A stretch of 64,000 nucleotides of DNA from a bacterium (GTDB lineage Bacteria > Patescibacteriota > Microgenomatia > UBA10105 > UBA927), in NCBI GenBank assembly GCA_021817785.1, contig JAKAFY010000004.1, positions 6,826 through 70,825 of the forward strand, in the 5' to 3' direction. The notes beneath the pieces are model-generated. The model was not told where the DNA came from. It made no database searches and worked only from the letters and a program-made list of their open reading frames with translations. Shown here in pieces: positions 1 through 64,000 of the stretch (within the stretch, counting starts at the first letter, position 1; each line of letters begins with the position of its first letter). The position numbers and the translations under genes are program-made.

Positions 1-1680
1 TGCGCCAAAAACGGAATAAGCGACGCTGGTGCTCCTACGACCTGTCGGGGAACAATATCAACGTATTCAATGTTTGAGGATTCCGTCTCTAAAAATTCTC
101 CTTTATACCGCACTGGTACGCGCTCTCCAACAATATATCCCTCCCCATCTTTGGGAAGATCTGCATGAGTAATATAATGATACATTTCATCGTTGGCATC
201 TAGATACTCAACAGAATCGGTAACACGCACTTTTGTCACCCCGCCGTGCATCGTTTTTTCTACTTTACGATAAGGAGTTTCCAGAAAACCATATCCGTTT
301 ACCCGTGCATATAAGGCCATATAGGTCACCAAACCAATGTTTGGACCTTCCGGCGAACGGACTGCGTCGACGCGGCCATATTGTGATGCATTGATATCAC
401 GGATGGAAAAGCTTGCGCGTTCCCGGGATATACCGCCTACACCCATAACGGTTAATCTTCGCAAATTATCTATTTCTGCAAGGGGATTAGTCTGATCGAG
501 AATCGTGGAAAGTTGTGATGTGCGGAAAAAATCATTGATGGATGCGATAATCGGCCGGGCATTCACCAAATGGCTAGGCGTAAGATCTTCAGCATTCGGA
601 CCGGCTAAACTCATTTTCTCCCGTATGGATCGTTCCAAACGCAACAGTCCAACCCGGAACGCACTTGTCGCGACCAATTCTCCCACTCTTCGAACACGAC
701 GATTTCCCAGATGATCAATATCATCTACATCACCCTTGCCGTTTGCAAGATTAATAAGATACTGAATACCGCCAATAATATCGTCACGAGTAAGTACCCA
801 ATTTTCTTTTGTGTTCGGAACCTTGAGTCCCAATTTCTTATTCATCTTATATCGTCCTACCCGTTCCAATGAGTACCGACGATAGTCGAAAAACATCGTG
901 CGAAGTAATTCCTGCGCGTTATCCAAAACGATCGGCTCTCCCGGCCGGAGTTTGCGATACAGTTCCAATACCGCCTCATTTTGACTGGTGGTCGTATCCT
1001 TTGCCAGGGTAGCTTTCGTAAACTGATGGTCCGGATTGGTATCGACTTCTTTCAAAATCCGTTCAATTTCTTCATTGGTACCAAAACCGATAGCCCGAAG
1101 GAATGTGCTTGCTACAAACTTCCGGCGTCGGTCTATGCGCACCATCAACACGTCATTTCTGGTAATAAAAAATTCCAACCAGCTTCCGTGCATCGGGCGG
1201 ATTTCTGCACTATATAACGTGCGGCCGGTCGTAGGATCTACTTCTCCGGTCATGTAGATACCCGGGGAACGAACCAATTGATTTACGACGCAGCGCTCAA
1301 TTCCGTTGATAACGAATGTGCCACGCTCCGTCATAGCGGGTATGTCTCCCAAGAATACTTCCTGGGACATCTGATGATTCGATTGTTTGTTGGTGAGCGT
1401 TGCTTTCACTTTGAGTGGCATATCAAACGTGAGTCCCTTTTGCATAGCAACTTCCGGGGTTAATCGGGGTCGTCCAAAATAATAATCACCAAGAGCAAGT
1501 TCCCAATTTTTTCCGGTAAAATCGGTCATGGGGGTGACTTCTTCCAAAAGCTCTTTGATTCCTTGTTCGAGAAACCACTGATATGATTCGCGTTGTACCA
1601 ACGTCAAATCCAGTTTGGGCAGATTTTTAAAGTCTGTTCCCCAAAATTCTCGTTTGTGAATAGAAGGTTTCGATGACATT
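1..1680 (-). CDS. rpoB: DNA-directed RNA polymerase subunit beta, N-terminal ~560 aa; the 3' end lies beyond the window start
   Basis: My own minus-strand translation from the ATG at 1678-1680 gives MSSKPSIHKREFWGTDF... with the RpoB hallmarks GTFVINGIERCVVNQLVRSPGIY and RDINASQYGRVDAVRSPEGPNIGL. The reading frame is open to position 1. It is not in the ORF track because it is truncated. Confidence 0.95.
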
Positions 1681-1884
1681 CGATAATTCCTCTAAAAAGC
1701 TAGACCGGTTTATACAAATGGAAAGAACGACAAAAAGAAGCGAACAATGAACGTTCGCCTCTTTGGGCTATTCAATTAAGGACTATTATATAGCACAATC
1801 GCCTATTGTCAAGCAGCGGAAACAACGCTCTCGTTGTATACCGATACTATCTGGTATGATAAAAGTATAGTAGGAGGTATATAT

Positions 1885-2301
1885 ATGTTTTTCTTACCGG
1901 TAAACATTTGGGGGGTGCTCTTTTCTACCATTTCCTCCGTGGTGATAGGATTTTTGTGGTATTCACCCATTCTGTTCGGCACGCAGTGGAAAAAACTTAC
2001 TAACGGAAGTTCCAAAAAAACGACGAAGCCATCTAACTATATTGTGTACAGATATTCCGCGAACTTTCTCGCAACATTTGTCATGATGTATGTGTTTGCT
2101 CAGGTTATCGGCCTTACCCTTATGACTACGACATTCGAAGGGGCTGTGATGGGCGCTATCATATGGCTGGGATTCGTTGCAACCGCCATGGTGAATATGG
2201 TGCTATTCGAAAACAAATCATGGGCACTCTTTTTTATCAACAGCTGTTATTATCTGGCGTGCCTCGTGGTTTCCGGAGTCATCCTTACGATATGGATCTG
2301 A
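1885..2301 (+). CDS. Small polytopic membrane protein (DUF1761-like)
   Basis: AGGAGG lies 8 nt upstream of the ATG at 1885. The 138-aa product has four hydrophobic segments. The motif FLWYSPILFG.QW resembles the DUF1761 family. Confidence 0.55.
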   Translation: MFFLPVNIWGVLFSTISSVVIGFLWYSPILFGTQWKKLTNGSSKKTTKPSNYIVYRYSANFLATFVMMYVFAQVIGLTLMTTTFEGAVMGAIIWLGFVATAMVNMVLFENKSWALFFINSCYYLACLVVSGVILTIWI

Positions 2302-2305
2302 TCCA

Positions 2306-2815
2306 TTATACGTTGAGAAGCCATAGATAATAATTGAGGACCATTGCAAACGATACCCATAAAAGGTACGGGATCATCGCATAGCTAGCCAACCTGTCAA
2401 TATGTTCGAGCTTCACGACGAGGTATAGGATAAGCAGCCACATGACCGCGATATCGATAAATCCTCCGGGTATATTATGCCGGTCAAAAAATATAAAGGA
2501 CCATAAAAAGTTTACTCCCAGCTGGACTAAAAATATTCCCATTGCAATTCTGTGCTCCCGTTTTTTCATTCCCTGTAACCATATGCGATATGCCGCAAAA
2601 CCCATACAGGCATAGAGCAGGGTCCATACCGGTCCGAATACCCAGTTCGGCGGGCTAAAAAAGGGCTTTACTAACGTCGGATACCATGTGGAAATCTGCG
2701 GGATCGTCAACATACTCCCGATCACCCCCACCAGTTCACATAGGACGATCCAGGCGCCAAGTATCAGAATATGATCTCCTGTTTTTGAGCGCACGTGCGG
2801 CTTATGACGTTTCAT
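2306..2815 (-). CDS. tspO: TspO/MBR tryptophan-rich sensory protein
   Basis: The signature WYPTLVKPFFSPPNWVFGPVWTLLYACMGFAAYRIW is typical of TspO. Five TM helices and about 170 aa when started at the internal Met (MKRHKPH). The ORF-track start at 2896 is probably a 5' over-extension. Confidence 0.85.
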   Translation of the reverse strand: MKRHKPHVRSKTGDHILILGAWIVLCELVGVIGSMLTIPQISTWYPTLVKPFFSPPNWVFGPVWTLLYACMGFAAYRIWLQGMKKREHRIAMGIFLVQLGVNFLWSFIFFDRHNIPGGFIDIAVMWLLILYLVVKLEHIDRLASYAMIPYLLWVSFAMVLNYYLWLLNV

Positions 2816-2828
2816 ATTATCTATAGTA

Positions 2829-3587
2829 TCACAGCAATAATTGCCCCATATGATGTTCATGCGGTGCCGCATGGCTTCGGTATGCGCAGTATTCACATGT
2901 CGGATCTGCCTCCGGCGCTTGTGCCGCGTCCAGACAGGTTTTTATCTGCCGCAGCATCGGCTCTACCCAGCTGTCATCTCCGGTATGGGCGTGCAGCGTC
3001 AGTGCAAATTCCAGTTTTCCGTCAAATTTTGGCCGATTCTTTCCTGCATTTGCATACACGATATACGCGGTATCACTGACACGAAAACCGCTCGCGCGGA
3101 AAATCCACTGATATATTTCCAGTTGCCGTTTATATCCCTGTTTCCACTGGTCATCAAGCGATATTTCTTTTTCCGTAGACGTCGATTTATAGTCCACGAC
3201 GATCAGCTCCTGTTTGGAATTTATCCATAAATCATCCACCGCCCCGAAAACCAAAAGATTTGTTTCTTTGTGAAGCACCTGCTTTCCGATAAAGTTTTCG
3301 CGCCAGGTATCCAGATCCTTATGGACAAACGGCAGCGCATCCACACCATACCGCACCATCAGTTCGTGTTTCTGACCCGCTTTCCGCAGCAAATCAAATT
3401 CTTTTTTCAGCAGTGCGTCGACCGCGGAGTTGAGGGAAAATCCCGGCATACTGGGACGCGACACACCCAGCCGCCTGTCGAGATAAAAACACCTGGGGCA
3501 CTCATGATACAAATCGATTTTGCTCCGGCTCAGTTTAAACGGAGCAATCGACGATGGTACATACACCCTGCTTCCCGTCCATGCCAT
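2829..3587 (-). CDS. Cas4-like PD-(D/E)XK nuclease (DUF83-type, four Cys)
   Basis: N-terminal Cys motif LYHECPRCFYL. PD-(D/E)XK core ELIVVDYKSTS. C-terminal Cys cluster CLDAAQAPEADPTCEYC (C..CxxC). The start is taken at an internal Met; the ORF-track start at 3752 is GTG and would overlap the divergent gene. Confidence 0.6.
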   Translation of the reverse strand: MAWTGSRVYVPSSIAPFKLSRSKIDLYHECPRCFYLDRRLGVSRPSMPGFSLNSAVDALLKKEFDLLRKAGQKHELMVRYGVDALPFVHKDLDTWRENFIGKQVLHKETNLLVFGAVDDLWINSKQELIVVDYKSTSTEKEISLDDQWKQGYKRQLEIYQWIFRASGFRVSDTAYIVYANAGKNRPKFDGKLEFALTLHAHTGDDSWVEPMLRQIKTCLDAAQAPEADPTCEYCAYRSHAAPHEHHMGQLLL

Positions 3588-3689
3588 ATACAGAGTATAG
3601 CAATCTGCGCCGCACGCCGACAGGTCAAAAAAAATAAAAACGGTGTCTCCTTGACTTCGCGCTCCCGGTACGGAGATACTAAATCCATC

Positions 3690-4232
3690 ATGCCCGAAGA
3701 TACTCTCCGGTCCTATATAGCATCCCAGCGTGCACTGCAGATACCGGACCACTCGATCCGATCCGCACTGGGGGCCAGCGGCTGGAGCACTGCCGACATA
3801 GATGCCGCGCTCAATGGATCTTCGGATACAACACCCCCAAGCTCTGCACCCATACCAGTCCCCGGTGCAATCCGCGTGGTTTCCGTATTACTCGGACTTT
3901 TGTCCCTGGGGGAATTCGGGACGGGATTTGCACTTCTTATAACCATGTTTACGATGAACACCGTGCTTTCCAAAAACGGTGCTGCCCCTCCGTACAGCTT
4001 CATTCCCTATGTATACGGCTTACTTATGAAAGCGGTCTCCGCAATCGGTTCGGGTATCGTATATGCCTATCTGGCTATGCGTGTCGGATACATGGATAAA
4101 AAAGCAATCACGCTCATTATCGTTTCTGTCATCATCCTGCTTGTCATCGAGACCATCACCGGCTCATTTGCTGCCATCCAGTTGCGCGCGCTTATGCAGC
4201 AGGTGACGACCCATTCCGGAGGAAGTCTATGA
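3690..4232 (+). CDS. Hypothetical membrane protein (soluble N-terminal domain plus three TM helices)
   Basis: The coding portion begins at the internal Met MPEDTLRSY. The upstream part of the ORF-track ORF is antisense to the nuclease gene. Hydrophobic helices are visible. Its stop overlaps the next gene's start (ATGA). Confidence 0.5.
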   Translation: MPEDTLRSYIASQRALQIPDHSIRSALGASGWSTADIDAALNGSSDTTPPSSAPIPVPGAIRVVSVLLGLLSLGEFGTGFALLITMFTMNTVLSKNGAAPPYSFIPYVYGLLMKAVSAIGSGIVYAYLAMRVGYMDKKAITLIIVSVIILLVIETITGSFAAIQLRALMQQVTTHSGGSL

Positions 4233-4882
4233 CAAACATCGTCTATATTCTTACGATCTTCAGTATCATCGCACTGCTGCTCGGGGGCAAAAAACAATTC
4301 ACCGAATCATATACCGGACTGACGCGCAAACAAAACATATGGCTCGGCATCATTGCGGCATGTACGGTCACACCGGTGATTATATTCATTGCCTACGTTT
4401 TGTACATTGCCTATGTCCTGAATCCGTCGGATCATTGGTACCGGCAAACCCAGGAGCATACGGCGTACCACATCTATCGCTCATCGTTCCCCCCGTCGGG
4501 AAAAATACAAACCAGCCTCTATATGCCTACGACAATTGCGGGGTATTCCAATGGTATTCGGATTATTTACGATCAAAACATATATCGCCCACGTCCGCAG
4601 GGAGCCACAGGAGCCATCATCGTCAATGAAGTAGGGGTCCCCCCGACGTTTGATATGGCATCATTTATCAGGACAACCTCAGGCATGTTTACGCGTCGGC
4701 GTGTTGATGTCACGACGTCATTCGATCTACAGGGAACGTTACTGGAACAAGAAGCATCCGGTGCGGCTCGCATGGGACTCAAACAATTGATATTCCGCAC
4801 GCCGGACAACGTACTCATCCACATATCCGGTATGGATACGACGGACGCCAATCTCATTCAGGTAGCAAATACCTTAAAATAA
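4229..4882 (+). CDS. Hypothetical protein with two N-terminal TM helices
   Basis: Translationally coupled to the upstream gene by a 4-nt overlap. Two N-terminal hydrophobic helices. No recognisable domain. Confidence 0.5.
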   Translation: MTNIVYILTIFSIIALLLGGKKQFTESYTGLTRKQNIWLGIIAACTVTPVIIFIAYVLYIAYVLNPSDHWYRQTQEHTAYHIYRSSFPPSGKIQTSLYMPTTIAGYSNGIRIIYDQNIYRPRPQGATGAIIVNEVGVPPTFDMASFIRTTSGMFTRRRVDVTTSFDLQGTLLEQEASGAARMGLKQLIFRTPDNVLIHISGMDTTDANLIQVANTLK

Positions 4883-4903
4883 CCAGCGTGTATATCGGCC
4901 GGT

Positions 4904-5149
4904 TTATTTCCCGAACCATCCGTATACCCAGGTAAAGATATAGACGCCCACATATACGTCAAAAAATCCGTATACCAGCCCGACGACGACGCCCGGCAGA
5001 GAAATCGAATACCCGGGATATATGCTAGCCATCACATTCAGAAAATCCGTCGCATACCCGGTATAGACGGATAGCAACGTCGTCACCCCCATAAGCAAAG
5101 CCCACACGGCCCCTCCGGTCAACGCGACTCGCCGCACATTTTTTTTCAT
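4904..5149 (-). CDS. Small membrane protein, 81 aa
   Basis: MKK start. Two hydrophobic helices. Convergent with the upstream plus-strand gene. No known motif. Confidence 0.4.
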   Translation of the reverse strand: MKKNVRRVALTGGAVWALLMGVTTLLSVYTGYATDFLNVMASIYPGYSISLPGVVVGLVYGFFDVYVGVYIFTWVYGWFGK

Positions 5150-5317
5150 AAAAATACCTCCTATGACCAGTATTTACCCCGTCAGGAGAAAATGCAAACA
5201 CACACCCAAGCACAATGATTGACGGTATTTGGTACAATGGTACTTCGTATGGATACATCTATACCATCTCAAACAGTACGTCCGGACAAGACAAACACCC
5301 AATCCGTACTCAACAGG

Positions 5318-5902
5318 ATGAAATCCTGGTATCGCGGCCTGCCGGACAAAAAACGGTATCTTGAATTCATCACCGCATTGCTTACCATACCTGTCCTTCT
5401 GACCGTTCTGTTGAGTAACGTCAACAACCTTCAGAACCAAAAACGGTCCGCTCCGGCCACGGTCATCACCGTACAGCCTACCCCTTCCGCATATCCTTCT
5501 CCGACTCCGGAAACTACAGCGCTGTCCGTCACCCCTTCCGCTACGCCTCCCATCACAGCCACCCCCGGACCACAATGCAACGCAAATATCCCGCCGATCA
5601 CGATCGCCTCCCCTCAGGAAAATGATATCGTCTCCGGAGATCCTGTCTGCCTCGAAATCACCGGACAGGGAGGAAAATATTGCTCCGTCGTCTGGTCCTA
5701 CCGCATCAACGGAGGAGCCTGGAGCAATTATACGAGCGACGGCGTGTGTATGTATGGTCTGGCTCCCGGCAATAAGACGCTGGATCTTCGGGTCCAGAGC
5801 GTCGTCACCGGCGATCAAACGACCCTCACGCGGCATTTTACGGTAGACGGTGTATTGTCTCCTACCCCCACACCGGCCACAGCATCTGCCACCACGCACT
5901 GA
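5318..5902 (+). CDS. Surface or secreted protein: signal-anchor, Pro/Thr-rich linker, small Cys-containing beta domain
   Basis: Internal Met MKSWYRGLPDKKRY is followed by a TM helix. The PT-rich linker reads TPSAYPSPTPETTALSVTPSATPPITATPGP. The C-terminal domain carries four Cys. Paralogous in architecture to 27692-28297 and 42781-43581. Confidence 0.55.
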   Translation: MKSWYRGLPDKKRYLEFITALLTIPVLLTVLLSNVNNLQNQKRSAPATVITVQPTPSAYPSPTPETTALSVTPSATPPITATPGPQCNANIPPITIASPQENDIVSGDPVCLEITGQGGKYCSVVWSYRINGGAWSNYTSDGVCMYGLAPGNKTLDLRVQSVVTGDQTTLTRHFTVDGVLSPTPTPATASATTH

Positions 5903-5930
5903 TACGGTGCACGGTATACTTATTATATAT

Positions 5931-6296
5931 ATGACTGTCCCAGAATTTGAGTCATTGGTAGCAAACGCACTCGATACGCTCCCCGAGCAGTTTGCCGCTA
6001 TTGTCGACAACGTCGAAGTCGTCGTAGAGGTATGGCCAACTCCGGAAGAATTGGCAGAAGGAAACGTGCCGCCGGGTATGACGCTTTTTGGTTTGTACCA
6101 CGGTCTACCCCAAACGCTGCGCTCCAACTACACGGGTGTGCTGCCGGACAAAATCATCATATTTATGGGTCCCATTCTGGAAGCTTGCGGGCACCATCCC
6201 GACGCAATCAAAATCCAGGTCCGCAATACCCTGCTTCACGAACTCGGCCACCACTTCGGCATGAATGATGCGCAAATCCGCAACACCGGAAAATAA
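5931..6296 (+). CDS. Zincin-like metallopeptidase family protein (Zincin_1/DUF1025-like)
   Basis: HExxH motif LLHELGHHFGM near the C-terminus in a roughly 120-aa protein. ATG at 5931. Confidence 0.75.
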   Translation: MTVPEFESLVANALDTLPEQFAAIVDNVEVVVEVWPTPEELAEGNVPPGMTLFGLYHGLPQTLRSNYTGVLPDKIIIFMGPILEACGHHPDAIKIQVRNTLLHELGHHFGMNDAQIRNTGK

Positions 6297-6355
6297 AAGT
6301 ACGGGCAGCGAGCGTTCTGCCGGCATCTCACACACTCACTGCTTTATCGCGCGGA

Positions 6356-6946
6356 TTATGATACCGGTTGGCCGGTCTGCCAATCTAAAAATATCGGCTT
6401 ATGCACATGATACAGCGCCGCGTACTTTGCCGTCTGCAATACCGGCCAGTTGGTATGCAGCATAAACTGCTCGATTACGGCGTCCGGCGTCTGCCGCAGA
6501 AGTGCCGTGGCAGCGCGCAATATCCATTTTCGCTTGAGTATTCCGGACGGCGTTACCAGCACATCATAGGCTTCCGGAAATTTGCTTATTTTTGCAAACT
6601 GGCTCACACGCGATGCTGGCGAGTATTCCACATCCGGCGATTCCCAAAATTCCCGGCGCAGCGGATACGTGCGGTCAAACACGAGCGGAAATACGCTCAT
6701 GGTCCGCATGGCGGCATATTCAGGATTCCCCGCTTCGAGTTTGGGTATGACATCCTGCGCATACGAGCACGCGGATTCCAGCGTTTCGTCTATAGATTCC
6801 AACGGATATATAGCGGTAAGTTCCTGCGACTTCCTGTCCGCAAACAGAACGACCGTCACATATGCTTCTTTTGGAAACACCGGCGTTTTACTGCACCAGG
6901 CGATTTCCTTGCGTTCGCTGATTTTTTTCCGGCGTTTCATACCCAA
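6356..6946 (-). CDS. Hypothetical protein
   Basis: Same strand and immediately downstream of the Rsm22-like gene, so likely an operon. No recognisable motif. Confidence 0.45.
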   Translation of the reverse strand: MGMKRRKKISERKEIAWCSKTPVFPKEAYVTVVLFADRKSQELTAIYPLESIDETLESACSYAQDVIPKLEAGNPEYAAMRTMSVFPLVFDRTYPLRREFWESPDVEYSPASRVSQFAKISKFPEAYDVLVTPSGILKRKWILRAATALLRQTPDAVIEQFMLHTNWPVLQTAKYAALYHVHKPIFLDWQTGQPVS

Positions 6947-6980
6947 AGTATACTATACGTTCCCCGGGAGCATATAAACG

Positions 6981-8003
6981 CTACGATACTTCCATTGACG
7001 TTTCTATGAGCTCTCCCCACCGGATACGTTTTGCAGCAGCGTACTCGACTTTATGCCGCTTCATCACGCGGGCAGTATGTACGCCGTCGGCAGTAAGCAC
7101 CGGCAGAGTCAGGTACCCACGGTATTTTTGTACGCTGCCGATTGCCTGCCCCCAATATGTTGTGGTCATGGGCACACTCCCACACGCGACATAACTATAT
7201 TTCGTTTCTTCCCAATCCGATGCCATGTCACTACTTTCCCGCATACTCTGCCGGATCTTCCGTAAAAAATCCGGTCGTGTAAACAGCTGCGGAAAGTGGA
7301 TCCAATATGCTTCGCTTGGCACAAATGTATTATGTATATACGGCGCGATAAGCGGTGCTTTCAGCACTATCTTTTCTGCTGCCGACCGGATGATGGCATA
7401 CCCGCGCGGCGTTCCCGGTTCCAGCAAAAGAACAATGCCGGAACTGTGTTGTTGTAACGCGGCAAAAAAGTCATCCTTTATCCCTTTTGGCAATTCATTC
7501 AATACATTTGCCACAATGATCAGGTCATACGTGTTGGTGTCGACAGTCGCAGTCCAGCGAGCGACCGTTTGCTGCACCCAGGTAATTTTGGTCGATATAT
7601 GCGCATCGCTGCCGATTTCTTCGGCCAATGAAAGTAAATGTGTATCCTGATCCACACCGACGGCAGCGGTCATATCCGGCCATACAGACGTTGCCGCCCA
7701 TATCCCCGTTCCCGGTCCGCATCCTATGTCCAACACGGATCGCGGTCGCCAATCCGGTACGCGGTCTTGTATCTGTAATAATGCACCGGCAATCTGCGCA
7801 TATGTTGCCGGAAATCGAAGTCCCAAGTACGCCAACGCATCTCCCGGTCCCTGGATATACGATCGCACTCCCCCTTTATCCTGATCCATATACCGCTCAT
7901 GCAGCGTTCTGGAATTTTTCTGCAGCGCACGGATATCTCCCCTGGAGAGTATGTGTTCTGCGGCAGCAGCTATCGCTGGCGGGAGGTCAATAAATGTTTG
8001 CAC
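6981..8003 (-). CDS. Rsm22-family SAM-dependent methyltransferase
   Basis: SAM motif I VLDIGCGPGTG. IIVANVLNEL and overall length fit the Rsm22 small-subunit methyltransferase family. The ORF-track start is GTG. Confidence 0.7.
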   Translation of the reverse strand: MQTFIDLPPAIAAAAEHILSRGDIRALQKNSRTLHERYMDQDKGGVRSYIQGPGDALAYLGLRFPATYAQIAGALLQIQDRVPDWRPRSVLDIGCGPGTGIWAATSVWPDMTAAVGVDQDTHLLSLAEEIGSDAHISTKITWVQQTVARWTATVDTNTYDLIIVANVLNELPKGIKDDFFAALQQHSSGIVLLLEPGTPRGYAIIRSAAEKIVLKAPLIAPYIHNTFVPSEAYWIHFPQLFTRPDFLRKIRQSMRESSDMASDWEETKYSYVACGSVPMTTTYWGQAIGSVQKYRGYLTLPVLTADGVHTARVMKRHKVEYAAAKRIRWGELIETSMEVS

Positions 8004-8030
8004 TATGGGGCAATTATACTACCTGTCGCG

Positions 8031-9080
8031 TTATTCCGGCTCAGGGAGAGACAATCCCTCGACTTCGGGGAGCGCGTTATTGCCGGCTTTCCCCTGCATG
8101 CTGCCGTAGATGTTGGCGGTCGCTGTAATAATGCGCGACAACTGCGCTTCCCGCGCTTTCCACATTTTGTCGTACGCCGCCCGTTCGCGGCCTATCTGTT
8201 CATGCATGTCGCGATACGCCTCAATGACTGCCGTCACCTGTTGCCGGAACTGCGTGCTGGTCACATATTCATATACCAGGTCCGCTTTCCTGCCCTGGTG
8301 CATCTGCGCCGTTTTTTGGTAGGCAACGTTTATTAAAATTTCCCGAAGCAATCCGGCCAAAGGGATCAGTAATTTCCGTTCCGTCACCCACACGCCGTCA
8401 TTGTTAACGATTGCTTCGGCGGCTTCCTTCGGCATCACCTGGGACACGATTGCCGCCATGTCAGCGCCGCTTCTCCGCTGGTCTTCTTTGAGTTTCGGCA
8501 CCCAGCCGTCCGTCCAGTTTTTGGTGCGTTTGGATTCCCACAGTATTTTGCCGCACACGGTTTTGCCGCTCGGACTTTTGACGACCTGCACGCAGTCGCC
8601 GCCCATATCCCCTTTTTCGACAGGCAGGATATCATCCTGCGGATAGGTTTCCCGCAAAGACCGTTCTATGTCGAGTTCTTGCACTTCTCCCTGCGTCTGC
8701 TGGCTTCCCTGGGTTGCCGCGCGCTTGGCTTCTTCGAGGAGTTTATTCAGGCGCTCGATCTGCAGGTCTTTTTCTTTTATCTTAAAGCCCGATTGCTCGT
8801 CGGCTTCTTTCATCGTCGCTTCGCGGATAGCCTTTTTTGCCGCATCAAGTTGCCGTTGCATCTCGAGATCAAATTTTCGTTCTTTTTCTTCAAGCGCATC
8901 TTTTTGCTTGCGAAGTGTTAGTTCCTGTTCTTCCGCTTTTTTCACTGCATCTTTATACCTGATTAATTCTTCCTCATGCCGTTTATTGAGCTTGTCGATT
9001 TCTTCGGTGCGGATGTGCTCGCGCAACGCGTCGCTTATCTCAAATGATTTGCCGCAATGTATGCAGGTGATGGTATCCAT
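8031..9080 (-). CDS. DUF2130 family protein (N-terminal zinc ribbon plus coiled coil)
   Basis: Begins MDTITCIHCGKSFE (CxxC ribbon). A long charged coiled-coil region follows, then the conserved C-terminal domain typical of DUF2130. Confidence 0.65.
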   Translation of the reverse strand: MDTITCIHCGKSFEISDALREHIRTEEIDKLNKRHEEELIRYKDAVKKAEEQELTLRKQKDALEEKERKFDLEMQRQLDAAKKAIREATMKEADEQSGFKIKEKDLQIERLNKLLEEAKRAATQGSQQTQGEVQELDIERSLRETYPQDDILPVEKGDMGGDCVQVVKSPSGKTVCGKILWESKRTKNWTDGWVPKLKEDQRRSGADMAAIVSQVMPKEAAEAIVNNDGVWVTERKLLIPLAGLLREILINVAYQKTAQMHQGRKADLVYEYVTSTQFRQQVTAVIEAYRDMHEQIGRERAAYDKMWKAREAQLSRIITATANIYGSMQGKAGNNALPEVEGLSLPEPE

Positions 9081-9173
9081 AGTGGATGAAAGTATAGTAC
9101 GCCGCGGGATAAAAACCAACAATCCCCCGGAATAGTCCGGGGGATTGCGTTCGTTCTAACCAAATAATATGGG

Positions 9174-9884
9174 TTACAGGATGTTTCCTGAATTCCCCGT
9201 TACGGCGTTTATCCACGTTCCGTGGCTGCCGCCTCTGTATTGCCATCCCCACCAATCGTCCGTGTAGGATGCACCGCTTACGAAATACTGATTGACCCAA
9301 CTTACCAGTCCGGTACACGTCCCGGATATATTGCACTGATAATTGGTAGTCCCCACACTGCCGTGGGTTTTCCACGTCGGGGTAGCAAGGAGCGTCCCCG
9401 TTATGGTTGCCCGTCTGCCGCCCGTCATGCTTCCATGTACCGGTTCATCGGTAGACGTATTAATGAGCGCGCCGGCCGGTCGGTTTCCAGGTCCTACCTG
9501 TCCCGGTATGGCATAAAAGCTCCCGTCGTAGGTGACGATCGCACAATAGGTGCCGGGAGTTGTCTCCCCGGGTGCCACGGTCTGCCAGACTTTGATATGC
9601 CGGGTGTAATAATCAAACGCCCAGTAATTGCCGGTTTCTCCGGAATCCGCATCGTTTTGCACTTTCTGTGTCACTTCGATCACCGGACTCCCGAGTTTTT
9701 TACCGCACGCGGAGTTGGATAATTCGTTATCCGGATTAAACAACCGTCCGTTTCGGTCTTCCTCATGGCCCCGGTCGCCGTTTGGTTTCTCGTCGGCATA
9801 TGCCTGCGTGGTCACCAATGCGAGGGTAAACACAACCAAGGACGCCAATGTTACTCCTAAAACAATTTTTTTCATGTATGTCAC
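9174..9884 (-). CDS. Secreted hypothetical protein
   Basis: GGGAGGTG RBS. Signal peptide MKKIVLGVTLASLVVFTLALVTTQAYA. Gly, Thr and Trp-rich mature part. Confidence 0.6.
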   Translation of the reverse strand: MTYMKKIVLGVTLASLVVFTLALVTTQAYADEKPNGDRGHEEDRNGRLFNPDNELSNSACGKKLGSPVIEVTQKVQNDADSGETGNYWAFDYYTRHIKVWQTVAPGETTPGTYCAIVTYDGSFYAIPGQVGPGNRPAGALINTSTDEPVHGSMTGGRRATITGTLLATPTWKTHGSVGTTNYQCNISGTCTGLVSWVNQYFVSGASYTDDWWGWQYRGGSHGTWINAVTGNSGNIL

Positions 9885-10040
9885 CTCCCTTCGTTAGAAT
9901 TTCTTGATGAGATGTTATCGAATCCTAGAAATTCTTACGCCCTCCGTAGATTGCTCTTTGTGCCGCCAATCTGCCTCGCCGGCCGGCGGGCAAATAGTAG
10001 GTAAGGCAAAAAGTACATACAGACGGACGACAATATTTTT

Positions 10041-10067
10041 TCCCACAAAAAACCGCCCTTCCGGCGG
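10041..10067 (-). terminator. Intrinsic terminator-like hairpin (CCGCC-GGAAG-GGCGG followed by U6) on the minus strand inside a divergent intergenic region
   Basis: Minus strand reads ccgccggaagggcgg then ttttttgtggg. A minus-strand TTGATT-N16-TATAGT promoter-like element sits at about 10118-10145. See findings. Confidence 0.4.
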
Positions 10068-10198
10068 TCCGATCTATTATGCATTATGTGCCCATACAAC
10101 ATACATATGTGCTATGTACTATACCCCTACCCATGGGAAAATCAATAGTGTAATCCCCCATTTCCAACCGCCGGCAAGTCTGATATAGTCTTTCATAT

Positions 10199-10747
10199 AT
10201 GACAGACTCAGTATGTCCCAAATGTGGCAGTCCGTTAGGAGAAATTCAGGAAACCAAAACCGGCAAAAAGCTGCAGCGCTGCAGTACGGGCCGATGGAAT
10301 CCGGAGACCAAAAAAAACGAAGGGTGTGATTATGTGAAATGGTTTACCCCGGAGCCTCAGGCGCTGGAAGAAAAGTGCCCCAAATGCGGCTCCCCGCTGG
10401 TGTTAGTCGTCACTCGCTTCGGCAAAAAGATGAAAAAGTGTTCGACCAATGTCTGGAACAAAGAAACCAAAAAAGCCGAAGGCTGCGATTATGTCGAGTG
10501 GATCAACGGCACGACGGAGCAGCTGGATGAAATTTGTCCGGAATGCGGCAACAAGCTTGTCCTGTACACAACCGCCAGCGGCAAAAAGATGAAAAAATGT
10601 TCGACCAGCGGCTGGGACCGTGAGAAAAAACAGGCAACCGGCTGCACCTATGTCCAGTGGCTCAAGCCCGGCGAATCAGCGACCAGTGCGCCGAACGGGG
10701 AAGAATTTTTGCCTCCTGAGCCGCCGGATGCAGAAGATGCCAAATAA
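10199..10747 (+). CDS. Triple zinc-ribbon protein (three tandem CPxCG...C...C modules resembling topoisomerase-type zinc fingers)
   Basis: Three repeats of about 50 aa: CPKCGSPLGEIQETKTGKKLQRCSTGRWNPETKKNEGCDYVKW, CPKCGSPLVLVVTRFGKKMKKCSTNVWNKETKKAEGCDYVEW, CPECGNKLVLYTTASGKKMKKCSTSGWDREKKQATGCTYVQW. Acidic C-terminal tail. Confidence 0.7.
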   Translation: MTDSVCPKCGSPLGEIQETKTGKKLQRCSTGRWNPETKKNEGCDYVKWFTPEPQALEEKCPKCGSPLVLVVTRFGKKMKKCSTNVWNKETKKAEGCDYVEWINGTTEQLDEICPECGNKLVLYTTASGKKMKKCSTSGWDREKKQATGCTYVQWLKPGESATSAPNGEEFLPPEPPDAEDAK

Positions 10748-11066
10748 ACCCCGCGCGCGCTCCATACGCGTTACCGCGCTTACCACGTTTATCCAAAAAT
10801 CAATGGGGCTTATCGGAAAACATTCCGTTTCTCCCGTCACTTTTTCCACCCGGTGGGGACTGCACACCTTTGGCATGTGCGTACCCATCGATGTTCTTAT
10901 TTTGGATGATGACGGCCACGTCGTTTCCCTCGCGCAGTATCTGCACCCAAACCGCTTCTTTTTCTGGAACCCGAAATATATTCGCGTGGTAGAGCTTCCG
11001 GCAGGGTATATCCGCCAAAAGCATATTGCTATCGGAGACACGTTATTGCTACGCACGGCGCAATAA
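10737..11066 (+). CDS. DUF192 domain protein
   Basis: TRWGLHTFGMCVPIDVLILDDDGHVV and a length near 110 aa fit DUF192. The start overlaps the stop of the zinc-ribbon gene (10728 or 10737). Confidence 0.6.
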   Translation: MPNKPRARSIRVTALTTFIQKSMGLIGKHSVSPVTFSTRWGLHTFGMCVPIDVLILDDDGHVVSLAQYLHPNRFFFWNPKYIRVVELPAGYIRQKHIAIGDTLLLRTAQ

Positions 11067-11114
11067 AAAGATGCGCCGGGCAGGGGCGCACCTTTTATAT
11101 ATTATTCGATGGTA

Positions 11115-11531
11115 TTACTGCGGCCGCACGATTACGGTTTGGACATTGTTCCAAAATCCTCCCCCGCTGACCATGATGGTTGCTCCGACTTTGAGATCCG
11201 CAGTCGTTCCTTTGACGATCGTTTCCACCACCGTTTTATCGGAAAGCGTCAGGTCCTGGGTGGTGCCGTTTGGCAGGGTCACGGTTACCGTATTTCCTTT
11301 TACCGCTGTGACTTTCCCCTGCATGCCGCGGCCCAACCTTCCGGTAAATGTGCGGGTCGGGTGTCCGCTGATCATTCCCCCGTATCCCAGACGGCGGGAA
11401 AGCATGGGTTGCGTGTTGCCCCACGCTCCGGCAAACCGTCGCGCGGCGACATGGGTTCCGGCAAAAAATCCTATTGCCCCCACGGCCAACGCGATGACCA
11501 CGGTGAGTGCGATACTTGATGTGTCTTTCAT
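11115..11531 (-). CDS. Membrane-anchored small beta-domain protein (DUF5666-like)
   Basis: GGAG RBS. N-terminal TM. GKVTAVKGNTVTVTLPNGTTQDLTLSDKTVV resembles the DUF5666 repeat. Confidence 0.45.
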   Translation of the reverse strand: MKDTSSIALTVVIALAVGAIGFFAGTHVAARRFAGAWGNTQPMLSRRLGYGGMISGHPTRTFTGRLGRGMQGKVTAVKGNTVTVTLPNGTTQDLTLSDKTVVETIVKGTTADLKVGATIMVSGGGFWNNVQTVIVRPQ

Positions 11532-11702
11532 AGACAAAACTCCTTTGTGTACATGCATCCGATACACCGGATAGTAATAAAGTTCCTTGGCTCCGTCTTC
11601 AGTCGTCGTCCTCTCCGGTCCTTCGTATGGATCTGGCGGGAAGTCTGACCCGACGGATGCTCAAGTAGGTGTACTATATCGCCGTCACCTGAAAACAAGC
11701 TG

Positions 11703-12863
11703 ATGATTGGCGTATCGCGTATAATAGACGCTGCTGTGCAGACCATTACCCAACCCAACCGCATCGTACTCATCTACCTTGCCCGTCCCCGTATCAGCCG
11801 TTCCGAAATGGAAAAAGACGTTACGGAGGTTTGGCAGCTTGTGAGTACGCTGGGAAACGCCAGAATCATCGATATCATCACTCAGCACGGCAGCTCCACG
11901 CAGTCGACGTATATCGGTTCCGGCAAAGCCGCCGAAATTGCGGAGTATCTTCGCACGCATTCGGTGGATACCGTGCTCGTCAGCGGCAATCTGAAACCAA
12001 ACCAGAAGTTCAATCTCGTCAAACTTTTTTGGGGCATACATCCGACTATCCGGGTATGGGACAGGATAGACCTTATTCTCGCCATTTTTTCCCGCCACGC
12101 CCATACCACGGAAGCTTCTCTCCAGATAGATCTTGCCCGTATGCGGCATATGGGGCCGCGTATATACGGCATGGGCCACGAGCTGTCGCAGCAGGGCGGC
12201 GGCATCGGTACCCGCGGCATTGGGGAAACGAATACGGAACTCATGGAACGCCACTGGAAACGCGAAATCAAAAAAGTCCGTGATCAGCTGGACGCACTCG
12301 TCGCAAACCGTACGCGCCAGATGGAAAACCGCAAAAACCTTGGTATACAAACCATTTCAATAGTGGGTTACACCAACGCAGGCAAAACCTCGCTGTTTAA
12401 TGTATTGACGCACAAAAAGCGTCTCGTAGAAAACGCACTGTTTGCCACGCTGGATAGCACGGTTGGGGAAATATATATGCCGGCTCTTGGGAAAAAAGTG
12501 GTTGTCTCCGATACCATCGGATTTATCAGCAATCTTCCGCCGGACCTTATCGAAGCATTTACCTCTACATTACTGGAATCCGTGCATGCGGATGTTGTCC
12601 TCCACGTCATCGACGCGTCGGATCCGGATATCCGGGAAAAAATAGATGTGGTCAGCCACATACTGGATCAGCTCCATATTCCGCCGGAAAAAGAAGTATT
12701 GGTGTTTAATAAAATCGATGCGGCACCATCTCTTGACCGAAGCAAGCTACATAGCTACGCCCGCGGTACGCCGTACGCTATCGTTTCCGCCAAAACAGGA
12801 GAGGGGGTCGAAGAGCTGCTCTCTACAGCGCTTCCTAAATTTTTCCAGTCAACCAAAAAATAG
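11703..12863 (+). CDS. hflX: GTPase HflX
   Basis: HflX N-domain (GNARIIDIITQ...TYIGSGK). GTPase motifs GYTNAGKTSLFN (G1), DTIGF (G3), NKID (G4). Confidence 0.9.
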   Translation: MIGVSRIIDAAVQTITQPNRIVLIYLARPRISRSEMEKDVTEVWQLVSTLGNARIIDIITQHGSSTQSTYIGSGKAAEIAEYLRTHSVDTVLVSGNLKPNQKFNLVKLFWGIHPTIRVWDRIDLILAIFSRHAHTTEASLQIDLARMRHMGPRIYGMGHELSQQGGGIGTRGIGETNTELMERHWKREIKKVRDQLDALVANRTRQMENRKNLGIQTISIVGYTNAGKTSLFNVLTHKKRLVENALFATLDSTVGEIYMPALGKKVVVSDTIGFISNLPPDLIEAFTSTLLESVHADVVLHVIDASDPDIREKIDVVSHILDQLHIPPEKEVLVFNKIDAAPSLDRSKLHSYARGTPYAIVSAKTGEGVEELLSTALPKFFQSTKK

Positions 12864-12924
12864 CCGATGATACTGAAAGTAAACCAAAAAAACATTACGC
12901 GAGTTTTATTTTATGAGGGTGGGA

Positions 12925-13386
12925 TCAACGTCTTCGAGGCCATCGAATCGCTGCTAAACACATATCAGGTGGTAACTTTGTTCCGCTGACTTGAAACGTC
13001 GCGTTTATTCCAGAAATTCGGTTCTTAGGAGTAGAATGAAGACGAGACGAAGTATTGCTATCGAGTATAGTTTGTAACCCAAGAAGTGCCAATGGTCGTA
13101 ACAATCCGAGATCATTTGCTTTATCTACAACGTCCATATGATGATAATCACGACGTCCATCATTTCTACTCTTTACGGCGCTTAATAAATTTCGCACCGT
13201 TCCTTCGCCGGAACACAACTTCTGTCCAATTTCTATTGACGAATAGCCTTGCGCATGTAGGCGAAGCGCTTCCAACTCTCTTAATGATGCAAGAAATCCT
13301 TTGTAATAAATCCAAATATCGTCATTCCGTGAGAATGCTACTGTCGCAACCCTCCCACCGCCCAACTCAATATCTCGCATAAACAT
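12925..13386 (-). CDS. LuxR/GerE-type HTH protein; C-terminal half unrecognisable
   Basis: LRELEALRLHAQGYSSIEIGQKLCSGEGTVRNLLSAVKSR is a LuxR-type HTH. It sits in a low-GC patch. The downstream half of the ORF has no recognisable domain and may be a degraded extension. Confidence 0.45.
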   Translation of the reverse strand: MFMRDIELGGGRVATVAFSRNDDIWIYYKGFLASLRELEALRLHAQGYSSIEIGQKLCSGEGTVRNLLSAVKSRNDGRRDYHHMDVVDKANDLGLLRPLALLGLQTILDSNTSSRLHSTPKNRISGINATFQVSGTKLPPDMCLAAIRWPRRR

Positions 13387-13439
13387 AGGGCCATATTATA
13401 CTATGGGGCTATATAACAGTCAAAATGACCGTCTGGGGG

Positions 13440-13889
13440 CTATTGGAGAACATCTGTGTCATGTACTATTTCCGCGGCATGTACCAGCGGATTTACGCCG
13501 ATATAGCTTTTTACGATTTCCCCGTTGGGATGTATGAGATAGGTATTGCGTAAGACGCCCGTAAACTCCCTGCCCATAAACTTTTTTACTCCCCACGCGC
13601 CATACGCTTCGGCCACGGCATGGTCCTCGTCGGACAGTATCGGAAACGTCAAATGATATTTATCTGCAAACTTTTTATGGCTTGCCACACTGTCTTTGGA
13701 TATCCCCAGTACGACGATTCCCCGCTTCGTATACTCCGCGCCGCGATCGCGGAATCCGCATGCTTCCTTGGTGCACCCCGGCGTATTATCTTTGGGATAA
13801 AAATACACGACCACCCATGATCCTGTATACGCTGCCAGCGCATGATGCTTGCCGTTTTGGTCCAGGAGTGAAAAGAGCGGCGCGTTCAT
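13440..13889 (-). CDS. bcp: Peroxiredoxin Bcp (thiol peroxidase)
   Basis: FYPKDNTPGCTKEACGFRD peroxidatic Cys motif. About 149 aa. Confidence 0.9.
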   Translation of the reverse strand: MNAPLFSLLDQNGKHHALAAYTGSWVVVYFYPKDNTPGCTKEACGFRDRGAEYTKRGIVVLGISKDSVASHKKFADKYHLTFPILSDEDHAVAEAYGAWGVKKFMGREFTGVLRNTYLIHPNGEIVKSYIGVNPLVHAAEIVHDTDVLQ

Positions 13890-13891
13890 AG

Positions 13892-15241
13892 TTACACCTG
13901 TGCCGTATCATGCAGATGCGGCAATACGATATCCGAAATTCCCAGTTCAGTGCTCACGCGTTTGGCCAGTATGTTGCGCTGGCCGTCTTCCCCATGTGTC
14001 AGAAATACTTTCTTTACCCCCTGTATAGGCTGCAACCAATCCATCAGCTGCTGCTGGTCGGCGTGCGAGCTCATGGCCTGCGTATCATGCACCACGCCCG
14101 CCACTTTTACGGTTCTGCCGTCTATGTGTACGGTGCGTTTTCCTTCCAGCAGTTCGCGCCCCAGCGTTTCCTCCCCCTGGTATCCCACGATGAGCAATCT
14201 GGTGGACGCAATCGGCAGGTAGCGCATGGCGTGTTCCCGGATTCTTCCCCCGGTCATCATGCCGCTTCCGGCGATGATCACCTTTGCTCCGGGTTGTGTA
14301 TCCAGCGCGATGCTTTCCTTGCGTTTCCCGATGACGATCAGGCCGGGAAATCCGTACGGCCCCTCCCCGCCGGACTCGTAGCGCACATGCGTATTGCAGT
14401 CTTCGGGATACCGGCTATAGATATGGGTTGCGGTGTTCCCCATCGGGCTGTCGGCATACACGGGCGTTTCGCTGCGTACCTTTCCGTCTTTTTTCAAATG
14501 CATGATCATATGCAAAAGTTCCTGCGTCCGCTGCAGGGAAAATGCGGGGATGAGCAGTGTCCCGCCGCTCCCCTCCACCGCATTGATTTCATTTTGGACG
14601 GTCTCCTTGGGGTCAGTAGTAGGATGCAGCCGGTCTCCGTAGGTAGACTCCATCACCACGGCATCGGCGGATTCGATGGTTTCGGTTTCTAAAAGCAAAT
14701 CATCCGGCGAATTTCCCAGGTCGCCGCTAAATACGATGCGTTGTATGTCGGAATCCGCTTTCGTGTCTTTGATCTCGATCATGGCCGACCCCATGATATG
14801 CCCGGCATCGCGAAGCGTTACCATAAAGTCCCCTATTGGAAACGGCGTGCGATAATACACGCGCTGAAACCGCTGGATGGTCTGTAGCACCCTTTCTTCA
14901 TCATACAGCTCGGGCTTTTCGTCTTCTTTGGCTATCTTTGCGCTGTCTATAAGAGACAATTCCGTCAGATCCGCTGTCGCTGGCGTCATCCATATGGGTG
15001 CGGTATATCCGTTTTTTAAAAGTATCGGCAGTCTGCCGCAGTGGTCCAGATGTGCGTGCGTAAGTATTGCGCCGGACAGCGTGCTGCAGTCATACGCGTA
15101 CGGCTGGTAATTTAGCTGTTCTATCTCTGCCGGTCCCTGAAACATCCCGAGGTCTATAAGGATCGATTGTCCGGAGCCGGAAGTTACGACATAGCTCGAG
15201 CCGGTTACGGTGCCGGCAGCTCCCAAAAAGGTTATCTTCAC
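13892..15241 (-). CDS. MBL-fold beta-CASP RNA-metabolising hydrolase (CPSF73/YSH1-like)
   Basis: N-terminal MKITFLGAAGTVTGS. HxHxDH motif ILTHAHLDHCGRLP. Beta-CASP length of about 450 aa. Confidence 0.85.
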   Translation of the reverse strand: MKITFLGAAGTVTGSSYVVTSGSGQSILIDLGMFQGPAEIEQLNYQPYAYDCSTLSGAILTHAHLDHCGRLPILLKNGYTAPIWMTPATADLTELSLIDSAKIAKEDEKPELYDEERVLQTIQRFQRVYYRTPFPIGDFMVTLRDAGHIMGSAMIEIKDTKADSDIQRIVFSGDLGNSPDDLLLETETIESADAVVMESTYGDRLHPTTDPKETVQNEINAVEGSGGTLLIPAFSLQRTQELLHMIMHLKKDGKVRSETPVYADSPMGNTATHIYSRYPEDCNTHVRYESGGEGPYGFPGLIVIGKRKESIALDTQPGAKVIIAGSGMMTGGRIREHAMRYLPIASTRLLIVGYQGEETLGRELLEGKRTVHIDGRTVKVAGVVHDTQAMSSHADQQQLMDWLQPIQGVKKVFLTHGEDGQRNILAKRVSTELGISDIVLPHLHDTAQV

Positions 15242-15285
15242 CTTACCACTATACTATATTTCACTGTGCCAAACGTATATATATT

Positions 15286-15609
15286 TCAGGACCAACGTAA
15301 CGTTGAATTATATCGAAGCGTTTGGCGAGCTTCAGAAGTAGAACCTACGCCACCGCCGTCTGGCACTGTTATCATCACATTAACATCATTTGTCAGTAAA
15401 TGTGACAATACATCATGGCCAAATCCTCTACCACCAAAGGAGTACATAATTTCCGGCCCGTCAGGAAGTGACACTGTTATGCAACCGCCTCGCAAGACTG
15501 CGCCCGTTACCACCCATCCAAGCTCTCTTGCCCTACGATTATTTCGTAACAAACCGATGGCTTTCACCACATCCGAGCCATATTTGCTTTCGATAATTTT
15601 TTGTAACAT
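15286..15609 (-). pseudogene. Remnant of a YvcK/CofD-family (gluconeogenesis factor) gene; only the N-terminal about 50 aa is recognisable
   Basis: FGGRGFGHDVLSHLL...VMITVPDGGGVGSTSEAR aligns to the YvcK N-terminus (GGGTG...IVTVADDGGSSGRLR) but with an insertion and an early stop. Sits in an AT-rich gap. Confidence 0.35.
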
Positions 15610-15716
15610 ATCTTACACGGAAAAATATATTCTATAGCAGAAAATAACTATAAGTCAATATTTGAGGCTATCTATTTACGAATCCATATAATTCAAGGTT
15701 ATATTATACTGATTCT

Positions 15717-16304
15717 ATGCGCGCAACATATGCTATCCGCCTCCTCGTTCTTGGTGCCGTCATCGCCATCCTTGTTTTCCAAACCATGCAAAAGCCGGCG
15801 CTCCTGCAGCATCCGGCACTTCCCTCGGAGCACACCGGTATAGCCACAGGCAGCGCGGTATTGGGAGTCGTCACCAAATCCGCTGACTGCGTCACCGACG
15901 GCACATTGCCGGACAGCAGTTGTACTCCGGGAGCGATCGACCCCAATGTCACCCAGGACAATATCGGTAGCACCATCTGCGTATCGGGATATACGAAAAG
16001 TGTCCGGCCGGATGTTTCCGTCACCAACACCATCAAAACGAACGTGATGATAGCCTACCGCGACACAGGGACCAAAGCAGACTACGAGCTCGACCACCTT
16101 ATCTCCCTCGAACTCGGCGGGTGTCCGGATTGTGTGGCCAATCTCTGGCCCGAGCCGTATGGCATAGCCTTGGGCGCCCGCGAAAAAGACAAAGTGGAAA
16201 ACTACCTGCGCAAACAGGTGTGCAGCGGCGCCATCAGCTTATCCCAGGCCCAGTCCCAGATCGCCCGCGACTGGGTAAGCGTCTACAGACAACTACCGCA
16301 ATAA
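15717..16304 (+). CDS. Secreted or membrane-anchored HNH-like endonuclease
   Basis: N-terminal TM/signal. Cys-rich. YELDHLISLELGGCPDCVANLWPEP is an HNH-type motif (DH...GG...NLWP). Confidence 0.55.
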   Translation: MRATYAIRLLVLGAVIAILVFQTMQKPALLQHPALPSEHTGIATGSAVLGVVTKSADCVTDGTLPDSSCTPGAIDPNVTQDNIGSTICVSGYTKSVRPDVSVTNTIKTNVMIAYRDTGTKADYELDHLISLELGGCPDCVANLWPEPYGIALGAREKDKVENYLRKQVCSGAISLSQAQSQIARDWVSVYRQLPQ

Positions 16305-17270
16305 TTGAGTTATAAGATTCACAACATGATCTTTCTTTTCAGCCTTACTCTCAGCGACAAGCAACGCCAATGCAGTTAACCCTGCCGGATTGATGCGTCC
16401 GCCTCCCCGCACGCCCGTCTTCCGTAAAAACCAAACGAATGCAAAAGCGCCGGACCTTTTGTTTCCGTCGATAAATGGATGATTTTTTATGATGAAATAC
16501 AGAAGATGCGCGGCTTTTTCTTCAATAGATGCATATAGGTCAGCTCCATTAAATGACTGCATCACATTACCCACTATTCCCTCTATACTCTTCGTTTGTT
16601 TCTCTTTGGCAAATAACTCAGATGCTCCATTTCTTTTTATGAGTTCACGGCGTAAATGAGAGATAGCACGGGTTAATTCGCTCCCCGTCAACTGCACTGC
16701 CTTTTTTGTAAAACCAAGAGGATGTACGGTTCCCTTATCGTATGCTTCAAGCGATACCCACGTCGTAGCAAATTCTTTTATAAGATCCAAAATATTTTTT
16801 GGATCCAACTGGGCGTGTTCAGGCAATAGAGCCTGAATATCTGTTACGGACTTCATAAACGACGTGTAATTTTTGGCGATTCTCTTACGATTTATTGTGT
16901 AGCCGCGCGTTATATGAAGATGCAGTATTTTTGTCGCCCATATCCGAAACTGAGTCGCTCGTTTTGAGCTCACTCGATACCCAATAGACAAAATCATATC
17001 CAAGTTATAGTGCAGGACTTCACGGGAAATACTTCGTATGCCTTCTTGTTGAACTATCCGGATTTTCCGGATAGTTGAAGAATCTCTTAATTCCTCAGAT
17101 GAATAAATATGTTGTATGTGCTCATTCACCGTACGGACATCTACTTCAAACGCGGCCGCGATTTGCGACTGAGTCGCCCAAATAGTTTCATGTGCATAAT
17201 CTCCACGCAACTCTATAGCACCACTTGAGGCTTGGAAGATTACCGACGTAGTTTTTTGTTGCGTTGACAT
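16293..17270 (-). CDS. RhuM-family virulence protein fused to a Doc/Fic (death-on-curing) domain
   Basis: N-terminal RhuM-like region. C-terminal Doc motif HPFIDGNKRSGAFAFVWFLRK (HxFx(D/N)GNKR). Confidence 0.8.
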   Translation of the reverse strand: MSTQQKTTSVIFQASSGAIELRGDYAHETIWATQSQIAAAFEVDVRTVNEHIQHIYSSEELRDSSTIRKIRIVQQEGIRSISREVLHYNLDMILSIGYRVSSKRATQFRIWATKILHLHITRGYTINRKRIAKNYTSFMKSVTDIQALLPEHAQLDPKNILDLIKEFATTWVSLEAYDKGTVHPLGFTKKAVQLTGSELTRAISHLRRELIKRNGASELFAKEKQTKSIEGIVGNVMQSFNGADLYASIEEKAAHLLYFIIKNHPFIDGNKRSGAFAFVWFLRKTGVRGGGRINPAGLTALALLVAESKAEKKDHVVNLITQLLR

Positions 17271-17275
17271 ATACA

Positions 17276-17941
17276 TCACTTCCCGCACGTCTCCGCCTTC
17301 GTATATCCTGCCTTTCTCGCCTCGCGTTCGTCACAAAAATAGTCCTCTCCCCGATTTTTTTCGATCACGGTAAATTTGTACTGCGCGCAGGTGGGCAAAA
17401 AATACGTCTTTACCCCGTTGTCGTCTATGTTTCCCTTTATCGTGCATGTCGAGTTGTCCTTGTTTTCCGTCGACCAGCACGCACCGTATATCCCGCGGTT
17501 AGCCGCACGAGCTTCCGCAGCCGCCGCCTTTAGCGCGTCTTCTTTGGTGGATGTGTCATGGTGGTACGTCGCCCATCCGCTTTTGAGCATCGCTTCGTTT
17601 ACGAGTACGCGCCCGGTATACAGGAGTGCCATCCCCCGTCCCATCTGGTCCGGTATATGTTCGGCTATCACCACCTGTTTTCCCTGGACCAGTGTTTCCA
17701 ATTCTTTTTTGGCTTCTTTCCCGCCGCACGACCCCAATTCAGGGGCATCGATCTGCCGCAATCTCACCCGGTCTTTATTGCCGACTACGATCGTATCCCC
17801 GTCTATGACGCCGATCACCGGCACGCCAATCTCGGGCCGATCGTATTGCCGGGCCAGAAGAACTATATTGAGAAGTATAGACGGGACGAGCAGAACAAGC
17901 CAGACAATTGTTCGCGGGACTATTGATTTTTTATCTATCAT
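17276..17941 (-). CDS. Thermonuclease (SNase-like), membrane-anchored, with Cys-rich C-terminal extension
   Basis: N-terminal TM. VIDGDTIVVGNKDRVRLRQIDAPE is the staphylococcal-nuclease signature. The C-terminal tail has six Cys. Confidence 0.85.
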   Translation of the reverse strand: MIDKKSIVPRTIVWLVLLVPSILLNIVLLARQYDRPEIGVPVIGVIDGDTIVVGNKDRVRLRQIDAPELGSCGGKEAKKELETLVQGKQVVIAEHIPDQMGRGMALLYTGRVLVNEAMLKSGWATYHHDTSTKEDALKAAAAEARAANRGIYGACWSTENKDNSTCTIKGNIDDNGVKTYFLPTCAQYKFTVIEKNRGEDYFCDEREARKAGYTKAETCGK

Positions 17942-17990
17942 ACGTGCCTGAAAATATCATCTTGGCGCGATACATCAACCCGTATTTAGC

Positions 17991-18019
17991 TTGACAAATC
18001 AACCTAAATTACCTATACT
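17991..18019 (+). promoter_or_regulatory. Consensus sigma70-type promoter, TTGACA-N17-TATACT, with no downstream ORF
   Basis: ttgacaaatcaacctaaattacctatact matches the -35 and -10 consensus with 17-nt spacing. Confidence 0.4.
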
Positions 18020-18043
18020 TCTATACAGAATTACCACGAAAAG

Positions 18044-18083
18044 CGCCCCATAAGGCTCGTCCTTACGGGGTTCTTTTCTTTTT
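18044..18083 (+). terminator. Intrinsic terminator: 10-bp stem with one mismatch, then UUCUUUUCUUUUU
   Basis: gccccataagg-ctcgt-ccttacgggg followed by ttcttttcttttt, about 25 nt downstream of the promoter above. On the minus strand it may also terminate the NYN gene. Confidence 0.5.
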
Positions 18084-18140
18084 ATACGCCACTTTCTTTT
18101 TAAGGTCGCTAAGAAACGCAATGCACCCTGATGGAAACCG

Positions 18141-18563
18141 CTATAACAACGCAGAATATTTGCGCTGATCCGGGATAAGCAGCTTCTGTAATTTATTCCG
18201 TTGTAAAAGATAATTTACTAAACAGTGGAAATCACCGTCACCGGTCACGATGACTGCCTGGTGATATTCAGATATATCCACCATCGCCTGCAACACAAGC
18301 TCTGCATCACAATTTCCTTTCACCGTCCCGTCTTTGTATCGCAATGTTGGTTTAAAGATGAGGACATAGCCTTTTTCCTGTAGCGAGCGGTATAGATCAG
18401 CATTTGATTCAAAATATCCTATAAATAGGTACGCTTTCGTGACATGATATTTGTCGGATAAATACACACGGAACCGATGGTAATCTAGTTGCCAGCCCAT
18501 CTCTTTAAAAGACATTACCAGATTCTGGCTATCGATAAACGCATAATTATTTTGTTTCGCCAT
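18141..18563 (-). CDS. NYN-domain (LabA-like) protein
   Basis: MAKQNNYAFIDSQNL...VIVTGDGDF are NYN/PIN-like motifs. Start taken at the internal Met with a GAGGGT RBS. Confidence 0.75.
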   Translation of the reverse strand: MAKQNNYAFIDSQNLVMSFKEMGWQLDYHRFRVYLSDKYHVTKAYLFIGYFESNADLYRSLQEKGYVLIFKPTLRYKDGTVKGNCDAELVLQAMVDISEYHQAVIVTGDGDFHCLVNYLLQRNKLQKLLIPDQRKYSALL

Positions 18564-18625
18564 ACCCTCACTATATGCGAAATATCGGAAATCTCCTGTA
18601 TGGAAGTTCACAATATGCCATGCCG

Positions 18626-18646
18626 CCCACACACCGGGTGTGTGGG
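18626..18646. repeat. GC-rich palindrome CCCACACACCGGGTGTGTGGG followed by TATTTTTT (copy 1)
   Basis: 10-bp arms. Second copy at 20200-20218. Confidence 0.7.
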
Positions 18647-18696
18647 TATTTTTTGCGTTCTTTCGCTACTCTGTGTACTATGGGGTGTATATCCCT

Positions 18697-19227
18697 ATGA
18701 TGCTCCGCGGACTCCATACACTCTTTGTCCTGGCATTTCCCAACCTATACATGCAACTTCTGTATATCCTCACGCTGTCTGCAATTCTTACCTGGCTGTT
18801 CCTCAATCAGAAGCTCAATGCGTTTATCAACGCGGTGTTTTCCATTGTGGGAACCGCCCTCGCCGTCATCATCGGATCGTGTATATCCTTAGTCAGCCGT
18901 ACGCTGAACGTTCTCTTTGGCCCTACGCCGATATTCCCTCCCCTTCGTATTCCCATCTTCGTCAAAGCGCTCATCTGTTTTTTGCTCGGTATCGCCGTGT
19001 TGTATATCGATCACGTCTACGGCGCTCGCTGGTTTTCCGCCGATGAAACCATCCCGTTTTACAAAATGGATGTGGCAGATCATGTATTTTGGGTATCGGC
19101 CTATGCACTCTCTATCGGAGGGTTTTGTATCGGACTGGGGAGCTTCTATCTTGTCACACCTCCGGTACGTGCGATCAATGCGCTACTCAGCCGCCCGTTC
19201 CAGATATCTATTAGATTTTATGTATAA
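18697..19227 (+). CDS. Polytopic membrane protein (hypothetical)
   Basis: Start at ATG (MMLRGLH) with GGGGTG upstream. Five or six hydrophobic helices. The ORF-track start at 18640 is GTG and lies inside the palindrome. Confidence 0.5.
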   Translation: MMLRGLHTLFVLAFPNLYMQLLYILTLSAILTWLFLNQKLNAFINAVFSIVGTALAVIIGSCISLVSRTLNVLFGPTPIFPPLRIPIFVKALICFLLGIAVLYIDHVYGARWFSADETIPFYKMDVADHVFWVSAYALSIGGFCIGLGSFYLVTPPVRAINALLSRPFQISIRFYV

Positions 19228-19275
19228 ATTATTTTTTGTATATATACATAGCATGGTGCTACCATAATAGACAGT

Positions 19276-19593
19276 ATGCCTAAAATAATAGACATTGATC
19301 ATCTTCTGCAGGTATTTCATAAATTCGGAACAAGGGATGTTGTGCTTCCAGACCCCGACGTCCACCTAACCAATGGCCAAATCAAATCGCTCATCACTCA
19401 TGAGCTGGCAACCCCCAGGGCAAAAGGAAGTGGATTTATTTTTCAGAGTGGTCCGATGCAGGAACTAGAAATGAGGGTACAAGGAGCTAAAGATGAACAG
19501 ACATCGCTTTTAGATGATCCGCTCGCAGACATGAAGCGCGGCATCTGGCCAAGAGGAACAAAAAAGGTTCCAAAACATCCGAGATGTAAGTAG
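19276..19593 (+). CDS. Hypothetical protein (low-GC region)
   Basis: 105-aa ORF with no strong RBS and no known domain. Confidence 0.25.
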   Translation: MPKIIDIDHLLQVFHKFGTRDVVLPDPDVHLTNGQIKSLITHELATPRAKGSGFIFQSGPMQELEMRVQGAKDEQTSLLDDPLADMKRGIWPRGTKKVPKHPRCK

Positions 19594-19754
19594 GGGGCCC
19601 AAAAATAATGCGATTCACCATCGAAAGACGTATTGCCTATTTAGCGATGGCCCGGAATCGGAATATATCCAAAGACATCGCGAATATCTTCGTCAGGAAA
19701 TTGCACATCATCATGGCACACTACGGGAATTTCCGGACGGAATTGAAGAATAAA

Positions 19755-20195
19755 TTACAGTATCCGGTGCAGATTCGCCTCACTCGGCGGCGACGCTTTC
19801 AGTAGGGCGATTACCTCGGCAGCCAGTGCATCGGCAAACGTATCCAGATCCCGGTAATCTTTTGCCACAATCCGCGTCACTCCCCGCTTCCTGGCTTCTT
19901 CGTTATATTTGGGCACCGAAGATATGGCAATCACTTTTTGTGGCCCCAACCGCTCGATATCCAGTACGTGAAACGAGCCTCCCAGTTTACAATCGCGGTC
20001 CAGCAGTATCATGTCAAAAACAGCCGAGGGATTATTATTGATGTATGCTTCCACCTGCAGATAGTTGGTGAGGATCACCATGGAAAACTCATACGGTTGG
20101 TCTTCTTCCACCACTGCCAACTTCTCAAGAATTTTTGACAGCGTCCTTAAATCGTCTTCTAGGATAAGGATGGTTTTGTGGAGGATCATAGCCAC
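19755..20195 (-). CDS. Stand-alone receiver (REC/CheY-like) domain protein
   Basis: ILILEDD acidic pocket. ILLDRD putative phospho-acceptor. About 146 aa with no output domain. Confidence 0.55.
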   Translation of the reverse strand: MAMILHKTILILEDDLRTLSKILEKLAVVEEDQPYEFSMVILTNYLQVEAYINNNPSAVFDMILLDRDCKLGGSFHVLDIERLGPQKVIAISSVPKYNEEARKRGVTRIVAKDYRDLDTFADALAAEVIALLKASPPSEANLHRIL

Positions 20196-20199
20196 CTAC

Positions 20200-20218
20200 C
20201 CACACACCGGGTGTGCGT
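20200..20218. repeat. GC-rich palindrome CCCACACACCGGGTGTGCG (copy 2, imperfect)
   Basis: Shares the 17-nt core CCCACACACCGGGTGTG with copy 1. Sits in the 32-nt gap between the DUF2075 stop and the REC start. Confidence 0.7.
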
Positions 20219-20227
20219 AATGTTTAA

Positions 20228-22114
20228 TTAGACTTTGCCCATATCAATTCTACTTCTCACAAACTTCTCCGTTTCCTTGTCAACGAAATACACATAGCAG
20301 CCGCGGAGGGAGCGGCTGAGGAGTACACGGTAGGTGTTTTTCACCAGATCGAGGAATTTGTCTTTACTGCGACGGACCGTGGAGTCGCAGGAGTTTTCCG
20401 GGTGACCTTCCCACGCTCCGGTTTCAAAATTATAGATCATATCGGCACCGACAATCACGCCGACGTAATTAAATTCAAATCCCTGAATGGTGTAAATGCT
20501 GCCGATTTGATTTATGGCGCGTGGGTCGTATGGCCAAAGTGATGCCGGTGGCACATCAGGCGCTAACCGTCGGCCGTTGATCTCTTTCCCTTCCCACGTC
20601 ATTGCGAACTCGCCGATATGCACGTCTTTCACCAGTGTTCCGTCCGAATTCGGCTCGCTCCATGGCCAACAAAAACCGGCAACCATGCGTGCGGAATTAG
20701 GTTCGTCATCATTTTTCGCTTTAATCTTTTCATATAGCTCCTGCGGGGATTTTACGATCTGAAAATCAAATTCCTCACGCTTCGGATGCCATATTGCTTG
20801 CTCCGTGTCATGTATGCCAAACGTATTATTTACCCATTGGACAAATTTATCCGATCCCTGGCAACGGAATTGAATCGCCAAATTATATTCATGTACGTCG
20901 CACCCCAGACGCTGCGCATTCTCACGTATATAGTTTGTCGAACCGATCTCGCCAGGTCGTACATTTTGTCGATCGTCGATAAAAAATACCGGCACCTTTG
21001 CCACACCGATTAATTCTTCGATCTGCGGCACTTCCGAACGGTACTCTTTTTTCGTAAACCGGTTATTGCTGTTTACACGAATCCGGTGCGATTCATCGGC
21101 GATAAGTACATCAATAGAGTTCGGTTCGGCGCGCACATAACTATTGAAGTATTTCACCTGGGACCTCGCAACGGATCCTAATGATTTCCGAAGTGACTCG
21201 GTAAACGCTTTCGAGCCTGTGGCATATTGTGCATTTTTACCTTGCCGCGATAATTCTGCCAAGAGATTAATTGCTATCACTGACTTACCGGTGCCCGGGC
21301 CGCCATTGACGATGACCACAGATTTTCTTTTGCTTGTCCCCCCGTACTTTACGAGGTTCATCACCCGATCAAACGCAGATAATTGATCATCCAACAGGAT
21401 GTACCGTTTATTTTCTTTTACCACCTTCACGACTTCATCAAGCAAGCGTTTACTGGGCCCATACTTACTCTCTAATACGCGCTCCATGACAGGAACGCCG
21501 TTTCCGTTTATGAGTTTCTGTTTCAAAAAATCACTGAGTTTTGTTACATCCCGCTCACAAAATACCGGGTACTCTTTTACATAATCTGCGTATTGCTCCG
21601 CAAACAACGCATCATGCTCGACCGGAACGTAATTGTGCACATAGGCGCACGCATGCAAACGTACCGGATCCGATTCAAAAAAAGCGGAGTGATTATCTTC
21701 TAAATATAATTTATATTGCCCCACCTGCACCGAAGGATGCAGTACATCCCGGTTCGCACCCCCCACCCATGTCACCACACGCTCGCTCACCTCACTGACT
21801 TCTGCTTTTTCCCATTGTTTAAGCTCTATGATGACAGAATGATCTTTCCCGTTTTCATCTCGACCGCAGATCATGCAGTCAATACGTCTAGAATTAAGGG
21901 GAAGCTGGTATTCCAAAATAACTCCATGATCGTGGAATTCGGAAACTTCAAAAACATCTTTTATCGCCCGGAGCGATGTTCGCCATGACCGGACTTCTGC
22001 GTCAGAAGGGTGGTAGCCAAAATAGTCAATAAACGCCGTCTCCAGCTTTGTTGCTATCGTATTCTGCAACGTGTCTAAGACGAACTCACTTATTGAGCCG
22101 GCGTATAATCTCAT
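20228..22114 (-). CDS. DUF2075-family (Schlafen-like) ATPase/helicase with N-terminal nuclease-like domain
   Basis: Walker A VIVNGGPGTGKSV. Walker B VLIADESHRI. Overall DUF2075 architecture with an N-terminal domain (HSVIIELKQW). ATG 2 nt after the mazG-like stop. Confidence 0.8.
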   Translation of the reverse strand: MRLYAGSISEFVLDTLQNTIATKLETAFIDYFGYHPSDAEVRSWRTSLRAIKDVFEVSEFHDHGVILEYQLPLNSRRIDCMICGRDENGKDHSVIIELKQWEKAEVSEVSERVVTWVGGANRDVLHPSVQVGQYKLYLEDNHSAFFESDPVRLHACAYVHNYVPVEHDALFAEQYADYVKEYPVFCERDVTKLSDFLKQKLINGNGVPVMERVLESKYGPSKRLLDEVVKVVKENKRYILLDDQLSAFDRVMNLVKYGGTSKRKSVVIVNGGPGTGKSVIAINLLAELSRQGKNAQYATGSKAFTESLRKSLGSVARSQVKYFNSYVRAEPNSIDVLIADESHRIRVNSNNRFTKKEYRSEVPQIEELIGVAKVPVFFIDDRQNVRPGEIGSTNYIRENAQRLGCDVHEYNLAIQFRCQGSDKFVQWVNNTFGIHDTEQAIWHPKREEFDFQIVKSPQELYEKIKAKNDDEPNSARMVAGFCWPWSEPNSDGTLVKDVHIGEFAMTWEGKEINGRRLAPDVPPASLWPYDPRAINQIGSIYTIQGFEFNYVGVIVGADMIYNFETGAWEGHPENSCDSTVRRSKDKFLDLVKNTYRVLLSRSLRGCYVYFVDKETEKFVRSRIDMGKV

Positions 22115-22116
22115 GG

Positions 22117-22506
22117 TTATAATTCCGTATACTTTTTATGATTTCCTTTTGCTTTATTCACTGGGTATTTTTTACTACTTACTGCCATTTTATTTTTAAA
22201 CGCCTGTACAATATCTATATCTAAATCGTGACTCATGAGTAATACCCAGTACAATACATCAGAAAGTTCCTCGCCTAATTCTATTTTATGTGTTTTAAGA
22301 TACACCTGTATTTCTTTTTCGTTTTTCCATTGAAAATGCTCCATTACCTCTGTGGCTTCTAATACGAGGGATAGCGAGGTATCTTTGGGATTATGAAATT
22401 TTTTCCAATCCCGTGCATTGCGGAATTTAATGATGAGATTCGTTAATTCTTGTATGTCTGACATAAAGTACCGGTTTATAGTACTGCTTTTGGCGCTTAT
22501 TCGCAA
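22117..22506 (-). CDS. MazG-like nucleotide pyrophosphohydrolase (NTP-PPase)
   Basis: HNPKDTSLSLVLEATEVMEHFQWK...ELGEELSDVLYWVLL is the MazG/YpjD-type EExxE/D pattern. Tightly coupled to both neighbours. Confidence 0.75.
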   Translation of the reverse strand: MRISAKSSTINRYFMSDIQELTNLIIKFRNARDWKKFHNPKDTSLSLVLEATEVMEHFQWKNEKEIQVYLKTHKIELGEELSDVLYWVLLMSHDLDIDIVQAFKNKMAVSSKKYPVNKAKGNHKKYTEL

Positions 22507-22511
22507 TCTGT

Positions 22512-23198
22512 TTATAACAAATTTTTCTGTTTCAAACTTATATATCCTTCCGAAGAAATAATAATGTGGTCAATGACATGCACACCCGTCAATTCCCCGA
22601 CGGAAACCAATCTCTGAGTGAGATTCAAATCTTCATCTGAGGGTGTTAAGTCCCCAGATGGATGATTATGTGCTAATACAATACGAGCAGCTAATTGTTT
22701 TATCGCAGGTTCAAACACCTCTCTAGGATGCACGAGCGAAGAATTGAGAATTCCGACAGAAATATCACGTATGTCAATCAAATTATTTTGTGCATCGAGA
22801 AGCAATATTACAAAGTGCTCTTTTTTCTCACGACCCAACCGTTTCTGTAAATAGTCAGCTACCTTATTGGGGGATGTTAACGATATCTTCGTTGGCAGCG
22901 TTTCTTTGGCATACCGCTCAGCGATTGCCTGAAATAGTTTTATGCCAAACGCATTTGACGGGCCGATACCCTGTATCATTTGTACGTCTTCGTCAGATGC
23001 GTCCAGCACCCCGCGCAATCCGTTAAAGTGTTTTATCGCTTCTTTCGCAATCGCCTTACAGTCTTTGCGTGGAGTTCCCAATGTGAGGAGGAGTTCTACG
23101 ATTTCATAATCCAAAAATCCATCAAGTCCCGACCGGAGAAACCGCTCTCGCAATCGCTTCCGGTGTCCGGCGTGCGGGTATGTACCTCTTTGCTTCAC
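22512..23198 (-). CDS. radC: RadC-family JAB-domain protein
   Basis: N-terminal HhH region. JAMM motif HNHPSGDLTPSDED. Confidence 0.9.
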   Translation of the reverse strand: MKQRGTYPHAGHRKRLRERFLRSGLDGFLDYEIVELLLTLGTPRKDCKAIAKEAIKHFNGLRGVLDASDEDVQMIQGIGPSNAFGIKLFQAIAERYAKETLPTKISLTSPNKVADYLQKRLGREKKEHFVILLLDAQNNLIDIRDISVGILNSSLVHPREVFEPAIKQLAARIVLAHNHPSGDLTPSDEDLNLTQRLVSVGELTGVHVIDHIIISSEGYISLKQKNLL

Positions 23199-23289
23199 AT
23201 AAATAATGGTACACCAGAACCCTTCGTTATCGCCATTTGATCTATATGTAATGGTTCTATGAACAATTTGACATCAAACGGAGCGTATT

Positions 23290-23535
23290 CTATTTCGGAC
23301 CATTTTTTTGTGCCGCAACTCGCCAACTAAATATACCTTTTCCCCCACCCCTCCTCGACCTCGCATATCCTCTGTTGAGATGTTTCCCTTGAGGGCCATC
23401 GTGTAATTCTCGAAGTAAATCAAGCTCCCGATCACTTAGCGTAGATGGATCGATTTGCAGCTTATGCGCCAAATCATTTCTAGCTGCTATCGCCCAGATT
23501 GCTGCTAATTTTTCTTCTGAAATGTTATCAAACAT
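23290..23535 (-). CDS. Hypothetical protein
   Basis: 81-aa ORF with no motif. Confidence 0.25.
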   Translation of the reverse strand: MFDNISEEKLAAIWAIAARNDLAHKLQIDPSTLSDRELDLLRELHDGPQGKHLNRGYARSRRGGGKGIFSWRVAAQKNGPK

Positions 23536-23595
23536 ACAGACACCTATGATCTTACTATACGCTCATCATTCAAATACATGATTCGCCAAAACATC

Positions 23596-23889
23596 TTAAC
23601 CACAAGTTTTCTCAGGATGCTCGAAATGAAAATATGTAAGATGATCGAGAATTTCCTGAGCGGTCCAATCCCATACGGAGTTTGTACGTATCATCTCGCG
23701 GTACTCATCTCTATGATTCCTCGCGACACCAAGATAATACGCAAATTTTGGGTGTTCCGGCCCGTCTTTCAATGCATCCAGCATGTTCGAAAAAAAGAAC
23801 GATTCGATCCCAAAATCCGACATTTCCCGATACTCACGTATTTCCGCTCTCATGATATATATTATAGGATATTTTATGCCTTCCATCAA
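23596..23889 (-). CDS. Hypothetical protein
   Basis: 97-aa ORF with acidic and aromatic residues and no motif. Confidence 0.3.
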   Translation of the reverse strand: MMEGIKYPIIYIMRAEIREYREMSDFGIESFFFSNMLDALKDGPEHPKFAYYLGVARNHRDEYREMIRTNSVWDWTAQEILDHLTYFHFEHPEKTCG

Positions 23890-23940
23890 TCCCGCATCCT
23901 ATGGTGCAGGCTCCGCACGCGTATATCGTATACATACATC

Positions 23941-24026
23941 CATACACCTCCGAGGTGTAAAGTTGCCTAAACTTTTTCATTCAAAATTAGCCTCATTTTT
24001 TCCTTACACCTCCGAGGTGTTAGAAA
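23941..24026. repeat. REP doublet (left): two ACACCTCCGAGGTGT hairpins separated by a conserved linker of about 45 nt
   Basis: catACACCTCCGAGGTGTaaag...ttagcctcattttttccttACACCTCCGAGGTGTtaga. Confidence 0.85.
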
Positions 24027-24027
24027 T

Positions 24028-24741
24028 CTACGATAGTTCGTCAGAAAACGCATCTATCGCGACATGAGAAATCGTATGAAGTTCGCGTGCATACAACTCC
24101 TGATCACGCACAAACTCCGCATATTTTTCCTGCGAGCCTGCCAACGAACATATCAGTGCCGTATCCACCATACTAATTGATCGTCCCATATAGCATGAAT
24201 ACGACGTGTAAAGTGATGTGGCGAGAGTCGACAGTGTTTCTATCCCGGAAACAACCGGATTCAGGTGAATATACCGTGACACGTGCAGCAACTGCTCATC
24301 GGATTCTATTCGCACTGCCTGAAAGTTCCCCTGAAACACCGGGCCGACGCGTTTTCGTTTCGTATTAAAATACCGCGCATAGCTATTCATTGCCCGAAAT
24401 AAAAATGTGTGTATCCCCTCGTCCTGCTCCTGTCGTACGAGGAGATGAAAATGATTCGGCATCAATGCATATGCGTATAGAGATACGTGTTTTCCCGACT
24501 CATTCTGTGCCTCCCTGATAATGCGTTGTTTATCTAAAGGGGCGATGGAGTAAAGAGAAAGCTTAGTAGGACAATTGGTGAATCGGTAAAAATCTAATCC
24601 GAGTAAAAAATGTCTATAATCCGATACATTCCGGAACACGGAGCTTCTATCCACACCGCGGTTATAGATGTGATAGTACTCACCCGTCACCAATGGAACG
24701 TGCCGCATCGGCATACATGTACCATACCCGATTGGCAACAA
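24028..24741 (-). CDS. REP-associated tyrosine transposase (RAYT; IS200/IS605-family Y1 HuH transposase)
   Basis: HuH motif YALMPNHFHLLV. Catalytic Tyr region SRYIHLNPV. N-terminal YHIYNRG. Flanked by REP hairpins. Confidence 0.85.
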   Translation of the reverse strand: MLPIGYGTCMPMRHVPLVTGEYYHIYNRGVDRSSVFRNVSDYRHFLLGLDFYRFTNCPTKLSLYSIAPLDKQRIIREAQNESGKHVSLYAYALMPNHFHLLVRQEQDEGIHTFLFRAMNSYARYFNTKRKRVGPVFQGNFQAVRIESDEQLLHVSRYIHLNPVVSGIETLSTLATSLYTSYSCYMGRSISMVDTALICSLAGSQEKYAEFVRDQELYARELHTISHVAIDAFSDELS

Positions 24742-24776
24742 TACTTCAGTTATATTTCATACACCTCCGAGGTGTT

Positions 24777-24860
24777 AAATTTTCATCACAAACTCTTCAA
24801 ATTTAGCCTCATTTTTTCCATACACCTCCGAGGTGTTAGAAAATTCTTTATTCGCGGGCA
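24777..24860. repeat. REP doublet (right): two ACACCTCCGAGGTGT hairpins with a conserved linker
   Basis: catACACCTCCGAGGTGTtaaattttcatcacaaactcttcaaatttagcctcattttttccatACACCTCCGAGGTGTtagaaaa. Confidence 0.85.
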
Positions 24861-24894
24861 GGGGCGTACGATTTGTACTATACTACCCGGAAGA

Positions 24895-25764
24895 ATGAAA
24901 TTATTTTCCAAGATGAGCAAAGGCCTCCTGTTTGGTCTGGCCACGGCCATATTATGGGCGTGTTCATTAGTAAACACGCGATTTCTTCTGTTGCACGGCG
25001 AACAACCGCTCAACCTGACAATCTGGATCGGATTGGGTATGGCGGCCCCCTGGCTTTTTCTGTTTTACAGACATCACCGGGAATACCGCGCGCTTCCCAA
25101 AAAATATAAATGGTATTTGTTGGGCATCGGCATAGCGTCTTCCGTAGGACTCAATTTACTGCAGTCGGTGACGCTTGCCCATACGCCTGCCGTCAATTTT
25201 TCGTTCCTCTACCGCACCATTGTGGTGTTTACCATCATCCTTGCGTATATCTTTTTCAAAGAAGCCATCACGGTGAAAAAATGGATACTCGCCGGACTTA
25301 TCCTGTTCGGTTCATATTTGTTCACGACCAGCGGGAAAGGCATTACCCTTTCTACCGGAGATGTTTATACACTGGTGTATGCGCTCTCCGCCGCGTTTAT
25401 CGCTAATATTCTTATCAAACACACGGTTGCCAAAATGCATCCGGATTTAAGCGGCGCTGCCATTTCTATCGTGGCCACCACGTCCCTTTGTGTCTATGGC
25501 ATAGCAAGCGGCACCCTGCACGTCTCCGGACACATGCCGTTTATTCTCCTGGGGGCGGCATTTTCGTTTCTTATGACGATGGCCAGAAACCGCGCATATA
25601 AAGTCGCCTCCGCTTCATTTGTCACCATGATCGTGTCGCTTACTCCCGTTTTTGTCGGCATTCTCTCCTATCCGCTCCTCCACGAACGCCTCACTCCGGT
25701 CGAGCTTCTCGGCGGCACGATTATCGTGGGATCCATGTTCTTCGTCGAAAAATTTCACATCTGA
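24895..25764 (+). CDS. EamA/DMT-family transporter (10 TM)
   Basis: Two EamA-like halves. Start taken at MKLFSKMSKGLL. The upstream part of the ORF-track ORF is antisense to the RAYT and REPs. Confidence 0.75.
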   Translation: MKLFSKMSKGLLFGLATAILWACSLVNTRFLLLHGEQPLNLTIWIGLGMAAPWLFLFYRHHREYRALPKKYKWYLLGIGIASSVGLNLLQSVTLAHTPAVNFSFLYRTIVVFTIILAYIFFKEAITVKKWILAGLILFGSYLFTTSGKGITLSTGDVYTLVYALSAAFIANILIKHTVAKMHPDLSGAAISIVATTSLCVYGIASGTLHVSGHMPFILLGAAFSFLMTMARNRAYKVASASFVTMIVSLTPVFVGILSYPLLHERLTPVELLGGTIIVGSMFFVEKFHI

Positions 25765-25779
25765 CCAGATACTATCCCG

Positions 25780-26448
25780 CTATTTATATCCTTTTATCGC
25801 GTCCCCTATATTCGCCGCCCAGGCCAAAAACGTGTTGTTTGGTATGGTCTTCTTTGAACTCGGGCGCAGCGACAAAAATTTCTGCGGTCCAAGCACGAGG
25901 TAAATCACATTGATCGCCCCATCTTCCTGGTAGACCACCAGATTATCCATCGGAATTTTGGCATCTTTTTCCACTCTGCGTCCCATCGCTTCGTTTCCCT
26001 TCTGCTGGTTTGCGATAGCAAGATATTCCAAATTTACCATGACATATTCTTTATCCGTCAGATAGTACGTACAGGTATGCTGGCCCGCGACCGTCGGAGG
26101 CTCGGTTTTGACGATGGTCCCACCAAGTGTATTGGCCATGAAATCCCGGGTAAACTGCCCGCAGATATCTTCGACGATGTAGTAGCTTTTGTCCTGCCGT
26201 GACGGTTCACCCGGGTACTGCACAAAGCAATTTTTTAGTCGTTTTCCCGGATCGCCGTAGTTTGGTAGTGGCACGTTTTCCGGCGTACATACCCCATTGG
26301 GTTTTGTCTGTTCCGTGTGCTGCACGGACGGCGTCGGCATCCCCTGCGGCCGATACTTGGTTGGCACCCGGGTAAGTTCCATGACGGCCAGCACTCCCCC
26401 GACTGCCGTCAGCAGTATTACGATGACGACAAGGATTGGTTTATACAT
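25780..26448 (-). CDS. Membrane-anchored secreted hypothetical protein
   Basis: Strong RBS GGGAGGGGAGGTGA. N-terminal TM helix. Six Cys. Confidence 0.6.
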   Translation of the reverse strand: MYKPILVVIVILLTAVGGVLAVMELTRVPTKYRPQGMPTPSVQHTEQTKPNGVCTPENVPLPNYGDPGKRLKNCFVQYPGEPSRQDKSYYIVEDICGQFTRDFMANTLGGTIVKTEPPTVAGQHTCTYYLTDKEYVMVNLEYLAIANQQKGNEAMGRRVEKDAKIPMDNLVVYQEDGAINVIYLVLGPQKFLSLRPSSKKTIPNNTFLAWAANIGDAIKGYK

Positions 26449-26547
26449 ACGATATCACCTCCCCTCCCGCGTAGAGCGCTGTCACCGCTATACTGATGCA
26501 CGGGCATTATTTTGTCGATGAGATATATTACAAAAGCGGAAAGTGCA

Positions 26548-26886
26548 TTACTGTCCCAGGGGAAAGTGTTTGGCCTGCCAGCCGAGGAGTCCGCCTTCCA
26601 TATTTACGACCTGTGTATATCCCATCCGCATCATGTAGGATGCCGCCCGATAGCTTCTTGCACCGCTTCGGCAAAATACGTATATACAGGCAGACCGGTC
26701 CGGAATCTTCTCCGTGACACGCGTTGCTATATCGTCCACGGGTAGGTTTATGCTCCCGGCAATCGTGCCCTGGGCGTATTCCCCGGGTGTCCGCACATCC
26801 AAAAGTACACACGGCTCATGCGCATCCATGGCTTTTTTTACCGCATCCGGCGACGCGGAAACGACGACACTGTGGTGTAAATCCAT
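26548..26886 (-). CDS. Rhodanese-domain sulfurtransferase
   Basis: VLLDVRTPGEYAQGTIAGSINLP and the catalytic loop CRSGARS. Confidence 0.8.
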   Translation of the reverse strand: MDLHHSVVVSASPDAVKKAMDAHEPCVLLDVRTPGEYAQGTIAGSINLPVDDIATRVTEKIPDRSACIYVFCRSGARSYRAASYMMRMGYTQVVNMEGGLLGWQAKHFPLGQ

Positions 26887-26955
26887 ACAAAGAGTATAAC
26901 GTCTGCATAGACGTGGGGAAACCCCGGGAAACAGTGTGCTATAGTAGACATATAC

Positions 26956-27615
26956 ATGAAAGTTTCCAAACGTACACACACCCACCCTCCGAATCATCCG
27001 TATCACTATCCGTTTTTATTTGTCCTTATCATCATCCTTGGCTTGTCTGCCCTTGCGCTCATACAACGGTACACGGAAAAACGCGAGCATGATACACGCC
27101 CTGCCCAAAAGGATTTCTCCATAGCAGGAGATCGGTTTGTATTTACCAAAATCGGCCTTTCCTTTGTGCTTCCCGATCCGGCCAAACCTCCCGCCGTCGG
27201 CGGCGCAGACGACAGAAATGCACTTATCCCGTTGCCCGACGATTTTCCGCCTACGAGCAAATTTACGGTGGAAACAGCAGTAAATTCCGACAATCTCCCG
27301 CTGGAAAAACTGGACGAACTGCCATACGGATATGAACATCTCACCCCCGAACGCTTCACCGAAGAAAATGAAACGGTCATAGAAAAACGCGCGGAGCAAA
27401 CCGGCCAGCACCCCATGCTTACCCTCAAAACGACGACATCGGACACGACCAAATATTATGCCTTTCTTCCGCGTCCCGCAGGATCTGCCGAGCCCCTCGT
27501 CTATGTCTTTATCCTCTCGGTGCCGAGTAGTTCAGTCAGCACTCTTTCCCCCAGGATTACCTCTATCATGTCGACGCTCCTTGGGTCCGTACAGTTTTTT
27601 CCCGCTGCGCCGTGA
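26956..27615 (+). CDS. Hypothetical membrane-anchored protein
   Basis: N-terminal TM (YPFLFVLIIILGLSALALI). No domain recognised. Confidence 0.45.
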   Translation: MKVSKRTHTHPPNHPYHYPFLFVLIIILGLSALALIQRYTEKREHDTRPAQKDFSIAGDRFVFTKIGLSFVLPDPAKPPAVGGADDRNALIPLPDDFPPTSKFTVETAVNSDNLPLEKLDELPYGYEHLTPERFTEENETVIEKRAEQTGQHPMLTLKTTTSDTTKYYAFLPRPAGSAEPLVYVFILSVPSSSVSTLSPRITSIMSTLLGSVQFFPAAP

Positions 27616-27691
27616 CGCTCGTATCTGTCACGCCAACGTGCCACACCGTTGCATCTTCGCCGGCCGCGCGGTATAGTGTCAGAAAGCATGG

Positions 27692-28297
27692 ATGTGTATG
27701 AAACATAAAACGCTTCTTCGCTCACTTGGCATCATTCTGGTTTTTCTTGCCGTTATCGGCGGCGCATATTGGTTTGGATCATCCCGTCGCACAAACGTAC
27801 CGGCCCCGGCGGCTGCCACCCCCACGCCTGCGGCAACCCCCGATATGTCAGGCAGTACTCCGGACCTTTCTCCCACCGATACGATAGCGCCTTCGCCTAC
27901 GACAAAACTTCTTCCCACCTGGACACCCGCGCCGTCTCCCACGTCTACCCCGGCGCCGTCTGCGACTCCTACGACTGCTCCGGGCGTGGTGAATATAGAA
28001 ACAAGCGTCTCACCATCCGGTACGGTCCACAGTTGTTCGGCCACCACATTTAATTTTTCTGCAAAAATCTATACCAATGCCGCAACGACGATTACATATA
28101 CCTGGGTGAGAAGCGACGGCGCCACCGGGTCCTCCCAGACGCTGACGTTCAGCGGCGCAGGTATGCAGACGGTCACGACGAGCTGGACATTGACGAGAAC
28201 CAGCGGTACGCAGTTTACCGGATGGGAACGAATTCACGTCACCGCTCCCAACGATGCGCTTAGCAATACGGGAGACTTCACCCTCGCGTGTCCGTAA
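27692..28297 (+). CDS. Surface protein: signal-anchor, Pro/Thr-rich linker, Cys-containing beta domain (paralogue of 5318-5902)
   Basis: LLRSLGIILVFLAVIGGAYWF TM. Linker of about 75 aa reads PAPAAATPTPAATP...TPAPSPTSTPAPSATPTTAP. Ends in ...FTLACP. Confidence 0.55.
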   Translation: MCMKHKTLLRSLGIILVFLAVIGGAYWFGSSRRTNVPAPAAATPTPAATPDMSGSTPDLSPTDTIAPSPTTKLLPTWTPAPSPTSTPAPSATPTTAPGVVNIETSVSPSGTVHSCSATTFNFSAKIYTNAATTITYTWVRSDGATGSSQTLTFSGAGMQTVTTSWTLTRTSGTQFTGWERIHVTAPNDALSNTGDFTLACP

Positions 28298-28339
28298 TAT
28301 TTTTTTCGGTTTGCCGCCGTGTGATATACTCCTAGCTGC

Positions 28340-28588
28340 GTGAAAGATATCATCACCGTCGAAGAAGCTGCCCGGTTTCTCCACAAGCATCCGGATACGA
28401 TCCGTCGATGGATCGAACGCAATGTATTGAAAGCCCGTCATCTTTCGGCCGGCGGCCACGGCATTTACGCCATTTTACGAAGCGATCTGTTGGAACTTGC
28501 CATATCGGAATCGATCGAAGAAAAAGAAAAAATCAAAACGATGCCGCATCCCAAAGTGTCCGCTACCCAACGCACGCTTCCCCTGTAG
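28340..28588 (+). CDS. Excisionase-family HTH (HTH_17) DNA-binding protein
   Basis: ITVEEAARFLHKHPDTIRRWIERNVLKARHL...GGHGIYAI is the classic excisionase/MerR-like HTH_17. Confidence 0.7.
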   Translation: MKDIITVEEAARFLHKHPDTIRRWIERNVLKARHLSAGGHGIYAILRSDLLELAISESIEEKEKIKTMPHPKVSATQRTLPL

Positions 28589-28589
28589 A

Positions 28590-29201
28590 TTAGTGTTTCG
28601 TATAGGAGCCGGTCAGTGTTGTTTTGGTCATGGTGTGCCGGGCGATCGCCGTAGAAAATTCCGAAAATGTCGCTCCCTCCGGTAGTGTGAGTACATTGTC
28701 CAATGCATACAGGGTAAACACATACCGGTGCGTGCCGCTCGGCGGACACGGCGCTGCGTATCCTGCTAGTCCCGCGCTGTTATTTCCCACAGAGGCATCT
28801 TTCGGCATTTCATTTTCAGCTATCGAGCGGGTATCGGGACGGATATTCCATATGATCAGGTGGTGAAACGTGCCGTCCACAGCATCCGGATCATCCAGGG
28901 TGAGAGCGAGGGATTGTGCCGTAGGCGGGACATCTGCGATCGTAAACGGCGGGCTCGCATTCGCGCCATGGCAGGTATATGTTTCGGACAGCTCACCGGC
29001 TGCCGACACTGCCGTACTCATAAGCTTCATGCCGGTGCGTTTTATGGGACATGGAACAGTGGGCTTTCCGGCACGCGGATGCCCGTGCATGACCCATACC
29101 CCTTCTGTACAGATCCATGTATCTTCGCTTCCCCGAAGCAGCAGCAGTCCGAACCCGGATAACACGATGCCAAACAGGATAAATATGAACGATCGTCCCA
29201 C
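28590..29201 (-). CDS. YbhB/YbcL-family PEBP (Raf-kinase-inhibitor-like) protein with signal peptide; start uncertain (probable GTG)
   Basis: LTLDDPDAVDGTFHHLIIWNI and PCPPSGTHRYVFTLYALD are PEBP signatures. The in-frame upstream hydrophobic segment GRSFIFILFGIVLSGFGLLLL suggests a signal peptide beginning at GTG at about 29201. The long ORF-track N-terminus is probably not translated. Confidence 0.6.
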   Translation of the reverse strand: MGRSFIFILFGIVLSGFGLLLLRGSEDTWICTEGVWVMHGHPRAGKPTVPCPIKRTGMKLMSTAVSAAGELSETYTCHGANASPPFTIADVPPTAQSLALTLDDPDAVDGTFHHLIIWNIRPDTRSIAENEMPKDASVGNNSAGLAGYAAPCPPSGTHRYVFTLYALDNVLTLPEGATFSEFSTAIARHTMTKTTLTGSYTKH

Positions 29202-29250
29202 ACTGGTAGTATACCAAAGCAGCCGGTGGTATACCGGCGCAGGGGTGGAT

Positions 29251-29475
29251 TTAGTTTCCCGACAAAGGAGTGGCAGCACCCGGCGTTTCGGTCGGAGCCG
29301 CGTACGCATGCTGCGTGTTGCTGTCTTTGGAAGAGGCGCTGTCGTTTTTCCCCAACACAACATACGATATGAAGCCGTATACCAGTCCACCCACGAGTAT
29401 GTATACAAATACCCACTGCCATAGCGGGCGCCGGGCGTATTCGTTCGGGGGATCAACGAGTGTGGAGTCTTTCAC
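29251..29475 (-). CDS. Small membrane protein, 74 aa (tentative)
   Basis: TM helix WQWVFVYILVGGLVYGFISYVVLG. A different frame from the PEBP ORF. Confidence 0.3.
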   Translation of the reverse strand: MKDSTLVDPPNEYARRPLWQWVFVYILVGGLVYGFISYVVLGKNDSASSKDSNTQHAYAAPTETPGAATPLSGN

Positions 29476-29526
29476 AAATAGTACTATATATCACAAATAC
29501 GGAAAGTCAATATAACGTATCGCTTG

Positions 29527-31224
29527 CTACCAGCTTCCTCCGCCGCCTCCCCCTCCGCCGCCGCCGGAAAATCCGCCGCCGGACGAAAACCCGGAAGAAA
29601 ATCCCGATGACGATTTGTAGGTTGCCGAATACGTAAACGATTTGCTATACCCCGTGCCGATACTCCGAGCAAATGCCGTGCTCGTATACCCGCCCGTCGA
29701 TGATTCGTACCACGTCGGTTTGTTCATGGCCAGATCTTTAAATCGTGCTGCCCATATGTCTTCCACGCCAAAGGCGACCGCATACGGCAGCAGTTTTTCG
29801 AACATCATCTGATTTTTGGCCTGAAACGCAAGCTGTTTGTCCTGGCTCACCAGAAAATTTTTCAACGACCGCGCCACCGCTGCCTGCTCTGCTCCCCACA
29901 ATGTTTTTCGCGGCATATGCAGCCCAAAAGTGAGCGACACGACGAGCAGTATCGGGTTAAAGGTTATGGCAGAACATATTGCCAATACGGTATACAATAC
30001 GCGGATAGTCTGTGGATTTTTTGGGAAAAAGCCGTCTGTTACCAGAGACGTATACAGCATCCCCGTCACTTTTTGCGTCGTCGCGGTAAGGTCGATATCT
30101 TTGAGTTTTGCCGTATCGTGGTCCGCAAATATCCCTTCCAGAAGCGTCTGTTCAAACGGCTGCACCATACGTGCGTCCCACTGCCGGACTTTCGTTAGGG
30201 TAAATATTCCTTTGGATACTTCCGTAATTTTTATAAACCCGCGACGGGCGAGGTCAATTATGCTTGCATAAATATCACGCATGTGTACCGTTTCATCGAT
30301 CAGCCCGCCGGTTTCTGCGGGGGTAAGTTCCCGGCCGCCTTGCGTTTTCGGCGGACTAAACCAGGCGCGTACCTCTCCCATGGGCGGCTTGGGATCCCGT
30401 CCGCCGGTCCACCATTTCCGGACGACGATGACAGGAGCCACGATATACCAGAACAATGCAGCGATAGCGATCAGCACTATGACGATTTTTCCGAGTACGG
30501 TCGAAAAAAACGGTACGACCTCAGTAGGTTCCAGCACCGCAACCACGTGTTTCGGGAATCCGACCACGGTCGTCAATCCTTCTCCCGCAGCCAGTGCATG
30601 CGTCGTCTGGACCACAGCCGTATGATTGTGTACCGACGCAGTGCAATTTTTCCCCCGTACGCCCAATGCGCCGGTAAAGCATGCTATAGCGATATCGGCA
30701 TCCGGCACATTCGCGGGCAACGTTATGGTAGCGCGGCCAAACGTTATCCCCGCAGGCCACTCGGTGCCGATATCATTCCAGTACCATTCATCGTGATCCG
30801 GAAAATACGTCAATGCCCCCCGCACCGTATACGAAATCGCATACCGCTGTATGCCGGTTATCTTTACATTAGGGTCTCCTATTTTCAGCGTGAGGGACTG
30901 TCCGTTATCCGAGGTGGCATACGGCAGGGAAAAATCTTTGTCGTCCCGCACGGAGATATCCCCGATGGTCATCCGGTATGTTTTTCCGTTGCTGTTGGTC
31001 TTACGATACGGGATCACCCGCAGTATCCCGTGTTTCGGTTCGGAAAACACGTATTCCAGACGCTCCGCCACCCGCACCGATCCGTCGGATGCGATTGTGG
31101 AAGATACGTCATATGCCTGTATATGCTCTGTTGCCGCATAGGGAGACGCATCGTTCTGCGCCCACACCCGCGACGGGACAAAAAACAAACAAATGGTGAT
31201 GCACCACAACGCGATATGTTTCAT
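29527..31224 (-). CDS. DUF2207 domain membrane protein with Gly-rich C-terminal tail
   Basis: Signal peptide. DUF2207-like N-terminal ectodomain. TM helices. C-terminal GFSSGFSSGGGFSGGGGGGGGGGSW. Confidence 0.7.
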   Translation of the reverse strand: MKHIALWCITICLFFVPSRVWAQNDASPYAATEHIQAYDVSSTIASDGSVRVAERLEYVFSEPKHGILRVIPYRKTNSNGKTYRMTIGDISVRDDKDFSLPYATSDNGQSLTLKIGDPNVKITGIQRYAISYTVRGALTYFPDHDEWYWNDIGTEWPAGITFGRATITLPANVPDADIAIACFTGALGVRGKNCTASVHNHTAVVQTTHALAAGEGLTTVVGFPKHVVAVLEPTEVVPFFSTVLGKIVIVLIAIAALFWYIVAPVIVVRKWWTGGRDPKPPMGEVRAWFSPPKTQGGRELTPAETGGLIDETVHMRDIYASIIDLARRGFIKITEVSKGIFTLTKVRQWDARMVQPFEQTLLEGIFADHDTAKLKDIDLTATTQKVTGMLYTSLVTDGFFPKNPQTIRVLYTVLAICSAITFNPILLVVSLTFGLHMPRKTLWGAEQAAVARSLKNFLVSQDKQLAFQAKNQMMFEKLLPYAVAFGVEDIWAARFKDLAMNKPTWYESSTGGYTSTAFARSIGTGYSKSFTYSATYKSSSGFSSGFSSGGGFSGGGGGGGGGGSW

Positions 31225-32210
31225 TACTGGAGGTATTTGGCGATATTGGCGTTATGTTCTTCTATCGTCTTGGCATAGTGTACGCCGCCCGCGGGATCGT
31301 GGAGGTAATACCAGTAGTCGGATGCTTTGGGAAAAAGCACGGCATTGATGGAAGAAATGCCCGGATTACATATGGGCCCCGGCGGCAATCCGGGATTTGT
31401 GTACGTGTTATACGGAGACTTCACCGCCCGGTCATCTGCCGACAACACTTTTTTCCACCAGGTTTTTTCCGCCGGTTGGTAGCCTAACGCATACTGGAGC
31501 GTGGCATCTACCTGCAGCGGCCAGTTCGCTTTCCATCGTTTGATCAGTATGCCCGCGATCACCGGTTTATCCGTATCCGTCAGTCCCTCGCGTTCAACAA
31601 GCGAGGCCAGTGTTATCACCTGGTCCATCGTCATCCCGTCCTGAGCTGCTTTTTGTCGCATCTCGTCGGTCACTTTGGTATCAAATGTCGAGCGGAACAT
31701 GTTGACGATCGCACCGGCAGTTGCGTCCCGCGGGATACGGTAGGTGTCCGGAAACATATATCCCACATGGGCGATCTTTAAAAATTCGCTTTCCGGTATG
31801 TCCATATGTTTGGAAAGGATCGCGGCTATTTCTTCATCGCGCCAGCCTTCCAGCGTCGTCACCCATACGTCCTGGAATCCGTGGGTCAGCTGTTCCGCTA
31901 CCGTACGGCTATCCATGGATCGGTTCAGCCGGAAATCCCCCGCCTGGAGTTTCTTTTCTATCCCCATGAGTTTTACCAGGATAAAAAATGCGGTCGGACT
32001 GCGGATCAAATGCTCAGCTTCGAGATTTGTGGCTATTGCCCGTGCGCCGTCTCCCGGATGTATGGTAAACGCTATCGGCGTCTGATCGGCGGGGTTCACC
32101 GACTGCATACTGTCCATCCACCAGGCAAATACGCCGCCGACGCAGACGAGGGTCACGAGGAAAAATACGATGACCCGGGTGAGTACTGCAGTAGTGTTAT
32201 TTGATTTCAT
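31224..32210 (-). CDS. mltG: Endolytic murein transglycosylase MltG (YceG-like)
   Basis: N-terminal TM. YceG-like domain (FTIHPGDGARAIATNLE...YNTYTNPGLPPGPICNPG). Confidence 0.85.
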   Translation of the reverse strand: MKSNNTTAVLTRVIVFFLVTLVCVGGVFAWWMDSMQSVNPADQTPIAFTIHPGDGARAIATNLEAEHLIRSPTAFFILVKLMGIEKKLQAGDFRLNRSMDSRTVAEQLTHGFQDVWVTTLEGWRDEEIAAILSKHMDIPESEFLKIAHVGYMFPDTYRIPRDATAGAIVNMFRSTFDTKVTDEMRQKAAQDGMTMDQVITLASLVEREGLTDTDKPVIAGILIKRWKANWPLQVDATLQYALGYQPAEKTWWKKVLSADDRAVKSPYNTYTNPGLPPGPICNPGISSINAVLFPKASDYWYYLHDPAGGVHYAKTIEEHNANIAKYLQ

Positions 32211-32388
32211 CGATCAGTGCACGGCGGTATTTATGCGCCGCGGCATCATACATATAAATCCGTCCGCATTCGCAATCTACGCGCTGCATTCCTTTGCCCT
32301 GTTTGGTCGGCAACAGCTTGCCGCATCCCACGCATTTTCCCTGGGAAAGCAACCATGCCTGCATCGGGCCGATGATGTTTTTAAACAT
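32197..32388 (-). CDS. Small zinc-ribbon protein, 63 aa
   Basis: CVGCG...C.CG has four Cys. Overlaps the mltG start by 14 nt. Confidence 0.4.
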   Translation of the reverse strand: MFKNIIGPMQAWLLSQGKCVGCGKLLPTKQGKGMQRVDCECGRIYMYDAAAHKYRRALIDEIK

Positions 32389-32395
32389 ACGATCG

Positions 32396-33655
32396 TCAGT
32401 CTACCTGATAAATCGGCATCGTTTTCGCGGTTTCCACCGCTTCTTTCAGGCGCCATTTATCAGAACTGTAAAACGTCCCTAGTATATCACCTTTATCCAC
32501 TGTCTCTTCAAGTTTCCGGTTCATATAGATGCCGGCCAGCTTGTCCGTCGGGTTGCCGAGTATGCGGCAGATCACGGAAATCTGCTGGTTATTGATATGC
32601 GACACGATTCCGTGCCGCGGAGCTTTCAGTTCAAATTTTTCCTTCCCGGGCGTCAGCTTGCTGCTCACCACATTGGGGTCGCCGCCCTGTGCTTTGATGA
32701 TCTCCCGCATTTTTTTGAGCGCCTTGCCCGACGTCAGCATTTCCCGCGCCACTTCCTCGCCGTTTAACGATTTTTTGGACGGTATATCGGCAAAACACAG
32801 TGTCAGAAGTTTCCCCGCCAGCCGGAGTGCTTTCGCTTCCAGCGCAAGCGGCCGTTCCGGTGCCTGCTCCAGCACCTGGAACACATCGCGCGCTTCCAGC
32901 ACGGGCCCGATGCCGCGCCCTGCATTTTGGCGCATTTCGTTTATGTCAAAAATCATTTTGAGCCCGAACCGCTTTGCCAGTCCGGCAAACTTTTTGGCGA
33001 TGACTTCCGCATCCTTAAAGTGCTGTATTTTCATCGTGGGACCGACGGGCAGATCGATGACGACGTGATTGGCTCCCGATGCGACTTTTTTGGCCATCAC
33101 GGACACGATGACCTTGTCATAGGATTCAAATCCCAACGGCCGTTCCACCTGGATTAATATATCGTCCGCGGGAGCCAGCCCCACGTGCCCGCCCCAGACG
33201 ATGCATCCGCCCACGGTGTTGACGATGTGCGTTATCTGCGACGTGGTAAATGTTACCGGGGCGATGACTTCCATCGTATCCGCGGTTCCGGACGGAGATG
33301 TTATCGCCCGTGTGGAGGTTTTGGGAATTTTGAGTCCTGCTGCCGCGACGATCGGCACCAATATCATCGTCGTTCTGGTGCCTGCGACTCCCCCGGTGGA
33401 ATGTTTGTCCGCGACCACCCCGGAAAAATGAAGTCTCGGGCCGGTGTTGATCATGGCTTTCGTCAAAAAATACAGTTCCTCATCCGAAAATCCTTCCTTA
33501 AATCCCGCGGCCGCAAAATACGTCGTCAGCACGGGACTTAAGTCCTTATTGGATATCTGGTCCATGATCGCAAAAATCTCCCGGTACGAGAGTTCCTTGC
33601 CGACCAGTTTCTTTTTAATCGCTTCGATAGCAAATTGTTTATCGTCTTTGTGCAT
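32396..33655 (-). CDS. Thymidine-phosphorylase-family nucleoside/AMP phosphorylase
   Basis: DKHSTGGVAGTRTTM is the family signature. Glycosyltransferase family 3 N-domain. About 419 aa. Confidence 0.8.
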   Translation of the reverse strand: MHKDDKQFAIEAIKKKLVGKELSYREIFAIMDQISNKDLSPVLTTYFAAAGFKEGFSDEELYFLTKAMINTGPRLHFSGVVADKHSTGGVAGTRTTMILVPIVAAAGLKIPKTSTRAITSPSGTADTMEVIAPVTFTTSQITHIVNTVGGCIVWGGHVGLAPADDILIQVERPLGFESYDKVIVSVMAKKVASGANHVVIDLPVGPTMKIQHFKDAEVIAKKFAGLAKRFGLKMIFDINEMRQNAGRGIGPVLEARDVFQVLEQAPERPLALEAKALRLAGKLLTLCFADIPSKKSLNGEEVAREMLTSGKALKKMREIIKAQGGDPNVVSSKLTPGKEKFELKAPRHGIVSHINNQQISVICRILGNPTDKLAGIYMNRKLEETVDKGDILGTFYSSDKWRLKEAVETAKTMPIYQVD

Positions 33656-33769
33656 AGGGGAAATATGGTCTCACGGGACACACGCTATCACATAGCTCTC
33701 TATACAGTATAAGCCATGCCCGGCCAAATCCATAGAGCACCTGCGGATGCCCGGCTCCGGCTTCGGACA

Positions 33770-34474
33770 TTATATTCTCACCAGTTTTGCCTTGACGTTC
33801 AGGCGGTACCAGAACGTACCCGGGGGCACACAGGTAACAAGCGTCAGGTATGAGTCGTCAAACCGCTGTTCGAGCGGCGTCAAGTCAGTGGGTTCTACTA
33901 CCACCTTATCGTATACTTTGTACTGATACGTCACGCCGTCGTACGTCACCAGGATATCGCTGCCTTCTTTTATCGTCGGCAGCGTCGCAAACACCGTGTG
34001 ATAATCCTGGGTCCCCCGGTATAGCTGCGGCAGGGTGGAGTGCCCGAATATCACAGTGTTGCCGTATTCTCCGGGCAGTCCCGTGCCGCCGTAGTGGATC
34101 AGGCTTTTGCCCAGATCGTCTCCGGCGATCACAACCGTCGCATCTTTAAGTCCCAAAGACGGGATGGATAGCGTATAGCTATTGACGGGGGCGACGACTT
34201 TTTTCTGCGGCGACGTCGGAAACCAGGTGTTGGGATCCGTGGATGCCGTTCCGGAAGCGGCATACGCCACCGGCGCGGTGACCCGGACTCCCCCTTCGTC
34301 TACGGGACTTACGGTCTTGGCAAACATGATCTGATCATAGGTAAAAAACGACATGATGGGCCACAGGGTCCATGCCAGGATACCGATACCCAACGTCATC
34401 AGGAGGTAAGACACGATCACCGGTTTACGGAACGGTTTCTTGGGATATGTTTTAACGTACCGATACATCGCCAT
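33770..34474 (-). CDS. Sortase
   Basis: N-terminal TM. Catalytic His (VIFGHS). TLVTCVP Cys motif. Confidence 0.8.
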   Translation of the reverse strand: MAMYRYVKTYPKKPFRKPVIVSYLLMTLGIGILAWTLWPIMSFFTYDQIMFAKTVSPVDEGGVRVTAPVAYAASGTASTDPNTWFPTSPQKKVVAPVNSYTLSIPSLGLKDATVVIAGDDLGKSLIHYGGTGLPGEYGNTVIFGHSTLPQLYRGTQDYHTVFATLPTIKEGSDILVTYDGVTYQYKVYDKVVVEPTDLTPLEQRFDDSYLTLVTCVPPGTFWYRLNVKAKLVRI

Positions 34475-34523
34475 AGCAATTTATGTTGTATCCTCCATGA
34501 TAGCACGGTTGAAGAACATCAGA

Positions 34524-35228
34524 CTATGGATGCGTTATAGATAATTGAGCTGTGTGGCGTGCATATATTTCGTTACAATCGATTATTGGAATACTACAGT
34601 CTGATTGTTTTAGGATAAGCGGTAACTCGGTACATGCCAACAAAATAGCGTTTGCTCCCGCCTTCTGCAAATGCGTCACGATACGTTTCATGTTTGTTTT
34701 ATCAATGTCTGTTGATATTCCGCCCATTTCGTTGAGTATCACTTCTGCAATCATTCGTTGATCCGTTTGATTCGGAACTATGGCAGTAATTCCTTTTTCA
34801 TCAAGACGTGCCTGATATACTCTCTTATTAATTGTTGTTTCGGTAGCGAGCATCCCAAGTTGTGTATATCCTTTACTTTGAACATACTGTGCTATGACAG
34901 CGGCCAAACTTATGATCGGAATGTTAACGAGCTTTTGTAATCGTTCATTCAGATATTGAAGCGAGTTACATACAATGACGATAAAGTCCGCGCCATCCCG
35001 TTCCAGTTTTATGATAGCCTCCGAAACCATAGAGAATGTCTTTTCCTCATCTTCGATGCGTTCGACTAAATCTGGCGTGGGGACACTGTAAATGATCATC
35101 GGTGGGTAGTCACGAACATATGTCGCGTTAAAATGATCCTGATAATACTGTATGAGATGAAGGTAAAAGTCAGCGGTTGAATTCGGTCCCTGTCCTCCAA
35201 TAATACCTATCGTCTTATAGGTATTCAT
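34524..35228 (-). CDS. Asp/Glu/hydantoin-racemase-family protein (aspartate racemase-like)
   Basis: IGIIGGQGPNSTADFY and two Cys-containing catalytic regions (VIVCNS, LACTELP). Low-GC region. Confidence 0.75.
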   Translation of the reverse strand: MNTYKTIGIIGGQGPNSTADFYLHLIQYYQDHFNATYVRDYPPMIIYSVPTPDLVERIEDEEKTFSMVSEAIIKLERDGADFIVIVCNSLQYLNERLQKLVNIPIISLAAVIAQYVQSKGYTQLGMLATETTINKRVYQARLDEKGITAIVPNQTDQRMIAEVILNEMGGISTDIDKTNMKRIVTHLQKAGANAILLACTELPLILKQSDCSIPIIDCNEIYARHTAQLSITHP

Positions 35229-35278
35229 GAAACCGTTATCCTTCAGCCAAACAGGTGGAATAATTTCGCACCTATTTC

Positions 35279-35860
35279 TTACATATATTGCTCTAAGTCC
35301 ATCGTATCAAGTTGATTTAAATACTTCGTAACCTTCAGTTTGTCCGCCCATAATTTCATATATTTTTTATCCAATCGATCTCCCTGAATCTGGTATACAC
35401 ATGCCGCATCCACAATGTGTTTTTCTATAGTTGCGTCCTTATACCATCGAAGCTTTTGTAGTATCGTATCTTCCGCTGAAGATATGACAATGTGTGTATC
35501 CAATATCATCACTGTTTTTTTTCTTTGAAATCTGGACTGATCAAACGCATCGTCAGTAAGCAACCACACATCCACCTTTAATAGAGTCGGTTGATGAATA
35601 ATTTGGAACAAGCCCTTTTTTCGAATTCCTTCCGACACCATATCTTTTTGGATCAGAAATTCTGACGGAAGTTTCTCGATCGCGCGTACTGCCCAATCAA
35701 CATCTTGTGGATGCAAATCTACGACAAAATCTATGTCGTGCGATGCCCGAGGCCTCCCATAAAAAATAACGCTCCATGCGCCTGTAATCATATATGGGAT
35801 GGCATTCTGCTGAAAAAATTTCGATAAAGAAACCAGGAGTGATGACTGATCTGCTTCCAT
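35279..35860 (-). CDS. Nucleotidyltransferase-fold protein (Abi/toxin-antitoxin-type NTase-like)
   Basis: ITGAWSVIFYGRPRASHDIDFVVDL is the GS...DxD nucleotidyltransferase motif. Low-GC region. Confidence 0.5.
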   Translation of the reverse strand: MEADQSSLLVSLSKFFQQNAIPYMITGAWSVIFYGRPRASHDIDFVVDLHPQDVDWAVRAIEKLPSEFLIQKDMVSEGIRKKGLFQIIHQPTLLKVDVWLLTDDAFDQSRFQRKKTVMILDTHIVISSAEDTILQKLRWYKDATIEKHIVDAACVYQIQGDRLDKKYMKLWADKLKVTKYLNQLDTMDLEQYM

Positions 35861-35868
35861 GCAATCTA

Positions 35869-36003
35869 TTATACGCCGGTCGCCCGAACGCCTGCCTGCC
35901 GAACAATCCGGACAAGTTGGGATAACTTCATAGCAATACGGACTTTTTTATCTCCGGACATATGTTTGTATTGTTTTAATAAATATGGAGTTATTTTTTT
36001 CAT
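35869..36003 (-). CDS. Unannotated 44-aa Lys-rich ORF immediately upstream of the NTase gene (tentative)
   Basis: My translation is MKKITPYLLKQYKHMSGDKKVRIAMKLSQLVRIVRQAGVRATGV. Its stop lies 8 nt before the NTase ATG. Too short for the ORF track. Confidence 0.3.
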   Translation of the reverse strand: MKKITPYLLKQYKHMSGDKKVRIAMKLSQLVRIVRQAGVRATGV

Positions 36004-36035
36004 ATGCCTGCCCCGCAAAACGTTAATAACGTGGG

Positions 36036-38483
36036 TCATTGCTGCACCATCGTCGTGATGGTGATGTTGTTTTTATTCATCGGGAGACGGGATGACGTCG
36101 GCGAGAAACTGAATTTGTATTCCGCGCCGGCGACGCCGTTGGTTTGTTTGAGTATGGCAAGCGCTGCCGAAACATCTTTTCCGACCAGCTGTCCTTTGAG
36201 TCCCGCAGTATCGATCTGCGGTAACGCGACGGCGGTTAGCTTTGCGGTCAGGGTGATCGACCCGTCTTTTTTCACCGTGACATCGGCAACCGACACATTG
36301 GTCTGGTCCGGCGCCAGTGTGTAGCCGGAAGGAACCTTGCTGCCGACGAGCGACGTCAGTATCCCTTTTACATCATCGTCAGAAATGCTTATTCCGGTGA
36401 CCGTGATGGTTATCTTACCGTGCAGCTGACTCGTCTGCTGGTCTATTTCCTGGTCAAACGATTTGTCCGATACGCTCGTTTTTATCGTCTGGTCGATCAA
36501 TCGTTCCCCGCCCGTTGCGCCGGCAAGCAATTGGGACTTCGCCTGTCCGACCAGATCCGCGGTAAGCGCCGTCACGAGTCCGTCCTGGTCCGCGCGGGAC
36601 ACGACGGTTACCTGTTTGCTGGTGCCGCCGGCAAACGATGAATCATTTCTTGCCGATGCGTTGGAAGCGCTTATCCCGGCAAAGGTGAAGTCCGTACCAG
36701 CCGGCAGATTCCCATTGGGTCCGATATCCTTGGCCGTCACGGTCGCGGTCGCTTTTCCGAACGTGATAGAACCTATGTCTTCGCTGGCCGACGCCACCGA
36801 TACGTCTCCGTCCAGCGTAAATGACATGCCGTTCCCCGAAAGCACGGTCCCTTTGGAAAATGTCTGCGCGTTCGTTACCTTGTTATAGATCGTTACCGTT
36901 CCCTTTGCCGGATCCCCGATGCTTTTTTTACCGGTCACGGCGACCGTTTTCTCACCGCTTACTGATTTGGTTTGAGTGTGTCCCGGAATCATTTTTTTGG
37001 AAGGATCAGCGACGGTTGCCGTAGGATCCACCGTAAGCACCGTCGATTCGTCAATCGACTGCGGGGATACGAGCACCGTCACCGTCACCCGTGGCAAGAA
37101 ATAAAAGAGTACGCCCAAAAGCAGGATCAGTCCGACGCCGCCTGCTATGAGTGCCATGCTTCCGGACTTCGGTGCCCGCAGACGGGACGCCATGCGCAGC
37201 ACCGGTTTAAATAGGTCCCTGGACAGCGTGGGCAACGCCATCGGAAACGCAAATTTCTTTTTCTGCGGCTCTTCCGTTTCGTCTTCTTCCGCATCGAGCG
37301 CCTCTTCCAGTTCTTCCCTGCCGACCGCTTTCATAGGTTTTCCCGCTCCCAATCCCGGATGCGGAGAAACGGCCGGAGATTTCTCCAGCACGTCTTCCGT
37401 CCGGAATCCCAAAGACTCCGGGGTTACCAGTTTTACATTTGCTATCTCATCCTGACTTTCTTCTTTTTCTATGGCTTCTCCGATCGTTTCCGCTTCATCT
37501 TCCGTGTCATCGGATGCGACGGGTGAAGCATCTGCCGTGGCTTCTTCCGTTTCATCTTCGTCATCCGGAGATTCTTCATCGTCCGCGGATGCGTCTTCCT
37601 CCGTCTCATCCTCTTCACCGTCATCCGACGCAAGGGGCTCTTCCGGTGTTTTATACGTGGGACGCGGCTGGGCGACGACCGTTGAAACCATTCCCGCCGC
37701 TGTTTCTTCCACCTCTCCCACATCCGCCGCAAGCTCCGCGGCCCCGGCAAGCGATACGGCGGTAAGGAGAGCTTCCACCGATACGACGTCTATCTTGGGA
37801 AAGTGCATGAAATTCGTGCGTGTGGGCCATGGGTGCTTCAGCAGTTTTGCGCGAATCTCTTCCAGCCCCGCCGGATCCCCGCCATACAAAAGCATGCGCG
37901 ATGGCAATACGTCACCGTCCTGGTGCTTTTTTAACACCGCTTCCACAACCGGCGAGGGATCCGTTCCCAGTTCCACTGCATCATCCGTCATCATTTTTCC
38001 GACCCGGAACACGGTTATATGGGCGACAGATTTCGAACATCCGATCAGGATGATACTTGGCGGCACGCCTTCTTCCGTCCGCAACTGATTGGCAAGCGCC
38101 TGGGAAAGCGGGACAAACCCCACCGGAGTAAGTTCCAGTACTTTCGACATTTTCTTAAGCTCCGGTTTTATCGCATCGGAAATATTGGCTTCAGGCGTCA
38201 GATACACGCCCGGCATGCCATAGACGGTTTTGGTAATCGGCTGTGTGGCGCCCACTTTGTCCTCTGCCGCAGACAACAGGCGGTCGATGACTTTCACCCG
38301 CGCATCCCAGGTATCCTGCCCGACCAGCCCGTGGGCAAAGCTGGCTATGGTCGGTTTTTTCGGCGTATCCATGCTCCATACGGCCACAGCTGCCGCTCCC
38401 GTATCCATATAGAGGGAAAAATAATATTCCTTCCCGTCATCTTTCTTTTTTATGAGGCTCGTTATCGCGTCAGTAAATTTCAT
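36036..38483 (-). CDS. Large membrane protein: possible actin-like ATPase N-domain, acidic linker, TM, Ser/Thr/Gly-rich extracellular domain
   Basis: Start at the internal Met MKFTDAITS. YYFSLYMDTGAAAVAVW and IILIGCSKSVAHITVF resemble FtsA/PilM-type phosphate motifs. An Asp/Glu-rich linker of about 120 aa. One TM (LIAGGVGLILLLGVLFYFL). A C-terminal region of about 400 aa rich in T, S, G and V. Confidence 0.5.
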   Translation of the reverse strand: MKFTDAITSLIKKKDDGKEYYFSLYMDTGAAAVAVWSMDTPKKPTIASFAHGLVGQDTWDARVKVIDRLLSAAEDKVGATQPITKTVYGMPGVYLTPEANISDAIKPELKKMSKVLELTPVGFVPLSQALANQLRTEEGVPPSIILIGCSKSVAHITVFRVGKMMTDDAVELGTDPSPVVEAVLKKHQDGDVLPSRMLLYGGDPAGLEEIRAKLLKHPWPTRTNFMHFPKIDVVSVEALLTAVSLAGAAELAADVGEVEETAAGMVSTVVAQPRPTYKTPEEPLASDDGEEDETEEDASADDEESPDDEDETEEATADASPVASDDTEDEAETIGEAIEKEESQDEIANVKLVTPESLGFRTEDVLEKSPAVSPHPGLGAGKPMKAVGREELEEALDAEEDETEEPQKKKFAFPMALPTLSRDLFKPVLRMASRLRAPKSGSMALIAGGVGLILLLGVLFYFLPRVTVTVLVSPQSIDESTVLTVDPTATVADPSKKMIPGHTQTKSVSGEKTVAVTGKKSIGDPAKGTVTIYNKVTNAQTFSKGTVLSGNGMSFTLDGDVSVASASEDIGSITFGKATATVTAKDIGPNGNLPAGTDFTFAGISASNASARNDSSFAGGTSKQVTVVSRADQDGLVTALTADLVGQAKSQLLAGATGGERLIDQTIKTSVSDKSFDQEIDQQTSQLHGKITITVTGISISDDDVKGILTSLVGSKVPSGYTLAPDQTNVSVADVTVKKDGSITLTAKLTAVALPQIDTAGLKGQLVGKDVSAALAILKQTNGVAGAEYKFSFSPTSSRLPMNKNNITITTMVQQ

Positions 38484-38515
38484 GTGGTGGTACCCTACAA
38501 AAGGGCGGGCAACGG

Positions 38516-40411
38516 CTATGTTGTCGAAAGCAGGCCGTATATGCGACGGATGCCGGCACCTGCCGACTCCTCTTTTCGTATTGTAAAGTGGCCCAGTGTT
38601 CCTGTAAAGCCAACGTGCGGCCCGCCGCAAAATTCCGCGGAGAAATAATCATCGGGGGTAGCCTGTTCCGGGTCTATCCCGTCCCGCAAGCCGACAAAAT
38701 ATACGCCCACCCGGTCCGGATACTTTTGTCCGAATTCCCGCTGTGCGCCGATCGTCTCGGCGATTTCCCGCGGCATTTCGATGCGGGTGACTTTCAGATT
38801 TTCCTTAATTTTTTGGTTGACGAGGTCGGCTACTTTTTCCAATTCCTCAGGGGTGAGTTTGCGCATGAAATTAAAGTCTATGCGCAGCCGCTCCGCGGTG
38901 ATATTGCTCCCCCGTTGCTTGATAGAAGGATCAACGCACTTCTGCAAACTTGCCAACAATAAATGGTGCGCCGTATGGAGCTTCGTCGTATCTTCTCCGT
39001 GATCCGCCAGTCCGCCTTTAAACATGCCGGCTGCGGCAGTCCGCGAAAGAGCCTTATGTTTGTTGAACTCTTCCTCAAACTGAGCTCTATCCACCGTCTG
39101 CCCGGTTTCGGAGGCGATTTCGACCGTCATTTCCCACGGGAACCCGTAGGTCTCATAGAGCGTAAATGCGATTTTTCCGTCCAGAACGGCGATCTTTTTT
39201 ATTTCAGAAAGTCCCTGTTCCAATGTTTTTCCGAACCGCAACGCCTCTTCCTGCAGGAGTAAAGTGATTTCGGCAATTTTTTCGGTCACGTCCGGGTAGC
39301 TTCCCGCATATATTTCCGCCACCGGGGCCGCAAGCTTTCCGATATAGGTGAGATCCTTGGTAAGTCCCAGCTTGCGTCCATAGAGAAGCGACCGCCGTAC
39401 CAGGCGCCGCAGGATGTATCCCTGTCCTTTGTTGGACGGCAGGACGCCGTCTACCATCATCATGACCGCGGCTTTTATGTGGTCTGCCAGTATACGCATG
39501 GCCCTCGTCGTCTCGGTTTCTTCGCCATAGGTCTTGCCGGACGCGTGTTCTATGACACGGATCAGCGGAGAAAACAAATCAGAGGTAAATACGTCACGGT
39601 TATCGTTGGCGGCCGCTACCATTCGTTCCAGCCCGCCGCCGAAGTCGACATTTTTCTGGGAAAGTTCCTTTAGGCTTCCGTCCGCCTGTTTCTGGTACTG
39701 CATAAACACGGAATTGGCTATCTCCATAAACCTGCCGCAATCACAGTTGGGGTGACACGGCTCATTGCTCCATTGGGATTGCTCGTGGAGTCCTAATGCT
39801 TTGCCAAAATCAAAAAACACTTCACTGTCGGGGCCTCCCGGTTCTCCCGGCGGCATCTTTTCCGGCTCGCCGGAACGCGACCACCAGTTTTTCCGCGCAT
39901 CATATAAAAATATCCGCGCGTCCTTTGAAGCTGCGGCGGAGCGGGATTCCGCGACGTCTGCGGTGATACCGACTTCTTTATATATTTTTTTCCAGATTTC
40001 GATGGAATCGGTATCTTTTGAGACGGACTCATTCCCTTGGAAAACGCTTACATACAGCCGTTTGGGGTCCAGTCCCAGCTCACCCGTCAGAAATGCAAAT
40101 ATCCACGGCAGCTGCTCGTTCTTGAAATAATCCCCGAGCGACCAGTTTCCCAGCATTTCAAAAAACGTCGTATGCCGGTTATCTCCCACTTCATCGATAT
40201 CCTGGGAACGGAACGACTTCTGGCTGTCTACCAACCGGGTTCCCGACGGATGTTTTTGCCCCAATAAATATGGGATCAGAGGCTGCATGCCGGAAGACGT
40301 AAACAGCGTGGTCGGATCGTTTTCCGGAACCAGCGACGCAGACGGGATTACCGTATGCCCGCGCGCTTTGTAATACGCAAGAAATTTTGTGCGAACTTCA
40401 GATGACGTCAT
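38516..40411 (-). CDS. alaS: Alanine--tRNA ligase (short form lacking a C-Ala domain)
   Basis: Class II motifs (FTSSGMQP, HTTFFEMLGNWSLGDYFK). Editing-domain HxxxH (HTAHHLL) and CGGPHV. 631 aa, ending right after the editing domain. Confidence 0.9.
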   Translation of the reverse strand: MTSSEVRTKFLAYYKARGHTVIPSASLVPENDPTTLFTSSGMQPLIPYLLGQKHPSGTRLVDSQKSFRSQDIDEVGDNRHTTFFEMLGNWSLGDYFKNEQLPWIFAFLTGELGLDPKRLYVSVFQGNESVSKDTDSIEIWKKIYKEVGITADVAESRSAAASKDARIFLYDARKNWWSRSGEPEKMPPGEPGGPDSEVFFDFGKALGLHEQSQWSNEPCHPNCDCGRFMEIANSVFMQYQKQADGSLKELSQKNVDFGGGLERMVAAANDNRDVFTSDLFSPLIRVIEHASGKTYGEETETTRAMRILADHIKAAVMMMVDGVLPSNKGQGYILRRLVRRSLLYGRKLGLTKDLTYIGKLAAPVAEIYAGSYPDVTEKIAEITLLLQEEALRFGKTLEQGLSEIKKIAVLDGKIAFTLYETYGFPWEMTVEIASETGQTVDRAQFEEEFNKHKALSRTAAAGMFKGGLADHGEDTTKLHTAHHLLLASLQKCVDPSIKQRGSNITAERLRIDFNFMRKLTPEELEKVADLVNQKIKENLKVTRIEMPREIAETIGAQREFGQKYPDRVGVYFVGLRDGIDPEQATPDDYFSAEFCGGPHVGFTGTLGHFTIRKEESAGAGIRRIYGLLSTT

Positions 40412-40485
40412 ACCGGGTTGTGAAATTTCGATCTATTATTACGCGCTCGTTTCTCGAGATTCTTTTCCTGCAATATATATCCGAA

Positions 40486-40522
40486 TAAAAAAATCCGATA
40501 CGAGAATGTATGCGCGTATCGA
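40486..40522 (-). terminator. Intrinsic terminator downstream of the 40575-42671 gene
   Basis: Minus strand reads tcgatacg-cgcatacattctc-gtatcgga then tttttttatt. Confidence 0.5.
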
Positions 40523-40574
40523 AATTCTACTACCCGGCATGTGAGAAATTATATCACGGACTGCAGCGCATGGC

Positions 40575-42671
40575 TTACGGCTGTTTCAGCCCTCCCCACT
40601 CGACGAGCGTGAATCCGTTCCGTACGAGTCTGTCCAGTGATTGCGGGGATAACGGGTGCGCAGGCTTTGCCATAAGCGGCGTATAATCCAAAAATATCCG
40701 GAAAACCGTATCGGGGACCGGCGACACCGTCATCGGAAAAAGCGTATTTACGTCATGCGTCTGCAAAAAGCTCACGCGGTAATACGGCGCATGTTTCGAC
40801 AGCATATCCGCCAGCCAATAGTCGGCAAAATCCCTCTTTTCCGTAGCATTGAGCCCCATATCCGTTAACGTGGTATCCAAAAATCCGCCCAACGCGCTCC
40901 GGTCGACGATCCATCCGCCGGAGATCGCAGGATACGCGGACGAAACCGACCCAGCCCAGAAAAGATACGGGTAGGTATTTGTCGCGCATGCGTGTGCTGC
41001 ATATTCCGATCCCCTTTTGGACGCATCGATCGCCGCGCAGTCGGTCAGAGACGGCAGAAGATTCGTGAGTGTCCCGTCCGGATGAGCCAATACCTGCCAG
41101 GAGCCGGCATACGTTGGGATATCCGTCGTCATCCGGATCGGTGTCCGAAACGTTACCGTAACGGGCGTCGGTGTTGTGGGATAGAGGTAGATCACGGGCT
41201 TACCGCACCCGCCCGGCAGTTTTATATCGTATTCGCCGAGAGCCACCCACCGCCCCCAATAATCTTTGAGAAACAAAAGCGGCGTTTTTTGTACGTATTC
41301 ATCCAGCGTGGGCTTTGGTATGCCCTTGTTCGCATCATCCCACCCCATGCCCTGGGCACCGAAGTAATCGAGTTTATTGTTGTACGCCAGGGTGAGTAAC
41401 GGATGCTTCGTATCTTTGAGCCGGTACAACGGTATGGCACCGACAGTTCCGATTTGTTCCAAGTCGGTGTCGCTTACGTTGACGATAGTTGTCGTCAGAG
41501 ACATCGCGCACGCCCCGGGGATCGCGGTCTGATAATCGGTATACAACGCGACGGATGTTGGCGTTGTTATCTCTTTGCCCAATACGCCGAGACTCGGCGG
41601 GTACACATAGTCAGGGCTTTTCGGATATGTGGAAATTTCCTTGTTCTGATATTTTTTGACGTCCTCCTGATATTGTTTTTCGGCCGCGGTATATACACGC
41701 TGACTGGCAGTATACGTGCGGATATGTTCTTTTGTAGTCATCGCGTACCGCATGGGCAGCCCTGCGGAATCTACGGCAACCACCTCGGATGTCGCCAACA
41801 GATAGCGTTGCCGCAATTGTGCTTTTGTCTTTTCTTCGGGAGTGAGTTTGCTTACGTCTGCGTTATTTGCCGCGATAGGTTGTGCGTATAGACTAACATT
41901 CGGTATGGGAGAGGTAAGTTTCGTATCAGCGGAGCCGGGAGATTCCAGTACCAGGTCATATACATCGTTTCCCTGGGCATCTTTTGCATTCGTGCGTACG
42001 GTGTTGATCGGATACGACTCCTGGTACAGTGCAAAATGTGCATCCAGATCCAGTTCTTTTGGTTGTTCCGTATCAAACACGGCAGTCGATGTCACTTTGG
42101 CCTTGTCCAGATACATATACGGATTTTGCCAGTCGGTTACCGGATAGTTCGTCGTATTCCCGTCCGGATCATCCAATACAAACTGCAGAAAATTTTTGGT
42201 GGCCAACGTAAATGAAAGCGGCCCGCCGGGTCCGAACGCGGGGCGGATAGCGATGATTCTCGTGTATCCGGTCAGCGCGCCGCGCGTAAATGTGCCGGCA
42301 CTGTAGTATGAAAAATCATTCTGTACGTGATTTAACTCGTCGTCTTGCGTCAGGGTAAAGAGCTGCAGGTTCTGATGCAAACGCGTGAGTGTACCGGAAA
42401 ATAACGGAGCAACGGCAGTGGTAGCAGAAGTCACGGAAGACGTGCCGGGCAACGGACGTGACCCGGGCAGAACCGATGATATGCCGCGCACCCCGAGGAC
42501 ATACGCACCCATGCCGCATGCTGCCAACAACGCGATGACCCCGATCACGGCAAATATGCGCTCTGCTCTCAATGAGTTCGGAAGAGGAGCTGGAGCAGGC
42601 GGTTTTGCAGTCTCATCCGATGGTGTCTTCGATGTGTTCTGTGAGGGTATGTTTTTTGCATTGGCATCCAT
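40575..42671 (-). CDS. Large membrane-anchored extracellular hypothetical protein
   Basis: 698 aa. N-terminal low-complexity region then a TM helix (IFAVIGVIALLAACGMGAYVLGV). No recognisable domain. Confidence 0.55.
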   Translation of the reverse strand: MDANAKNIPSQNTSKTPSDETAKPPAPAPLPNSLRAERIFAVIGVIALLAACGMGAYVLGVRGISSVLPGSRPLPGTSSVTSATTAVAPLFSGTLTRLHQNLQLFTLTQDDELNHVQNDFSYYSAGTFTRGALTGYTRIIAIRPAFGPGGPLSFTLATKNFLQFVLDDPDGNTTNYPVTDWQNPYMYLDKAKVTSTAVFDTEQPKELDLDAHFALYQESYPINTVRTNAKDAQGNDVYDLVLESPGSADTKLTSPIPNVSLYAQPIAANNADVSKLTPEEKTKAQLRQRYLLATSEVVAVDSAGLPMRYAMTTKEHIRTYTASQRVYTAAEKQYQEDVKKYQNKEISTYPKSPDYVYPPSLGVLGKEITTPTSVALYTDYQTAIPGACAMSLTTTIVNVSDTDLEQIGTVGAIPLYRLKDTKHPLLTLAYNNKLDYFGAQGMGWDDANKGIPKPTLDEYVQKTPLLFLKDYWGRWVALGEYDIKLPGGCGKPVIYLYPTTPTPVTVTFRTPIRMTTDIPTYAGSWQVLAHPDGTLTNLLPSLTDCAAIDASKRGSEYAAHACATNTYPYLFWAGSVSSAYPAISGGWIVDRSALGGFLDTTLTDMGLNATEKRDFADYWLADMLSKHAPYYRVSFLQTHDVNTLFPMTVSPVPDTVFRIFLDYTPLMAKPAHPLSPQSLDRLVRNGFTLVEWGGLKQP

Positions 42672-42780
42672 ACGTTCTTAGTATACGTCATACACCAACA
42701 TTATTTTATGTACGATACAATACAATATCATCACCTTCATTGACCGCGAGATATTTTTGCCCCTATACTGAAACTACTTC

Positions 42781-43581
42781 ATGAAATCATCTGCCGCCAA
42801 ATTACTGCTTCTTATCGCACTCATCATATTCCCGCTTCTTGTATGGGCCATTCTGTCCGGCCCGTCGCAGGATACGCGAAGCCGGGCCACGGACACGACG
42901 GTGACGGAAACGCCGTCCAGTACTGCCACCCCCACGTCCACTCCGTCTGCGACGCTTACACCCACCGTTACTCCCTCAGTCACCCCTACTCCGACCAACA
43001 GCCCGCCGCTGTGTCTGGGACTTTCGGCCAATCCGGGAGCAGGACCCAAACCGCTTACGGTCCATTTTGCGTGCGCGGGATATGATGCCAATAACGACAT
43101 TACCGCCGCTGAATTCGGATTCGGTGCCGGCCAAAAACAACTCGTGGAAAGCACCTCGGTCGGGCAATATGGCTCTGTCACCACGTCATATACCTATACC
43201 ACTCCGGGCACCTACAACGTGACCTGTCACGTGCGGGACAACAACAACACATGGTCCGATTATCCGTCGTATTGTACCTATTCTGTTGTCGTGTCAGACA
43301 ACGCGCTTACGCCGACGCCGTTTCGGACGCCGATGCCGACACGGGTGATGGCGGTGGCACCCGACAACGGTCCCATTATCTATAGCGGGACCATTCCCAC
43401 CGTTAGAGAGACGCCGTCCGTGACCCCTACTCCGGTGGAAAAAATTACACTTCCCACGCCGACTCCCGCGCCGTCCCTGTGGACCAACGACAAAATCAGA
43501 CAGCTCTTTATCATGCTGGTCGTCAGCGGCATCACCATCATCGTGGCCCTTTCGCTCCACGCTTTCTTCGACAGGCGATGA
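42781..43581 (+). CDS. Surface protein with PT-rich linkers, a PKD domain and a C-terminal TM anchor
   Basis: Signal anchor. PLTVHFACAGYDANNDI...YTYTTPGTYNVTCHVRDNNNTWSD is a PKD-domain pattern. C-terminal TM LFIMLVVSGITIIVALSL. Confidence 0.7.
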   Translation: MKSSAAKLLLLIALIIFPLLVWAILSGPSQDTRSRATDTTVTETPSSTATPTSTPSATLTPTVTPSVTPTPTNSPPLCLGLSANPGAGPKPLTVHFACAGYDANNDITAAEFGFGAGQKQLVESTSVGQYGSVTTSYTYTTPGTYNVTCHVRDNNNTWSDYPSYCTYSVVVSDNALTPTPFRTPMPTRVMAVAPDNGPIIYSGTIPTVRETPSVTPTPVEKITLPTPTPAPSLWTNDKIRQLFIMLVVSGITIIVALSLHAFFDRR

Positions 43582-43607
43582 ATTACGCTGTACAATAGAG
43601 AGTATAG

Positions 43608-43952
43608 ATGCAGATTGTTAAACAAAAGCAAACCCACTGGGTCGAGACTGCCCCAACTGCGACCGTCGAGGAGTACCTCATGCGAGAGCGCACGATCGGC
43701 GGAGCGACGTCTATTATCTCCGGCCGGTACCCGGTCAAAGGCTATGCCGTCAATACGGTTTCCAGGGAATTGGTTCTGGTTCTAAGCGGCGACGGATACA
43801 TAGGGACACCGCGGAAAAAAACGCCGATTGTTATCGGCGACTGCATCCTCATCAAACCCAAAGAAAAATATTATTGGGACGGACACATGGCGCTTTTTAT
43901 GGTTTGCACCCCCGTATGGAAATCCTCGCAGCACACCATTGTTCCGAAATAA
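43608..43952 (+). CDS. Cupin-domain protein
   Basis: Small beta-barrel pattern (GYAVNTVSRELVLVLSGDGYIG...GDCILIKPKEKYYW). Confidence 0.55.
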   Translation: MQIVKQKQTHWVETAPTATVEEYLMRERTIGGATSIISGRYPVKGYAVNTVSRELVLVLSGDGYIGTPRKKTPIVIGDCILIKPKEKYYWDGHMALFMVCTPVWKSSQHTIVPK

Positions 43953-43956
43953 TCTT

Positions 43957-44928
43957 ATGGATACGCTTCTTACCCGCATCGACAGTGCCATGACCCTTTC
44001 CAGCGTATTGGAATCGGCAGCAGGTTCATTCGGTCTCGGGAACATCCAGTCGTCCGCGACGATACTCACCGGATATCAGGATTACAATGTAGAGCTTACG
44101 ACGTCGACCGGCCGCTACGTGGTCAAAATATTTGCAAAGGATAAAACAATCCGGCGGATAGACGACGTGTTATGGGCATACGAAGCGTTTGCCAAAAAGC
44201 ACGTTCCCGTGCCAACTCTGCGGCACACGACCGACGGACAAACCCGTATGGAACTTGCCGGAGTCGAACACCCGTCGTATCTTTGCGTGTTTGACTTTTT
44301 CCCCGGAAAACCGCTGACGCGCGTTCCCGTCACCGATACTGATTTGGTCACCCTGACCAACGCCATGTCCGCTATCCACAAAACCCAGCACACCATCCAG
44401 CCGTACTACGATACTCTGGCGATTGCCAACGTACAGAAAGAATTCCAGCTGAAAAAAGACGCGCTGTCCGCGGATGAACTGTCGCTTATTACGCCGGTGA
44501 TTGCGAAATTCAGCCGCATCAAACTTCCTGCGTTTCCCCAAAGCATTATCCACGGCACATTTGAAAAAGAAAACGTGCTGAAAAATCCCGCAGGCGACCT
44601 GTGCCTTCTGGATTTCGGATGCATGGACTACAACGCATCGGTTCTGGATATCGCAACGTGTATTGCCAACGTTACCCTGTATCTGGACAAAGTGCGGCGC
44701 GACCAGGTCATCCGCGTCATGCTGGATACGTACCACGCATCGCGTCCGCTTACACCCGAGGAACGCGCAGCCCTTCCGACGCTTATCCGCTGCCAGTACG
44801 CCGCCTATGCGATCGGTATGAGCCACCACATGCGCATAGACCATGACATGAGCAAGCAAACCCAGACATGGCTGGATCGCGGATGGGACGGACTCAAGGC
44901 GTATGCCAAGGTAACCCGGATTGTGTAA
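43957..44928 (+). CDS. Phosphotransferase (APH/choline-kinase-like) family protein
   Basis: Brenner-like motif IIHGTFEKENVL and DLCLLDFG. Start at the internal Met MDTLL; the upstream part of the ORF-track ORF overlaps the cupin gene. Confidence 0.6.
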   Translation: MDTLLTRIDSAMTLSSVLESAAGSFGLGNIQSSATILTGYQDYNVELTTSTGRYVVKIFAKDKTIRRIDDVLWAYEAFAKKHVPVPTLRHTTDGQTRMELAGVEHPSYLCVFDFFPGKPLTRVPVTDTDLVTLTNAMSAIHKTQHTIQPYYDTLAIANVQKEFQLKKDALSADELSLITPVIAKFSRIKLPAFPQSIIHGTFEKENVLKNPAGDLCLLDFGCMDYNASVLDIATCIANVTLYLDKVRRDQVIRVMLDTYHASRPLTPEERAALPTLIRCQYAAYAIGMSHHMRIDHDMSKQTQTWLDRGWDGLKAYAKVTRIV

Positions 44929-44943
44929 CACACAAACGACGCT

Positions 44944-45795
44944 ATGTTGCCGTATCTTTTCGGAATTATCACATATATAGGGTGGGGGTCGGGCGACGTG
45001 TTCGGCACGTTTGCCACACGGAAAATCGGCCCATATGTCACTACATTTTGGGCATTTGCGTTTGCGGCACTCCTGGGATTACTCTATGTTCCGTTTGCGT
45101 TCGCCGATCTTTCCAGGATCACCCCGATATTCCTCGCATGCAACATACTATTAGGCATCATCTATATAGCAGGCAACCTTACATTCAACGAAGCGCTCCG
45201 TTTATCCAGCGCGCCGATCGTGGGGACGATCGGAGGGTCATTTGCAGCCCTTACCGTACTCCTGTCATTTCTCTTTCTCGGAGAGCATATTTCGCTTATC
45301 CGTACGCTGCTTATTCTTTTTGTATTCCTCGGCGTGTTTATTACCAGCACCGCACACAATCAGACGAAAGAAAAAGGATTTACCCGGGGAATACTCTTGG
45401 CACTGGTCAGTTTCTTCGTATGGGGCATCTATTTTACGTTCAATAAAGTACTGATGAGCAGGATGGGCTGGTTCTGGCCAAACTACATTCCCATTCTGTT
45501 ATTTCCGATTATTGCAATATATATGAAATGGAAACGCATTCCGTTTATCCTGCCCGACCACACCATAACTCCGTTTCTATTTCTCAATGCGCTCGCGCTC
45601 CGGGGCGGGGATTTTGCATTCAATATCGGCGCAAGTTTGGGTCTTACGGCAACTATTGCTCCTATGGGCGGCGCATATCCCACACTATTTGCCGTACTTT
45701 CCCACTTCATCTTTCACGATCCGCTGAACAAAAAACAGGTTGCGGGCATTGCCATTGCATTGACGGGGTTAGTTGCGTTAGGATTTGTAGCGTAG
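44944..45795 (+). CDS. EamA/DMT-family transporter
   Basis: 10 TM helices. EamA-like halves. Confidence 0.75.
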   Translation: MLPYLFGIITYIGWGSGDVFGTFATRKIGPYVTTFWAFAFAALLGLLYVPFAFADLSRITPIFLACNILLGIIYIAGNLTFNEALRLSSAPIVGTIGGSFAALTVLLSFLFLGEHISLIRTLLILFVFLGVFITSTAHNQTKEKGFTRGILLALVSFFVWGIYFTFNKVLMSRMGWFWPNYIPILLFPIIAIYMKWKRIPFILPDHTITPFLFLNALALRGGDFAFNIGASLGLTATIAPMGGAYPTLFAVLSHFIFHDPLNKKQVAGIAIALTGLVALGFVA

Positions 45796-45799
45796 ACCT

Positions 45800-46126
45800 A
45801 TGACCACGATGTTACTCGGCATTATCTCCTGTCAGGACCGCACAGAGGCGGATATGATCGGCCGGCATGTCTTAAAGCACAAACTGGCCGCCTGCATGCA
45901 GATTATCGACAACGTCGAGTCATCTTTTCTCTGGCCGCCCGGCACGTCGACCATCGATTATGCCAACGAAGCGCTGCTTTTGGTCAAAACCCTGGAATCC
46001 AAATGGGCAGCACTGGAAAAAGAAGTCATCAAAAAGCATTCTTACAAAAACCCCGAAATCGTCGCCCTGCCCGTGTCCCACGTAAGCCGCACATACCTCG
46101 ACTGGCTCACAAACGAATTAGCCTGA
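45800..46126 (+). CDS. cutA: Divalent-cation tolerance protein CutA
   Basis: CutA1 pattern (SSFLWPPGTSTIDYANEALLLVKT...KHSYKNPEIVALPV...YLDWL). Confidence 0.8.
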   Translation: MTTMLLGIISCQDRTEADMIGRHVLKHKLAACMQIIDNVESSFLWPPGTSTIDYANEALLLVKTLESKWAALEKEVIKKHSYKNPEIVALPVSHVSRTYLDWLTNELA

Positions 46127-46146
46127 TGTAGGGTATACTTACCCCC

Positions 46147-46995
46147 ATGCCGTGGTATATCTTTGCGCTTGCCAGTGCCATCTTTTTTGCATCCCAGGAA
46201 CTCCTCATGCGCGTGCTGGCCATAAAAACAAACTCGCCGAGGATTTTTTCCGTTATGTTTAACCTCTGGGGCGCGTTGTTTGCGCTTATCGCATTCGTCC
46301 TCCAGGGCGGATCATTTATGGGTTTGCGCGCGTTACCGTTATCCCAATATATGCTTATTGCGACATCGGGTGTTGCGTACGGACTGTACGAGCGGTACCA
46401 GTTTTCCGCACGCAAAGATATCGACGCATCCTCTTTTTCCGTCATTTCCAGTATGACCACCGTCATGGCGTTTATCGGCGCTATTTTCTTTTTACGCGAA
46501 TCGCTTACGATAGCCAAGGCGTTGGGTACAGCGCTCATCGTGTGTGCCTCTCTTCTTTTGGTGTACAAAAATCCCAAACTCAAACTCAATCGCGGGATGT
46601 GGTATGCGTTCCTGTGTGTGATATTTCTAGGAATTACCGGAGTGGTCGATAAACCCGCATCCGTGCATCTTCAACCGGCGCTTTTTAGCTTCCTCGTATG
46701 GTTTTTTCCCATCGTCATTATCGCGTTTCCCGGCGTTACCGCATCAGACGTTCGGAAGGAACTGCATATCGGCGGATGGAAAGCCGTACTCGCAGCCATA
46801 CTCAATGTTGTGGGTTACATCCTTTATATCCGGGCGTTTGCGTTAGCCGATGCATCGCGCGTTATTCCCGTCAGCGCGACGAGCGGTATACTTGTGGTCC
46901 TCGGTGGCATACTGCTTCTGGGAGAGCATGACCATATGAAACGAAAACTCATCGCTGGCGCCCTCGCCTTTGCCGGAGTATATTTTTTGAAATAA
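46147..46995 (+). CDS. EamA/DMT-family transporter
   Basis: 10 TM helices. EamA-like halves. Confidence 0.75.
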   Translation: MPWYIFALASAIFFASQELLMRVLAIKTNSPRIFSVMFNLWGALFALIAFVLQGGSFMGLRALPLSQYMLIATSGVAYGLYERYQFSARKDIDASSFSVISSMTTVMAFIGAIFFLRESLTIAKALGTALIVCASLLLVYKNPKLKLNRGMWYAFLCVIFLGITGVVDKPASVHLQPALFSFLVWFFPIVIIAFPGVTASDVRKELHIGGWKAVLAAILNVVGYILYIRAFALADASRVIPVSATSGILVVLGGILLLGEHDHMKRKLIAGALAFAGVYFLK

Positions 46996-47020
46996 CGGTA
47001 ATTTCATCTATAATCAACGT

Positions 47021-47557
47021 ATGCAAAAACAGGCGCTTATCCTCCACGCATGGCAAAACGGCCCGGACGCGCACTGGTACCCATGGCTGAAAAAGGAACT
47101 GGAATCGCGGGGGTATACCGTATATCTGCCGGAAATTCCGACGATGAATTCCAACGCTCCGGATCTTGATACGCAACTGCGTTTTATCGAAACATCCGTT
47201 CCCCTTACCGGCGACTGTGTCATTATCGGCCACAGTCTTGGCGCACTCCTCGCCATGCGGCTTGCGGAAAAACATACATGTACAAAAATGTTTCTTGTCG
47301 CCGGCTGGGACTTTAACGATCTTACCGTCGAACATCGGTCGTTTTGGCAAACTCCCATGGATCATGAAGCAATACAAAAGAACGTCAAAGATATATACGT
47401 CATCTCCTCAGACAACGACCCGTATATCACCGCTGTCACCGCAGAAGACATGAGCAAGCGCCTGAACGGGAAATTCATTCTTATCAAACACGCCGGCCAC
47501 TTCACGGACAAATTCGGGGTTACAAAAATTCCGGAATTACTTATGCATCTCGAATAG
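47021..47557 (+). CDS. Alpha/beta serine hydrolase (YdeN/RBBP9-like)
   Basis: LILHAWQNGPDAHWYPWL and the nucleophile elbow IIGHSLGA. About 178 aa. Confidence 0.7.
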   Translation: MQKQALILHAWQNGPDAHWYPWLKKELESRGYTVYLPEIPTMNSNAPDLDTQLRFIETSVPLTGDCVIIGHSLGALLAMRLAEKHTCTKMFLVAGWDFNDLTVEHRSFWQTPMDHEAIQKNVKDIYVISSDNDPYITAVTAEDMSKRLNGKFILIKHAGHFTDKFGVTKIPELLMHLE

Positions 47558-48725
47558 TGTTGTAAAGGTATAACGCGGCAGGAATGACGGTTACAAGTCC
47601 AATCCAGAAAAATAACCCCAGCGTTTTTCCGGAACCAATCGTATCCTGCAATCTACCGACAAAAAGTCCGGCAATACTCACGAGGAGATTGTAAAACAAC
47701 GCAATAGCCGAAAGGGCTGTGGCCCGATATCGAGAATCAATCTGGTCATTCTGCAATCGGGCCAAAATCGGCTTACGGAACCCATCTGAAAATTTCCGCA
47801 TATACACAGACGTAATCGCGCCCGCCCGACCCTCTAGGTATGATAATCCAGATCCTACAGTTTGCATGACTGCCAAAAATATGGGCATCTGTCGTTCTGA
47901 CAGTTTATTTGTCACAACCGGTATAAGTCTGGTTCCGACCGCGCGTATGAGATATGTTCCCGCTACTAAAAATCCCATACTTGCTGCGCCAAATCCGCCC
48001 TCTACCAGTCGTGGCTCGTACAAATACCAAAGTCCCACATACCCGATAAACTCCACTAAAATACTGAAAAGCGATATTGCGCCGATAAGCTGGTTACGGA
48101 ATATATGGATTGTGCCCTCGACATTCAATCGCATGTACCGTGCAAGCGTAACCTTCGTTGAAGTAACTGTGGGTTCATCAAAATAAAATACACCGATCAA
48201 TGCCCCCACAGAGGCAACCGCGGACGCCAGATATGGCAAATGAATATTAAACCGGTATAGGTATCCCCCGATAATACTTGCAATCGCCATACCTATAGTA
48301 CACCAAAAAAATGTGTTCGCCTCGGTCTTTTGATACCACTCCTTCTCTTTCCCGTTCTCTTTCAGGGAGTCGTAAAGAAGCGCGGAAAGCGCGCCGGACT
48401 CAAATGACCAGTTCGCCTGATACAGAATATTTGCGGCCAAAAACAACCAAAAATTATTGGCTACGCTATACAGCAAAAATCCCATAACCCCCAGCACGCG
48501 ACCGATAAGAATAGTGCGTTTTCGCCCGATCAGATCAGCGAGTGCTCCTGTCGGAAGCTGAAGGAGTATCCCCACCGCAAAACCGATTCCCATGATGAGC
48601 GTTATCTCGGTAAACGACAGATATGTTCTCCAAATAAACACCCAAACGCCTATGGCGACATAAAACCATTGAAAAACGGAATCTATGGTAAACACGCGGA
48701 TATTTCTTCTCCAGTTAGTTTTCAT
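47541..48725 (-). CDS. MFS transporter
   Basis: 12 predicted TM helices. MFS-type DLIGRKRTILIG motif. Confidence 0.8.
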   Translation of the reverse strand: MKTNWRRNIRVFTIDSVFQWFYVAIGVWVFIWRTYLSFTEITLIMGIGFAVGILLQLPTGALADLIGRKRTILIGRVLGVMGFLLYSVANNFWLFLAANILYQANWSFESGALSALLYDSLKENGKEKEWYQKTEANTFFWCTIGMAIASIIGGYLYRFNIHLPYLASAVASVGALIGVFYFDEPTVTSTKVTLARYMRLNVEGTIHIFRNQLIGAISLFSILVEFIGYVGLWYLYEPRLVEGGFGAASMGFLVAGTYLIRAVGTRLIPVVTNKLSERQMPIFLAVMQTVGSGLSYLEGRAGAITSVYMRKFSDGFRKPILARLQNDQIDSRYRATALSAIALFYNLLVSIAGLFVGRLQDTIGSGKTLGLFFWIGLVTVIPAALYLYNTIRDA

Positions 48726-48728
48726 ACG

Positions 48729-49439
48729 TTATTTTTTTGTACCGACTAATAGTACCATCCCGGTATACCCATCCCGCAAAGGTTCTTTTGCCCTTGGAAT
48801 ATGATACATCGTTACTGAATCACAGTGCGGCGTAAAAACACACTCAAGTAATTTCTTATGTACCGGATATGCGGGGAAATGAATTGGTCCGACGGAATAT
48901 CCGCAAGAATTTTCCATGAACGCTGCCACGAACATTCCTTTCGGCTTTGCAGAACGGATAAAATTATCACACGCAACCTCAAATTCAAGCGCGCTTGACG
49001 TGATAGATTCGGCACAAAAAAACATCATCACTACGTCATACGCTTTGTCCGGTCGTTTCAGTATTGATCCTTTTCGGATAACTACGTTCTGCCTTAGCCT
49101 TGCTATTGAACGTTTCTTATATCGGATATTTAATGATGACATATACGCACTAAAGGCATTCCAATACACGCTCGGCTTATGTAATTGACGGGTTAAGAAA
49201 TCAATATTTCTGGAACTTATTTCCAGGCAATCTATTGTCGATGCATATGGAGATATTGCCATCAACGGATAAAGGTTCGGTCCGGTACCTATATCCAACA
49301 CACGACATCCTCCGGATAATTTTTTTTCAAAATACGGCACTAATATATCTATAATCCGGCGATCTTCATCGTGTAAGTCAACATAATTGTCTCGCACATA
49401 AATTTCCGGATCAAATAGTTCCCACAAATGGTTCGTCAT
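48729..49439 (-). CDS. NNMT/PNMT/TEMT-family SAM-dependent methyltransferase
   Basis: FDPEIYVRDNY and the SAM motif VLDIGTGPNLYPLMAIS. Start taken at the internal Met; the 5' part of the ORF-track ORF overlaps the divergent TrmB gene. Confidence 0.65.
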   Translation of the reverse strand: MTNHLWELFDPEIYVRDNYVDLHDEDRRIIDILVPYFEKKLSGGCRVLDIGTGPNLYPLMAISPYASTIDCLEISSRNIDFLTRQLHKPSVYWNAFSAYMSSLNIRYKKRSIARLRQNVVIRKGSILKRPDKAYDVVMMFFCAESITSSALEFEVACDNFIRSAKPKGMFVAAFMENSCGYSVGPIHFPAYPVHKKLLECVFTPHCDSVTMYHIPRAKEPLRDGYTGMVLLVGTKK

Positions 49440-49515
49440 AATGAGGCAAAGTGTACAAAACAACGTGTCCGTAGTATACTTGTCGTCGCTTTCGTCCGAC
49501 AAAAGCGACATTATT

Positions 49516-50304
49516 ATGAATACTACATCACTGGAAGAACATTTGGCGCAATTTGGCCTTTCCAAAGAAGAGACCGCAATATACCTGGCTCTTTCGGGTA
49601 AACCCGCCCATACCGCCCTTGAGCTATCCAGACTACTCCGGGTTCCCCGTACCACTATCTATGATCATGTGACGAGCCTCATCGAAAAAGGACTCGTTGA
49701 GAGGATTGTGAAGTACAAAAGTCAACAGTTCCAAGCATATCCCATAGACATACTTTCGCATACTATTGATCAGGAAAAATCTCATCTCGACAGACTTACC
49801 ATATCTTTCGAATATCTCAAGAACCATATCCATGAAAGCAGCGCTATACTATCAACATCAACTCAGGTTCGATATTACCATGGTGCCACTGGTGTCCGGC
49901 AGATGATGTGGAATACGCTTTCCGCCGTGAAAGAAAATATCGGGTATTCCGTCATGGGCCGACGGGAAATCGTAGGAAAAACGTTTCTCAAACGGTACCT
50001 CGAAGAAATGGACCGCCGACACATTCTGGATCGCGTCATTATTAATCCGAAAAAAGAAACGCTGCTCTACGCCACGGACGGCATACTATCAGTGCGGACA
50101 AAAAAGGTGGCACTGGAAAAAATTCGTGTGATACCGGCGGCTCAGTTGCACATAACCGGGGATACGACGATATATAACAATATATTTGCCGTCATGTATT
50201 GGCAGCACGATGAAATCGTCGGTGTCGAAATCGAGAATCCGGAACTTGTTGCCATGCAGAAATCTATCTTTGAAATGCTCTGGAAGCTTTCGAAACCGTT
50301 TTAA
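49516..50304 (+). CDS. TrmB-family transcriptional regulator
   Basis: N-terminal winged HTH FGLSKEETAIYLALSGKPAHTALELSRLLRVPRTTIYDHVTSLIEKGLV. C-terminal TrmB-like domain. Confidence 0.75.
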   Translation: MNTTSLEEHLAQFGLSKEETAIYLALSGKPAHTALELSRLLRVPRTTIYDHVTSLIEKGLVERIVKYKSQQFQAYPIDILSHTIDQEKSHLDRLTISFEYLKNHIHESSAILSTSTQVRYYHGATGVRQMMWNTLSAVKENIGYSVMGRREIVGKTFLKRYLEEMDRRHILDRVIINPKKETLLYATDGILSVRTKKVALEKIRVIPAAQLHITGDTTIYNNIFAVMYWQHDEIVGVEIENPELVAMQKSIFEMLWKLSKPF

Positions 50305-50361
50305 ATACCGTAATATACTGTTGTAGATATCAGGTGCGGGGCATACTATGTTTACACATTC

Positions 50362-51249
50362 ATGAATTCCAAAACGCTCGCCATTACCGCACTTATCATC
50401 ACTGCCGCCGGATACGCATTGCTCTCCGTCGGCTCCCGGTTGCTCGCCGAAGGGTTTTTACCGATGACCCAGGTGTATATGAGGGTGACACTTGCGACCA
50501 TCGCGCTTATCATATTATTTCGTAAAAATCTGCGATGGAGAAAGCTCATATCCATGCCGCCACGTGATGCATGGGTACTTCTTTCTATGGGTACCATTGG
50601 CTTTTCCGTCGCCGTGTACTTTGTGACATTAGGCGCGCTGAATGCAAAACTGGTAAATGTATCTATTATTTTCGCATCGGTTCCGTTCTTTTCATACCTT
50701 TACGCGTTCCTGTTCCTCCACAAACCGTTAAACGCCAAACTTATCGGCCTTCTTATATTGTCTCTCGTGGGGATAGCCATTGTTGCGACCAAATCGTTCA
50801 TTCCTCATATTGCAACGTTTGGTACCGGAGAATTTTTTACTCTTGTCGCCACAGCCACTATGGCATGGTTTTACGTGGGCCGTAAACTACTAACAAAACA
50901 CCTCAACAACAATGAAATTACCGTCGTCGTTATGGCCATTGCATCCGTTTCCGCATTCGGATTCTCACTTGTTCGCGGTGAAACATTTTCGCCCTCTGCG
51001 TTTTCCAATATACATGTACTTGTAGGACTTATGATAGGCATCGCCATGAACGCGCTCGTTAACCCCATAGAAATATTCGCATTCGATCATTTGGACGCAG
51101 TCACCGGCAGTCAGATTTTACTTTTGGAAACCGTGTTCTCGCTTCTTCTCGGGTTCCTCCTGTATCATGAATATATATCCTTCCCCGAATTTGTCGGGGG
51201 GGTCATTGTCATCGGAAGCGTCTATCTGGCAAACAAAATGCCTGGCTAA
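50362..51249 (+). CDS. EamA/DMT-family transporter
   Basis: 10 TM helices. EamA-like halves. Confidence 0.75.
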   Translation: MNSKTLAITALIITAAGYALLSVGSRLLAEGFLPMTQVYMRVTLATIALIILFRKNLRWRKLISMPPRDAWVLLSMGTIGFSVAVYFVTLGALNAKLVNVSIIFASVPFFSYLYAFLFLHKPLNAKLIGLLILSLVGIAIVATKSFIPHIATFGTGEFFTLVATATMAWFYVGRKLLTKHLNNNEITVVVMAIASVSAFGFSLVRGETFSPSAFSNIHVLVGLMIGIAMNALVNPIEIFAFDHLDAVTGSQILLLETVFSLLLGFLLYHEYISFPEFVGGVIVIGSVYLANKMPG

Positions 51250-51269
51250 AAAAACGCTGCTTCTCCTCA

Positions 51270-51620
51270 ACTCCTCTATTCCCCTGTTCTTCAATTGCTC
51301 AATTCATCTATTCCTCTGTTCATCATTTTCTTATGTTCTCAATGTCCCAATTTCTCGATACCCCAATTTCTCAATTTATCGATTGCTCGATTTACCAAAT
51401 TCTTGATTTCTAGATTACTCAACTTCCCGATTTCTCAAGTTCTCAACTTCTCGAGTTTCCATTTCCCCAATTTCTCAAGCCCCCGATGTTTCAAGTTCCC
51501 CATTTCTTCAGTTCACAAGTTTTAAGTTTTCAATTTCTTCAGTTCTCAATTTTTAAGTTCCCAATTTCTTCAGTTCTCATTTTTTTCAGTTCCCAATTTC
51601 CCGATTTCTCAACATCCTTC
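51270..51620. repeat. Degenerate AT-rich tandem-repeat array built on cccaatttctcaa / gttctcaa units
   Basis: About 15 imperfect copies with a sub-period near 10 nt and clearer 30-31 nt units near the 3' end, e.g. caatttcttcagttctcaatttttaagttcc repeated twice. Confidence 0.8.
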
Positions 51621-51664
51621 ACCACGCATCCATTAATGTTATTCACTTAGTATTCCCATACCTT

Positions 51665-51698
51665 CTTTGTTACCATGTTTTGAAACATAGTAACAAAG
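51665..51698. repeat. Palindrome ctttgttaccatgttttgaaacatagtaacaaag (15 of 17 arm matches) 5 nt after the yerC-like stop
   Basis: Near-copy of the perfect palindrome at 52157-52182. The flanking about 10 nt is also similar. Confidence 0.8.
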
Positions 51699-51702
51699 AA
51701 TA

Positions 51703-52146
51703 TTAGAACGCTTTCTGACTTGCCATCTTTGCTTCCCAACGGCGCTTTCTCCAGCTTCTCCAGTCCCGTCCCACAGGAGGAAACATATCTGCAAGCGCAT
51801 CATCAATTTTTTGGATAAATGCTTTTAATTCCTCTTTACGGAGCAGTGACCCGACCACCGCCAAATAGCCGCCCTTGCCCGACTGCAGCATTACACTCAC
51901 TTTGCTCACCGTTCCCAGGCTTACTTTCAGCCAGCGCGATATCGTGCGTTGGTCGTAATGTTTCAGGAGAAGCAGAGCGATAGAAAGTCGCTTTGCGATC
52001 ATCAGCCGCTCCGTCGGGGAAAGTAGATCTCCTAATAACCGGCTCACCGTATCCCGGCTCTTTGCCGCAGCGATGCTTTCCATGAGGACTTCATATACAC
52101 GCATTTCCACTTCCTTACGGAGAGGAATCCTAGACACCTGCGTCAT
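51703..52146 (-). CDS. TrpR-related YerC/YecD-family DNA-binding protein
   Basis: LLSPTERLMIAKRLSIALLLLKHYDQRTISRWLKVSLGTVSKVSVML matches the Trp-repressor-like YerC/YecD fold. Confidence 0.7.
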   Translation of the reverse strand: MTQVSRIPLRKEVEMRVYEVLMESIAAAKSRDTVSRLLGDLLSPTERLMIAKRLSIALLLLKHYDQRTISRWLKVSLGTVSKVSVMLQSGKGGYLAVVGSLLRKEELKAFIQKIDDALADMFPPVGRDWRSWRKRRWEAKMASQKAF

Positions 52147-52156
52147 ACATTCCTAC

Positions 52157-52182
52157 GTTACCATGTTTTAAAACATGGTAAC
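52157..52182. promoter_or_regulatory. Perfect 26-bp palindrome GTTACCATGTTTTAAAACATGGTAAC 11 nt upstream of the yerC-like start; putative operator
   Basis: The 13-nt arms are exact reverse complements. Lies in the divergent intergenic region with the downstream EamA gene. Confidence 0.6.
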
Positions 52183-52254
52183 AAGAGATGTGGATATCCA
52201 ATGCAGTCATTTTCATATAAAATAAACGTGCAGGCGGCATCATTCATTTGCATC

Positions 52255-53112
52255 ATGAAATTATCCAAAGGATTTATCTATACGTTTCTGACATCCCTTT
52301 GCTGGGCTATCAGCATCGTGCTGGCACGCATCGTACTAAGCCACGGCGAAAACCCGTATAACCTGGCGTTCTGGACGTCCATTCTTGCCGCTCCGTACTG
52401 GCTATATCTTTTTTCCACGGAGCGCAAAAACGTACAACGGCTTACGGCCAAAGACATCGCGATCCTTTTCGGCATGGCGGCCATCAGTTCCGTCGGAGTT
52501 ACGTTCGTGGAAGCGTTCGCCCTCACCTACAGTCCTGCGGTAAATTATTCATTTCTCATACGCATGGTTTCCGTTTTCGTTATCATCTTTGCCGCAATAT
52601 TTCTGCATGAAAAAATCACGAGAAAAAAAGTTATTCTTTTAGCGACCATCCTTGCCGGTGCCTATTTGCTGACGACCAACGGACGTGAGCTGCACCTGAC
52701 CACCGGCGACATGTTCACGCTTCTGGAGGCCATGCTTCTGGCCATCGGAAACGGCGTCCTCATCAAACTTGCTACCAACAGGATGACGCCGAATCTCGGC
52801 TCATCTGCCAGAGTGCTTATCGCGCTTATCCCGATGATACTTATCGCCATGACACATACCTCGCTTCATGTACCCCGGGAATTTTTGCTGGTTCTCGGCA
52901 TCACCGTATGCGATTTTGCGCTCACCTATTTTCAGTTCCGTGCGTTTAGACATGCGACCGCGTCGTTTGTGACGATGATCATGTCGTTTACTCCGGTACT
53001 TGTCGCCATCATGGCCGTACCGGTGCTCAGGGAGACATTAAGTCCCATCCAGCTTGCCGGGGGCGTTCTCATTATTTCAGCAGGCGTTCTTGTGGAAAAA
53101 CTGAAAGTGTAG
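52255..53112 (+). CDS. EamA/DMT-family transporter
   Basis: Start at MKLSKGF. 10 TM helices. Confidence 0.75.
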   Translation: MKLSKGFIYTFLTSLCWAISIVLARIVLSHGENPYNLAFWTSILAAPYWLYLFSTERKNVQRLTAKDIAILFGMAAISSVGVTFVEAFALTYSPAVNYSFLIRMVSVFVIIFAAIFLHEKITRKKVILLATILAGAYLLTTNGRELHLTTGDMFTLLEAMLLAIGNGVLIKLATNRMTPNLGSSARVLIALIPMILIAMTHTSLHVPREFLLVLGITVCDFALTYFQFRAFRHATASFVTMIMSFTPVLVAIMAVPVLRETLSPIQLAGGVLIISAGVLVEKLKV

Positions 53113-53121
53113 CATATACCT

Positions 53122-54510
53122 ATGAAGCGTCGTTTCATCGATTATCTTGCCTACGCCTTTATCGCCCTCTACACCCTGGCCGCCATACTCGTTTCCGTGA
53201 ACCGCTTCTGGCAATACGAGGTGTTTTACTATGACTTCGGCATATTTGATTCTGCGATATGGAGTGTCGCGCACTTCCGACCACCTGTCATTGATCACTT
53301 CGTCATCGGCGGCAAATGGATATTTGCCGATCATTTCAGCCCCAGTATGTTTTTGCTTTCCCCCATCTACTGGTTTACTGCTCGTCCGGAAGCGCTCCTT
53401 ATCGCACAGGCGGTAGCCGTTGGACTTAGTGCGCTCGTGTTGTATTTGTTAGCTAAACACGTTCTTAAATCGTCATTTATCTCTCTTGCTATCTTGCTTT
53501 CTTACTTATTATTTATCGGCACCCAAAACGCGCTGATTGCTGATATCCACGAAGTCACGTTTATGATGCTGCCGCTCTCTCTCGTTTTCTATGCGATCGT
53601 CACCAAACGGCCGAAACTTTTTTGGGTCATGTTTTTCATCACGTTGGGATTCAAGGAAAGTGCCGCGCTGCTCGGCGTGGGAATCGCGTTCCTTATCGTG
53701 TTGTATAACAGACGCTGGTGGAAAACAGCTGTTCTGGTCGGGGTCATATCGGTTGTCTGGGGTATACTTACGACCCAGGTTATTATTCCGTATTTTTTCG
53801 GGAACAGATATTTCTACACCCCCACCTTCGATCATAATCCATGGGTAGTCTTCTGGTCGTTGTTTGACGATCCGGTCAAACGGAAGACGTTACTTCTTTC
53901 GTTTACCAGTTTCGGATTTCTGCCCGCACTCTATCTCCCAGCCTGGCCGCTTATGCTGCAGGATATCGCCGCACGCTTTATGCAGAAAGACTTCACGCTC
54001 CGATGGGGACTGGGTCTGCATTACAGTGCGCAACTTTCCGTCATCATGGCTTTTTCCTCTATTATGGCGGCTGATTTTCTGAAGAAACATATACCCCGGC
54101 TCGGCATCATTGCGGGAGCGACACTCCTTACCCTGCTATCCGTGTACCTGCACCAGTTCAAACTGCACGGGCCGTTGGGTCTTTCATACAACCGCGCATT
54201 TTACGCGAATACAAAAAATTTTGCGTTCTTAAACACCCTCATCGCGCGTATTCCGAAGGGCACTACCGTCATGACGCAAAACGACATCGCGCCGCACATG
54301 ATCCACACCCACAAGGTATATCTTCTTCGTGCGGTATACGATTCGTTCTTACCGGAGTACTTTGTGCTGGATCTTAGAGCCGGACAAAATTTCAATGACT
54401 TCTTTGGCGCGGATATAGAAGCGCTCAAACTTACGCTGCCGCATGACACGCGCTACCGGCTTATTTACAGCACGAAAGAACAGTTTATCTACCAGCGGAA
54501 ATCCGATTAA
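53122..54510 (+). CDS. DUF2079-family integral membrane protein
   Basis: YDFGIFDSAIWS near the N-terminus. About 12 TM helices plus a C-terminal soluble domain. About 462 aa. Confidence 0.6.
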   Translation: MKRRFIDYLAYAFIALYTLAAILVSVNRFWQYEVFYYDFGIFDSAIWSVAHFRPPVIDHFVIGGKWIFADHFSPSMFLLSPIYWFTARPEALLIAQAVAVGLSALVLYLLAKHVLKSSFISLAILLSYLLFIGTQNALIADIHEVTFMMLPLSLVFYAIVTKRPKLFWVMFFITLGFKESAALLGVGIAFLIVLYNRRWWKTAVLVGVISVVWGILTTQVIIPYFFGNRYFYTPTFDHNPWVVFWSLFDDPVKRKTLLLSFTSFGFLPALYLPAWPLMLQDIAARFMQKDFTLRWGLGLHYSAQLSVIMAFSSIMAADFLKKHIPRLGIIAGATLLTLLSVYLHQFKLHGPLGLSYNRAFYANTKNFAFLNTLIARIPKGTTVMTQNDIAPHMIHTHKVYLLRAVYDSFLPEYFVLDLRAGQNFNDFFGADIEALKLTLPHDTRYRLIYSTKEQFIYQRKSD

Positions 54511-55691
54511 AGAAGGTTATATGTTTTGGCAAATATCTCCAAGCGGTCAAATGCACTGTGGATGACGGATGCATCTGCAGCAAACGACATCCGCACACAC
54601 CCGGCTCCCGATGGCCCCATACCGCTCCCGGGTATCAGGATTACCCTTGCTTCGTCCACGACTTTTTTTGCAAATTCCATGGCCGGCATATCAAATCCGT
54701 GGTATGTGGCGAATATATAATACGCGCCGTCCGGTTTATGATAGGAAAACAACTTCGGCAACCGGTCCAGACGTTCACATATGGCCTGCTTGCTTTCCGT
54801 AATTTTTTTCTTTAGCTCTTCCGAATACATCTTCCCGCGGGGGTCGGAAAGGGCGGCGGTAGCTGCCACGATCGACGGCGTCGGCGGGCACACGCTCGTA
54901 TATATACCGACCGCATGAATTTTCTGTATCAATTCCGGCGTCGCATACGCATACCCCACCCGCCATCCGGTCATGGCATACTCTTTGGAAAAACTCCGGC
55001 AAAGAATGACGTTATTTCGTATCTCCGGCAAACGCAGTGGACTGAATAATTTCTTGTCATATGTCAGAAAAAAATATGCCTCATCCAAAAGGAGCATCAC
55101 GTCATATTCCAATACGATCGACACAAGCTCCCGCACGTCCTTCTCAGACAGCACGGTCCCCGTGGGATTATTTGGGTTGGTTAAAATAATAAGCTTCGTT
55201 TTTTTGGTCATCGCCTTCCGAAGTTTTTCGATGCTGAATCCCCATCCGGAGGCTTCATCATACGGGACAAATACGGGAGTAGCTTCCGCCAAATGCAGTT
55301 GTGACAGATGCAGTGCATAGCCCGGCTCAAAGTAAATTACTTCATCCCCTTTTTCCACTAACGACAATATAGACGCAAACAATGCTCCTACGCCGCCGAC
55401 CGTTATATCCAGCCGTTCTGCTTCGGGCGTAAAGCCATACTCTTCCTCCATCTGCTTGGCGATAAGGGATTTCAGCGTATCTTCTATATCTGCCTTCGTA
55501 TCGGAATACATCCCGACGAGCGGGTTCTTTTTGGCCTCACGTATGAGATAGTCGTAAATAAAAGGTGGGGTGGGAAACAATGGCGTGCCCTGTCCCAGGG
55601 ATACGGCATCCGGATATTTTGACGCATAGCGCATCATATATCCGATACCGGAATTCGGCAGATCGGTAACCCGTGCGGTGAATCTATTCAT
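54507..55691 (-). CDS. PLP-dependent aminotransferase (class I/II)
   Basis: NPNNPTG. PLP-lysine region SFSKEYAMTGWRVGY. Confidence 0.85.
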   Translation of the reverse strand: MNRFTARVTDLPNSGIGYMMRYASKYPDAVSLGQGTPLFPTPPFIYDYLIREAKKNPLVGMYSDTKADIEDTLKSLIAKQMEEEYGFTPEAERLDITVGGVGALFASILSLVEKGDEVIYFEPGYALHLSQLHLAEATPVFVPYDEASGWGFSIEKLRKAMTKKTKLIILTNPNNPTGTVLSEKDVRELVSIVLEYDVMLLLDEAYFFLTYDKKLFSPLRLPEIRNNVILCRSFSKEYAMTGWRVGYAYATPELIQKIHAVGIYTSVCPPTPSIVAATAALSDPRGKMYSEELKKKITESKQAICERLDRLPKLFSYHKPDGAYYIFATYHGFDMPAMEFAKKVVDEARVILIPGSGMGPSGAGCVRMSFAADASVIHSAFDRLEIFAKTYNLL

Positions 55692-55705
55692 GCCAGGAGA
55701 TTATA

Positions 55706-56086
55706 CTACTTTTTCTTCGGAAGATTCGTAAATTTCTGTCGGATGTTTTTGGTCGTCTCCACGCCCTTATGCTGGATCGCCTCGATGTGGGCCAATGCCG
55801 TATCTATTTTTTCGACGGTCGCATCGGTCATTTCATCCCGTTTATCTTCCAGGGTGTCCATCACCCGTGCTTTCATCGCTTCACCTTTTTTCACTAACTC
55901 TTTCCCGCTTTGCTCAAGTTCTTCCAGTTTCTCATCCAGATCATCCAGGACATCTTTTCCTTTGTGCTCCAGAAGTTTTTCCATCTTCTTGCCTTCTTTG
56001 GTTCCCAGGAAAAATACGATGAGTGCCCCAATGAGTCCCCCGAGGAAAAATCCGAACATAAATTTACCTTCATGATGTTCACTCAT
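55706..56086 (-). CDS. YtxH-domain protein
   Basis: GFFLGGLIGALIVFFLGTKEGKK followed by charged coiled-coil segments. Confidence 0.65.
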   Translation of the reverse strand: MSEHHEGKFMFGFFLGGLIGALIVFFLGTKEGKKMEKLLEHKGKDVLDDLDEKLEELEQSGKELVKKGEAMKARVMDTLEDKRDEMTDATVEKIDTALAHIEAIQHKGVETTKNIRQKFTNLPKKK

Positions 56087-56168
56087 AGTTTTCCTTTCTT
56101 AGAAACTGGTCCGATTCATATCGGCTTCCTGTTTCTTAGATCCTCCGTAGCGTTATGCGAAGGAAAGC

Positions 56169-56435
56169 TTATTCGTATTCTTCGTCTTTCTCTTTTTTTC
56201 GAAATACCTTAAATACGGAAAGCGCCGCGCGTATACCGCTTGCCACTCCCGCCATGCCGCTTACCGAATCTCCGACGGTCAGCGTCACCTTTTTGGCGTC
56301 ATCGAGCATGCTGTTCATTTTGACGAGAGACGTGCGGATTTCTTTGAAGATATACCATACCTGAACTCCCAAAACGACGAGAAGCAATGTGAGGATAAAA
56401 CTGATGATGATGATTGTTAACTGTACAGGATCCAT
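56169..56435 (-). CDS. DUF948-family membrane protein
   Basis: N-terminal TM then a short charged domain. 88 aa. Confidence 0.5.
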   Translation of the reverse strand: MDPVQLTIIIISFILTLLLVVLGVQVWYIFKEIRTSLVKMNSMLDDAKKVTLTVGDSVSGMAGVASGIRAALSVFKVFRKKEKDEEYE

Positions 56436-56474
56436 AGGCAGGTCTATTTAGTATTACCGAAAATACGCTCCGCG

Positions 56475-57113
56475 TCAAGGTTGGTATCCGACTTCCCTGG
56501 TTATCGTGGTCACTTTTCCGAATCTGCTGGTTGCGGTGATGACTATTTTATTGACCCCCGGGTCTATAGCCACTTGGTCATAAAACCGCCCGTCATCCCG
56601 CACGACGGTAGAAACTCCGTTGATCATCACCGTCGCATCCGAGTCCGTTTTTCCCTCTACCACGACATGCTGTTCGGATACGATTGCCTGGTTTACCGGA
56701 GCCGAAACCGAAAGCGGCGGCGACTGGCCGATGCGCACGTATTGGCTGCCAAGATACACGAAAAATACGACCAGAAGCAGCGTCACGAGAAATCCGATGA
56801 ACCGGCCCGGTGTAAGCTTCACAAACGGTGCGTTCAGCGGATCAGACACTCCTTTGGGAAGCAGTGTCGCTTTGGGCGCTTCGGTCATCTGCCGTCGGAA
56901 AAAAGCCATCACGGAGTCTGTCGGTAAGCCTAAATATTCCGCATAGTTGCGCACAAATCCTTTGGCATACGATGGCGACGGCAAATCCCGGAAATTATCC
57001 GCTTCTATGGCCAGGATAAATTTTTCGCGGATTTTTATCGCGTGCTCTATGTCCTGCGGGGTCAATCCTTTCGCAAGACGCTTTTCCTTCAACATGATGC
57101 CGACGGTTTTCAT
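56475..57113 (-). CDS. rodZ: RodZ-like protein (XRE HTH, TM, DUF4115-like C-terminal domain)
   Basis: LKEKRLAKGLTPQDIEHAIKIREKFILAIEADNFRDLPSPSYAKGFVRNYAEYLGL is the RodZ N-terminal HTH. A single TM follows. Confidence 0.7.
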   Translation of the reverse strand: MKTVGIMLKEKRLAKGLTPQDIEHAIKIREKFILAIEADNFRDLPSPSYAKGFVRNYAEYLGLPTDSVMAFFRRQMTEAPKATLLPKGVSDPLNAPFVKLTPGRFIGFLVTLLLVVFFVYLGSQYVRIGQSPPLSVSAPVNQAIVSEQHVVVEGKTDSDATVMINGVSTVVRDDGRFYDQVAIDPGVNKIVITATSRFGKVTTITREVGYQP

Positions 57114-57191
57114 AAATAGTAGAAGCTTGGTATGCTTAGCAGCTTAGGAGCTTAGATGATCAATGTTTCTAAACTTCTATGAACTAAACTT

Positions 57192-59372
57192 CTATGTTTC
57201 TTGCGAAGCTTGTTGCTGTGCCAAAAATTCGTTGGGGTCTTTGATCAACACATCCCGCGGCTTGCTTCCTTCGCCGGCGCCGATTACTCCCGCCATTTCC
57301 AATTGATCCAATATACGCGCCGCCCGTGCGTATCCCACCGACAATCTGCGCTGGAGTAGTGATGCAGACGCTTTGTCATACTGGCAAACCAGGCGCAGCG
57401 CATCTTCAAACAGCTGGTCATGCCCGTCTCCGCCGCTGCCTCCCGCACTTCCTTTCTTCATTGCGGATGCCGGCTGGTTTAACACTTCATCCCGGTATTC
57501 CACCTGTACGGGATTATTTTTGAAAAACTCGACGATTTTGTTTACTTCTTTCTCGGACACGAACGTTCCCTGTATGCGCATCGGTTTTGCCTGATCCGGC
57601 GGGACATAGAGCATGTCTCCGCGTCCGAGCAGGCGCTCGGCCCCCGGCAGATCGATGATGACACGGGAATCCATCATGGATGACACGTTGAATGCGATGC
57701 GCGCCGGAATATTGGCTTTAATCAGTCCGGTGATGACGTCCACGCTCGGCCGCTGGGTAGCGACAACCAAGTGGATGCCCGTGGCACGCGCCATTTGCGC
57801 GATCCGGCAGATCGTGTCTTCTACTTCTACCGGCGCATAACTCATAAGGTCCGCAAGCTCATCGATAAAGATAACGATATACGGCAGCGCCTGGAATCCG
57901 GACAACTCGTTAAAGCTGTCGATATTCCGTACCCCCACTTCGGCAAATTGTTTATACCGGCGTTCCATTTCGGCAGTTGCCCACCGCAGCGCGGACAATA
58001 TTTTATCCGACTCGACAATCACCGGAGTCAGCAGATGGGGGATGCCGTTATACCCCACGAGTTCTACCCGTTTGGGGTCGACGAGAATAAGCTTTACTTC
58101 CGCAGGGGTTGTCCGGTACAGGATGCTGCATATCCAGGAATTTAAAAGGACCGATTTTCCGGAACCCGTGGTGCCGGCCACCAGTACGTGCGGCATTTTG
58201 CCGATATCGGCTATCAATGGGTTACCGGATACATCCAATCCCAATGCTACCGCAAGTTTGCTTTTGGCTTTCCGCATGACATCCGAGGTAATCATTTTTT
58301 TAAGCGTCACAAATTCAAGTCCGCGGTTGGGGATTTCTATACTCACCAAATCCCGCCCGGGAATAGGCGCTTCGAGCCGCACCTGGCCGGTTGGCGCGGC
58401 TAGTGCCAGCGCCAAATCGCTTGCCAGCGACGTAATCTTGGATACTTTGGTGCCCAGCGCTATCTTCATGGCATATTGGGTGACGGCAGGCCCGGGATTT
58501 ACTTCCACAACCTGCGCCTGTATACCGAAGCTATCCAGCGTTTTTTCTATCGTATCCGCGTTTTTCCGCACGTCGCCCCGGTCCGCCTTGTCTCCCGGCC
58601 CGTCGGACAACAGACTCACATCCGGATATTCCCATAATTTCATGTCCTGTGGCTGTGCAAGCGGTGTGTTTATTTTCAGTTCCCGCTGTTCACCTGGCTT
58701 TTCTTTGACGACGGGCGCTGCCGATTTTGCCGGTACCGGCGGGGGAGTCATGGGAGATTTGATCAGCGGTTCGCGGTCTTCTGTCGTCCGGATTTTTAAC
58801 ACGTCTTTCCGCGGGAACAGCCCGTTGGATTTTCCCGCCGCCGACCGGTTCCCAAGGGACGCCACCCAGTCAAAAATTGTTTGCAGTCCGCTCAACAGGA
58901 AATTCATAAACGTATCAAGCGACGTGTTAAACAGGATGATCAGGCCGATAAGCAGTACTCCCAAAAACAACAGCGTCGCCCCTTCGGGTGCGATCGCGTT
59001 TGAAACAATCATCCATAACGAGTTCCCTATGTCTCCCGCCTGGGTAAGGCCCATCAGGCCAAACAACATGATCCCGATGCCCAGCGGGACATTCTGGTTT
59101 CCCAAATCGGACTTCACTTTAAAAAACAGCGTGCTTGCGGAAATCAGAAATATCGGAAGCAGAAACATGATCCAGCCGAAATGGTTGGTGAGTGCGGAGC
59201 GCAGTGACGACAGCATCTGGCCTTCCCCGAAAAACGAAAGGCATATGGCTGCGGCAAACAGCCAGAACCATATCGCGGCTACGGTATAAATGGTTTGTTT
59301 CTTGAGCTTCAGCCCCAGGCCTCGCCGTTTATGGTATTTCCGTTTAGACTTTGATTTAAATTTAAAGGCCAT
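57192..59372 (-). CDS. ftsK: DNA translocase FtsK/SpoIIIE
   Basis: N-terminal TM helices. Walker A GTTGSGKSV. FtsK gamma-like C-terminus. Confidence 0.9.
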   Translation of the reverse strand: MAFKFKSKSKRKYHKRRGLGLKLKKQTIYTVAAIWFWLFAAAICLSFFGEGQMLSSLRSALTNHFGWIMFLLPIFLISASTLFFKVKSDLGNQNVPLGIGIMLFGLMGLTQAGDIGNSLWMIVSNAIAPEGATLLFLGVLLIGLIILFNTSLDTFMNFLLSGLQTIFDWVASLGNRSAAGKSNGLFPRKDVLKIRTTEDREPLIKSPMTPPPVPAKSAAPVVKEKPGEQRELKINTPLAQPQDMKLWEYPDVSLLSDGPGDKADRGDVRKNADTIEKTLDSFGIQAQVVEVNPGPAVTQYAMKIALGTKVSKITSLASDLALALAAPTGQVRLEAPIPGRDLVSIEIPNRGLEFVTLKKMITSDVMRKAKSKLAVALGLDVSGNPLIADIGKMPHVLVAGTTGSGKSVLLNSWICSILYRTTPAEVKLILVDPKRVELVGYNGIPHLLTPVIVESDKILSALRWATAEMERRYKQFAEVGVRNIDSFNELSGFQALPYIVIFIDELADLMSYAPVEVEDTICRIAQMARATGIHLVVATQRPSVDVITGLIKANIPARIAFNVSSMMDSRVIIDLPGAERLLGRGDMLYVPPDQAKPMRIQGTFVSEKEVNKIVEFFKNNPVQVEYRDEVLNQPASAMKKGSAGGSGGDGHDQLFEDALRLVCQYDKASASLLQRRLSVGYARAARILDQLEMAGVIGAGEGSKPRDVLIKDPNEFLAQQQASQET

Positions 59373-59670
59373 ATCCGATTGTATATGTACACGATATCGT
59401 TTGTATCATGCGACCGTGCGTTTCTGTATGCCACGCATCACATATCTATTGTAGATATGTATCCGTCCCGTCGCCTCACTGGTCCGCGGCGCATCTGTTA
59501 CCCGGTTGTGGCGATATAAGTATACGGAACGTCGGCATGCTATTTCAATGAACGGCATTCCCCGCTCCCCTAACTATCCTATAGTAATATAGGTATATTT
59601 GTCAAGTGTGCCGGCCCATGTGTCAAATCCGCCACGACAGCCCGGCGCTCCTTAGCATGCTCGATACACG

Positions 59671-61476
59671 CTACGCTTCCAGAATCACGGGAACGATAAG
59701 CGGACTTCTCCCCGTCTCCTTGAGGAGAAACGCACCGAGGGATTCTTCGATCCGTGTACGCATGACCTGCCAGTCCCGTATTCTCCCCTGCTTTACCCGA
59801 AGCACGTGGGAAATAACCTCTCCTGCGTGTGTCAACAGTCTTCCGGACTCTTTGACGTATACAAATCCTCGGGTAATGATTTCCGGAGCACGTACCAATT
59901 GTCCGGTCCGCTTGGATACCGGAACGACGACCACAACGATCCCCTCGCGCGCGATCGTCTGGCGGTCTTTCAAAACGGCATCTCCCACATCCCCGACGCC
60001 CAGCCCGTCTATCATGATGTCATCCAACACGAGCCGGTCTGCGACCCGCGGCGCCACTCCTTTTTGGAATTCCAGCACCTCCCCGTCATCCGGGATAAGT
60101 ACCGCCCGTTTATCGTACCCCAGCTCCATGGCCAGCCGGCGGTACTGCATAAGGTGCTTGAACGTCCCTCCGATCGGCATCACATATTTGGGTCCGACGG
60201 CGGACAACAGTAGCATCATGTCCCCGCTGCTTCCGTGCCCGGAAACATGGAGATCCGCCATGATGTCGCTATACGACACGCGCGCCCCGTGGCGGTAGAT
60301 GCTGTCGATGAGGTTATCGACATCATGTTCCCGTCCCGGGATAGGATCGGCGGATATGATCACCGTATCGCTGTCCGTAAGCTTTACGAACTGGTGATTA
60401 TCGTTTGCGATCCGATAAAGGTTCGACGTCGTCTGCCCCTGGGCGCCTGCCACTACAAGAAACTGTTTGCTCGGCGGCATGCGCTTTAAGTCCCGGTCCC
60501 GTATGATGACGTCGCGCGGAAATTTCATGTACCCCAGCTTTACCGACTCCTCGACGTTTTTGTCGATGCTTCGCCCCAAAAATGCTATTTTCCGCCCGTG
60601 TTTCATGGCCAGCTCTATGGCAAGCTGTATGCGCGAGATATTGCTCGACTGGGTGGTAAACAACACTTTGCCGGAGCACAGTTTCAGCTCTTTTTCGATC
60701 GTCTCGCCGATGATCTGCTCGGACGGCGTAAATCCCTGCCGTTCGCTCCCCAGACTGTCGGAAAGCATGCACAGCACGCCCTTTTTTCCGATGGCGTTTA
60801 TTTTATGGATCTCTGACGGCTTGTTATCGAGCGGCGTCGGATCAAATTTAAAGTCACTCCCGTGATAAAAAATGCCGACCGGCGTTTCGATTACGATATG
60901 CGACGTATCCGGTACCGAATGGGTGAGCCGTATAAACGACAGATGAAACGGCCCCAGATCCAGATGGTCATGGAAATCCAACGGCGTTACCCGTTCACGG
61001 ATCGCCGTTTCCTTAAGTTTTAAATTCGCAAAACTTGCGGCGAGTTTCGGCGCCCACATGGGGATAGAAATAGGATGCCCCTGTTTGCCGCCATTTCGGT
61101 CCGATCCCGGCGGACGGGTGAGTTTGGGATAGATATACGGCAAACCGCCGATATGATCATCGTGTCCGTGGGTAAACACCATACCCCGGATTTTGTCCCG
61201 TTTGTCCATAAGGTACCGCACGTCCGGTATCACCAGATCTATGCCGAACATTTCGTCATCGGGAAACCCGATGCCGCAGTCGATGATGAGGATATCCGAT
61301 AATTTCCCGTCATACCGGTACTCATACAGGTACATGTTTTTCGTGACGTTGCCGGCTCCTCCCAGGGGGACGATGCGGATGGAATCTTTGCCCGAATGAT
61401 GTTGTGTGCTACTGCCGTAAGTCACATGTGCTCGGGTGGGCAATGTGGCTGGCTTTGATATAAAAAATCGTTTCAT
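59671..61476 (-). CDS. rnj: Ribonuclease J (beta-CASP MBL)
   Basis: IVPLGGAGNVTKNMYLYEY. HxHxDH motif FTHGHDDHIGGLP. Beta-CASP and C-terminal domains. Confidence 0.9.
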   Translation of the reverse strand: MKRFFISKPATLPTRAHVTYGSSTQHHSGKDSIRIVPLGGAGNVTKNMYLYEYRYDGKLSDILIIDCGIGFPDDEMFGIDLVIPDVRYLMDKRDKIRGMVFTHGHDDHIGGLPYIYPKLTRPPGSDRNGGKQGHPISIPMWAPKLAASFANLKLKETAIRERVTPLDFHDHLDLGPFHLSFIRLTHSVPDTSHIVIETPVGIFYHGSDFKFDPTPLDNKPSEIHKINAIGKKGVLCMLSDSLGSERQGFTPSEQIIGETIEKELKLCSGKVLFTTQSSNISRIQLAIELAMKHGRKIAFLGRSIDKNVEESVKLGYMKFPRDVIIRDRDLKRMPPSKQFLVVAGAQGQTTSNLYRIANDNHQFVKLTDSDTVIISADPIPGREHDVDNLIDSIYRHGARVSYSDIMADLHVSGHGSSGDMMLLLSAVGPKYVMPIGGTFKHLMQYRRLAMELGYDKRAVLIPDDGEVLEFQKGVAPRVADRLVLDDIMIDGLGVGDVGDAVLKDRQTIAREGIVVVVVPVSKRTGQLVRAPEIITRGFVYVKESGRLLTHAGEVISHVLRVKQGRIRDWQVMRTRIEESLGAFLLKETGRSPLIVPVILEA

Positions 61477-61481
61477 TTCTT

Positions 61482-62597
61482 CTAATACGCTTCGATGAAT
61501 TCCTTGATAGTGTTTTCATCTATGCGAAATGTATTTCCTTTCCCTTCGATAATACGAAGTGCTACTTTTCTACAAACACTATTGAGCGTTCGCTCAATGC
61601 TCCGTATGCCGCCGTCGTATCCCAATGGGCGTACCAGTTTGGGCCATATGGCGTCATCGACGGTCAGATTTGCTTCCGTCAGGCCGGATTCGTGTAATAA
61701 TTCCGGCAATACATACTCCTTTGCTATTTTTATTTTCTCCTCGTCGGTATAGGAGGGCATTTGGATGGGCTCCAACCGGTCCAATACAGCGGTTGCTATA
61801 TTGGTCGTGTTGTTGCTCGTCGCAATAAACAATACGTCCGACAGATCAAACGGATAGTCGAGGTAATGATCGACAAATGCCGAATTTTGCTCGGGATCCA
61901 GAAGTTCGACCAATACTCCCATGATGTCTCCCCGTGCGTGTTCCGATACGCGGTCGATTTCATCAAGCAATACGACGGGATTTTTCGTTCCGGCATACCG
62001 CAAGCCTTTTAAAATCAGTCCGATTTCCGCATCCGGCCGCACCCGGGATTGACCTCTGAGTTCCAACGCATCGGACATCCCTCCGAACGCGATACGGACA
62101 AACCGCCTGCCCATGACTTCGGCAATAGATTTAGCCAGTGTCGTTTTTCCGGTACCCACCAGGCCTACCAGACACAGGATCGGCGCCCGCCGGGCGAGGA
62201 TAGCGTGGGTTAGCGTCGCCTCGGTAGTCTTTGCCTCTTTTTCCCACCGGTCCTGATTTAATTTCAACACCGCCAGATATTCGAGTATTCGTTCCTTCAC
62301 GGGTTGCAGGCCGTAATGATGTTCTTCAAATATTTTCCGGGCGTTGGTAAGATCCAGATGGTCGCTGCTCCGCTCATTCCAGGGGAGATTGATCACCCAG
62401 TCGATATAGCGCATCATCTGCTCTATGTGCACGCGTGCGGCGATATCCATCTCCAACCGTTCGATTTCTTCCAGGTTTGCCATGACTCTGGTTTCCAGAT
62501 CAGGAGGCACATGGACTTCAGTCAATTTTTTCCGGAGAATACCTACCTCATCCAATAACTTTGACATACTATCATCATAACAAATTCTACCGTGCAA
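61482..62597 (-). CDS. Lon-like AAA+ ATPase: Lon N-terminal helical region plus ATPase module, no protease domain in this ORF
   Basis: DHYGLQPVKERILEYLAV and Walker A CLVGLVGTGKTTLAKSIA as in Lon. Ends ...IKEFIEAY with no S16 protease domain. The next gene (rnj) starts 6 nt later. Confidence 0.7.
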   Translation of the reverse strand: MHGRICYDDSMSKLLDEVGILRKKLTEVHVPPDLETRVMANLEEIERLEMDIAARVHIEQMMRYIDWVINLPWNERSSDHLDLTNARKIFEEHHYGLQPVKERILEYLAVLKLNQDRWEKEAKTTEATLTHAILARRAPILCLVGLVGTGKTTLAKSIAEVMGRRFVRIAFGGMSDALELRGQSRVRPDAEIGLILKGLRYAGTKNPVVLLDEIDRVSEHARGDIMGVLVELLDPEQNSAFVDHYLDYPFDLSDVLFIATSNNTTNIATAVLDRLEPIQMPSYTDEEKIKIAKEYVLPELLHESGLTEANLTVDDAIWPKLVRPLGYDGGIRSIERTLNSVCRKVALRIIEGKGNTFRIDENTIKEFIEAY

Positions 62598-62751
62598 TAC
62601 TTAAAAAGAAAGCTGTGCGACGAAGCAAACGATATTTCTGAGTCTCCCGATTCCAACTCAATACATTCTACGCAAAAAAGGTAGCCATCATTTCACGAGG
62701 AAATCACGAGAGCTTTCCAATGGTTCGACTCCGTGCACGACTCTGTGCGGT

Positions 62752-64000
62752 TTAAAACCGTCGGCGTCCTCCGCCGAAGCCGCCACGACCTCCGCCATGA
62801 CCGCCACGGTCTCCGCCGCGGGATCGGGATTCGGCCGGCTTGGCCTTGGCATCTTCCCCAAATAACATGGAGAGGTTTATGCGGTGCATATCGTCTATTT
62901 CCATCACGCGGACTTTCACTTTCTGCCCGAGCGTGACGATCTTGTTCGGATCATCGACAAATCCGGTCGACATCTGTGACACGTGCACCATGCCTTCTTT
63001 GCCCGGCAGGATTTCGACGAATGCGCCAAACGGCAATATGCGTTTGACTTCGCCTTCAAATTCTTCTCCCGGTTCGACGTCGTGGGTCAGTCCTTCTACC
63101 CATTCGATCGCTTTTTGCACGCCTTCCGCATCCGTGCCGGATATAAATACCGATCCGTCATCGTTGACGTCCACTGTCGCCCCCGTGGTGGCGATGATGT
63201 TGCGGATGATCTTTCCTCCCGGACCGATCACTTCGCCTATGCGTTCCGTCGGGATCTTGATGACTTTCACCTTCGGTGCATACTGGGACACGGTCGTTCG
63301 GGGCGCCGCGATGACTTTCGACATTTTGTCCAAAATCATCATGCGTGCCACTCTCGCCCGCTCCAGCGTTTCCTCACAGATCGCATCACTCAGCCCGCTG
63401 ATTTTTATATCCAGCTGGATGGCGGTAATGCCGTTTTTGGTTCCTGCGACTTTAAAGTCCATGTCACCGGAGAAATCTTCGATGCCCATGATATCGGTAA
63501 GCAACACATATTTGTCGCTCTTGTGATAGATATCGGTCATAAGCCCCACCGAGATACCGGCTACCGGCTCTTTGATCGGGACTCCGGCATCCATAAGCGC
63601 CAGCGTACTGCCGCAGGTCGATGCCATGGAGGTCGAACCGTTACTGGACATGATTTCGGATACCAGTCGGATGGTGTACGGAAATACGTCTTCCGCAGGA
63701 ATTACGGCAAGCAGTGCCCGTTCGGCCAGTGCTCCGTGACCGATTTCCCGTCGGCTTGGTGTTCCCACACGGCCGGTTTCCCCTACGGAATACGGCGGCA
63801 TACTGTAGTGGTGGATATACCGCTTGGATTCTTCTCCTGTCGGGCTTTCGATGAGCTGTTCCAGACTGGGTGTTCCGAGTGTTGCCACGGTGAGCGCCTG
63901 TGTCTGTCCGCGCTTGAACATCGCGCTTCCATGGGTTCTCGAAAGTATGCCGACTTCGATGTCTATCGGGCGTACTTCATCGATTTTTCGTCCGTCAAAA
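62752..64000 (-). CDS. pnp: Polynucleotide phosphorylase, C-terminal about 415 aa (second RNase PH domain, KH, S1, Gly/Arg tail); the N-terminus lies beyond the window end
   Basis: The frame is open to 64000 (...FDGRKIDEVRPIDIEVGILSRTHGSAMFKRGQTQ). KH (IPTERIGEVIGPGGKIIRNI) and S1 (GEVKRILPFGAFVEILPGKEGMVHVS) motifs. RGG-rich tail. Confidence 0.9.
   Translation of the reverse strand, partial: FDGRKIDEVRPIDIEVGILSRTHGSAMFKRGQTQALTVATLGTPSLEQLIESPTGEESKRYIHHYSMPPYSVGETGRVGTPSRREIGHGALAERALLAVIPAEDVFPYTIRLVSEIMSSNGSTSMASTCGSTLALMDAGVPIKEPVAGISVGLMTDIYHKSDKYVLLTDIMGIEDFSGDMDFKVAGTKNGITAIQLDIKISGLSDAICEETLERARVARMMILDKMSKVIAAPRTTVSQYAPKVKVIKIPTERIGEVIGPGGKIIRNIIATTGATVDVNDDGSVFISGTDAEGVQKAIEWVEGLTHDVEPGEEFEGEVKRILPFGAFVEILPGKEGMVHVSQMSTGFVDDPNKIVTLGQKVKVRVMEIDDMHRINLSMLFGEDAKAKPAESRSRGGDRGGHGGGRGGFGGGRRRF

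Follow-up and report, generated by a model that had tools for sequence, protein, structure and literature searches.

A patch of nuclease- and toxin-type genes in a Patescibacteria variable region is probably a mosaic of resident, mobile and truncated genes

Fusions of RhuM and DOC domains, together with the R-M neighborhoods in which they occur, were described by Anantharaman et al. 2013 (PMC3710099). In the motif HxFx(D/N)(A/G)NKR, Doc-type kinases are recognized by a Lys at the position of the second Gly, and in Doc this active-site Lys variant gives EF-Tu kinase activity (PMC5651007). Of 28 Patescibacteria MAGs, 15 were predicted to encode secreted nucleases of the SNc type, for which a role in nucleobase salvage was proposed (PMC11495043). 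Genes related to both kinds of system meet in the window, i.e., the whole stretch of 64,000 nucleotides that was analyzed, from a Microgenomates (Gottesmanbacteria-like) lineage of the Patescibacteria, tiny-celled bacteria of groundwater type. We consider it probable that the patch in which they lie is a mosaic inside a variable region and not one system, composed of the resident genes g1 and g3, a mobile RhuM-Doc gene (g2) and a truncated NYN gene (g4).

The four ORFs lie inside 2.9 kb (15717–18563), where the earlier note had placed them, and make up three transcription units over two strands: g1 alone on the plus strand, the coupled pair g3-g2 on the minus strand, and g4 apart. The g3 stop and the g2 start share 1 nt (TGATG), and g1 overlaps the 3' end of g2 by 12 nt, the two genes being convergent. 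The 1-nt overlap could be functional coupling rather than accident. A strong terminator-like intrinsic hairpin with a 10-bp stem and a T tail (18046–18070, minus strand) divides g4 from the g3-g2 unit. The AT-rich gaps reported upstream of g1 were found (15242–15285, GC 0.30; 15610–15716, GC 0.25); the degraded YvcK fragment reported with them was not, as the only gene-like ORF there, orf107 (15286–15609, 107 aa), has no similarity in Pfam, NCBIfam, PHROG or PDB, YvcK included.

With the RhuM/Fic/DOC proteins (PDC-S23; Anantharaman et al. 2013), g2 (16293–17276, minus strand, 327 aa; a 331-aa ORF if called from a GTG at 17288) shares the full-length architecture of RhuM N-domain, linker and Doc-type Fic domain. 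The fusion named in the earlier note was borne out by Pfam, PADLOC and PHROG searches. Pfam RhuM matched residues 71–140 at 3.3e-23, above its gathering score and within an N-terminal domain of about residues 1–150 (16827–17276), and Pfam Fic PF02661 matched the Doc-type domain, about residues 205–316 (16329–16664), at 1.3e-13 and 52 bits against a cutoff of 24. The PADLOC candidate PDC-S23 (PDLC04965) aligned residues 12–330 of 331 with profile positions 4–323 of 327 at 1.7e-105, PHROG 577 'Doc-like toxin' aligned over profile positions 10–115 of 128 at 2.1e-17, and a PDB match was 9vzc, 'Death-on-curing family protein'. The Doc-type active-site motif HPFIDGNKR occupies residues 266–274 (16455–16481), and H266, F268, D270, G271, N272, K273 and R274 are invariant in seven homologues of 38–62% identity. 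With phage P1 Doc (Phd-Doc pair; TIGR01550, PHROG 577), g2 thus shares the Fic/Doc fold and the Doc-specific active-site Lys, although it narrowly misses the P1 Doc subfamily model TIGR01550 (36.1 bits against a cutoff of 38.65). In contrast to P1 Doc, g2 has no Phd-like antitoxin gene, and a RhuM region of about 200 N-terminal residues is fused instead. In agreement with the earlier note, no Phd-like ORF fits beside it, since the TGATG overlap leaves no room upstream and g1 converges downstream. Likewise, six homologue loci of RhuM-Doc held no conserved small neighbor gene.

Plasmid homologues of g2, annotated as 'virulence protein RhuM/Fic/DOC family protein', align over 96–99% of the query. 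RhuM-Doc homologues occur on plasmids of Legionella, Vibrio and Pseudomonas and on IMG/VR viral contigs, and in one locus (L129) transposases stand on both sides. The invariant HxFxDGNKR, the single gene without a neighboring antitoxin and the defense or mobile contexts are common to these proteins and g2. Unlike its plasmid counterparts, to which it is 37–43% identical, g2 has a Patescibacteria host and is coupled to an unrelated, putatively exported nuclease gene. In 80 metagenome loci of g2 relatives RhuM-Doc stands alone, and g1, g3 or g4 were near none of them. Judged from sequence, g2 is a patchily distributed, horizontally mobile single-gene toxin or defense candidate; PDC-S23 is listed as a candidate defense system only, and our literature search turned up no experimental report on it.

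The g2 product has no hydrophobic segment and is hence predicted to be cytoplasmic. In analogy to Doc, its target is predicted to be a protein, EF-Tu, and not nucleic acid: the Doc-type Fic domain (HPFIDGNKR) would phosphorylate EF-Tu, and translation would stop. In place of a separate Phd antitoxin, the RhuM N-domain might silence g2 in cis until a trigger arrives, e.g., infection. So regulated, g2 would be an abortive-infection-like module.

In g3 (17276–17941, minus strand, 221 aa), the OB-fold SNase domain, the key residues and a putative N-terminal export or anchor segment are shared with S. aureus thermonuclease (Nuc) and the Bacillus YncB-type SNases. Pfam SNase matched about residues 40–151 (17489–17824) at 3.3e-14, with 53.7 bits against a cutoff of 21, and the Cys-rich C-terminal tail that the earlier note had recognized turned out to be the NCBIfam sunset domain NF051437 (residues 168–216, 17294–17440; 29.5 bits against a cutoff of 27), on which we found no literature. 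In the alignment with PDB thermonuclease, D49, R60, D65, E68 and R102 of g3 correspond to SNase D21, R35, D40, E43 and R87. Among 38 homologues, the Ca2+-binding or catalytic-type residues are invariant or at least 90% conserved (T41 is Ala in g3), and six Cys are invariant. The AF2 model of g3 has a pLDDT of 92.8, and Foldseek matched it to PDB SNase with E 3e-10, TM 0.82 and an rmsd of 1.7 Å. Compared with Nuc and YncB, g3 adds the Cys-rich sunset domain (about 60 residues) and has a sixth invariant Cys, which lies in the SNase core, and with a TM helix at residues 10–34 (17840–17914; hydropathy, AF2) it is probably membrane-anchored rather than released. Its full-length homologues across Gottesmanbacteria, 'thermonuclease family protein [Candidatus Gottesmanbacteria]', are 50–71% identical, which matches the 60–77% of core proteins. 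On this evidence g3 would be a staphylococcal nuclease of the Ca2+ type whose sunset tail is rich in disulfides.

The HNH-like (His-Me finger) assignment of g1 (15717–16304, plus strand, 195 aa) holds through indirect evidence, either transitively from its relatives or from its modeled structure. The motif quoted in the earlier note, YELDHLISLELGGCPDCVANLWPEP, is present; g1 itself, however, gave no Pfam or NCBIfam match even at E ≤ 10 and no PDB sequence match, and together with most of its family it scores below every Pfam HNH threshold. The family search returned 4437 matches, and the family comprises 9163 clusters at 50% identity. Its member P0121 was matched by the g1 family profile (2.2e-91) and by g1 itself (5e-40), and P0121 residues 304–325, which correspond to the stretch 123–146 of g1, match Pfam HNH PF01844 with 32.5 bits against a cutoff of 21.4. 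From this match and the alignment columns, the catalytic core of g1 is predicted at residues 123–146, YELDHLISLELGGCPDCVANLWPE (16083–16154, plus strand). Within it E124, H127 and N142 are family-invariant, as are D158 and E161 on the following helix (37- and 143-member alignments). The AF2 model (pLDDT 89.3) places strands at 123–127 and 143–147 and a helix at 154–169, and its BFVD matches include phage 'HNHc domain containing protein' entries (E 1e-8, TM 0.61–0.67). Cas8f-HNH was the best PDB match both by the A1 profile, where it aligned on the core motif, and by fold, neither match being significant. Catalytic Pfam matches among the 143 family representatives were only HNH, HNH_5, HNH_4 and Endonuclea_NS_2, the last in 9 of 37 and 5 of 143 relatives.

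With the HNH/His-Me finger nucleases (PF01844, HNH_5, Endonuclea_NS_2; SMART HNHc), g1 thus has in common the beta-beta-alpha core, the pattern (E)xDH...GG...N and the acidic residues on the helix. In contrast to classical HNH proteins, the second His or Cys-metal site is replaced by NLWPEP...KD..EN, and g1 carries two N-terminal additions, a conserved subdomain (CTPG...TICVSGYT..VRP) and a membrane anchor. In the AF2 model a TM helix (residues 3–24) and a disordered stalk (about 35–46) precede the globular domain (58–195). We may thus regard g1 as a putatively exported, divergent HNH/His-Me-finger nuclease.

A strongly hydrophobic N-terminal segment is present once each in g1 and g3 and in neither g2 nor g4. 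Based on hydropathy and the AF2 helices, g1 and g3 would be exported, and a single transmembrane helix at the N-terminus would tether each ectodomain to the cell surface. There, both may cut extracellular DNA or RNA, most likely for nucleotide salvage by a cell poor in biosynthetic capacity. The accessory domains found among the 143 representatives of the g1 family are of extracellular types, including LTD and Excalibur. Instead of mainly serving salvage, g1 and g3 might act as episymbiont offensive or interaction factors against the nucleic acids of a host or competitor, or against biofilm DNA. Their predicted surface tethering would suit such a role, adhesin-like modules (MG2, Big_1, SH3 or LTD) occur in some members of the g1 family, and in the Levyibacteria locus L010 a g1 relative adjoins a PLD-type nuclease and a type-IV-secretion-like cluster. 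However, the locus shows no architecture of a secretion system, immunity gene or polymorphic toxin alongside g1 or g3, neither has a delivery domain, and g1 relatives also occur in other, mutually unrelated gene contexts, housekeeping ones included. As offense and salvage would use the same biochemistry, sequence data do not separate the two, and we regard the offensive role as rather unlikely.

The LabA-like NYN domain gene g4 (18141–18563, minus strand, 140 aa; called by some annotators as 163 aa from a GTG at 18632) has the NYN fold signature and conserved Asp set of the LabA-like NYN proteins (PF01936; PDB 2qip, VPA0982). Pfam NYN matched at 1e-12 (49.2 bits against a cutoff of 24.2) and PDB 2qip at 1.9e-10, in support of the earlier assignment, and the catalytic-type residues D11, D86, D109 and D111 (140-aa numbering) are invariant. 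Full-length homologues measure 165–175 aa and end in a basic C-terminal tail. In contrast, g4 ends at a premature in-frame TAG (18141–18143), where all nine of nine aligned full-length homologues have Lys. In frame after this TAG follows a remnant of the tail, RFPSGCIAFLSDLKKKVAYKKKRTP, with the ancestral stop (18063–18140, minus strand). The remnant spans 25 codons and matches the family consensus KRFPSGxLxFxSDLKxKLxYKKK, and nucleotide homology of 74% to two related loci (L130 and L132) extends through it. Probably, g4 is hence decaying or impaired, its basic tail lost to the nonsense codon. The family is 66–84% identical across Patescibacteria phyla. The closest homologues of g4 adjoin ychF in the two contexts examined, in a ychF-rpsF-ssb-rpsR neighborhood, and g4 lies away from it. 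As the terminator suggests, g4 would be a separately transcribed copy of this very conserved family with its tail cut off.

The g1-g4 patch forms the left third of a variable, mostly low-GC region of about 9.7 kb (15242–24900), delimited by the GC profile, Pfam and comparison with the related loci L014, L015, L017, L006 and L127, and bordered by a beta-CASP gene (13892–15241) and an EamA gene (24913–25764). Besides orf107 and g1-g4, it contains three small genes, an SLFN-g3/DUF2075 helicase, a MazG-like gene, RadC and a Y1 transposase with flanking palindromes. Five contigs have the exact g1-g4 arrangement and represent one population. At the corresponding slot RhuM-Doc is absent in five of six relatives (L127, L006, L014, L015, L017), the NYN gene is missing there too, and R-M systems, an HTH+Doc pair or other genes are found instead. 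Upstream of beta-CASP, L014 has an HTH+Doc pair, i.e., a canonical two-gene pair at the same hotspot, L015 an SNF2/methylase system and L017 a type II R-M system. In the closest related contig, L127 (AhpC 77%, Zn-ribbon 81%), the SNase, g1, an orf144-like gene, AhpC, the Zn-ribbon gene and DUF2130 lie within 5.3 kb, with neither RhuM-Doc nor NYN. In L006 the SNase and g1 are about 0.4 kb apart and adjoin a MazG-like gene and a helicase, and a seventh related contig, L128, has kept only the SNase of these genes. The related contig L048 (AhpC 66%) has RhuM-Doc at 61% identity, about 1.8 kb away from AhpC; on this evidence an old gene that was lost repeatedly is no less possible than a recently gained one.

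GC3 is core-like in g1 (0.69) and g3 (0.61) and low in g2 (0.40), with a core mean of 0.56 (sd 0.075, n = 44), and composition groups the four genes two against two. RhuM-Doc genes are AT-rich in most hosts, and the NYN family is low in GC even in a genome of 0.52 GC, so that low GC is not decisive for acquisition of either. By sequence and distribution, g1 and g3 appear to be resident in the lineage, and g2 would have landed between them and become translationally coupled to g3.

Conserved core synteny, with housekeeping nucleases or RNases rather than accessory genes, would agree with the proximity of g1 and g3 to each other and to AhpC in L127 and L006/L007, with the commonness of g3 in Gottesmanbacteria and with the extreme conservation of the NYN family, elsewhere beside ychF-rpsF-ssb-rpsR. 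We find it improbable, however, since the five relatives named above carry different cargo, g1 and g3 are ordered and oriented differently in each of the relatives examined, and the region combines low GC with a Y1 transposase and defense-type genes. The seven related loci indicate presence/absence polymorphism of the four-gene order, and core synteny fits only g1 and g3, a part already contained in the mosaic explanation. The accessory character proposed in the earlier note thus stands for the variable low-GC region and its exchange of defense-type cargo; a single island of nucleic-acid-targeting effectors finds no support, given three transcription units, mixed origins and a predicted protein target of g2. 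That all four genes form one co-functional cassette, an effector operon or multi-gene defense in which, e.g., the SNase or NYN protein would be partner or antitoxin of RhuM-Doc, is very improbable: tight packing, the TGATG overlap suggestive of co-translation, nuclease or toxin folds in all four and a defense-rich region speak for it, but the strong terminator between units on two strands, the predicted extracellular location of g3 (TM helix, six invariant Cys) as opposed to g2 without a hydrophobic segment, the 0 of 80 co-occurrences, the mutually unrelated contexts of g1 and g4 relatives and the divided composition speak against it.

As a mosaic, the patch is fairly ordinary, with two predicted surface nucleases of the lineage, a common mobile toxin and a broken conserved gene. 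The RhuM-Doc fusion is of an already known kind. We may tentatively speculate that g1 stands for a very large family described by no protein-family database (9,000 or more clusters at 50% identity, without a Pfam or NCBIfam model), whose members are HNH-type nucleases tethered to the surface of Patescibacteria and other single-membrane bacteria. This family and the SNase-sunset protein could together give these auxotrophic cells a main route for harvesting DNA from the environment or a host. Separately, and equally tentatively, RhuM-Doc could work on its own as an abortive-infection switch, its RhuM domain sensing phage DNA and releasing the EF-Tu kinase.

All four open reading frames that the earlier note had read as one nuclease and toxin island at 15717–18563 were found: g1 for an HNH-like protein (15717–16304, plus strand), g2 for a RhuM-Doc fusion (16293–17276, minus strand), g3 for an SNase with a Cys-rich tail (17276–17941, minus strand) and g4 for a NYN protein (18141–18563, minus strand). 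The window differs from contig DAIENL010000004.1 (MAG GCA_027341155.1) by 1 mismatch over 20.6 kb. The start of g2 overlaps the stop of g3 in TGATG, and the 199-bp spacer between g4 and g3 contains a terminator hairpin with a 10-bp stem (18046–18070). Since g1 moreover converges on g2, with which it shares 12 nt, the genes are organized in three transcription units, g1, g3-g2 and g4. Sigma-70-like promoter sites were no commoner than in shuffled sequence.

Composition also splits the group. Core genes average a GC3 of 0.56 (sd 0.075); the values are 0.69 in g1, 0.61 in g3 and just 0.40 in g2 (z-score −2.2 against the core). In the 80 metagenome loci where g2 relatives occur, neither g1 nor g3 nor g4 was close by. 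In contrast, g1 and g3 recur together in relatives: in the related contig L127 (AhpC 77%, Zn-ribbon 81%) 1.5 kb containing other small genes separates them, and RhuM-Doc and NYN are absent from this locus; in L006/L007 their distance is about 0.4 kb, beside a MazG-like gene and a DUF2075 helicase. Composition and the lack of co-occurrence hence argue that the four genes do not form one unit. The earlier interpretation held in part, for its domain calls and the variable setting, and failed for the single four-gene island.

The variable region 15242–24900 is bounded by the beta-CASP (13892–15241) and EamA (24913–25764) genes. It is mostly low in GC and also contains an SLFN-g3/DUF2075 helicase, a MazG-like gene, RadC and a Y1 transposase. 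Flanking core genes place the window closest to MAGs of Microgenomates that go under the names Gottesmanbacteria, Woesebacteria and Roizmanbacteria; their beta-CASP is 60–71% identical to that of the window. In three Gottesmanbacteria relatives (L014, L015 and L017), the order of beta-CASP, HflX and the Zn-ribbon gene is preserved, and the cargo directly upstream of beta-CASP is an HTH+Doc pair, an SNF2/methylase system and a type II R-M system, respectively. The region is a hotspot. In a further related contig, L048, RhuM-Doc is found close to AhpC, with neighbors that are different again. Island borders marked by a tRNA or direct repeats were rejected, as the window contains no tRNA and no flanking direct repeats beyond chance.

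g1 found no direct match in Pfam, NCBIfam, PHROGs or PDB sequences, and a Foldseek comparison of its model with the PDB gave nothing significant, which excluded a direct assignment by these routes; Cas8f-HNH ranked first in the PDB by both g1 profile and g1 fold, in neither case significantly. In the AF2 model (pLDDT 89.3), an N-terminal helix (residues 3–24) is followed by a disordered stalk and then by a globular domain; a beta-beta-alpha unit is made up of strands 123–127 and 143–147 and helix 154–169. E124, H127, N142, D158 and E161 are invariant in 143 representatives of this large family (4437 matches; 9163 clusters at 50% identity). Two observations were decisive for the predicted HNH-like identity, which thus stands for a divergent, unannotated branch: P0121, a tandem member of the family, scores above the Pfam HNH threshold on a motif equivalent to that of g1, and the g1 model matches phage proteins annotated as HNHc-domain (E 1e-8, TM 0.61–0.67). 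Catalytic Pfam matches among g1 relatives were to His-Me-finger nuclease families only, and their extra modules are of extracellular types (LTD, Excalibur, DUF3761, MG2, SH3). Some relatives adjoin R-M genes, others a PLD nuclease together with a type-IV-secretion-like cluster, and others again lie among housekeeping genes. On a Levyibacteria chromosome (L010, 6963–16569), a g1 homologue adjoins a PLDc_2 nuclease and a TrbC/TraC/VirB4-like/M23 peptidase cluster resembling a conjugation or DNA-uptake apparatus.

For g3, profile, catalytic residues and fold agree on an SNase. Pfam SNase matched at 3.3e-14, residues D21, R35, D40, E43 and R87 of S. aureus nuclease align with g3 D49, R60, D65, E68 and R102, and the AF2 model (pLDDT 92.8) fits SNase structures with a TM of 0.82 and an rmsd of 1.7 Å. 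A hydrophobic helix spans residues 10–34. The C-terminal tail, noted before for its six Cys, corresponds to the NCBIfam "sunset" domain (29.5 bits, cutoff 27), for which we found no literature. All six Cys are invariant across 38 homologues, which would fit disulfides of an extracytoplasmic protein. Full-length homologues are common (50–71% identity) and named thermonuclease family protein of Gottesmanbacteria, for which the SNase–sunset architecture is typical. Domains, catalytic residues, anchors and layout are established; as to function, g1 and g3 would serve salvage by breaking down extracellular nucleic acid, in agreement with predicted secreted SNc-type nucleases in Patescibacteria (PMC11495043). 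Alternatively, both nucleases might attack the host; this would look the same as salvage by sequence alone, and we consider it improbable.

g2 matched Pfam RhuM (3.3e-23, residues 71–140) and Fic (1.3e-13), PHROG 577 "Doc-like toxin" (2.1e-17) and, end to end, the PADLOC candidate single-gene system PDC-S23 (1.7e-105), on which no literature was found; its sole PDB sequence match is a Doc family protein. The proposed RhuM-Doc fusion is thus well backed, and so is the missing neighboring antitoxin, as there is no room for such a gene and none recurs next to homologues. A Lys in the Fic-type motif sets Doc kinases apart from AMPylating Fic enzymes (PMC5651007). The g2 motif HPFIDGNKR has this Lys and is invariant in seven of seven homologues (38–62% identity). 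g2 might hence act as a Doc-type EF-Tu kinase that is held in cis by its RhuM domain. The stretch TKSIEG upstream of the Fic motif was rejected as an inhibitory (S/T)xxxE(G/N) helix because it would correspond to a normal N-terminal helix of P1 Doc. Full-length relatives are found on plasmids of Legionella, Vibrio, Pseudomonas and Aeromonas, where they are annotated "virulence protein RhuM/Fic/DOC family protein" and in one case have transposases on both sides; others occur on IMG/VR viral contigs. The RhuM-DOC fusion and its link to R-M loci were already described in 2013 (PMC3710099), and g2 is best regarded as a known, mobile candidate module. A canonical two-gene HTH(HTH_17)+Doc pair, with a Doc of 141–143 aa, occurs in L014 (7544–8235; motif HPFKNGNKR), in the same hotspot upstream of beta-CASP, and in contig L128 (1–466), about 7.5 kb from an SNase homologue and beside a type I R-M-like system. 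Together with RhuM-Doc in the window, Doc thus occurs in two different formats at this locus across relatives.

The NYN assignment of g4 was supported by Pfam (1e-12) and PDB 2qip (1.9e-10). Homologues of 165–175 aa (66–84% identity) occur across many Patescibacteria phyla. In the interval 18063–18143 (minus strand), g4 has an in-frame TAG (18141–18143) where nine of nine aligned full-length homologues have Lys; it is followed by 25 codons from which the conserved basic tail of the family can still be read, and the ancestral stop falls within the terminator hairpin. These features point to a recent nonsense mutation, read-through being less likely, and g4 would be impaired. An independent Logan assembly (L002) has the same interrupted sequence. 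Two close homologues lie immediately upstream of ychF (L130, 5001–6721; L132, 5001–6680), and one ychF-bearing contig runs on into rpsF-ssb-rpsR. The 74% nucleotide identity of g4 to these two loci reaches about 65 nt beyond the gene; the small NYN gene and its 3′ hairpin are unusually strongly conserved across different Patescibacteria. Low GC was rejected as proof of foreign origin, because even where the genome has a GC of 0.52 the NYN family is just as AT-rich.

The window holds further small elements. A MazG-like gene, without a PADLOC match, lies directly beside the SLFN-g3/DUF2075 (Nhi/AbiO-like) helicase (20228–23198, minus strand), and the pair recurs in unrelated contigs (L006, 3753–6001; L114, 3197–6148) with identities of 62–69% for the MazG-like protein and just 28–36% for the helicase; in L114/L115 it is accompanied by RadC and a RhuM-N gene. 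It may represent an undescribed two-gene defense module. The Y1 (IS200/IS605- or RAYT-type) transposase gene (24028–24741, within 23941–24842) has two copies of the palindrome ACACCTCCGAGGTGT on each side, with no further copy in the 64 kb. A 17-nt palindrome, CCCACACACCGGGTGTG, is identical and terminator-like at 18626–18648 and 20197–20215, bracketing a 1.6-kb segment with genes for a multi-pass membrane protein, orf105 and orf144, the last with an N-terminus that is receiver-like by eye and has no profile match. The degraded YvcK fragment was the one observation of the earlier note that was not borne out: profile searches of the ORF at 15286–15609 gave no support, and a YvcK remnant at 15286–15701 was rejected. 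This interval holds an orphan ORF of 107 aa with low GC3 (0.38) and no homologues outside this population, flanked by 24-nt imperfect inverted repeats (15298–15321 and 15678–15701). An ORF of 153 aa between HflX and AhpC (12925–13386, minus strand), with the window's lowest GC3 (0.33) and a LuxR/GerE-type HTH match below the Pfam cutoff, is missing from relatives where beta-CASP abuts HflX and is probably another small insertion.

In general, the genes are of known kinds, the variable region that holds them is typical, and current understanding is unchanged; of minor interest are an HNH-like family without annotation, the sunset tail of g3 and the NYN gene with its internal stop. Genes that seem to share a theme can have come together by accident in a hotspot, which calls for caution in island-calling in Patescibacteria. 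RhuM-Doc (PDC-S23) is a candidate single-gene defense in a lineage with little-studied defense systems. Two practical leads are the N-terminally anchored proteins of the huge HNH-like family, still without profile annotation, and the SNase–sunset architecture; both are candidates for the nucleotide-salvage machinery of cells unable to make nucleotides.

Follow-up and report, generated by a model that had tools for sequence, protein, structure and literature searches.

The three-gene operon described here (Table 1) contains a MazG-like gene and a DUF2075 nuclease-helicase gene that form a translationally coupled pair, and this pair is the unit that is widely conserved in bacteria and archaea. 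The linkage of the pair to RadC is specific to CPR/Patescibacteria-type loci and is consistent there. The 628-aa nuclease-helicase is, judged from its sequence, distantly homologous to Nhi-like, a defence protein verified by experiment. We regard it as reasonably probable that the locus is an accessory defence operon of a Patescibacteria (Gottesmanbacteria-like) genome directed against cytosine-modified DNA, in which MazG would clean the (modified) dCTP pool.

An earlier note on this DNA had described three co-directional open reading frames on the minus strand (22512-23198, 22117-22506 and 20228-22114), and they were found as described; the assignments to RadC, MazG and DUF2075 all pass profile searches. 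The AT-richness of the segment was also confirmed, with 38.4% GC at 22-23 kb versus 52-55% in the flanking core genes. The operon is adjoined by a RAYT-like Y1 transposase, NYN and SNase genes and a RhuM-Fic/Doc fusion, the last of which matches PADLOC PDC-S23 (1.7e-105). The earlier idea could have failed if the families co-occurred only in this genome or sat in a conserved housekeeping context; their co-occurrence extends well beyond the genome, and the context is not a housekeeping one but accessory and rich in defence genes, so that the idea survives. No RNA elements or tRNA integration sites were detected within the 64-kb window, the whole stretch of DNA that was analysed, and a promoter and terminator scan was uninformative, giving fewer promoter-like sites than shuffled sequence.

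Table 1. Features of the operon and its downstream region (positions within the window)
Feature	Position	Strand	Remarks
RadC, full-length	22512..23198	-	First gene of operon; N-terminal UPF0758/HhH and JAB domain
MazG-like dNTP pyrophosphatase, DCTPP1/RS21-C6 type, all-alpha, 115 aa	22117..22464	-	PF12643 and PDB matches
Nhi-like nuclease-helicase, whole gene, 628 aa	20228..22114	-	Starts 2 nt after MazG stop codon
PD-(D/E)xK nuclease domain, N-terminal, aa 1-260	21335..22114	-	Catalytic candidates D79, E97, K99
SF1B helicase / DUF2075 (Schlafen group 3 helicase), aa 264-612	20279..21325	-	PF09848
Small GC hairpin, 5-bp stem, 3-5-nt loop, CACAC-CCG-GTGTG	20201..20215		In 32-nt spacer after helicase gene
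146-aa ORF	19755..20195	-	3' of operon, no family match

The GC palindrome reported in the gap downstream of the helicase gene was recovered as a small hairpin that is not followed by a T-tract on the coding (minus) strand. The ORF beyond it had been taken for a receiver-only gene, an assignment that was not borne out: it has no Pfam, NCBIfam or PADLOC matches even at E<=10, Response_reg included, and BLASTP against CheY gave E=33. A tblastn search found this ORF in 0 of 176 related loci, its clustered protein entry is a singleton, and it probably lies outside the module. The same slot holds a ~233-aa HNH protein of family c6 in loci L178 and L182-L184.

The MazG-like protein matches PF12643 (4.5e-14, 52.9 bits against a gathering cutoff of 27) and the archaeal structure 4qgp (1.8e-18), and its residues 4-115 align over the full length with dCTP pyrophosphatase 1 (6sqw, 2a3q; 5.1e-18). 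Because its relatives encode proteins of 115-120 aa that begin at the equivalent of ATG 22464, this codon is most likely the start, and TTG 22506, the start of the longest ORF, was dropped. With respect to the spacing claimed earlier, the 2 nt between MazG and helicase genes therefore stand, and the 5 nt after radC become 47 nt. The metal-binding motif EXXE...EXXD (E36/E39...E66/D69) is intact and is conserved without exception in the 51 partner sequences, and the MazG partner looks catalytically active. With DCTPP1/RS21-C6 and with 4qgp it shares full-length homology, this motif and a C-terminal KYT[ED]L tail; DCTPP1, however, is a eukaryotic housekeeping sanitiser, whereas the protein described here belongs to a mobile defence cassette. 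DCTPP1 favours dCTP and 5-modified dCTP (PMC7162842, PMC4491611), and by analogy to the mammalian enzyme the substrate of the MazG partner would be dCTP or 5-modified dCTP.

In the 628-aa protein, the helicase domain matches PF09848 (SLFN-g3/DUF2075; 5.9e-86). Its Walker A motif GGPGTGKS (271-278) and Walker B residues D340-E341 are invariant among relatives, as is the nuclease triad, and this enzyme too looks active. Both the nuclease and the helicase fold are supported by structure search, with RecD2, SLFN11, Dda, Upf1 and Dna2 among the Foldseek matches of the helicase domain, while the helicase profile matched no sequence in the PDB. The earlier reading as a Schlafen-like helicase with an N-terminal nuclease is upheld, and the protein is not unclassified, since it is related to Nhi-like. 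BLASTP aligns it with Nhi-like SG141 collinearly over aa 4-344 (3e-8, 22% identity), and hhalign gives a probability of 97.3% with an E-value of 2.7e-11. SG141, from Bacillus cereus FSL H8-0482, was verified as anti-phage in Bacillus (Millman et al. 2022, bioRxiv 10.1101/2022.05.11.491447). Both proteins combine a PD-(D/E)xK nuclease at the N-terminus with a DUF2075 SF1 helicase behind it, have a length of about 610-630 aa and are encoded in a defence-island context. They differ in that SG141, cloned in a 2331-nt insert that contains no MazG, acts as a single-gene system, whereas MazG is coupled in most relatives of the protein described here and RadC is linked to it in CPR. Among PADLOC models, the best match is the candidate PDC-S41 (3.4e-19, in three partial stretches); Nhi (1.4e-11) and AbiO (8e-12) match only aa 235-417, the first helicase lobe. 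Nhi itself (SERP2475 of Staphylococcus epidermidis; Bari et al., bioRxiv 10.1101/776245) is likewise a PD-(D/E)xK and DUF2075 nuclease-helicase, has Dda, Upf1 and Dna2 as structural neighbours in common with the 628-aa protein, and is a single-gene system. Phages escape Nhi through their replication proteins, in contrast to Nhi-like, from which escape occurs by loss of the SPbeta DNA cytosine methylase mtbP.

Conservation of the pair was surveyed in 80 species-level helicase loci from roughly 25 bacterial and archaeal phyla, at 47-64% identity. A MazG gene is present in 58 of these loci; in 53 it adjoins the helicase gene, and in 48 it is the co-directional gene directly upstream. Of 42 adjacent pairs, 40 have a gap of 10 nt or less or overlapping genes. 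On plasmids of Priestia and Bacillus, the pair is kept even where helicase identity falls to 24-36%. The presence of MazG in 58 of the 80 relatives and its translational coupling argue for a two-gene variant rather than a single-gene system. MazG is nevertheless not essential to the effector, because 22 of the 80 loci lack it while the nuclease-helicase is always intact. The proposal of the earlier note that the three genes constitute a module accordingly holds broadly for MazG and DUF2075, and for RadC as a third gene only in CPR-type loci. The identities of MazG and helicase co-vary weakly (Spearman 0.29, p=0.047), which was not counted as evidence. The helicase family is found in 82 plasmid records versus 4 phage records, and in 7 of 2.9 million viral contigs; a phage origin was rejected in view of the small number of phage records and viral contigs. 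No E. coli carriers were retrieved by megablast with an Enterobacteriaceae relative.

Such a distribution also bears on whether the genes form an operon for DNA repair and nucleotide-pool sanitation, in which MazG would act against non-canonical dNTPs and the nuclease-helicase on damaged or stalled DNA, with RadC assisting. DCTPP1 is indeed a pool-sanitising enzyme, SF1B nuclease-helicases such as Dna2 work in repair, the trio is kept in reduced CPR genomes, and a LexA/UmuD-type S24 peptidase domain, fused to the protein in 26 of 80 non-CPR relatives, suggests a link to DNA damage. However, the spread across these phyla, archaea included, is patchy, the family is plasmid-borne, and close relatives within CPR are without the cassette or have different cargo. 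The AT-rich region beside transposase and toxin genes, the restriction-modification, Abi and HNH neighbours described below and the anti-phage activity verified for the homologue likewise speak against this explanation, which we consider highly improbable.

Restriction-modification, Abi and Fic genes are common neighbours of the cassette. HNH endonucleases adjoin it in 20 of the 80 loci. In 17 of these loci the enzyme is of family K2, which is VcaM4I-like and has a profile that matches TagI as well; on a Priestia plasmid, an MrcB_N-HNH gene overlaps the start of MazG. Modification-dependent (type IV) restriction enzymes of the McrBC, VcaM4I and TagI kinds thus recur beside the cassette, and the verified Nhi-like homologue is sensitised by phage cytosine methylation in a manner akin to type IV restriction. 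Unlike those enzymes, the helicase-nuclease shows no domain that is recognisable as a reader of modified bases (EVE, SRA or MrcB_N); its putative modification dependence is carried over from one distant homologue, at 22% identity, and from the themes of the neighbourhood.

In the mechanism that we propose, the nuclease-helicase would load on and degrade invading DNA with modified cytosines, or phage replication intermediates, and its MazG partner would hydrolyse dCTP or 5-modified dCTP. This hydrolysis would starve the phage of modified precursors. Alternatively, MazG would block the re-incorporation of modified dCMP from degraded DNA into the host chromosome, by which the host would otherwise become a target of its own nuclease. 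RadC, as a best guess, would be a DNA-bound JAB peptidase or a regulator of the effector, to which the fused S24 peptidase domain of the non-CPR relatives may be loosely analogous; the mutual exclusion of RadC and fused S24 is not significant (p=0.055). Among the observations that were counted against the proposal are that the verified Nhi-like protein works alone, that 22 of the 80 loci have no MazG, that the homology to Nhi-like is distant and that none of the 82 non-CPR-type loci contains RadC.

The roles of the two partners could also be reversed, with MazG as the main effector of an abortive defence that collapses the dCTP pool, and the helicase-nuclease as its sensor or activator. dCTP deaminase and dGTPase are established defensive enzymes that deplete dNTPs, and both the intact, invariant MazG active site and the tight co-translation of the two genes agree with such a role. 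We find it quite improbable, however, in view of the homologue that defends alone, the invariant nuclease triad and the loci in which MazG is missing beside an intact nuclease-helicase.

RadC is encoded by a near-universal bacterial gene for which, to our knowledge, no function has been established after the withdrawal of its initial assignment to DNA repair. The protein in the operon matches Pfam RadC (1.1e-44) and UPF0758_N (7e-10), scores above the equivalog cutoffs of NCBIfam PRK00024 (223.3 bits against 180) and TIGR00608 (200 bits against 133.85), and carries an HNHPSGD motif in its JAB domain. Prophages and conjugative elements also encode RadC-like JAB proteins, such as YeeS, YkfG and YfjY of E. 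coli. Like the protein described here, these have a JAB domain and occur in mobile or defence-related surroundings, but they are short JAB-only paralogues, whereas this RadC has the full-length HhH and JAB architecture and exceeds the PRK00024 cutoff.

In the survey of the pair, RadC was encountered in 1 of 80 loci, and its presence was initially judged coincidental; this judgement was revised after RadC-anchored sampling and helicase-anchored sampling of a second helicase subfamily (type 2). RadC is directly adjacent in 9 of 9 helicase-anchored CPR-type loci, comprising 3 of 3 loci at 72% identity or above and 6 of 6 in the second subfamily, where the gaps are 4-8 nt. These loci cover two gene orders and have variable, defence-rich flanks. 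RadC adjoins the cassette in L006, L010, L182 and L176-L181, and it lies between MazG and the helicase in four RadC-anchored loci and in L180. No RadC was found in the 82 non-CPR-type loci.

The adjacency of RadC could be a hotspot effect, because CPR relatives of this RadC adjoin many different defence genes. According to this explanation, radC would be a single-copy housekeeping gene in or beside an integration hotspot for Patescibacteria defence islands, and the pair would be just one of many cargoes, in which RadC would play no functional part. The low count of RadC in the pair survey and its full-length PRK00024 equivalog type are both in keeping with this, as is the synteny common to the window, L006 and L010 at 4-10 kb further on; the genes found after close relatives of this RadC encode type III methyltransferases (about 20 loci), type I methyltransferases, Phd, AbiE, SoFic or MazG. 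Against it stand the direct adjacency in all helicase-anchored CPR-type loci, the short gaps in the second subfamily, the variation of both flanks between loci and the placement of RadC between MazG and the helicase. Moreover, the type of cargo follows the RadC clade and is not interspersed over the tree. On balance we consider the hotspot somewhat unlikely.

A further reading makes RadC a dedicated part of a modular family of CPR immune operons, in which RadC and the DCTPP1-like MazG are combined with interchangeable nucleases. The nucleases may be either of the two Nhi-like helicase-nuclease types or the c7 protein, with the HNH enzyme as an optional component. Searches of the c7 and c6 N-terminal domains by Pfam, PADLOC and PDB profiles gave no identification. 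By eye, c7 appears EVE-like, an impression that was not counted as evidence. We hold this modular arrangement to be doubtful. If it is true, RadC would act on foreign or modified DNA or would regulate the effector proteolytically, and the operons would apparently be the first reported case in which a defence nuclease is combined with nucleotide-pool sanitation for self-protection.

Returning to the defence operon that we favour, no paper joining DUF2075 with MazG or Nhi with MazG was found in the literature searched; the Nhi-like effector alone is already known, and no earlier description was found of its pairing with MazG. If the proposal is true, a single-gene defence, Nhi-like, would become a widespread two-gene system of bacteria, archaea and plasmids, and would offer a model in which a modification-directed nuclease-helicase depends on a DCTPP1-like enzyme for the handling of modified dCTP. 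Since Schlafen-type helicases and DCTPP1 both have counterparts in animals, the pair hints at an old link between nucleotide-pool sanitation and nucleic-acid immunity. The linkage of RadC in CPR would provide a concrete genomic clue to RadC itself; in CPR genomes, radC seems to be the gene around which defence islands are arranged.

Three consecutive minus-strand ORFs are present where the earlier note had placed a radC-mazG-DUF2075 operon (Table), and its family assignments were borne out by Pfam profiles. The first product matches RadC (1.1e-44) and the UPF0758_N helix-hairpin-helix domain; its score of 223 bits against the NCBIfam PRK00024 equivalog passes the cutoff of 180 and thus identifies it as the full-length RadC type, not a short JAB-only paralogue. 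The second matches PF12643 (MazG-like, 4.5e-14), and the third carries an SLFN-g3/DUF2075 helicase domain at residues 264-612 (5.9e-86). The 2-nt gap between mazG and the helicase gene stands, whereas the 5-nt gap described between radC and mazG is valid only for the longest ORF, which has a TTG start. Since the MazG proteins of relatives are 115-120 aa long and start at the position corresponding to ATG 22464, that codon is most likely the true mazG start, which would leave 47 nt to radC. The segment is AT-rich as claimed (38% GC at 22-23 kb vs 52-55% in flanking core genes). The reading of the 146-aa ORF as a receiver was not sustained: it showed no CheY similarity, matched nothing in Pfam, NCBIfam or PADLOC even when hits up to E≤10 were allowed, and had no relative by tblastn in 176 related loci and no counterpart in the best 80 of the >589 helicase-relative loci.

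The large protein, with an N-terminal PD-(D/E)xK nuclease and an SF1B/DUF2075 helicase, has the same architecture as Nhi (Bari et al., bioRxiv 10.1101/776245) and 'Nhi-like' (Millman et al. 2022, bioRxiv 10.1101/2022.05.11.491447). Its AlphaFold model, obtained with 35 relatives, has a pLDDT of 82, and the C-terminal part of the model matches the SF1B helicases RecD2, Dda, SLFN11, Upf1 and Dna2. Residues D79, E97 and K99 are invariant, as are GGPGTGKS (Walker A) and DE (Walker B). The verified Nhi-like protein SG141, available as a partial sequence from the supplement of Millman et al., is collinear with the window protein from the nuclease domain through the first helicase lobe (BLASTP 3e-8, 22% identity; hhalign probability 97.3%, E 2.7e-11). 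By this collinear alignment, the large protein is a distant homologue of an experimentally verified anti-phage protein and a distant member of its family. PADLOC v2 matched it weakly via PDC-S41, AbiO and Nhi, and did not recognise the MazG and RadC genes of the window. A C-terminal Peptidase_S24 (LexA/UmuD-like) domain is present in 26 of 80 relatives (L012-L015, L017, L020, L021, L023 and others of the species-level loci L010-L089; proteins P0077, P0092 and P0098). It occurs in 0/9 RadC-linked loci, a contrast that is not significant (p=0.055). The fused domain may serve in regulation, responding to damage or RecA.

A scan with one genome per species gave >589 loci, of which the best 80 (47-81% identity) were kept; these span roughly 25 bacterial and archaeal phyla. 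Within these 80, a MazG-like gene is found in 58; it is adjacent to the helicase gene in 53, and in 48 it lies directly upstream in the same orientation. RadC is found in one. With genes called by a simple longest-ORF rule, 40 of 42 adjacent MazG-helicase pairs are ≤10 nt apart or overlapping, the overlap being 4 nt in 15. These MazG counts, the tight spacing and the rarity of RadC indicate that the unit conserved across phyla is the MazG and nuclease-helicase pair. The pairing is kept in plasmid relatives at 24-36% helicase identity, with the gene order MrcB_N-HNH, MazG, DUF2075 on a Priestia plasmid and HNH, MazG, DUF2075 on Bacillus cereus-group megaplasmids. Cultivable carriers of the pair include Bacillus mycoides p419 (L174, with an HNH-MazG-helicase locus), Parageobacillus caldoxylosilyticus NBRC 107762 (L026) and Lysobacter enzymogenes ATCC 29487 (L089). 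Overall, 82 plasmid records contain the nuclease-helicase family, compared with 4 from phages and 7 among 2.9 million viral contigs. The mobilizable Hymenobacter canadensis plasmid NZ_CP114769.1 (L170) carries two tandem DUF2075 nuclease-helicase genes (3904-5760 and 6001-7890); a DNA methyltransferase gene and a DUF4747 gene lie upstream of them, and no MazG is annotated.

The MazG partner shows full-length homology to mammalian dCTP pyrophosphatase 1 (RS21-C6, 5e-18) and to an archaeal pyrophosphatase (1.8e-18), and 51/51 partner sequences share the metal-binding residues of its EXXE...EXXD motif. Its closest plasmid-borne relative (51% identity), at 5001-5348 of L173 (Paenibacillus sp. 37 plasmid pART37), adjoins a DNA topoisomerase III gene (5625-9239) and not a DUF2075 helicase, so the MazG clade is not exclusively paired with Nhi-like genes.

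RadC was expected to be coincidental after its single occurrence in the best loci, a view that three further samples revised. Of 80 metagenome loci chosen for a close RadC relative (L090-L169), 61 had enough downstream sequence; MazG adjoins RadC in 19 of these, and the full trio is present in 12, as RadC-MazG-DUF2075 in eight and with RadC central, as MazG-RadC-DUF2075, in four. Compared with the window protein, the helicases of these trios show either ~80% or only ~42% identity. The ~42% subfamily was then sampled blind to RadC: all six members taken have RadC and MazG directly adjacent, with gaps of 4-8 nt in five and flanks that differ at each locus. In the window's own helicase subfamily, RadC is found in 3/3 loci at ≥72% identity and in 0/5 at 60-72%. 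RadC is linked in 9/9 CPR-type helicase-anchored loci, a small and phylogenetically non-independent sample, vs 0/82 others. Its absence outside CPR means that the pair does not need RadC. Spacing is tight, gene order takes two forms and the flanks vary, which leads us to favour a functional link of RadC to the cassette. Where close RadC relatives lack MazG, type III or type I methyltransferases come next; in the CPR loci of L090-L169 the gene immediately 3' of radC encodes a type III DNA methyltransferase in about 20 and a type I methyltransferase in about 8 (sometimes with a Phd antitoxin). The flanks of these MazG-less relatives also include AbiEi/AbiEii, SoFic, Phd or HNH genes, with AbiEi/AbiEii, SoFic and HNH on the upstream side, and in a neighbour-joining tree the cargo type follows the RadC clade. 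RadC appears to sit within defence islands in the CPR lineage, where it may be either a dedicated component or a hotspot anchor. Two records with a CPR-type RadC-MazG-DUF2075 trio bear other labels, L010 (CAZHOQ010000028.1, 'uncultured Gammaproteobacteria', syntenic with the window) and L188 (IMGVR_UViG_GVMAG-S-1041346-124_000001, giant-virus MAG); both are probably mis-binned or mislabelled.

In five loci the helicase is replaced by a protein, c7, that had no match in Pfam and PADLOC scans and whose C-terminal region weakly resembles Hjc resolvase (E=0.11); this hints that the nuclease partner of MazG is interchangeable. A second protein, c6, lies directly 3' of, or overlaps, the helicase gene in at least 10 loci, forming a four-gene variant; in the window, by contrast, this slot holds the unrelated 146-aa ORF. 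In many loci without MazG (L019, L022, L047, L059, L071, L072, L082), a TPR-repeat protein is encoded directly upstream of the nuclease-helicase and may be its alternative partner.

The accessory setting proposed earlier was confirmed, with a RAYT-like transposase, NYN, SNase and RhuM-Fic/Doc fusion genes nearby. The beta-CASP protein scores 9e-97 (Cas14) and 1e-76 (aCPSF1), yet far under both curated cutoffs. The 81-aa ORF had no match in a family scan; it and the 97-aa ORF are also called on identical contigs of other samples. The window belongs to GCA_027341155.1, and its housekeeping genes encode FtsK, RNase J, PNPase, a short-form AlaRS and an archaeal-type AMP/thymidine phosphorylase, the last in line with what is described of nucleotide salvage in CPR bacteria. 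The closest named relatives of the AlaRS are from Candidatus Gottesmanbacteria, Patescibacteria and Woesebacteria (67-74%), and the genome is CPR/Patescibacteria.

Table. Positions of the trio, its window neighbours and the c6 and c7 genes of relatives
Feature	Position	Strand	Remark
radC	window 22512-23198	minus	
mazG-like	window 22117-22506	minus	
DUF2075 nuclease-helicase	window 20228-22114	minus	
beta-CASP metallo-beta-lactamase protein	window 13892-15241	minus	like type VII CRISPR Cas14 and archaeal aCPSF1 models
RhuM-family N-terminus fused to Fic/Doc	window 16293-17288	minus	full-length match to PADLOC candidate defence family PDC-S23, 1.7e-105
SNase gene with 'sunset' domain	window 17276-17941		precedes RhuM-Fic/Doc gene, 13-nt overlap
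NYN-domain gene	window 18141-18632		
Small ORF, 81 aa	window 23290-23535	minus	between RAYT-like transposase and radC
Small ORF, 97 aa	window 23596-23889	minus	between RAYT-like transposase and radC
Archaeal-type AMP/thymidine phosphorylase	window 32396-33655	minus	
c7, 367-410 aa	L104:4912-6012, L106:5913-7142, L118:2291-3391, L133:983-2155, L168:3576-4763		after RadC-MazG in place of DUF2075 helicase
c6, ~233 aa	L178:4857-5558, L182:4886-5578, L183:4881-5582, L184:4809-5561, L093:7967-8665, also L149, L162, L013, L056, L079		C-terminal HNH motif; N-terminal domain with no assignment from Pfam, PADLOC or PDB profiles

The Nhi-like effector itself is an already known kind of defence. The tested construct, SG141, was that gene alone, whereas the pair described here adds MazG. 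In the literature searched, no paper mentions DUF2075 with MazG or Nhi with MazG, and MazG is mentioned neither in the Millman preprint nor in a 2025 nuclease-NTPase preprint. We found no earlier description of an Nhi-like effector with a conserved DCTPP1-like partner, and the CPR-specific three-gene form with RadC likewise appears to be new.

Several lines of evidence bear on the target. In SPbeta escapers the cytosine methylase gene mtbP carries a deletion or a frameshift (Millman et al. supplement). Next to the pair, HNH endonucleases are the type met most often (20/80 loci); their leading family (17 loci) matches the EVE-HNH modification-dependent VcaM4I (PDB 6yex) at 8.6e-12 and TagI more weakly; the HNH neighbour on the Priestia plasmid is the MrcB_N-HNH fusion. 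DUF2075 NTPases beside modification-dependent enzymes were already noted by Lutz et al. Together these point to cytosine-modified foreign DNA as the probable target, and we infer that the nuclease-helicase probably acts on such DNA and that (modified) dCTP is the probable substrate of the MazG partner. In the proposed mechanism, the nuclease-helicase would attack the modified DNA, while MazG would deplete (modified) dCTP and starve the phage of precursors; alternatively, MazG may prevent modified nucleotides set free by DNA degradation from entering the host chromosome.

Follow-up and report, generated by a model that had tools for sequence, protein, structure and literature searches.

Architecture of the locus

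The locus lies on the minus strand of the 64,000-nt stretch of DNA analysed here (hereafter the 64-kb window) and comprises a single nuclease gene with two short hairpins on either side. The gene, which encodes a Y1 HuH nuclease of 228 aa, occupies positions 24028 to 24714, stop codon included. Its open reading frame extends from 24028 to 24741 on the same strand and gives 237 aa from a TTG codon; in the homologues and in P0001, a database protein, translation starts at the ATG at 24714, the start adopted here. No second copy of the nuclease gene was found in the 64-kb window.

The 15-mer ACACCTCCGAGGTGT occurs exactly four times in the window, against a chance expectation of 0.08 matches in dinucleotide shuffles, and the central base of all four copies is identical, a C on the plus strand. 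Read along the sense strand of the gene, the copies are hairpins U1 (24822–24836, distal, ACACCT-CGG-AGGTGT) and U2 (24761–24775, proximal) upstream, and hairpins D1 (24006–24020, next to the stop codon) and D2 (23944–23958, distal) downstream, all assigned to the minus strand. Each is an exact copy and folds, as DNA, into a stem of 6–7 bp with a 3-nt loop at −5 to −6.3 kcal/mol. The core of U2 ends 47 nt before the ATG, which is the position typical of the family, as described below. A search of the window with the looser pattern CACCTCNGAGGTG, allowing up to two mismatches, added a single site at 41781, which is at chance level.

The four hairpins pair into two hairpin-linker-hairpin units of about 85 nt, which are direct repeats of each other. 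The upstream unit (24758–24842, minus strand) can be aligned to 10 further units, taken from the window and from two related genomes. It lies in the 198-nt intergenic region from which the nuclease gene and an EamA gene diverge, with their ATG codons at 24714 and 24913, respectively. The downstream unit (23941–24026) has the same orientation and begins 7 nt past the stop codon. Folding of whole units gives −14 to −17 kcal/mol, with z-scores of −5 to −6. The first-pass annotation, made from the sequence of the window, was right in describing two palindrome copies on each side in direct-orientation doublets and in finding no further copies in the window. It also placed the left unit correctly; the right unit had been put at 24777–24860, about 18 nt too high, and the hairpin at 24761 would be lost from it.

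On the sense strand, the order within a unit is a hairpin (ACACCT, 3-nt loop, AGGTGT), a conserved motif of about 22 nt, 20–45 variable nt and a second hairpin. The spacers of the two units measure 47 and 46 nt, in agreement with the linker of about 45 nt noted at first, but the conservation then attributed to the whole linker is limited to about 24 nt beside one hairpin (TTCAAAwTTAGCCTCATTTTTTCC), and the remainder differs. A 47-nt block that includes hairpin D1 is 96% identical between the two units. The linker motif AAAAATGAGGCTAA has two matches in the 64-kb window, both within the units: one at 24803–24816 (minus strand), just 3′ of U1 on the sense strand, and one at 23987–24000 (minus strand) in the downstream unit, recovered by both the unit alignment and the pattern match. 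Its G/A/G/C/T/A columns are invariant in 11 units from three genomes.

Four identical short palindromic repeats, with neighbours about 61 nt apart at two places, could suggest a degenerate mini-CRISPR array. The start-to-start spacings across the locus are, however, 62, 755 and 61 nt, with the nuclease gene in the middle, and both short spacers share the conserved 24-nt block, which recurs in other genomes. In addition, the repeat is just 15 nt long, the 64 kb hold no further repeats, and no Cas Pfam domain was found among the genes within ±10 kb. The spacing and the conserved linker refute an array, a reading to which we attach practically no probability; the first-pass annotation had already remarked that the locus could be mistaken for one.

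Two small open reading frames in the linkers (MRLNLKSL and MRLILNEKV) were rejected as genes, since their ATG is ATC or ACG in relatives. Rfam gave nothing meaningful, either for the whole window at the gathering threshold or for 23800–24950 at E ≤ 5, and a tRNA scan found no tRNA.

The nuclease protein

The translated protein contains both of the motifs by which it was originally recognised, YALMPNHFHLL and SRYIHLNPV. The HuH motif is N87-H88-F-H90, and the catalytic Tyr148 lies within RYIHLNP. In an alignment of 46 homologues, N87, H88, H90 and Y148 are among 25 invariant residues. The protein matches Pfam Y1_Tnp (PF01797) with 27.7 bits against a gathering cut-off of 23, as do all 46 aligned homologues. 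The score against the NCBIfam RAYT equivalog NF047646 is 48.6 bits, under the cut-off of 80.

A single-sequence phmmer search of the PDB returned no match, and the family profile was required. With the profile of the 46 homologues, E. coli TnpA-REP (4ER8) is the best solved relative, PNHFHLL aligning over PEHMHCIW and RYIHLNP over DYIYINP. The AlphaFold (AF2) model, with a pLDDT of 90, leads to the same place: Foldseek ranks 4er8_A at the top (E = 8.7e-8, TM(target) 0.67), followed by the TnpA proteins of IS608 and ISDra2. The assignment of the protein to the Y1 HuH enzymes, on their RAYT-like branch (class 2, with Y---NP), is supported.

Hairpins across the gene family

We inspected 80 metagenomic loci that encode homologues, 73 of which were evaluable for a hairpin search. 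In about half of the 80, a CACC-loop-GGTG hairpin lies 43–48 nt before the ATG and 12–58 nt past the stop. In a sequence-independent search, 60 of the 73 evaluable loci had a hairpin with a perfect stem in the 100 nt upstream of the gene, typically about 45 nt before the ATG, and at least 33 of the 73 had an identical 7-bp stem at both gene ends. The stem sequence varies among loci with pairing kept (ACACCT/AGGTGT, CCACCC/GGGTGG, CACATC/GATGTG, AACCTC/GAGGTT), and the 3-nt loop is free to vary. In an alignment anchored on an adjacent TTGACA, 82.6% of stem cells are paired, against 70.4% in shuffles and 35–51% in slid controls, and double-sided changes number 49, against 23.6 in shuffles. These comparisons support the view that the repeats belong to the gene family and have probably been retained as its cognate hairpins.

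The same palindrome also appears beside distant homologues. When 185,579 species-representative genomes were scanned for TACACCTCCGAGGTGTWA, 70 loci were found, seven of which encode a homologue 32–38% identical to the window protein, with the palindrome at the gene ends. By their record titles, these seven belong to Thermodesulfovibrionales/Nitrospirota, WOR-3, Deltaproteobacteria, Nealsonbacteria and one MAG named “uncultured Gammaproteobacteria”.

An exact TTGACA is present in 45 of 79 homologue loci, 6–8 nt after the hairpin and mostly 35–39 nt before the ATG. This spacing suggests a promoter whose transcript would start at or near the start codon, and the position of the TTGACA would then leave the upstream hairpin outside the gene’s own mRNA. 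The window’s own upstream region is without a canonical TTGACA box, and a scan with the sigma-70 consensus found no promoter for the gene there. The hairpin has the look of an anti-Shine-Dalgarno/Shine-Dalgarno pair (CACCTCC/GGAGGTG), and control of the gene’s own translation was entertained; this was dropped in view of the 47 nt that separate the hairpin from the ATG and of its position in the family, upstream of the −35 box.

In many loci, the downstream side is a mirror image of the upstream side, and the two form inverted repeats of about 35 nt, hairpin-N6-TTGACACCT ... AGGTGYCAA-N6-hairpin. The terminal inverted repeats in these loci enclose the gene and its promoter, with the hairpin at the outer end. 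Other loci, the window among them, have the hairpins only.

Dispersal of the units in relatives

Most homologue loci carry just the two gene-flanking hairpins, and extra copies within ±6 kb are rare. The lack of other copies in the window, which had been regarded as unusual at first, is therefore normal for the family, and so is the low copy number that had been proposed from it. Copy numbers are higher in close relatives: the window has four hairpins in 64 kb, all beside the gene, and the relatives have 5–12 in 14–21 kb. The relative with a 70% identical protein (L157) has five hairpins in 18 kb, and the two with 57% identical proteins have 12 in 20.8 kb (L158, on an 809-kb contig) and eight in 13.9 kb (L161).

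In L158 and L161, the hairpins form doublets of 74–91 nt with the same linker motif (AAAAwsGAGGCTAA). These doublets are found 10–50 nt past the ends of co-directional genes, counted from the stop codon, and every one is oriented with transcription. In relatives, units occur without the nuclease gene. The consensus of 11 units from three genomes is a hairpin, wAGnAAAAwsGAGGCTAAATTTG, a variable stretch of 20–45 nt and a second hairpin; GAGGCTAA is nearly invariant among the 11 aligned units. The doublet can apparently spread, as the closest relatives show.

Repetition within genomes was seen more widely in the genome scan, in which 16 MAGs have at least two exact 18-mer matches on separate loci (37 loci in all), and 11 of the 16 are named as Patescibacteria lineages. 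By our own arithmetic, about 35 matches would be expected by chance over the whole database and about 0.003 same-genome pairs; the within-genome repetition is therefore real, though some of the single matches may be due to chance. Clustering of the scan matches by their ±200-nt context gave three small clusters only, and the recurring doublet was found by pattern search.

The placement of the doublets raises the question of whether the hairpins are mainly regulatory or RNA elements of the host, such as 3′ stabilisers of mRNA, terminators or the operator of a duplex-binding protein, with the link to the nuclease being secondary and the nuclease no longer acting on them. The position and orientation of the units in L158 and L161 would fit such a role, as would the upstream hairpin that abuts the −35 box across the family, and one hairpin scores as terminator-like on the plus strand. 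A perfect 6+1+6 palindrome is, moreover, equally compatible with a dimer that would bind duplex DNA. On the other hand, the upstream hairpin precedes the promoter and so would lie outside the gene’s own mRNA, and on the sense strand an A-run, not a U-run, follows the first hairpin of each unit. Across phyla, the hairpin also keeps fixed distances from the nuclease gene, the hairpin sequences at the two ends of each locus vary together, and all 25 invariant residues of the protein, the catalytic ones included, are intact. We consider a mainly regulatory role unlikely.

Inheritance of the locus

All the listed places of the gene, among 15 contigs and with eight similar places collapsed, share one context. 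Six independent assemblies have 0–1 mismatches over 1,087 nt, and in L157 the gene again adjoins the EamA/HTH_17/PBP/DUF2207/YceG block. Together, the single context, the six near-identical assemblies and the synteny with L157 argue against recent acquisition, which had been suggested at first, and against an active insertion sequence.

The latter deserves consideration, since the two same-orientation units could be the left and right ends of an autonomous IS200/IS605-type element, a unit of about 0.9 kb that would move as a whole by peel-and-paste via a single-stranded circle. The Y1_Tnp domain is what such an element would encode, subterminal hairpins in the same orientation at both ends are found in IS608, and Group 1 is the most IS-like group of RAYTs, with 6.3% duplicates and some members on plasmids (Bertels et al., PMC5581495). 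Yet the protein has Y---NP (class 2), in contrast to the Y---Q of IS200 transposases, and the gene is present as one copy in 64 kb, in one context among the listed places, at a position that is near-identical in six assemblies and syntenic in the 70%-identity relative. No tnpB was found within ±10 kb, and relatives have repeat units without the gene. An autonomous insertion sequence is thus very unlikely.

Class assignment

The first-pass annotation saw in the locus the classic RAYT/REP architecture. This does not hold: the protein falls below the NCBIfam RAYT cut-off, the hairpins are without a 5′ GT[AG]G, and the motifs and profile comparisons lead instead to subclass 2.1. According to Quentin et al. 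2018 (PMC6006769, Table 1), members of this subclass carry the signature NH[YF]H/FQ/Y[IV]HLNP, and their median length is 238 aa; in the window protein, which has 228 aa, the corresponding motifs are NHFH, GPVFQG and YIHLNP. Subclass 2.1 (PMC6006769) is the same as the Group 1 RAYTs (PMC5581495) and probably the same as the TIRYT/TIRtron elements (Di Nocera et al. 2013, PMC3733652).

Comparison by hhalign with the best relatives from plasmids, proteins of Rhodospirillum rubrum and Sporomusa termitida, gave 99.4% probability, with E = 5.7e-22 and 1.6e-21, respectively, over about 178 columns that include the proximal tail with its W-S-S region. The R. rubrum protein has the motifs NHIH/WQ/YIELNP. 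The S. termitida protein combines Y1_Tnp with Bac_DnaA_C, a pair described for subgroup 2.1.2 (PMC6006769). A distal C-terminal HTH-like domain (Bac_DnaA_C, HTH_23 or HTH_28) was detected in none of our 46 family members at Pfam E ≤ 1, and subgroup 2.1.2 is itself heterogeneous in this respect (PMC6006769). Judging from its sequence, the protein is thus closest to subclass 2.1; its core motifs, the hhalign result and the proximal tail point there, without a detectable HTH-like distal domain.

Interpretation and proposed mechanism

Taken together, the locus probably consists of a single-copy gene, fixed in the chromosome, whose product is a single-strand DNA nuclease of the Y1 HuH type derived from a transposase (class 2, closest to 2.1), and of the cognate recognition hairpins kept on both sides of that gene, as in a REPtron/TIRtron. 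That the protein would bind and cleave DNA, mobilise the doublets and regulate its own gene follows by analogy; the mechanism outlined here is drawn from the biochemistry of TnpA-REP and IS608 and from general knowledge of HuH enzymes. The hairpins would extrude from transiently single-stranded DNA, as with E. coli TnpA-REP and IS608 TnpA, and the protein would bind the stem and adjacent bases. Nearby single-stranded DNA would be cleaved with the aid of a metal held by H88 and H90, a 5′-phosphotyrosine link would form through Y148, and the strands could be rejoined. It is tempting to propose that this activity occasionally copies or moves a doublet and that, in relatives, doublets have presumably spread in this way to positions immediately behind stop codons. 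For a second recognition or cleavage element, the most obvious candidate is the conserved motif of the linker. Binding at the hairpin beside the −35 box could also repress the gene’s own promoter, whose spacing suggests a leaderless mRNA.

We are evenly divided over a broader proposal, namely, that the nucleases of subclass 2.1/Group 1 have a cognate 6+1+6 hairpin whose places are fixed, about 45 nt ahead of the ATG and directly behind the stop codon; that its ACACCT-NNN-AGGTGT version is almost unchanged across several phyla; and that, in some Patescibacteria, REPIN-like mobile doublets have colonised 3′ intergenic sites, even in frame, as doublets of 40–41 nt, in PcrA/UvrD and GHMP-kinase genes. 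This would be the first system of the REP/RAYT type in such ultra-small genomes. A full-text search of the available library found no paper that quotes the palindrome or describes RAYT/REP elements in Patescibacteria, and Quentin et al. (PMC6006769) found no REP-like sequences for subclass 2.1.

Elements of this kind (REPtron/TIRtron) are already known; the present one comes from a lineage that has received little study and from a subclass reported to have no such repeats. In itself it is ordinary, a Y1 nuclease that has been domesticated together with hairpin repeats of its own, and the general picture of REP/RAYT systems is unchanged. What it offers is a structurally conserved cognate hairpin at fixed positions for the largest and least understood RAYT-like subclass (2.1/Group 1) and, with it, a defined candidate substrate for biochemistry. 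The hairpin appears to be conserved across phyla, with proteins down to about 35% identity, unlike classical REPs, which differ between species. REP-like doublets would, in addition, be present in Patescibacteria, where repeats are scarce, possibly including in-frame copies inside essential genes.

Comparison with known systems

By its sequence, the protein falls outside the canonical RAYTs and comes nearest to subclass 2.1/Group 1/TIRYT. With the canonical RAYTs (subclasses 2.2, 2.4 and 2.5), it shares the class 2 Y---NP motif, here YIHLNP, and a single-copy, vertically inherited gene, as indicated by the one copy in the window, the one listed context and the synteny with L157. E. coli TnpA-REP (subclass 2.2, REP/BIME) is the best match in the PDB by both structure and sequence, and it, too, is a single-copy gene flanked by cognate paired hairpin repeats, with other repeats after the 3′ ends of genes. 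The two proteins are, however, just 12% identical in the structural alignment, FQ here takes the place of the conserved WE/WQ, and the repeat copies counted in the 64 kb and in the stretches of relatives number a few rather than hundreds. The hairpins here are short, perfect and free of bulges. Furthermore, E. coli TnpA-REP requires a 5′ GT[AG]G for binding and cleavage, and the hairpins of the window are without this tetranucleotide; the 5′ flanks seen on the sense strand are TTCTA, TTTA and CTTT. A G[TA]AG at the 3′ foot of the first hairpin is seen in relatives only. Without the tetranucleotide, and with a stem that is both short and perfect, recognition must follow other rules than in E. 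coli.

The repeating unit, a hairpin pair with a spacer, recalls the REPINs (Bertels and Rainey 2011, PMC3116915), as do the intergenic dispersal, here in relatives, and the tie to a single-copy Y1 gene. In contrast to REPINs, both hairpins of a window unit share their central base, so there is no clear inverted pair, the spacer has a conserved motif of its own, and the populations seen in the stretches analysed are tiny. With the TnpA proteins of IS200/IS605 elements (IS608, ISDra2), the protein shares the Y1 HuH fold, and the locus shares the hairpins near both ends on the same strand; besides the Y---NP motif in place of Y---Q and a single-copy, syntenic gene without tnpB, it differs in an extra C-terminal region of about 70 aa.

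The likeness is greatest with TnpA-Y1 2.1/Group 1/TIRYT, from the core motif signature and the length of about 230 aa to the proximal C-terminal tail with its conserved W-S-S. TIRYT-type elements also have a low copy number, and their flanking short repeats form small dispersed families, often dimers, only in some cases. Differences are evident as well. The present clade is without a Bac_DnaA_C or HTH distal domain, the present protein has an insertion of about 30 aa past the first helix in comparison with the plasmid proteins, and in L158 and L161 the place of simple terminal inverted repeats is taken by direct-orientation units of two hairpins with a conserved motif in the linker. Most hosts are Patescibacteria, a group unsampled in the published Group 1/TIRYT surveys, and the host of the window gene, to judge by the names given to homologues, is probably one as well. 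The hairpin here is CACCTC-N-GAGGTG, not GGGGWSAS, and in direct orientation; GGGGTCAG is seen in the plasmid relatives only. Nevertheless, beside the plasmid gene of R. rubrum, GGGGTCAGACCCC lies about 45 nt ahead of the ATG and GGGGTCTGACCCC 3 nt past the stop codon. This repeat is likewise a 6+1+6 palindrome (GGGGTC-A-GACCCC, which fits GGGGWSAS), with the same geometry and positions as here. The TIR motif of the TIRYTs and the hairpin described here thus look like variants of one architecture.

Repeats within and beside coding sequences

The repeat doublet also lies inside protein-coding genes. At the locus L033, a 40-nt double hairpin, TCACCTCCGAGGTGA-AAAAAATGCGCTT-ACACCTCGGAGGTGT, sits in frame at 4196-4235 within a UvrD/PcrA-type helicase gene (3137-5083), where it translates to HLRGEKMRLHLGGV directly ahead of the conserved AVLYRTNAQSR motif. 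The same doublet and flank occur at four other loci (L015, L025, L040, and L042), and a degenerate form of both at a fifth, L051. The position of the helicase doublet is identical across MAGs labelled Daviesbacteria, Patescibacteria, and "uncultured Gammaproteobacteria". A 41-nt version of this doublet is found, again in frame, at 502-542 of the locus L063, within a GHMP-kinase gene (233-1237), and is translated as STSEVKKMQLHLGGV; the loci L013 and L038 have a flank similar to that of the L063 doublet. The one additional spacer base of the GHMP-kinase doublet places its first hairpin in a different reading frame from that of the helicase doublet.

The repeats also distort gene calls. In the window, a 384-aa ORF on the forward strand (24610-25764) is a 283-aa EamA gene, with its ATG at 24913, that has been over-extended through the upstream repeat unit. 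Likewise, P0004, the 270-aa database protein of the homologue carried by L158, a relative with 57% protein identity (L158:10001-10813), has both its start and its end within hairpins, and in several homologues a translated hairpin forms a C-terminal tail, e.g., TSEV.

Genomic neighborhood of the nuclease gene

It may be that the repeats cluster close to the nuclease gene and are not evenly spread. In the 20.8-kb L158 locus, all 12 hairpins fall in the 6 kb from the nuclease gene onward (9991-16250), and none of them lies in the 10 kb upstream of that gene. The hairpin-bearing 6 kb contains two NERD-domain genes and a peptidase gene, and a type I restriction-modification operon begins just after it.

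Three genomes have a RadC/JAB-domain gene next to the nuclease gene: in the window (22512-23198, reverse strand) it lies some 830 nt downstream, and in L158 (9319-9981) and the second 57%-identity relative, L161 (9243-9905), it is immediately upstream. In L157, the syntenic relative with 70% protein identity, the surroundings of the nuclease gene lack a RadC/JAB-domain gene.

In the window, the nuclease gene lies at the margin of a variable stretch that is slightly richer in AT (about 13900-24000; 46.5% GC versus 49.8%). This stretch, which has the appearance of a defence or accessory island, includes DUF2075/Schlafen-like helicase, MazG-like, RadC, NYN, SNase, and Fic/RhuM genes. In L157, the nuclease gene is just ~2.8 kb from the beta-CASP/RMMBL gene, with different genes between them.

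Putative promoter region and a plasmid relative

An exact TTGACA is present in 45 of 79 metagenomic homologue loci (L077-L156), mostly 35-39 nt 5′ of the ATG, a spacing which implies that mRNAs of this nuclease gene family would be leaderless. The conserved CCT after the TTGACA box (TTGACACCT) is a repeat of the left arm of the hairpin.

On the Rhodospirillum rubrum plasmid NC_007641, the gene for WP_011387744, annotated "transposase", has a perfect 19-nt inverted repeat either side, TTAAAAGGGGTCAGACCCC and GGGGTCTGACCCCTTTTAA (L165:1446-1464 and 2212-2230), whose arms individually form 6+1+6 palindromes. Just upstream is a type II toxin-antitoxin pair of the death-on-curing (Doc) kind.
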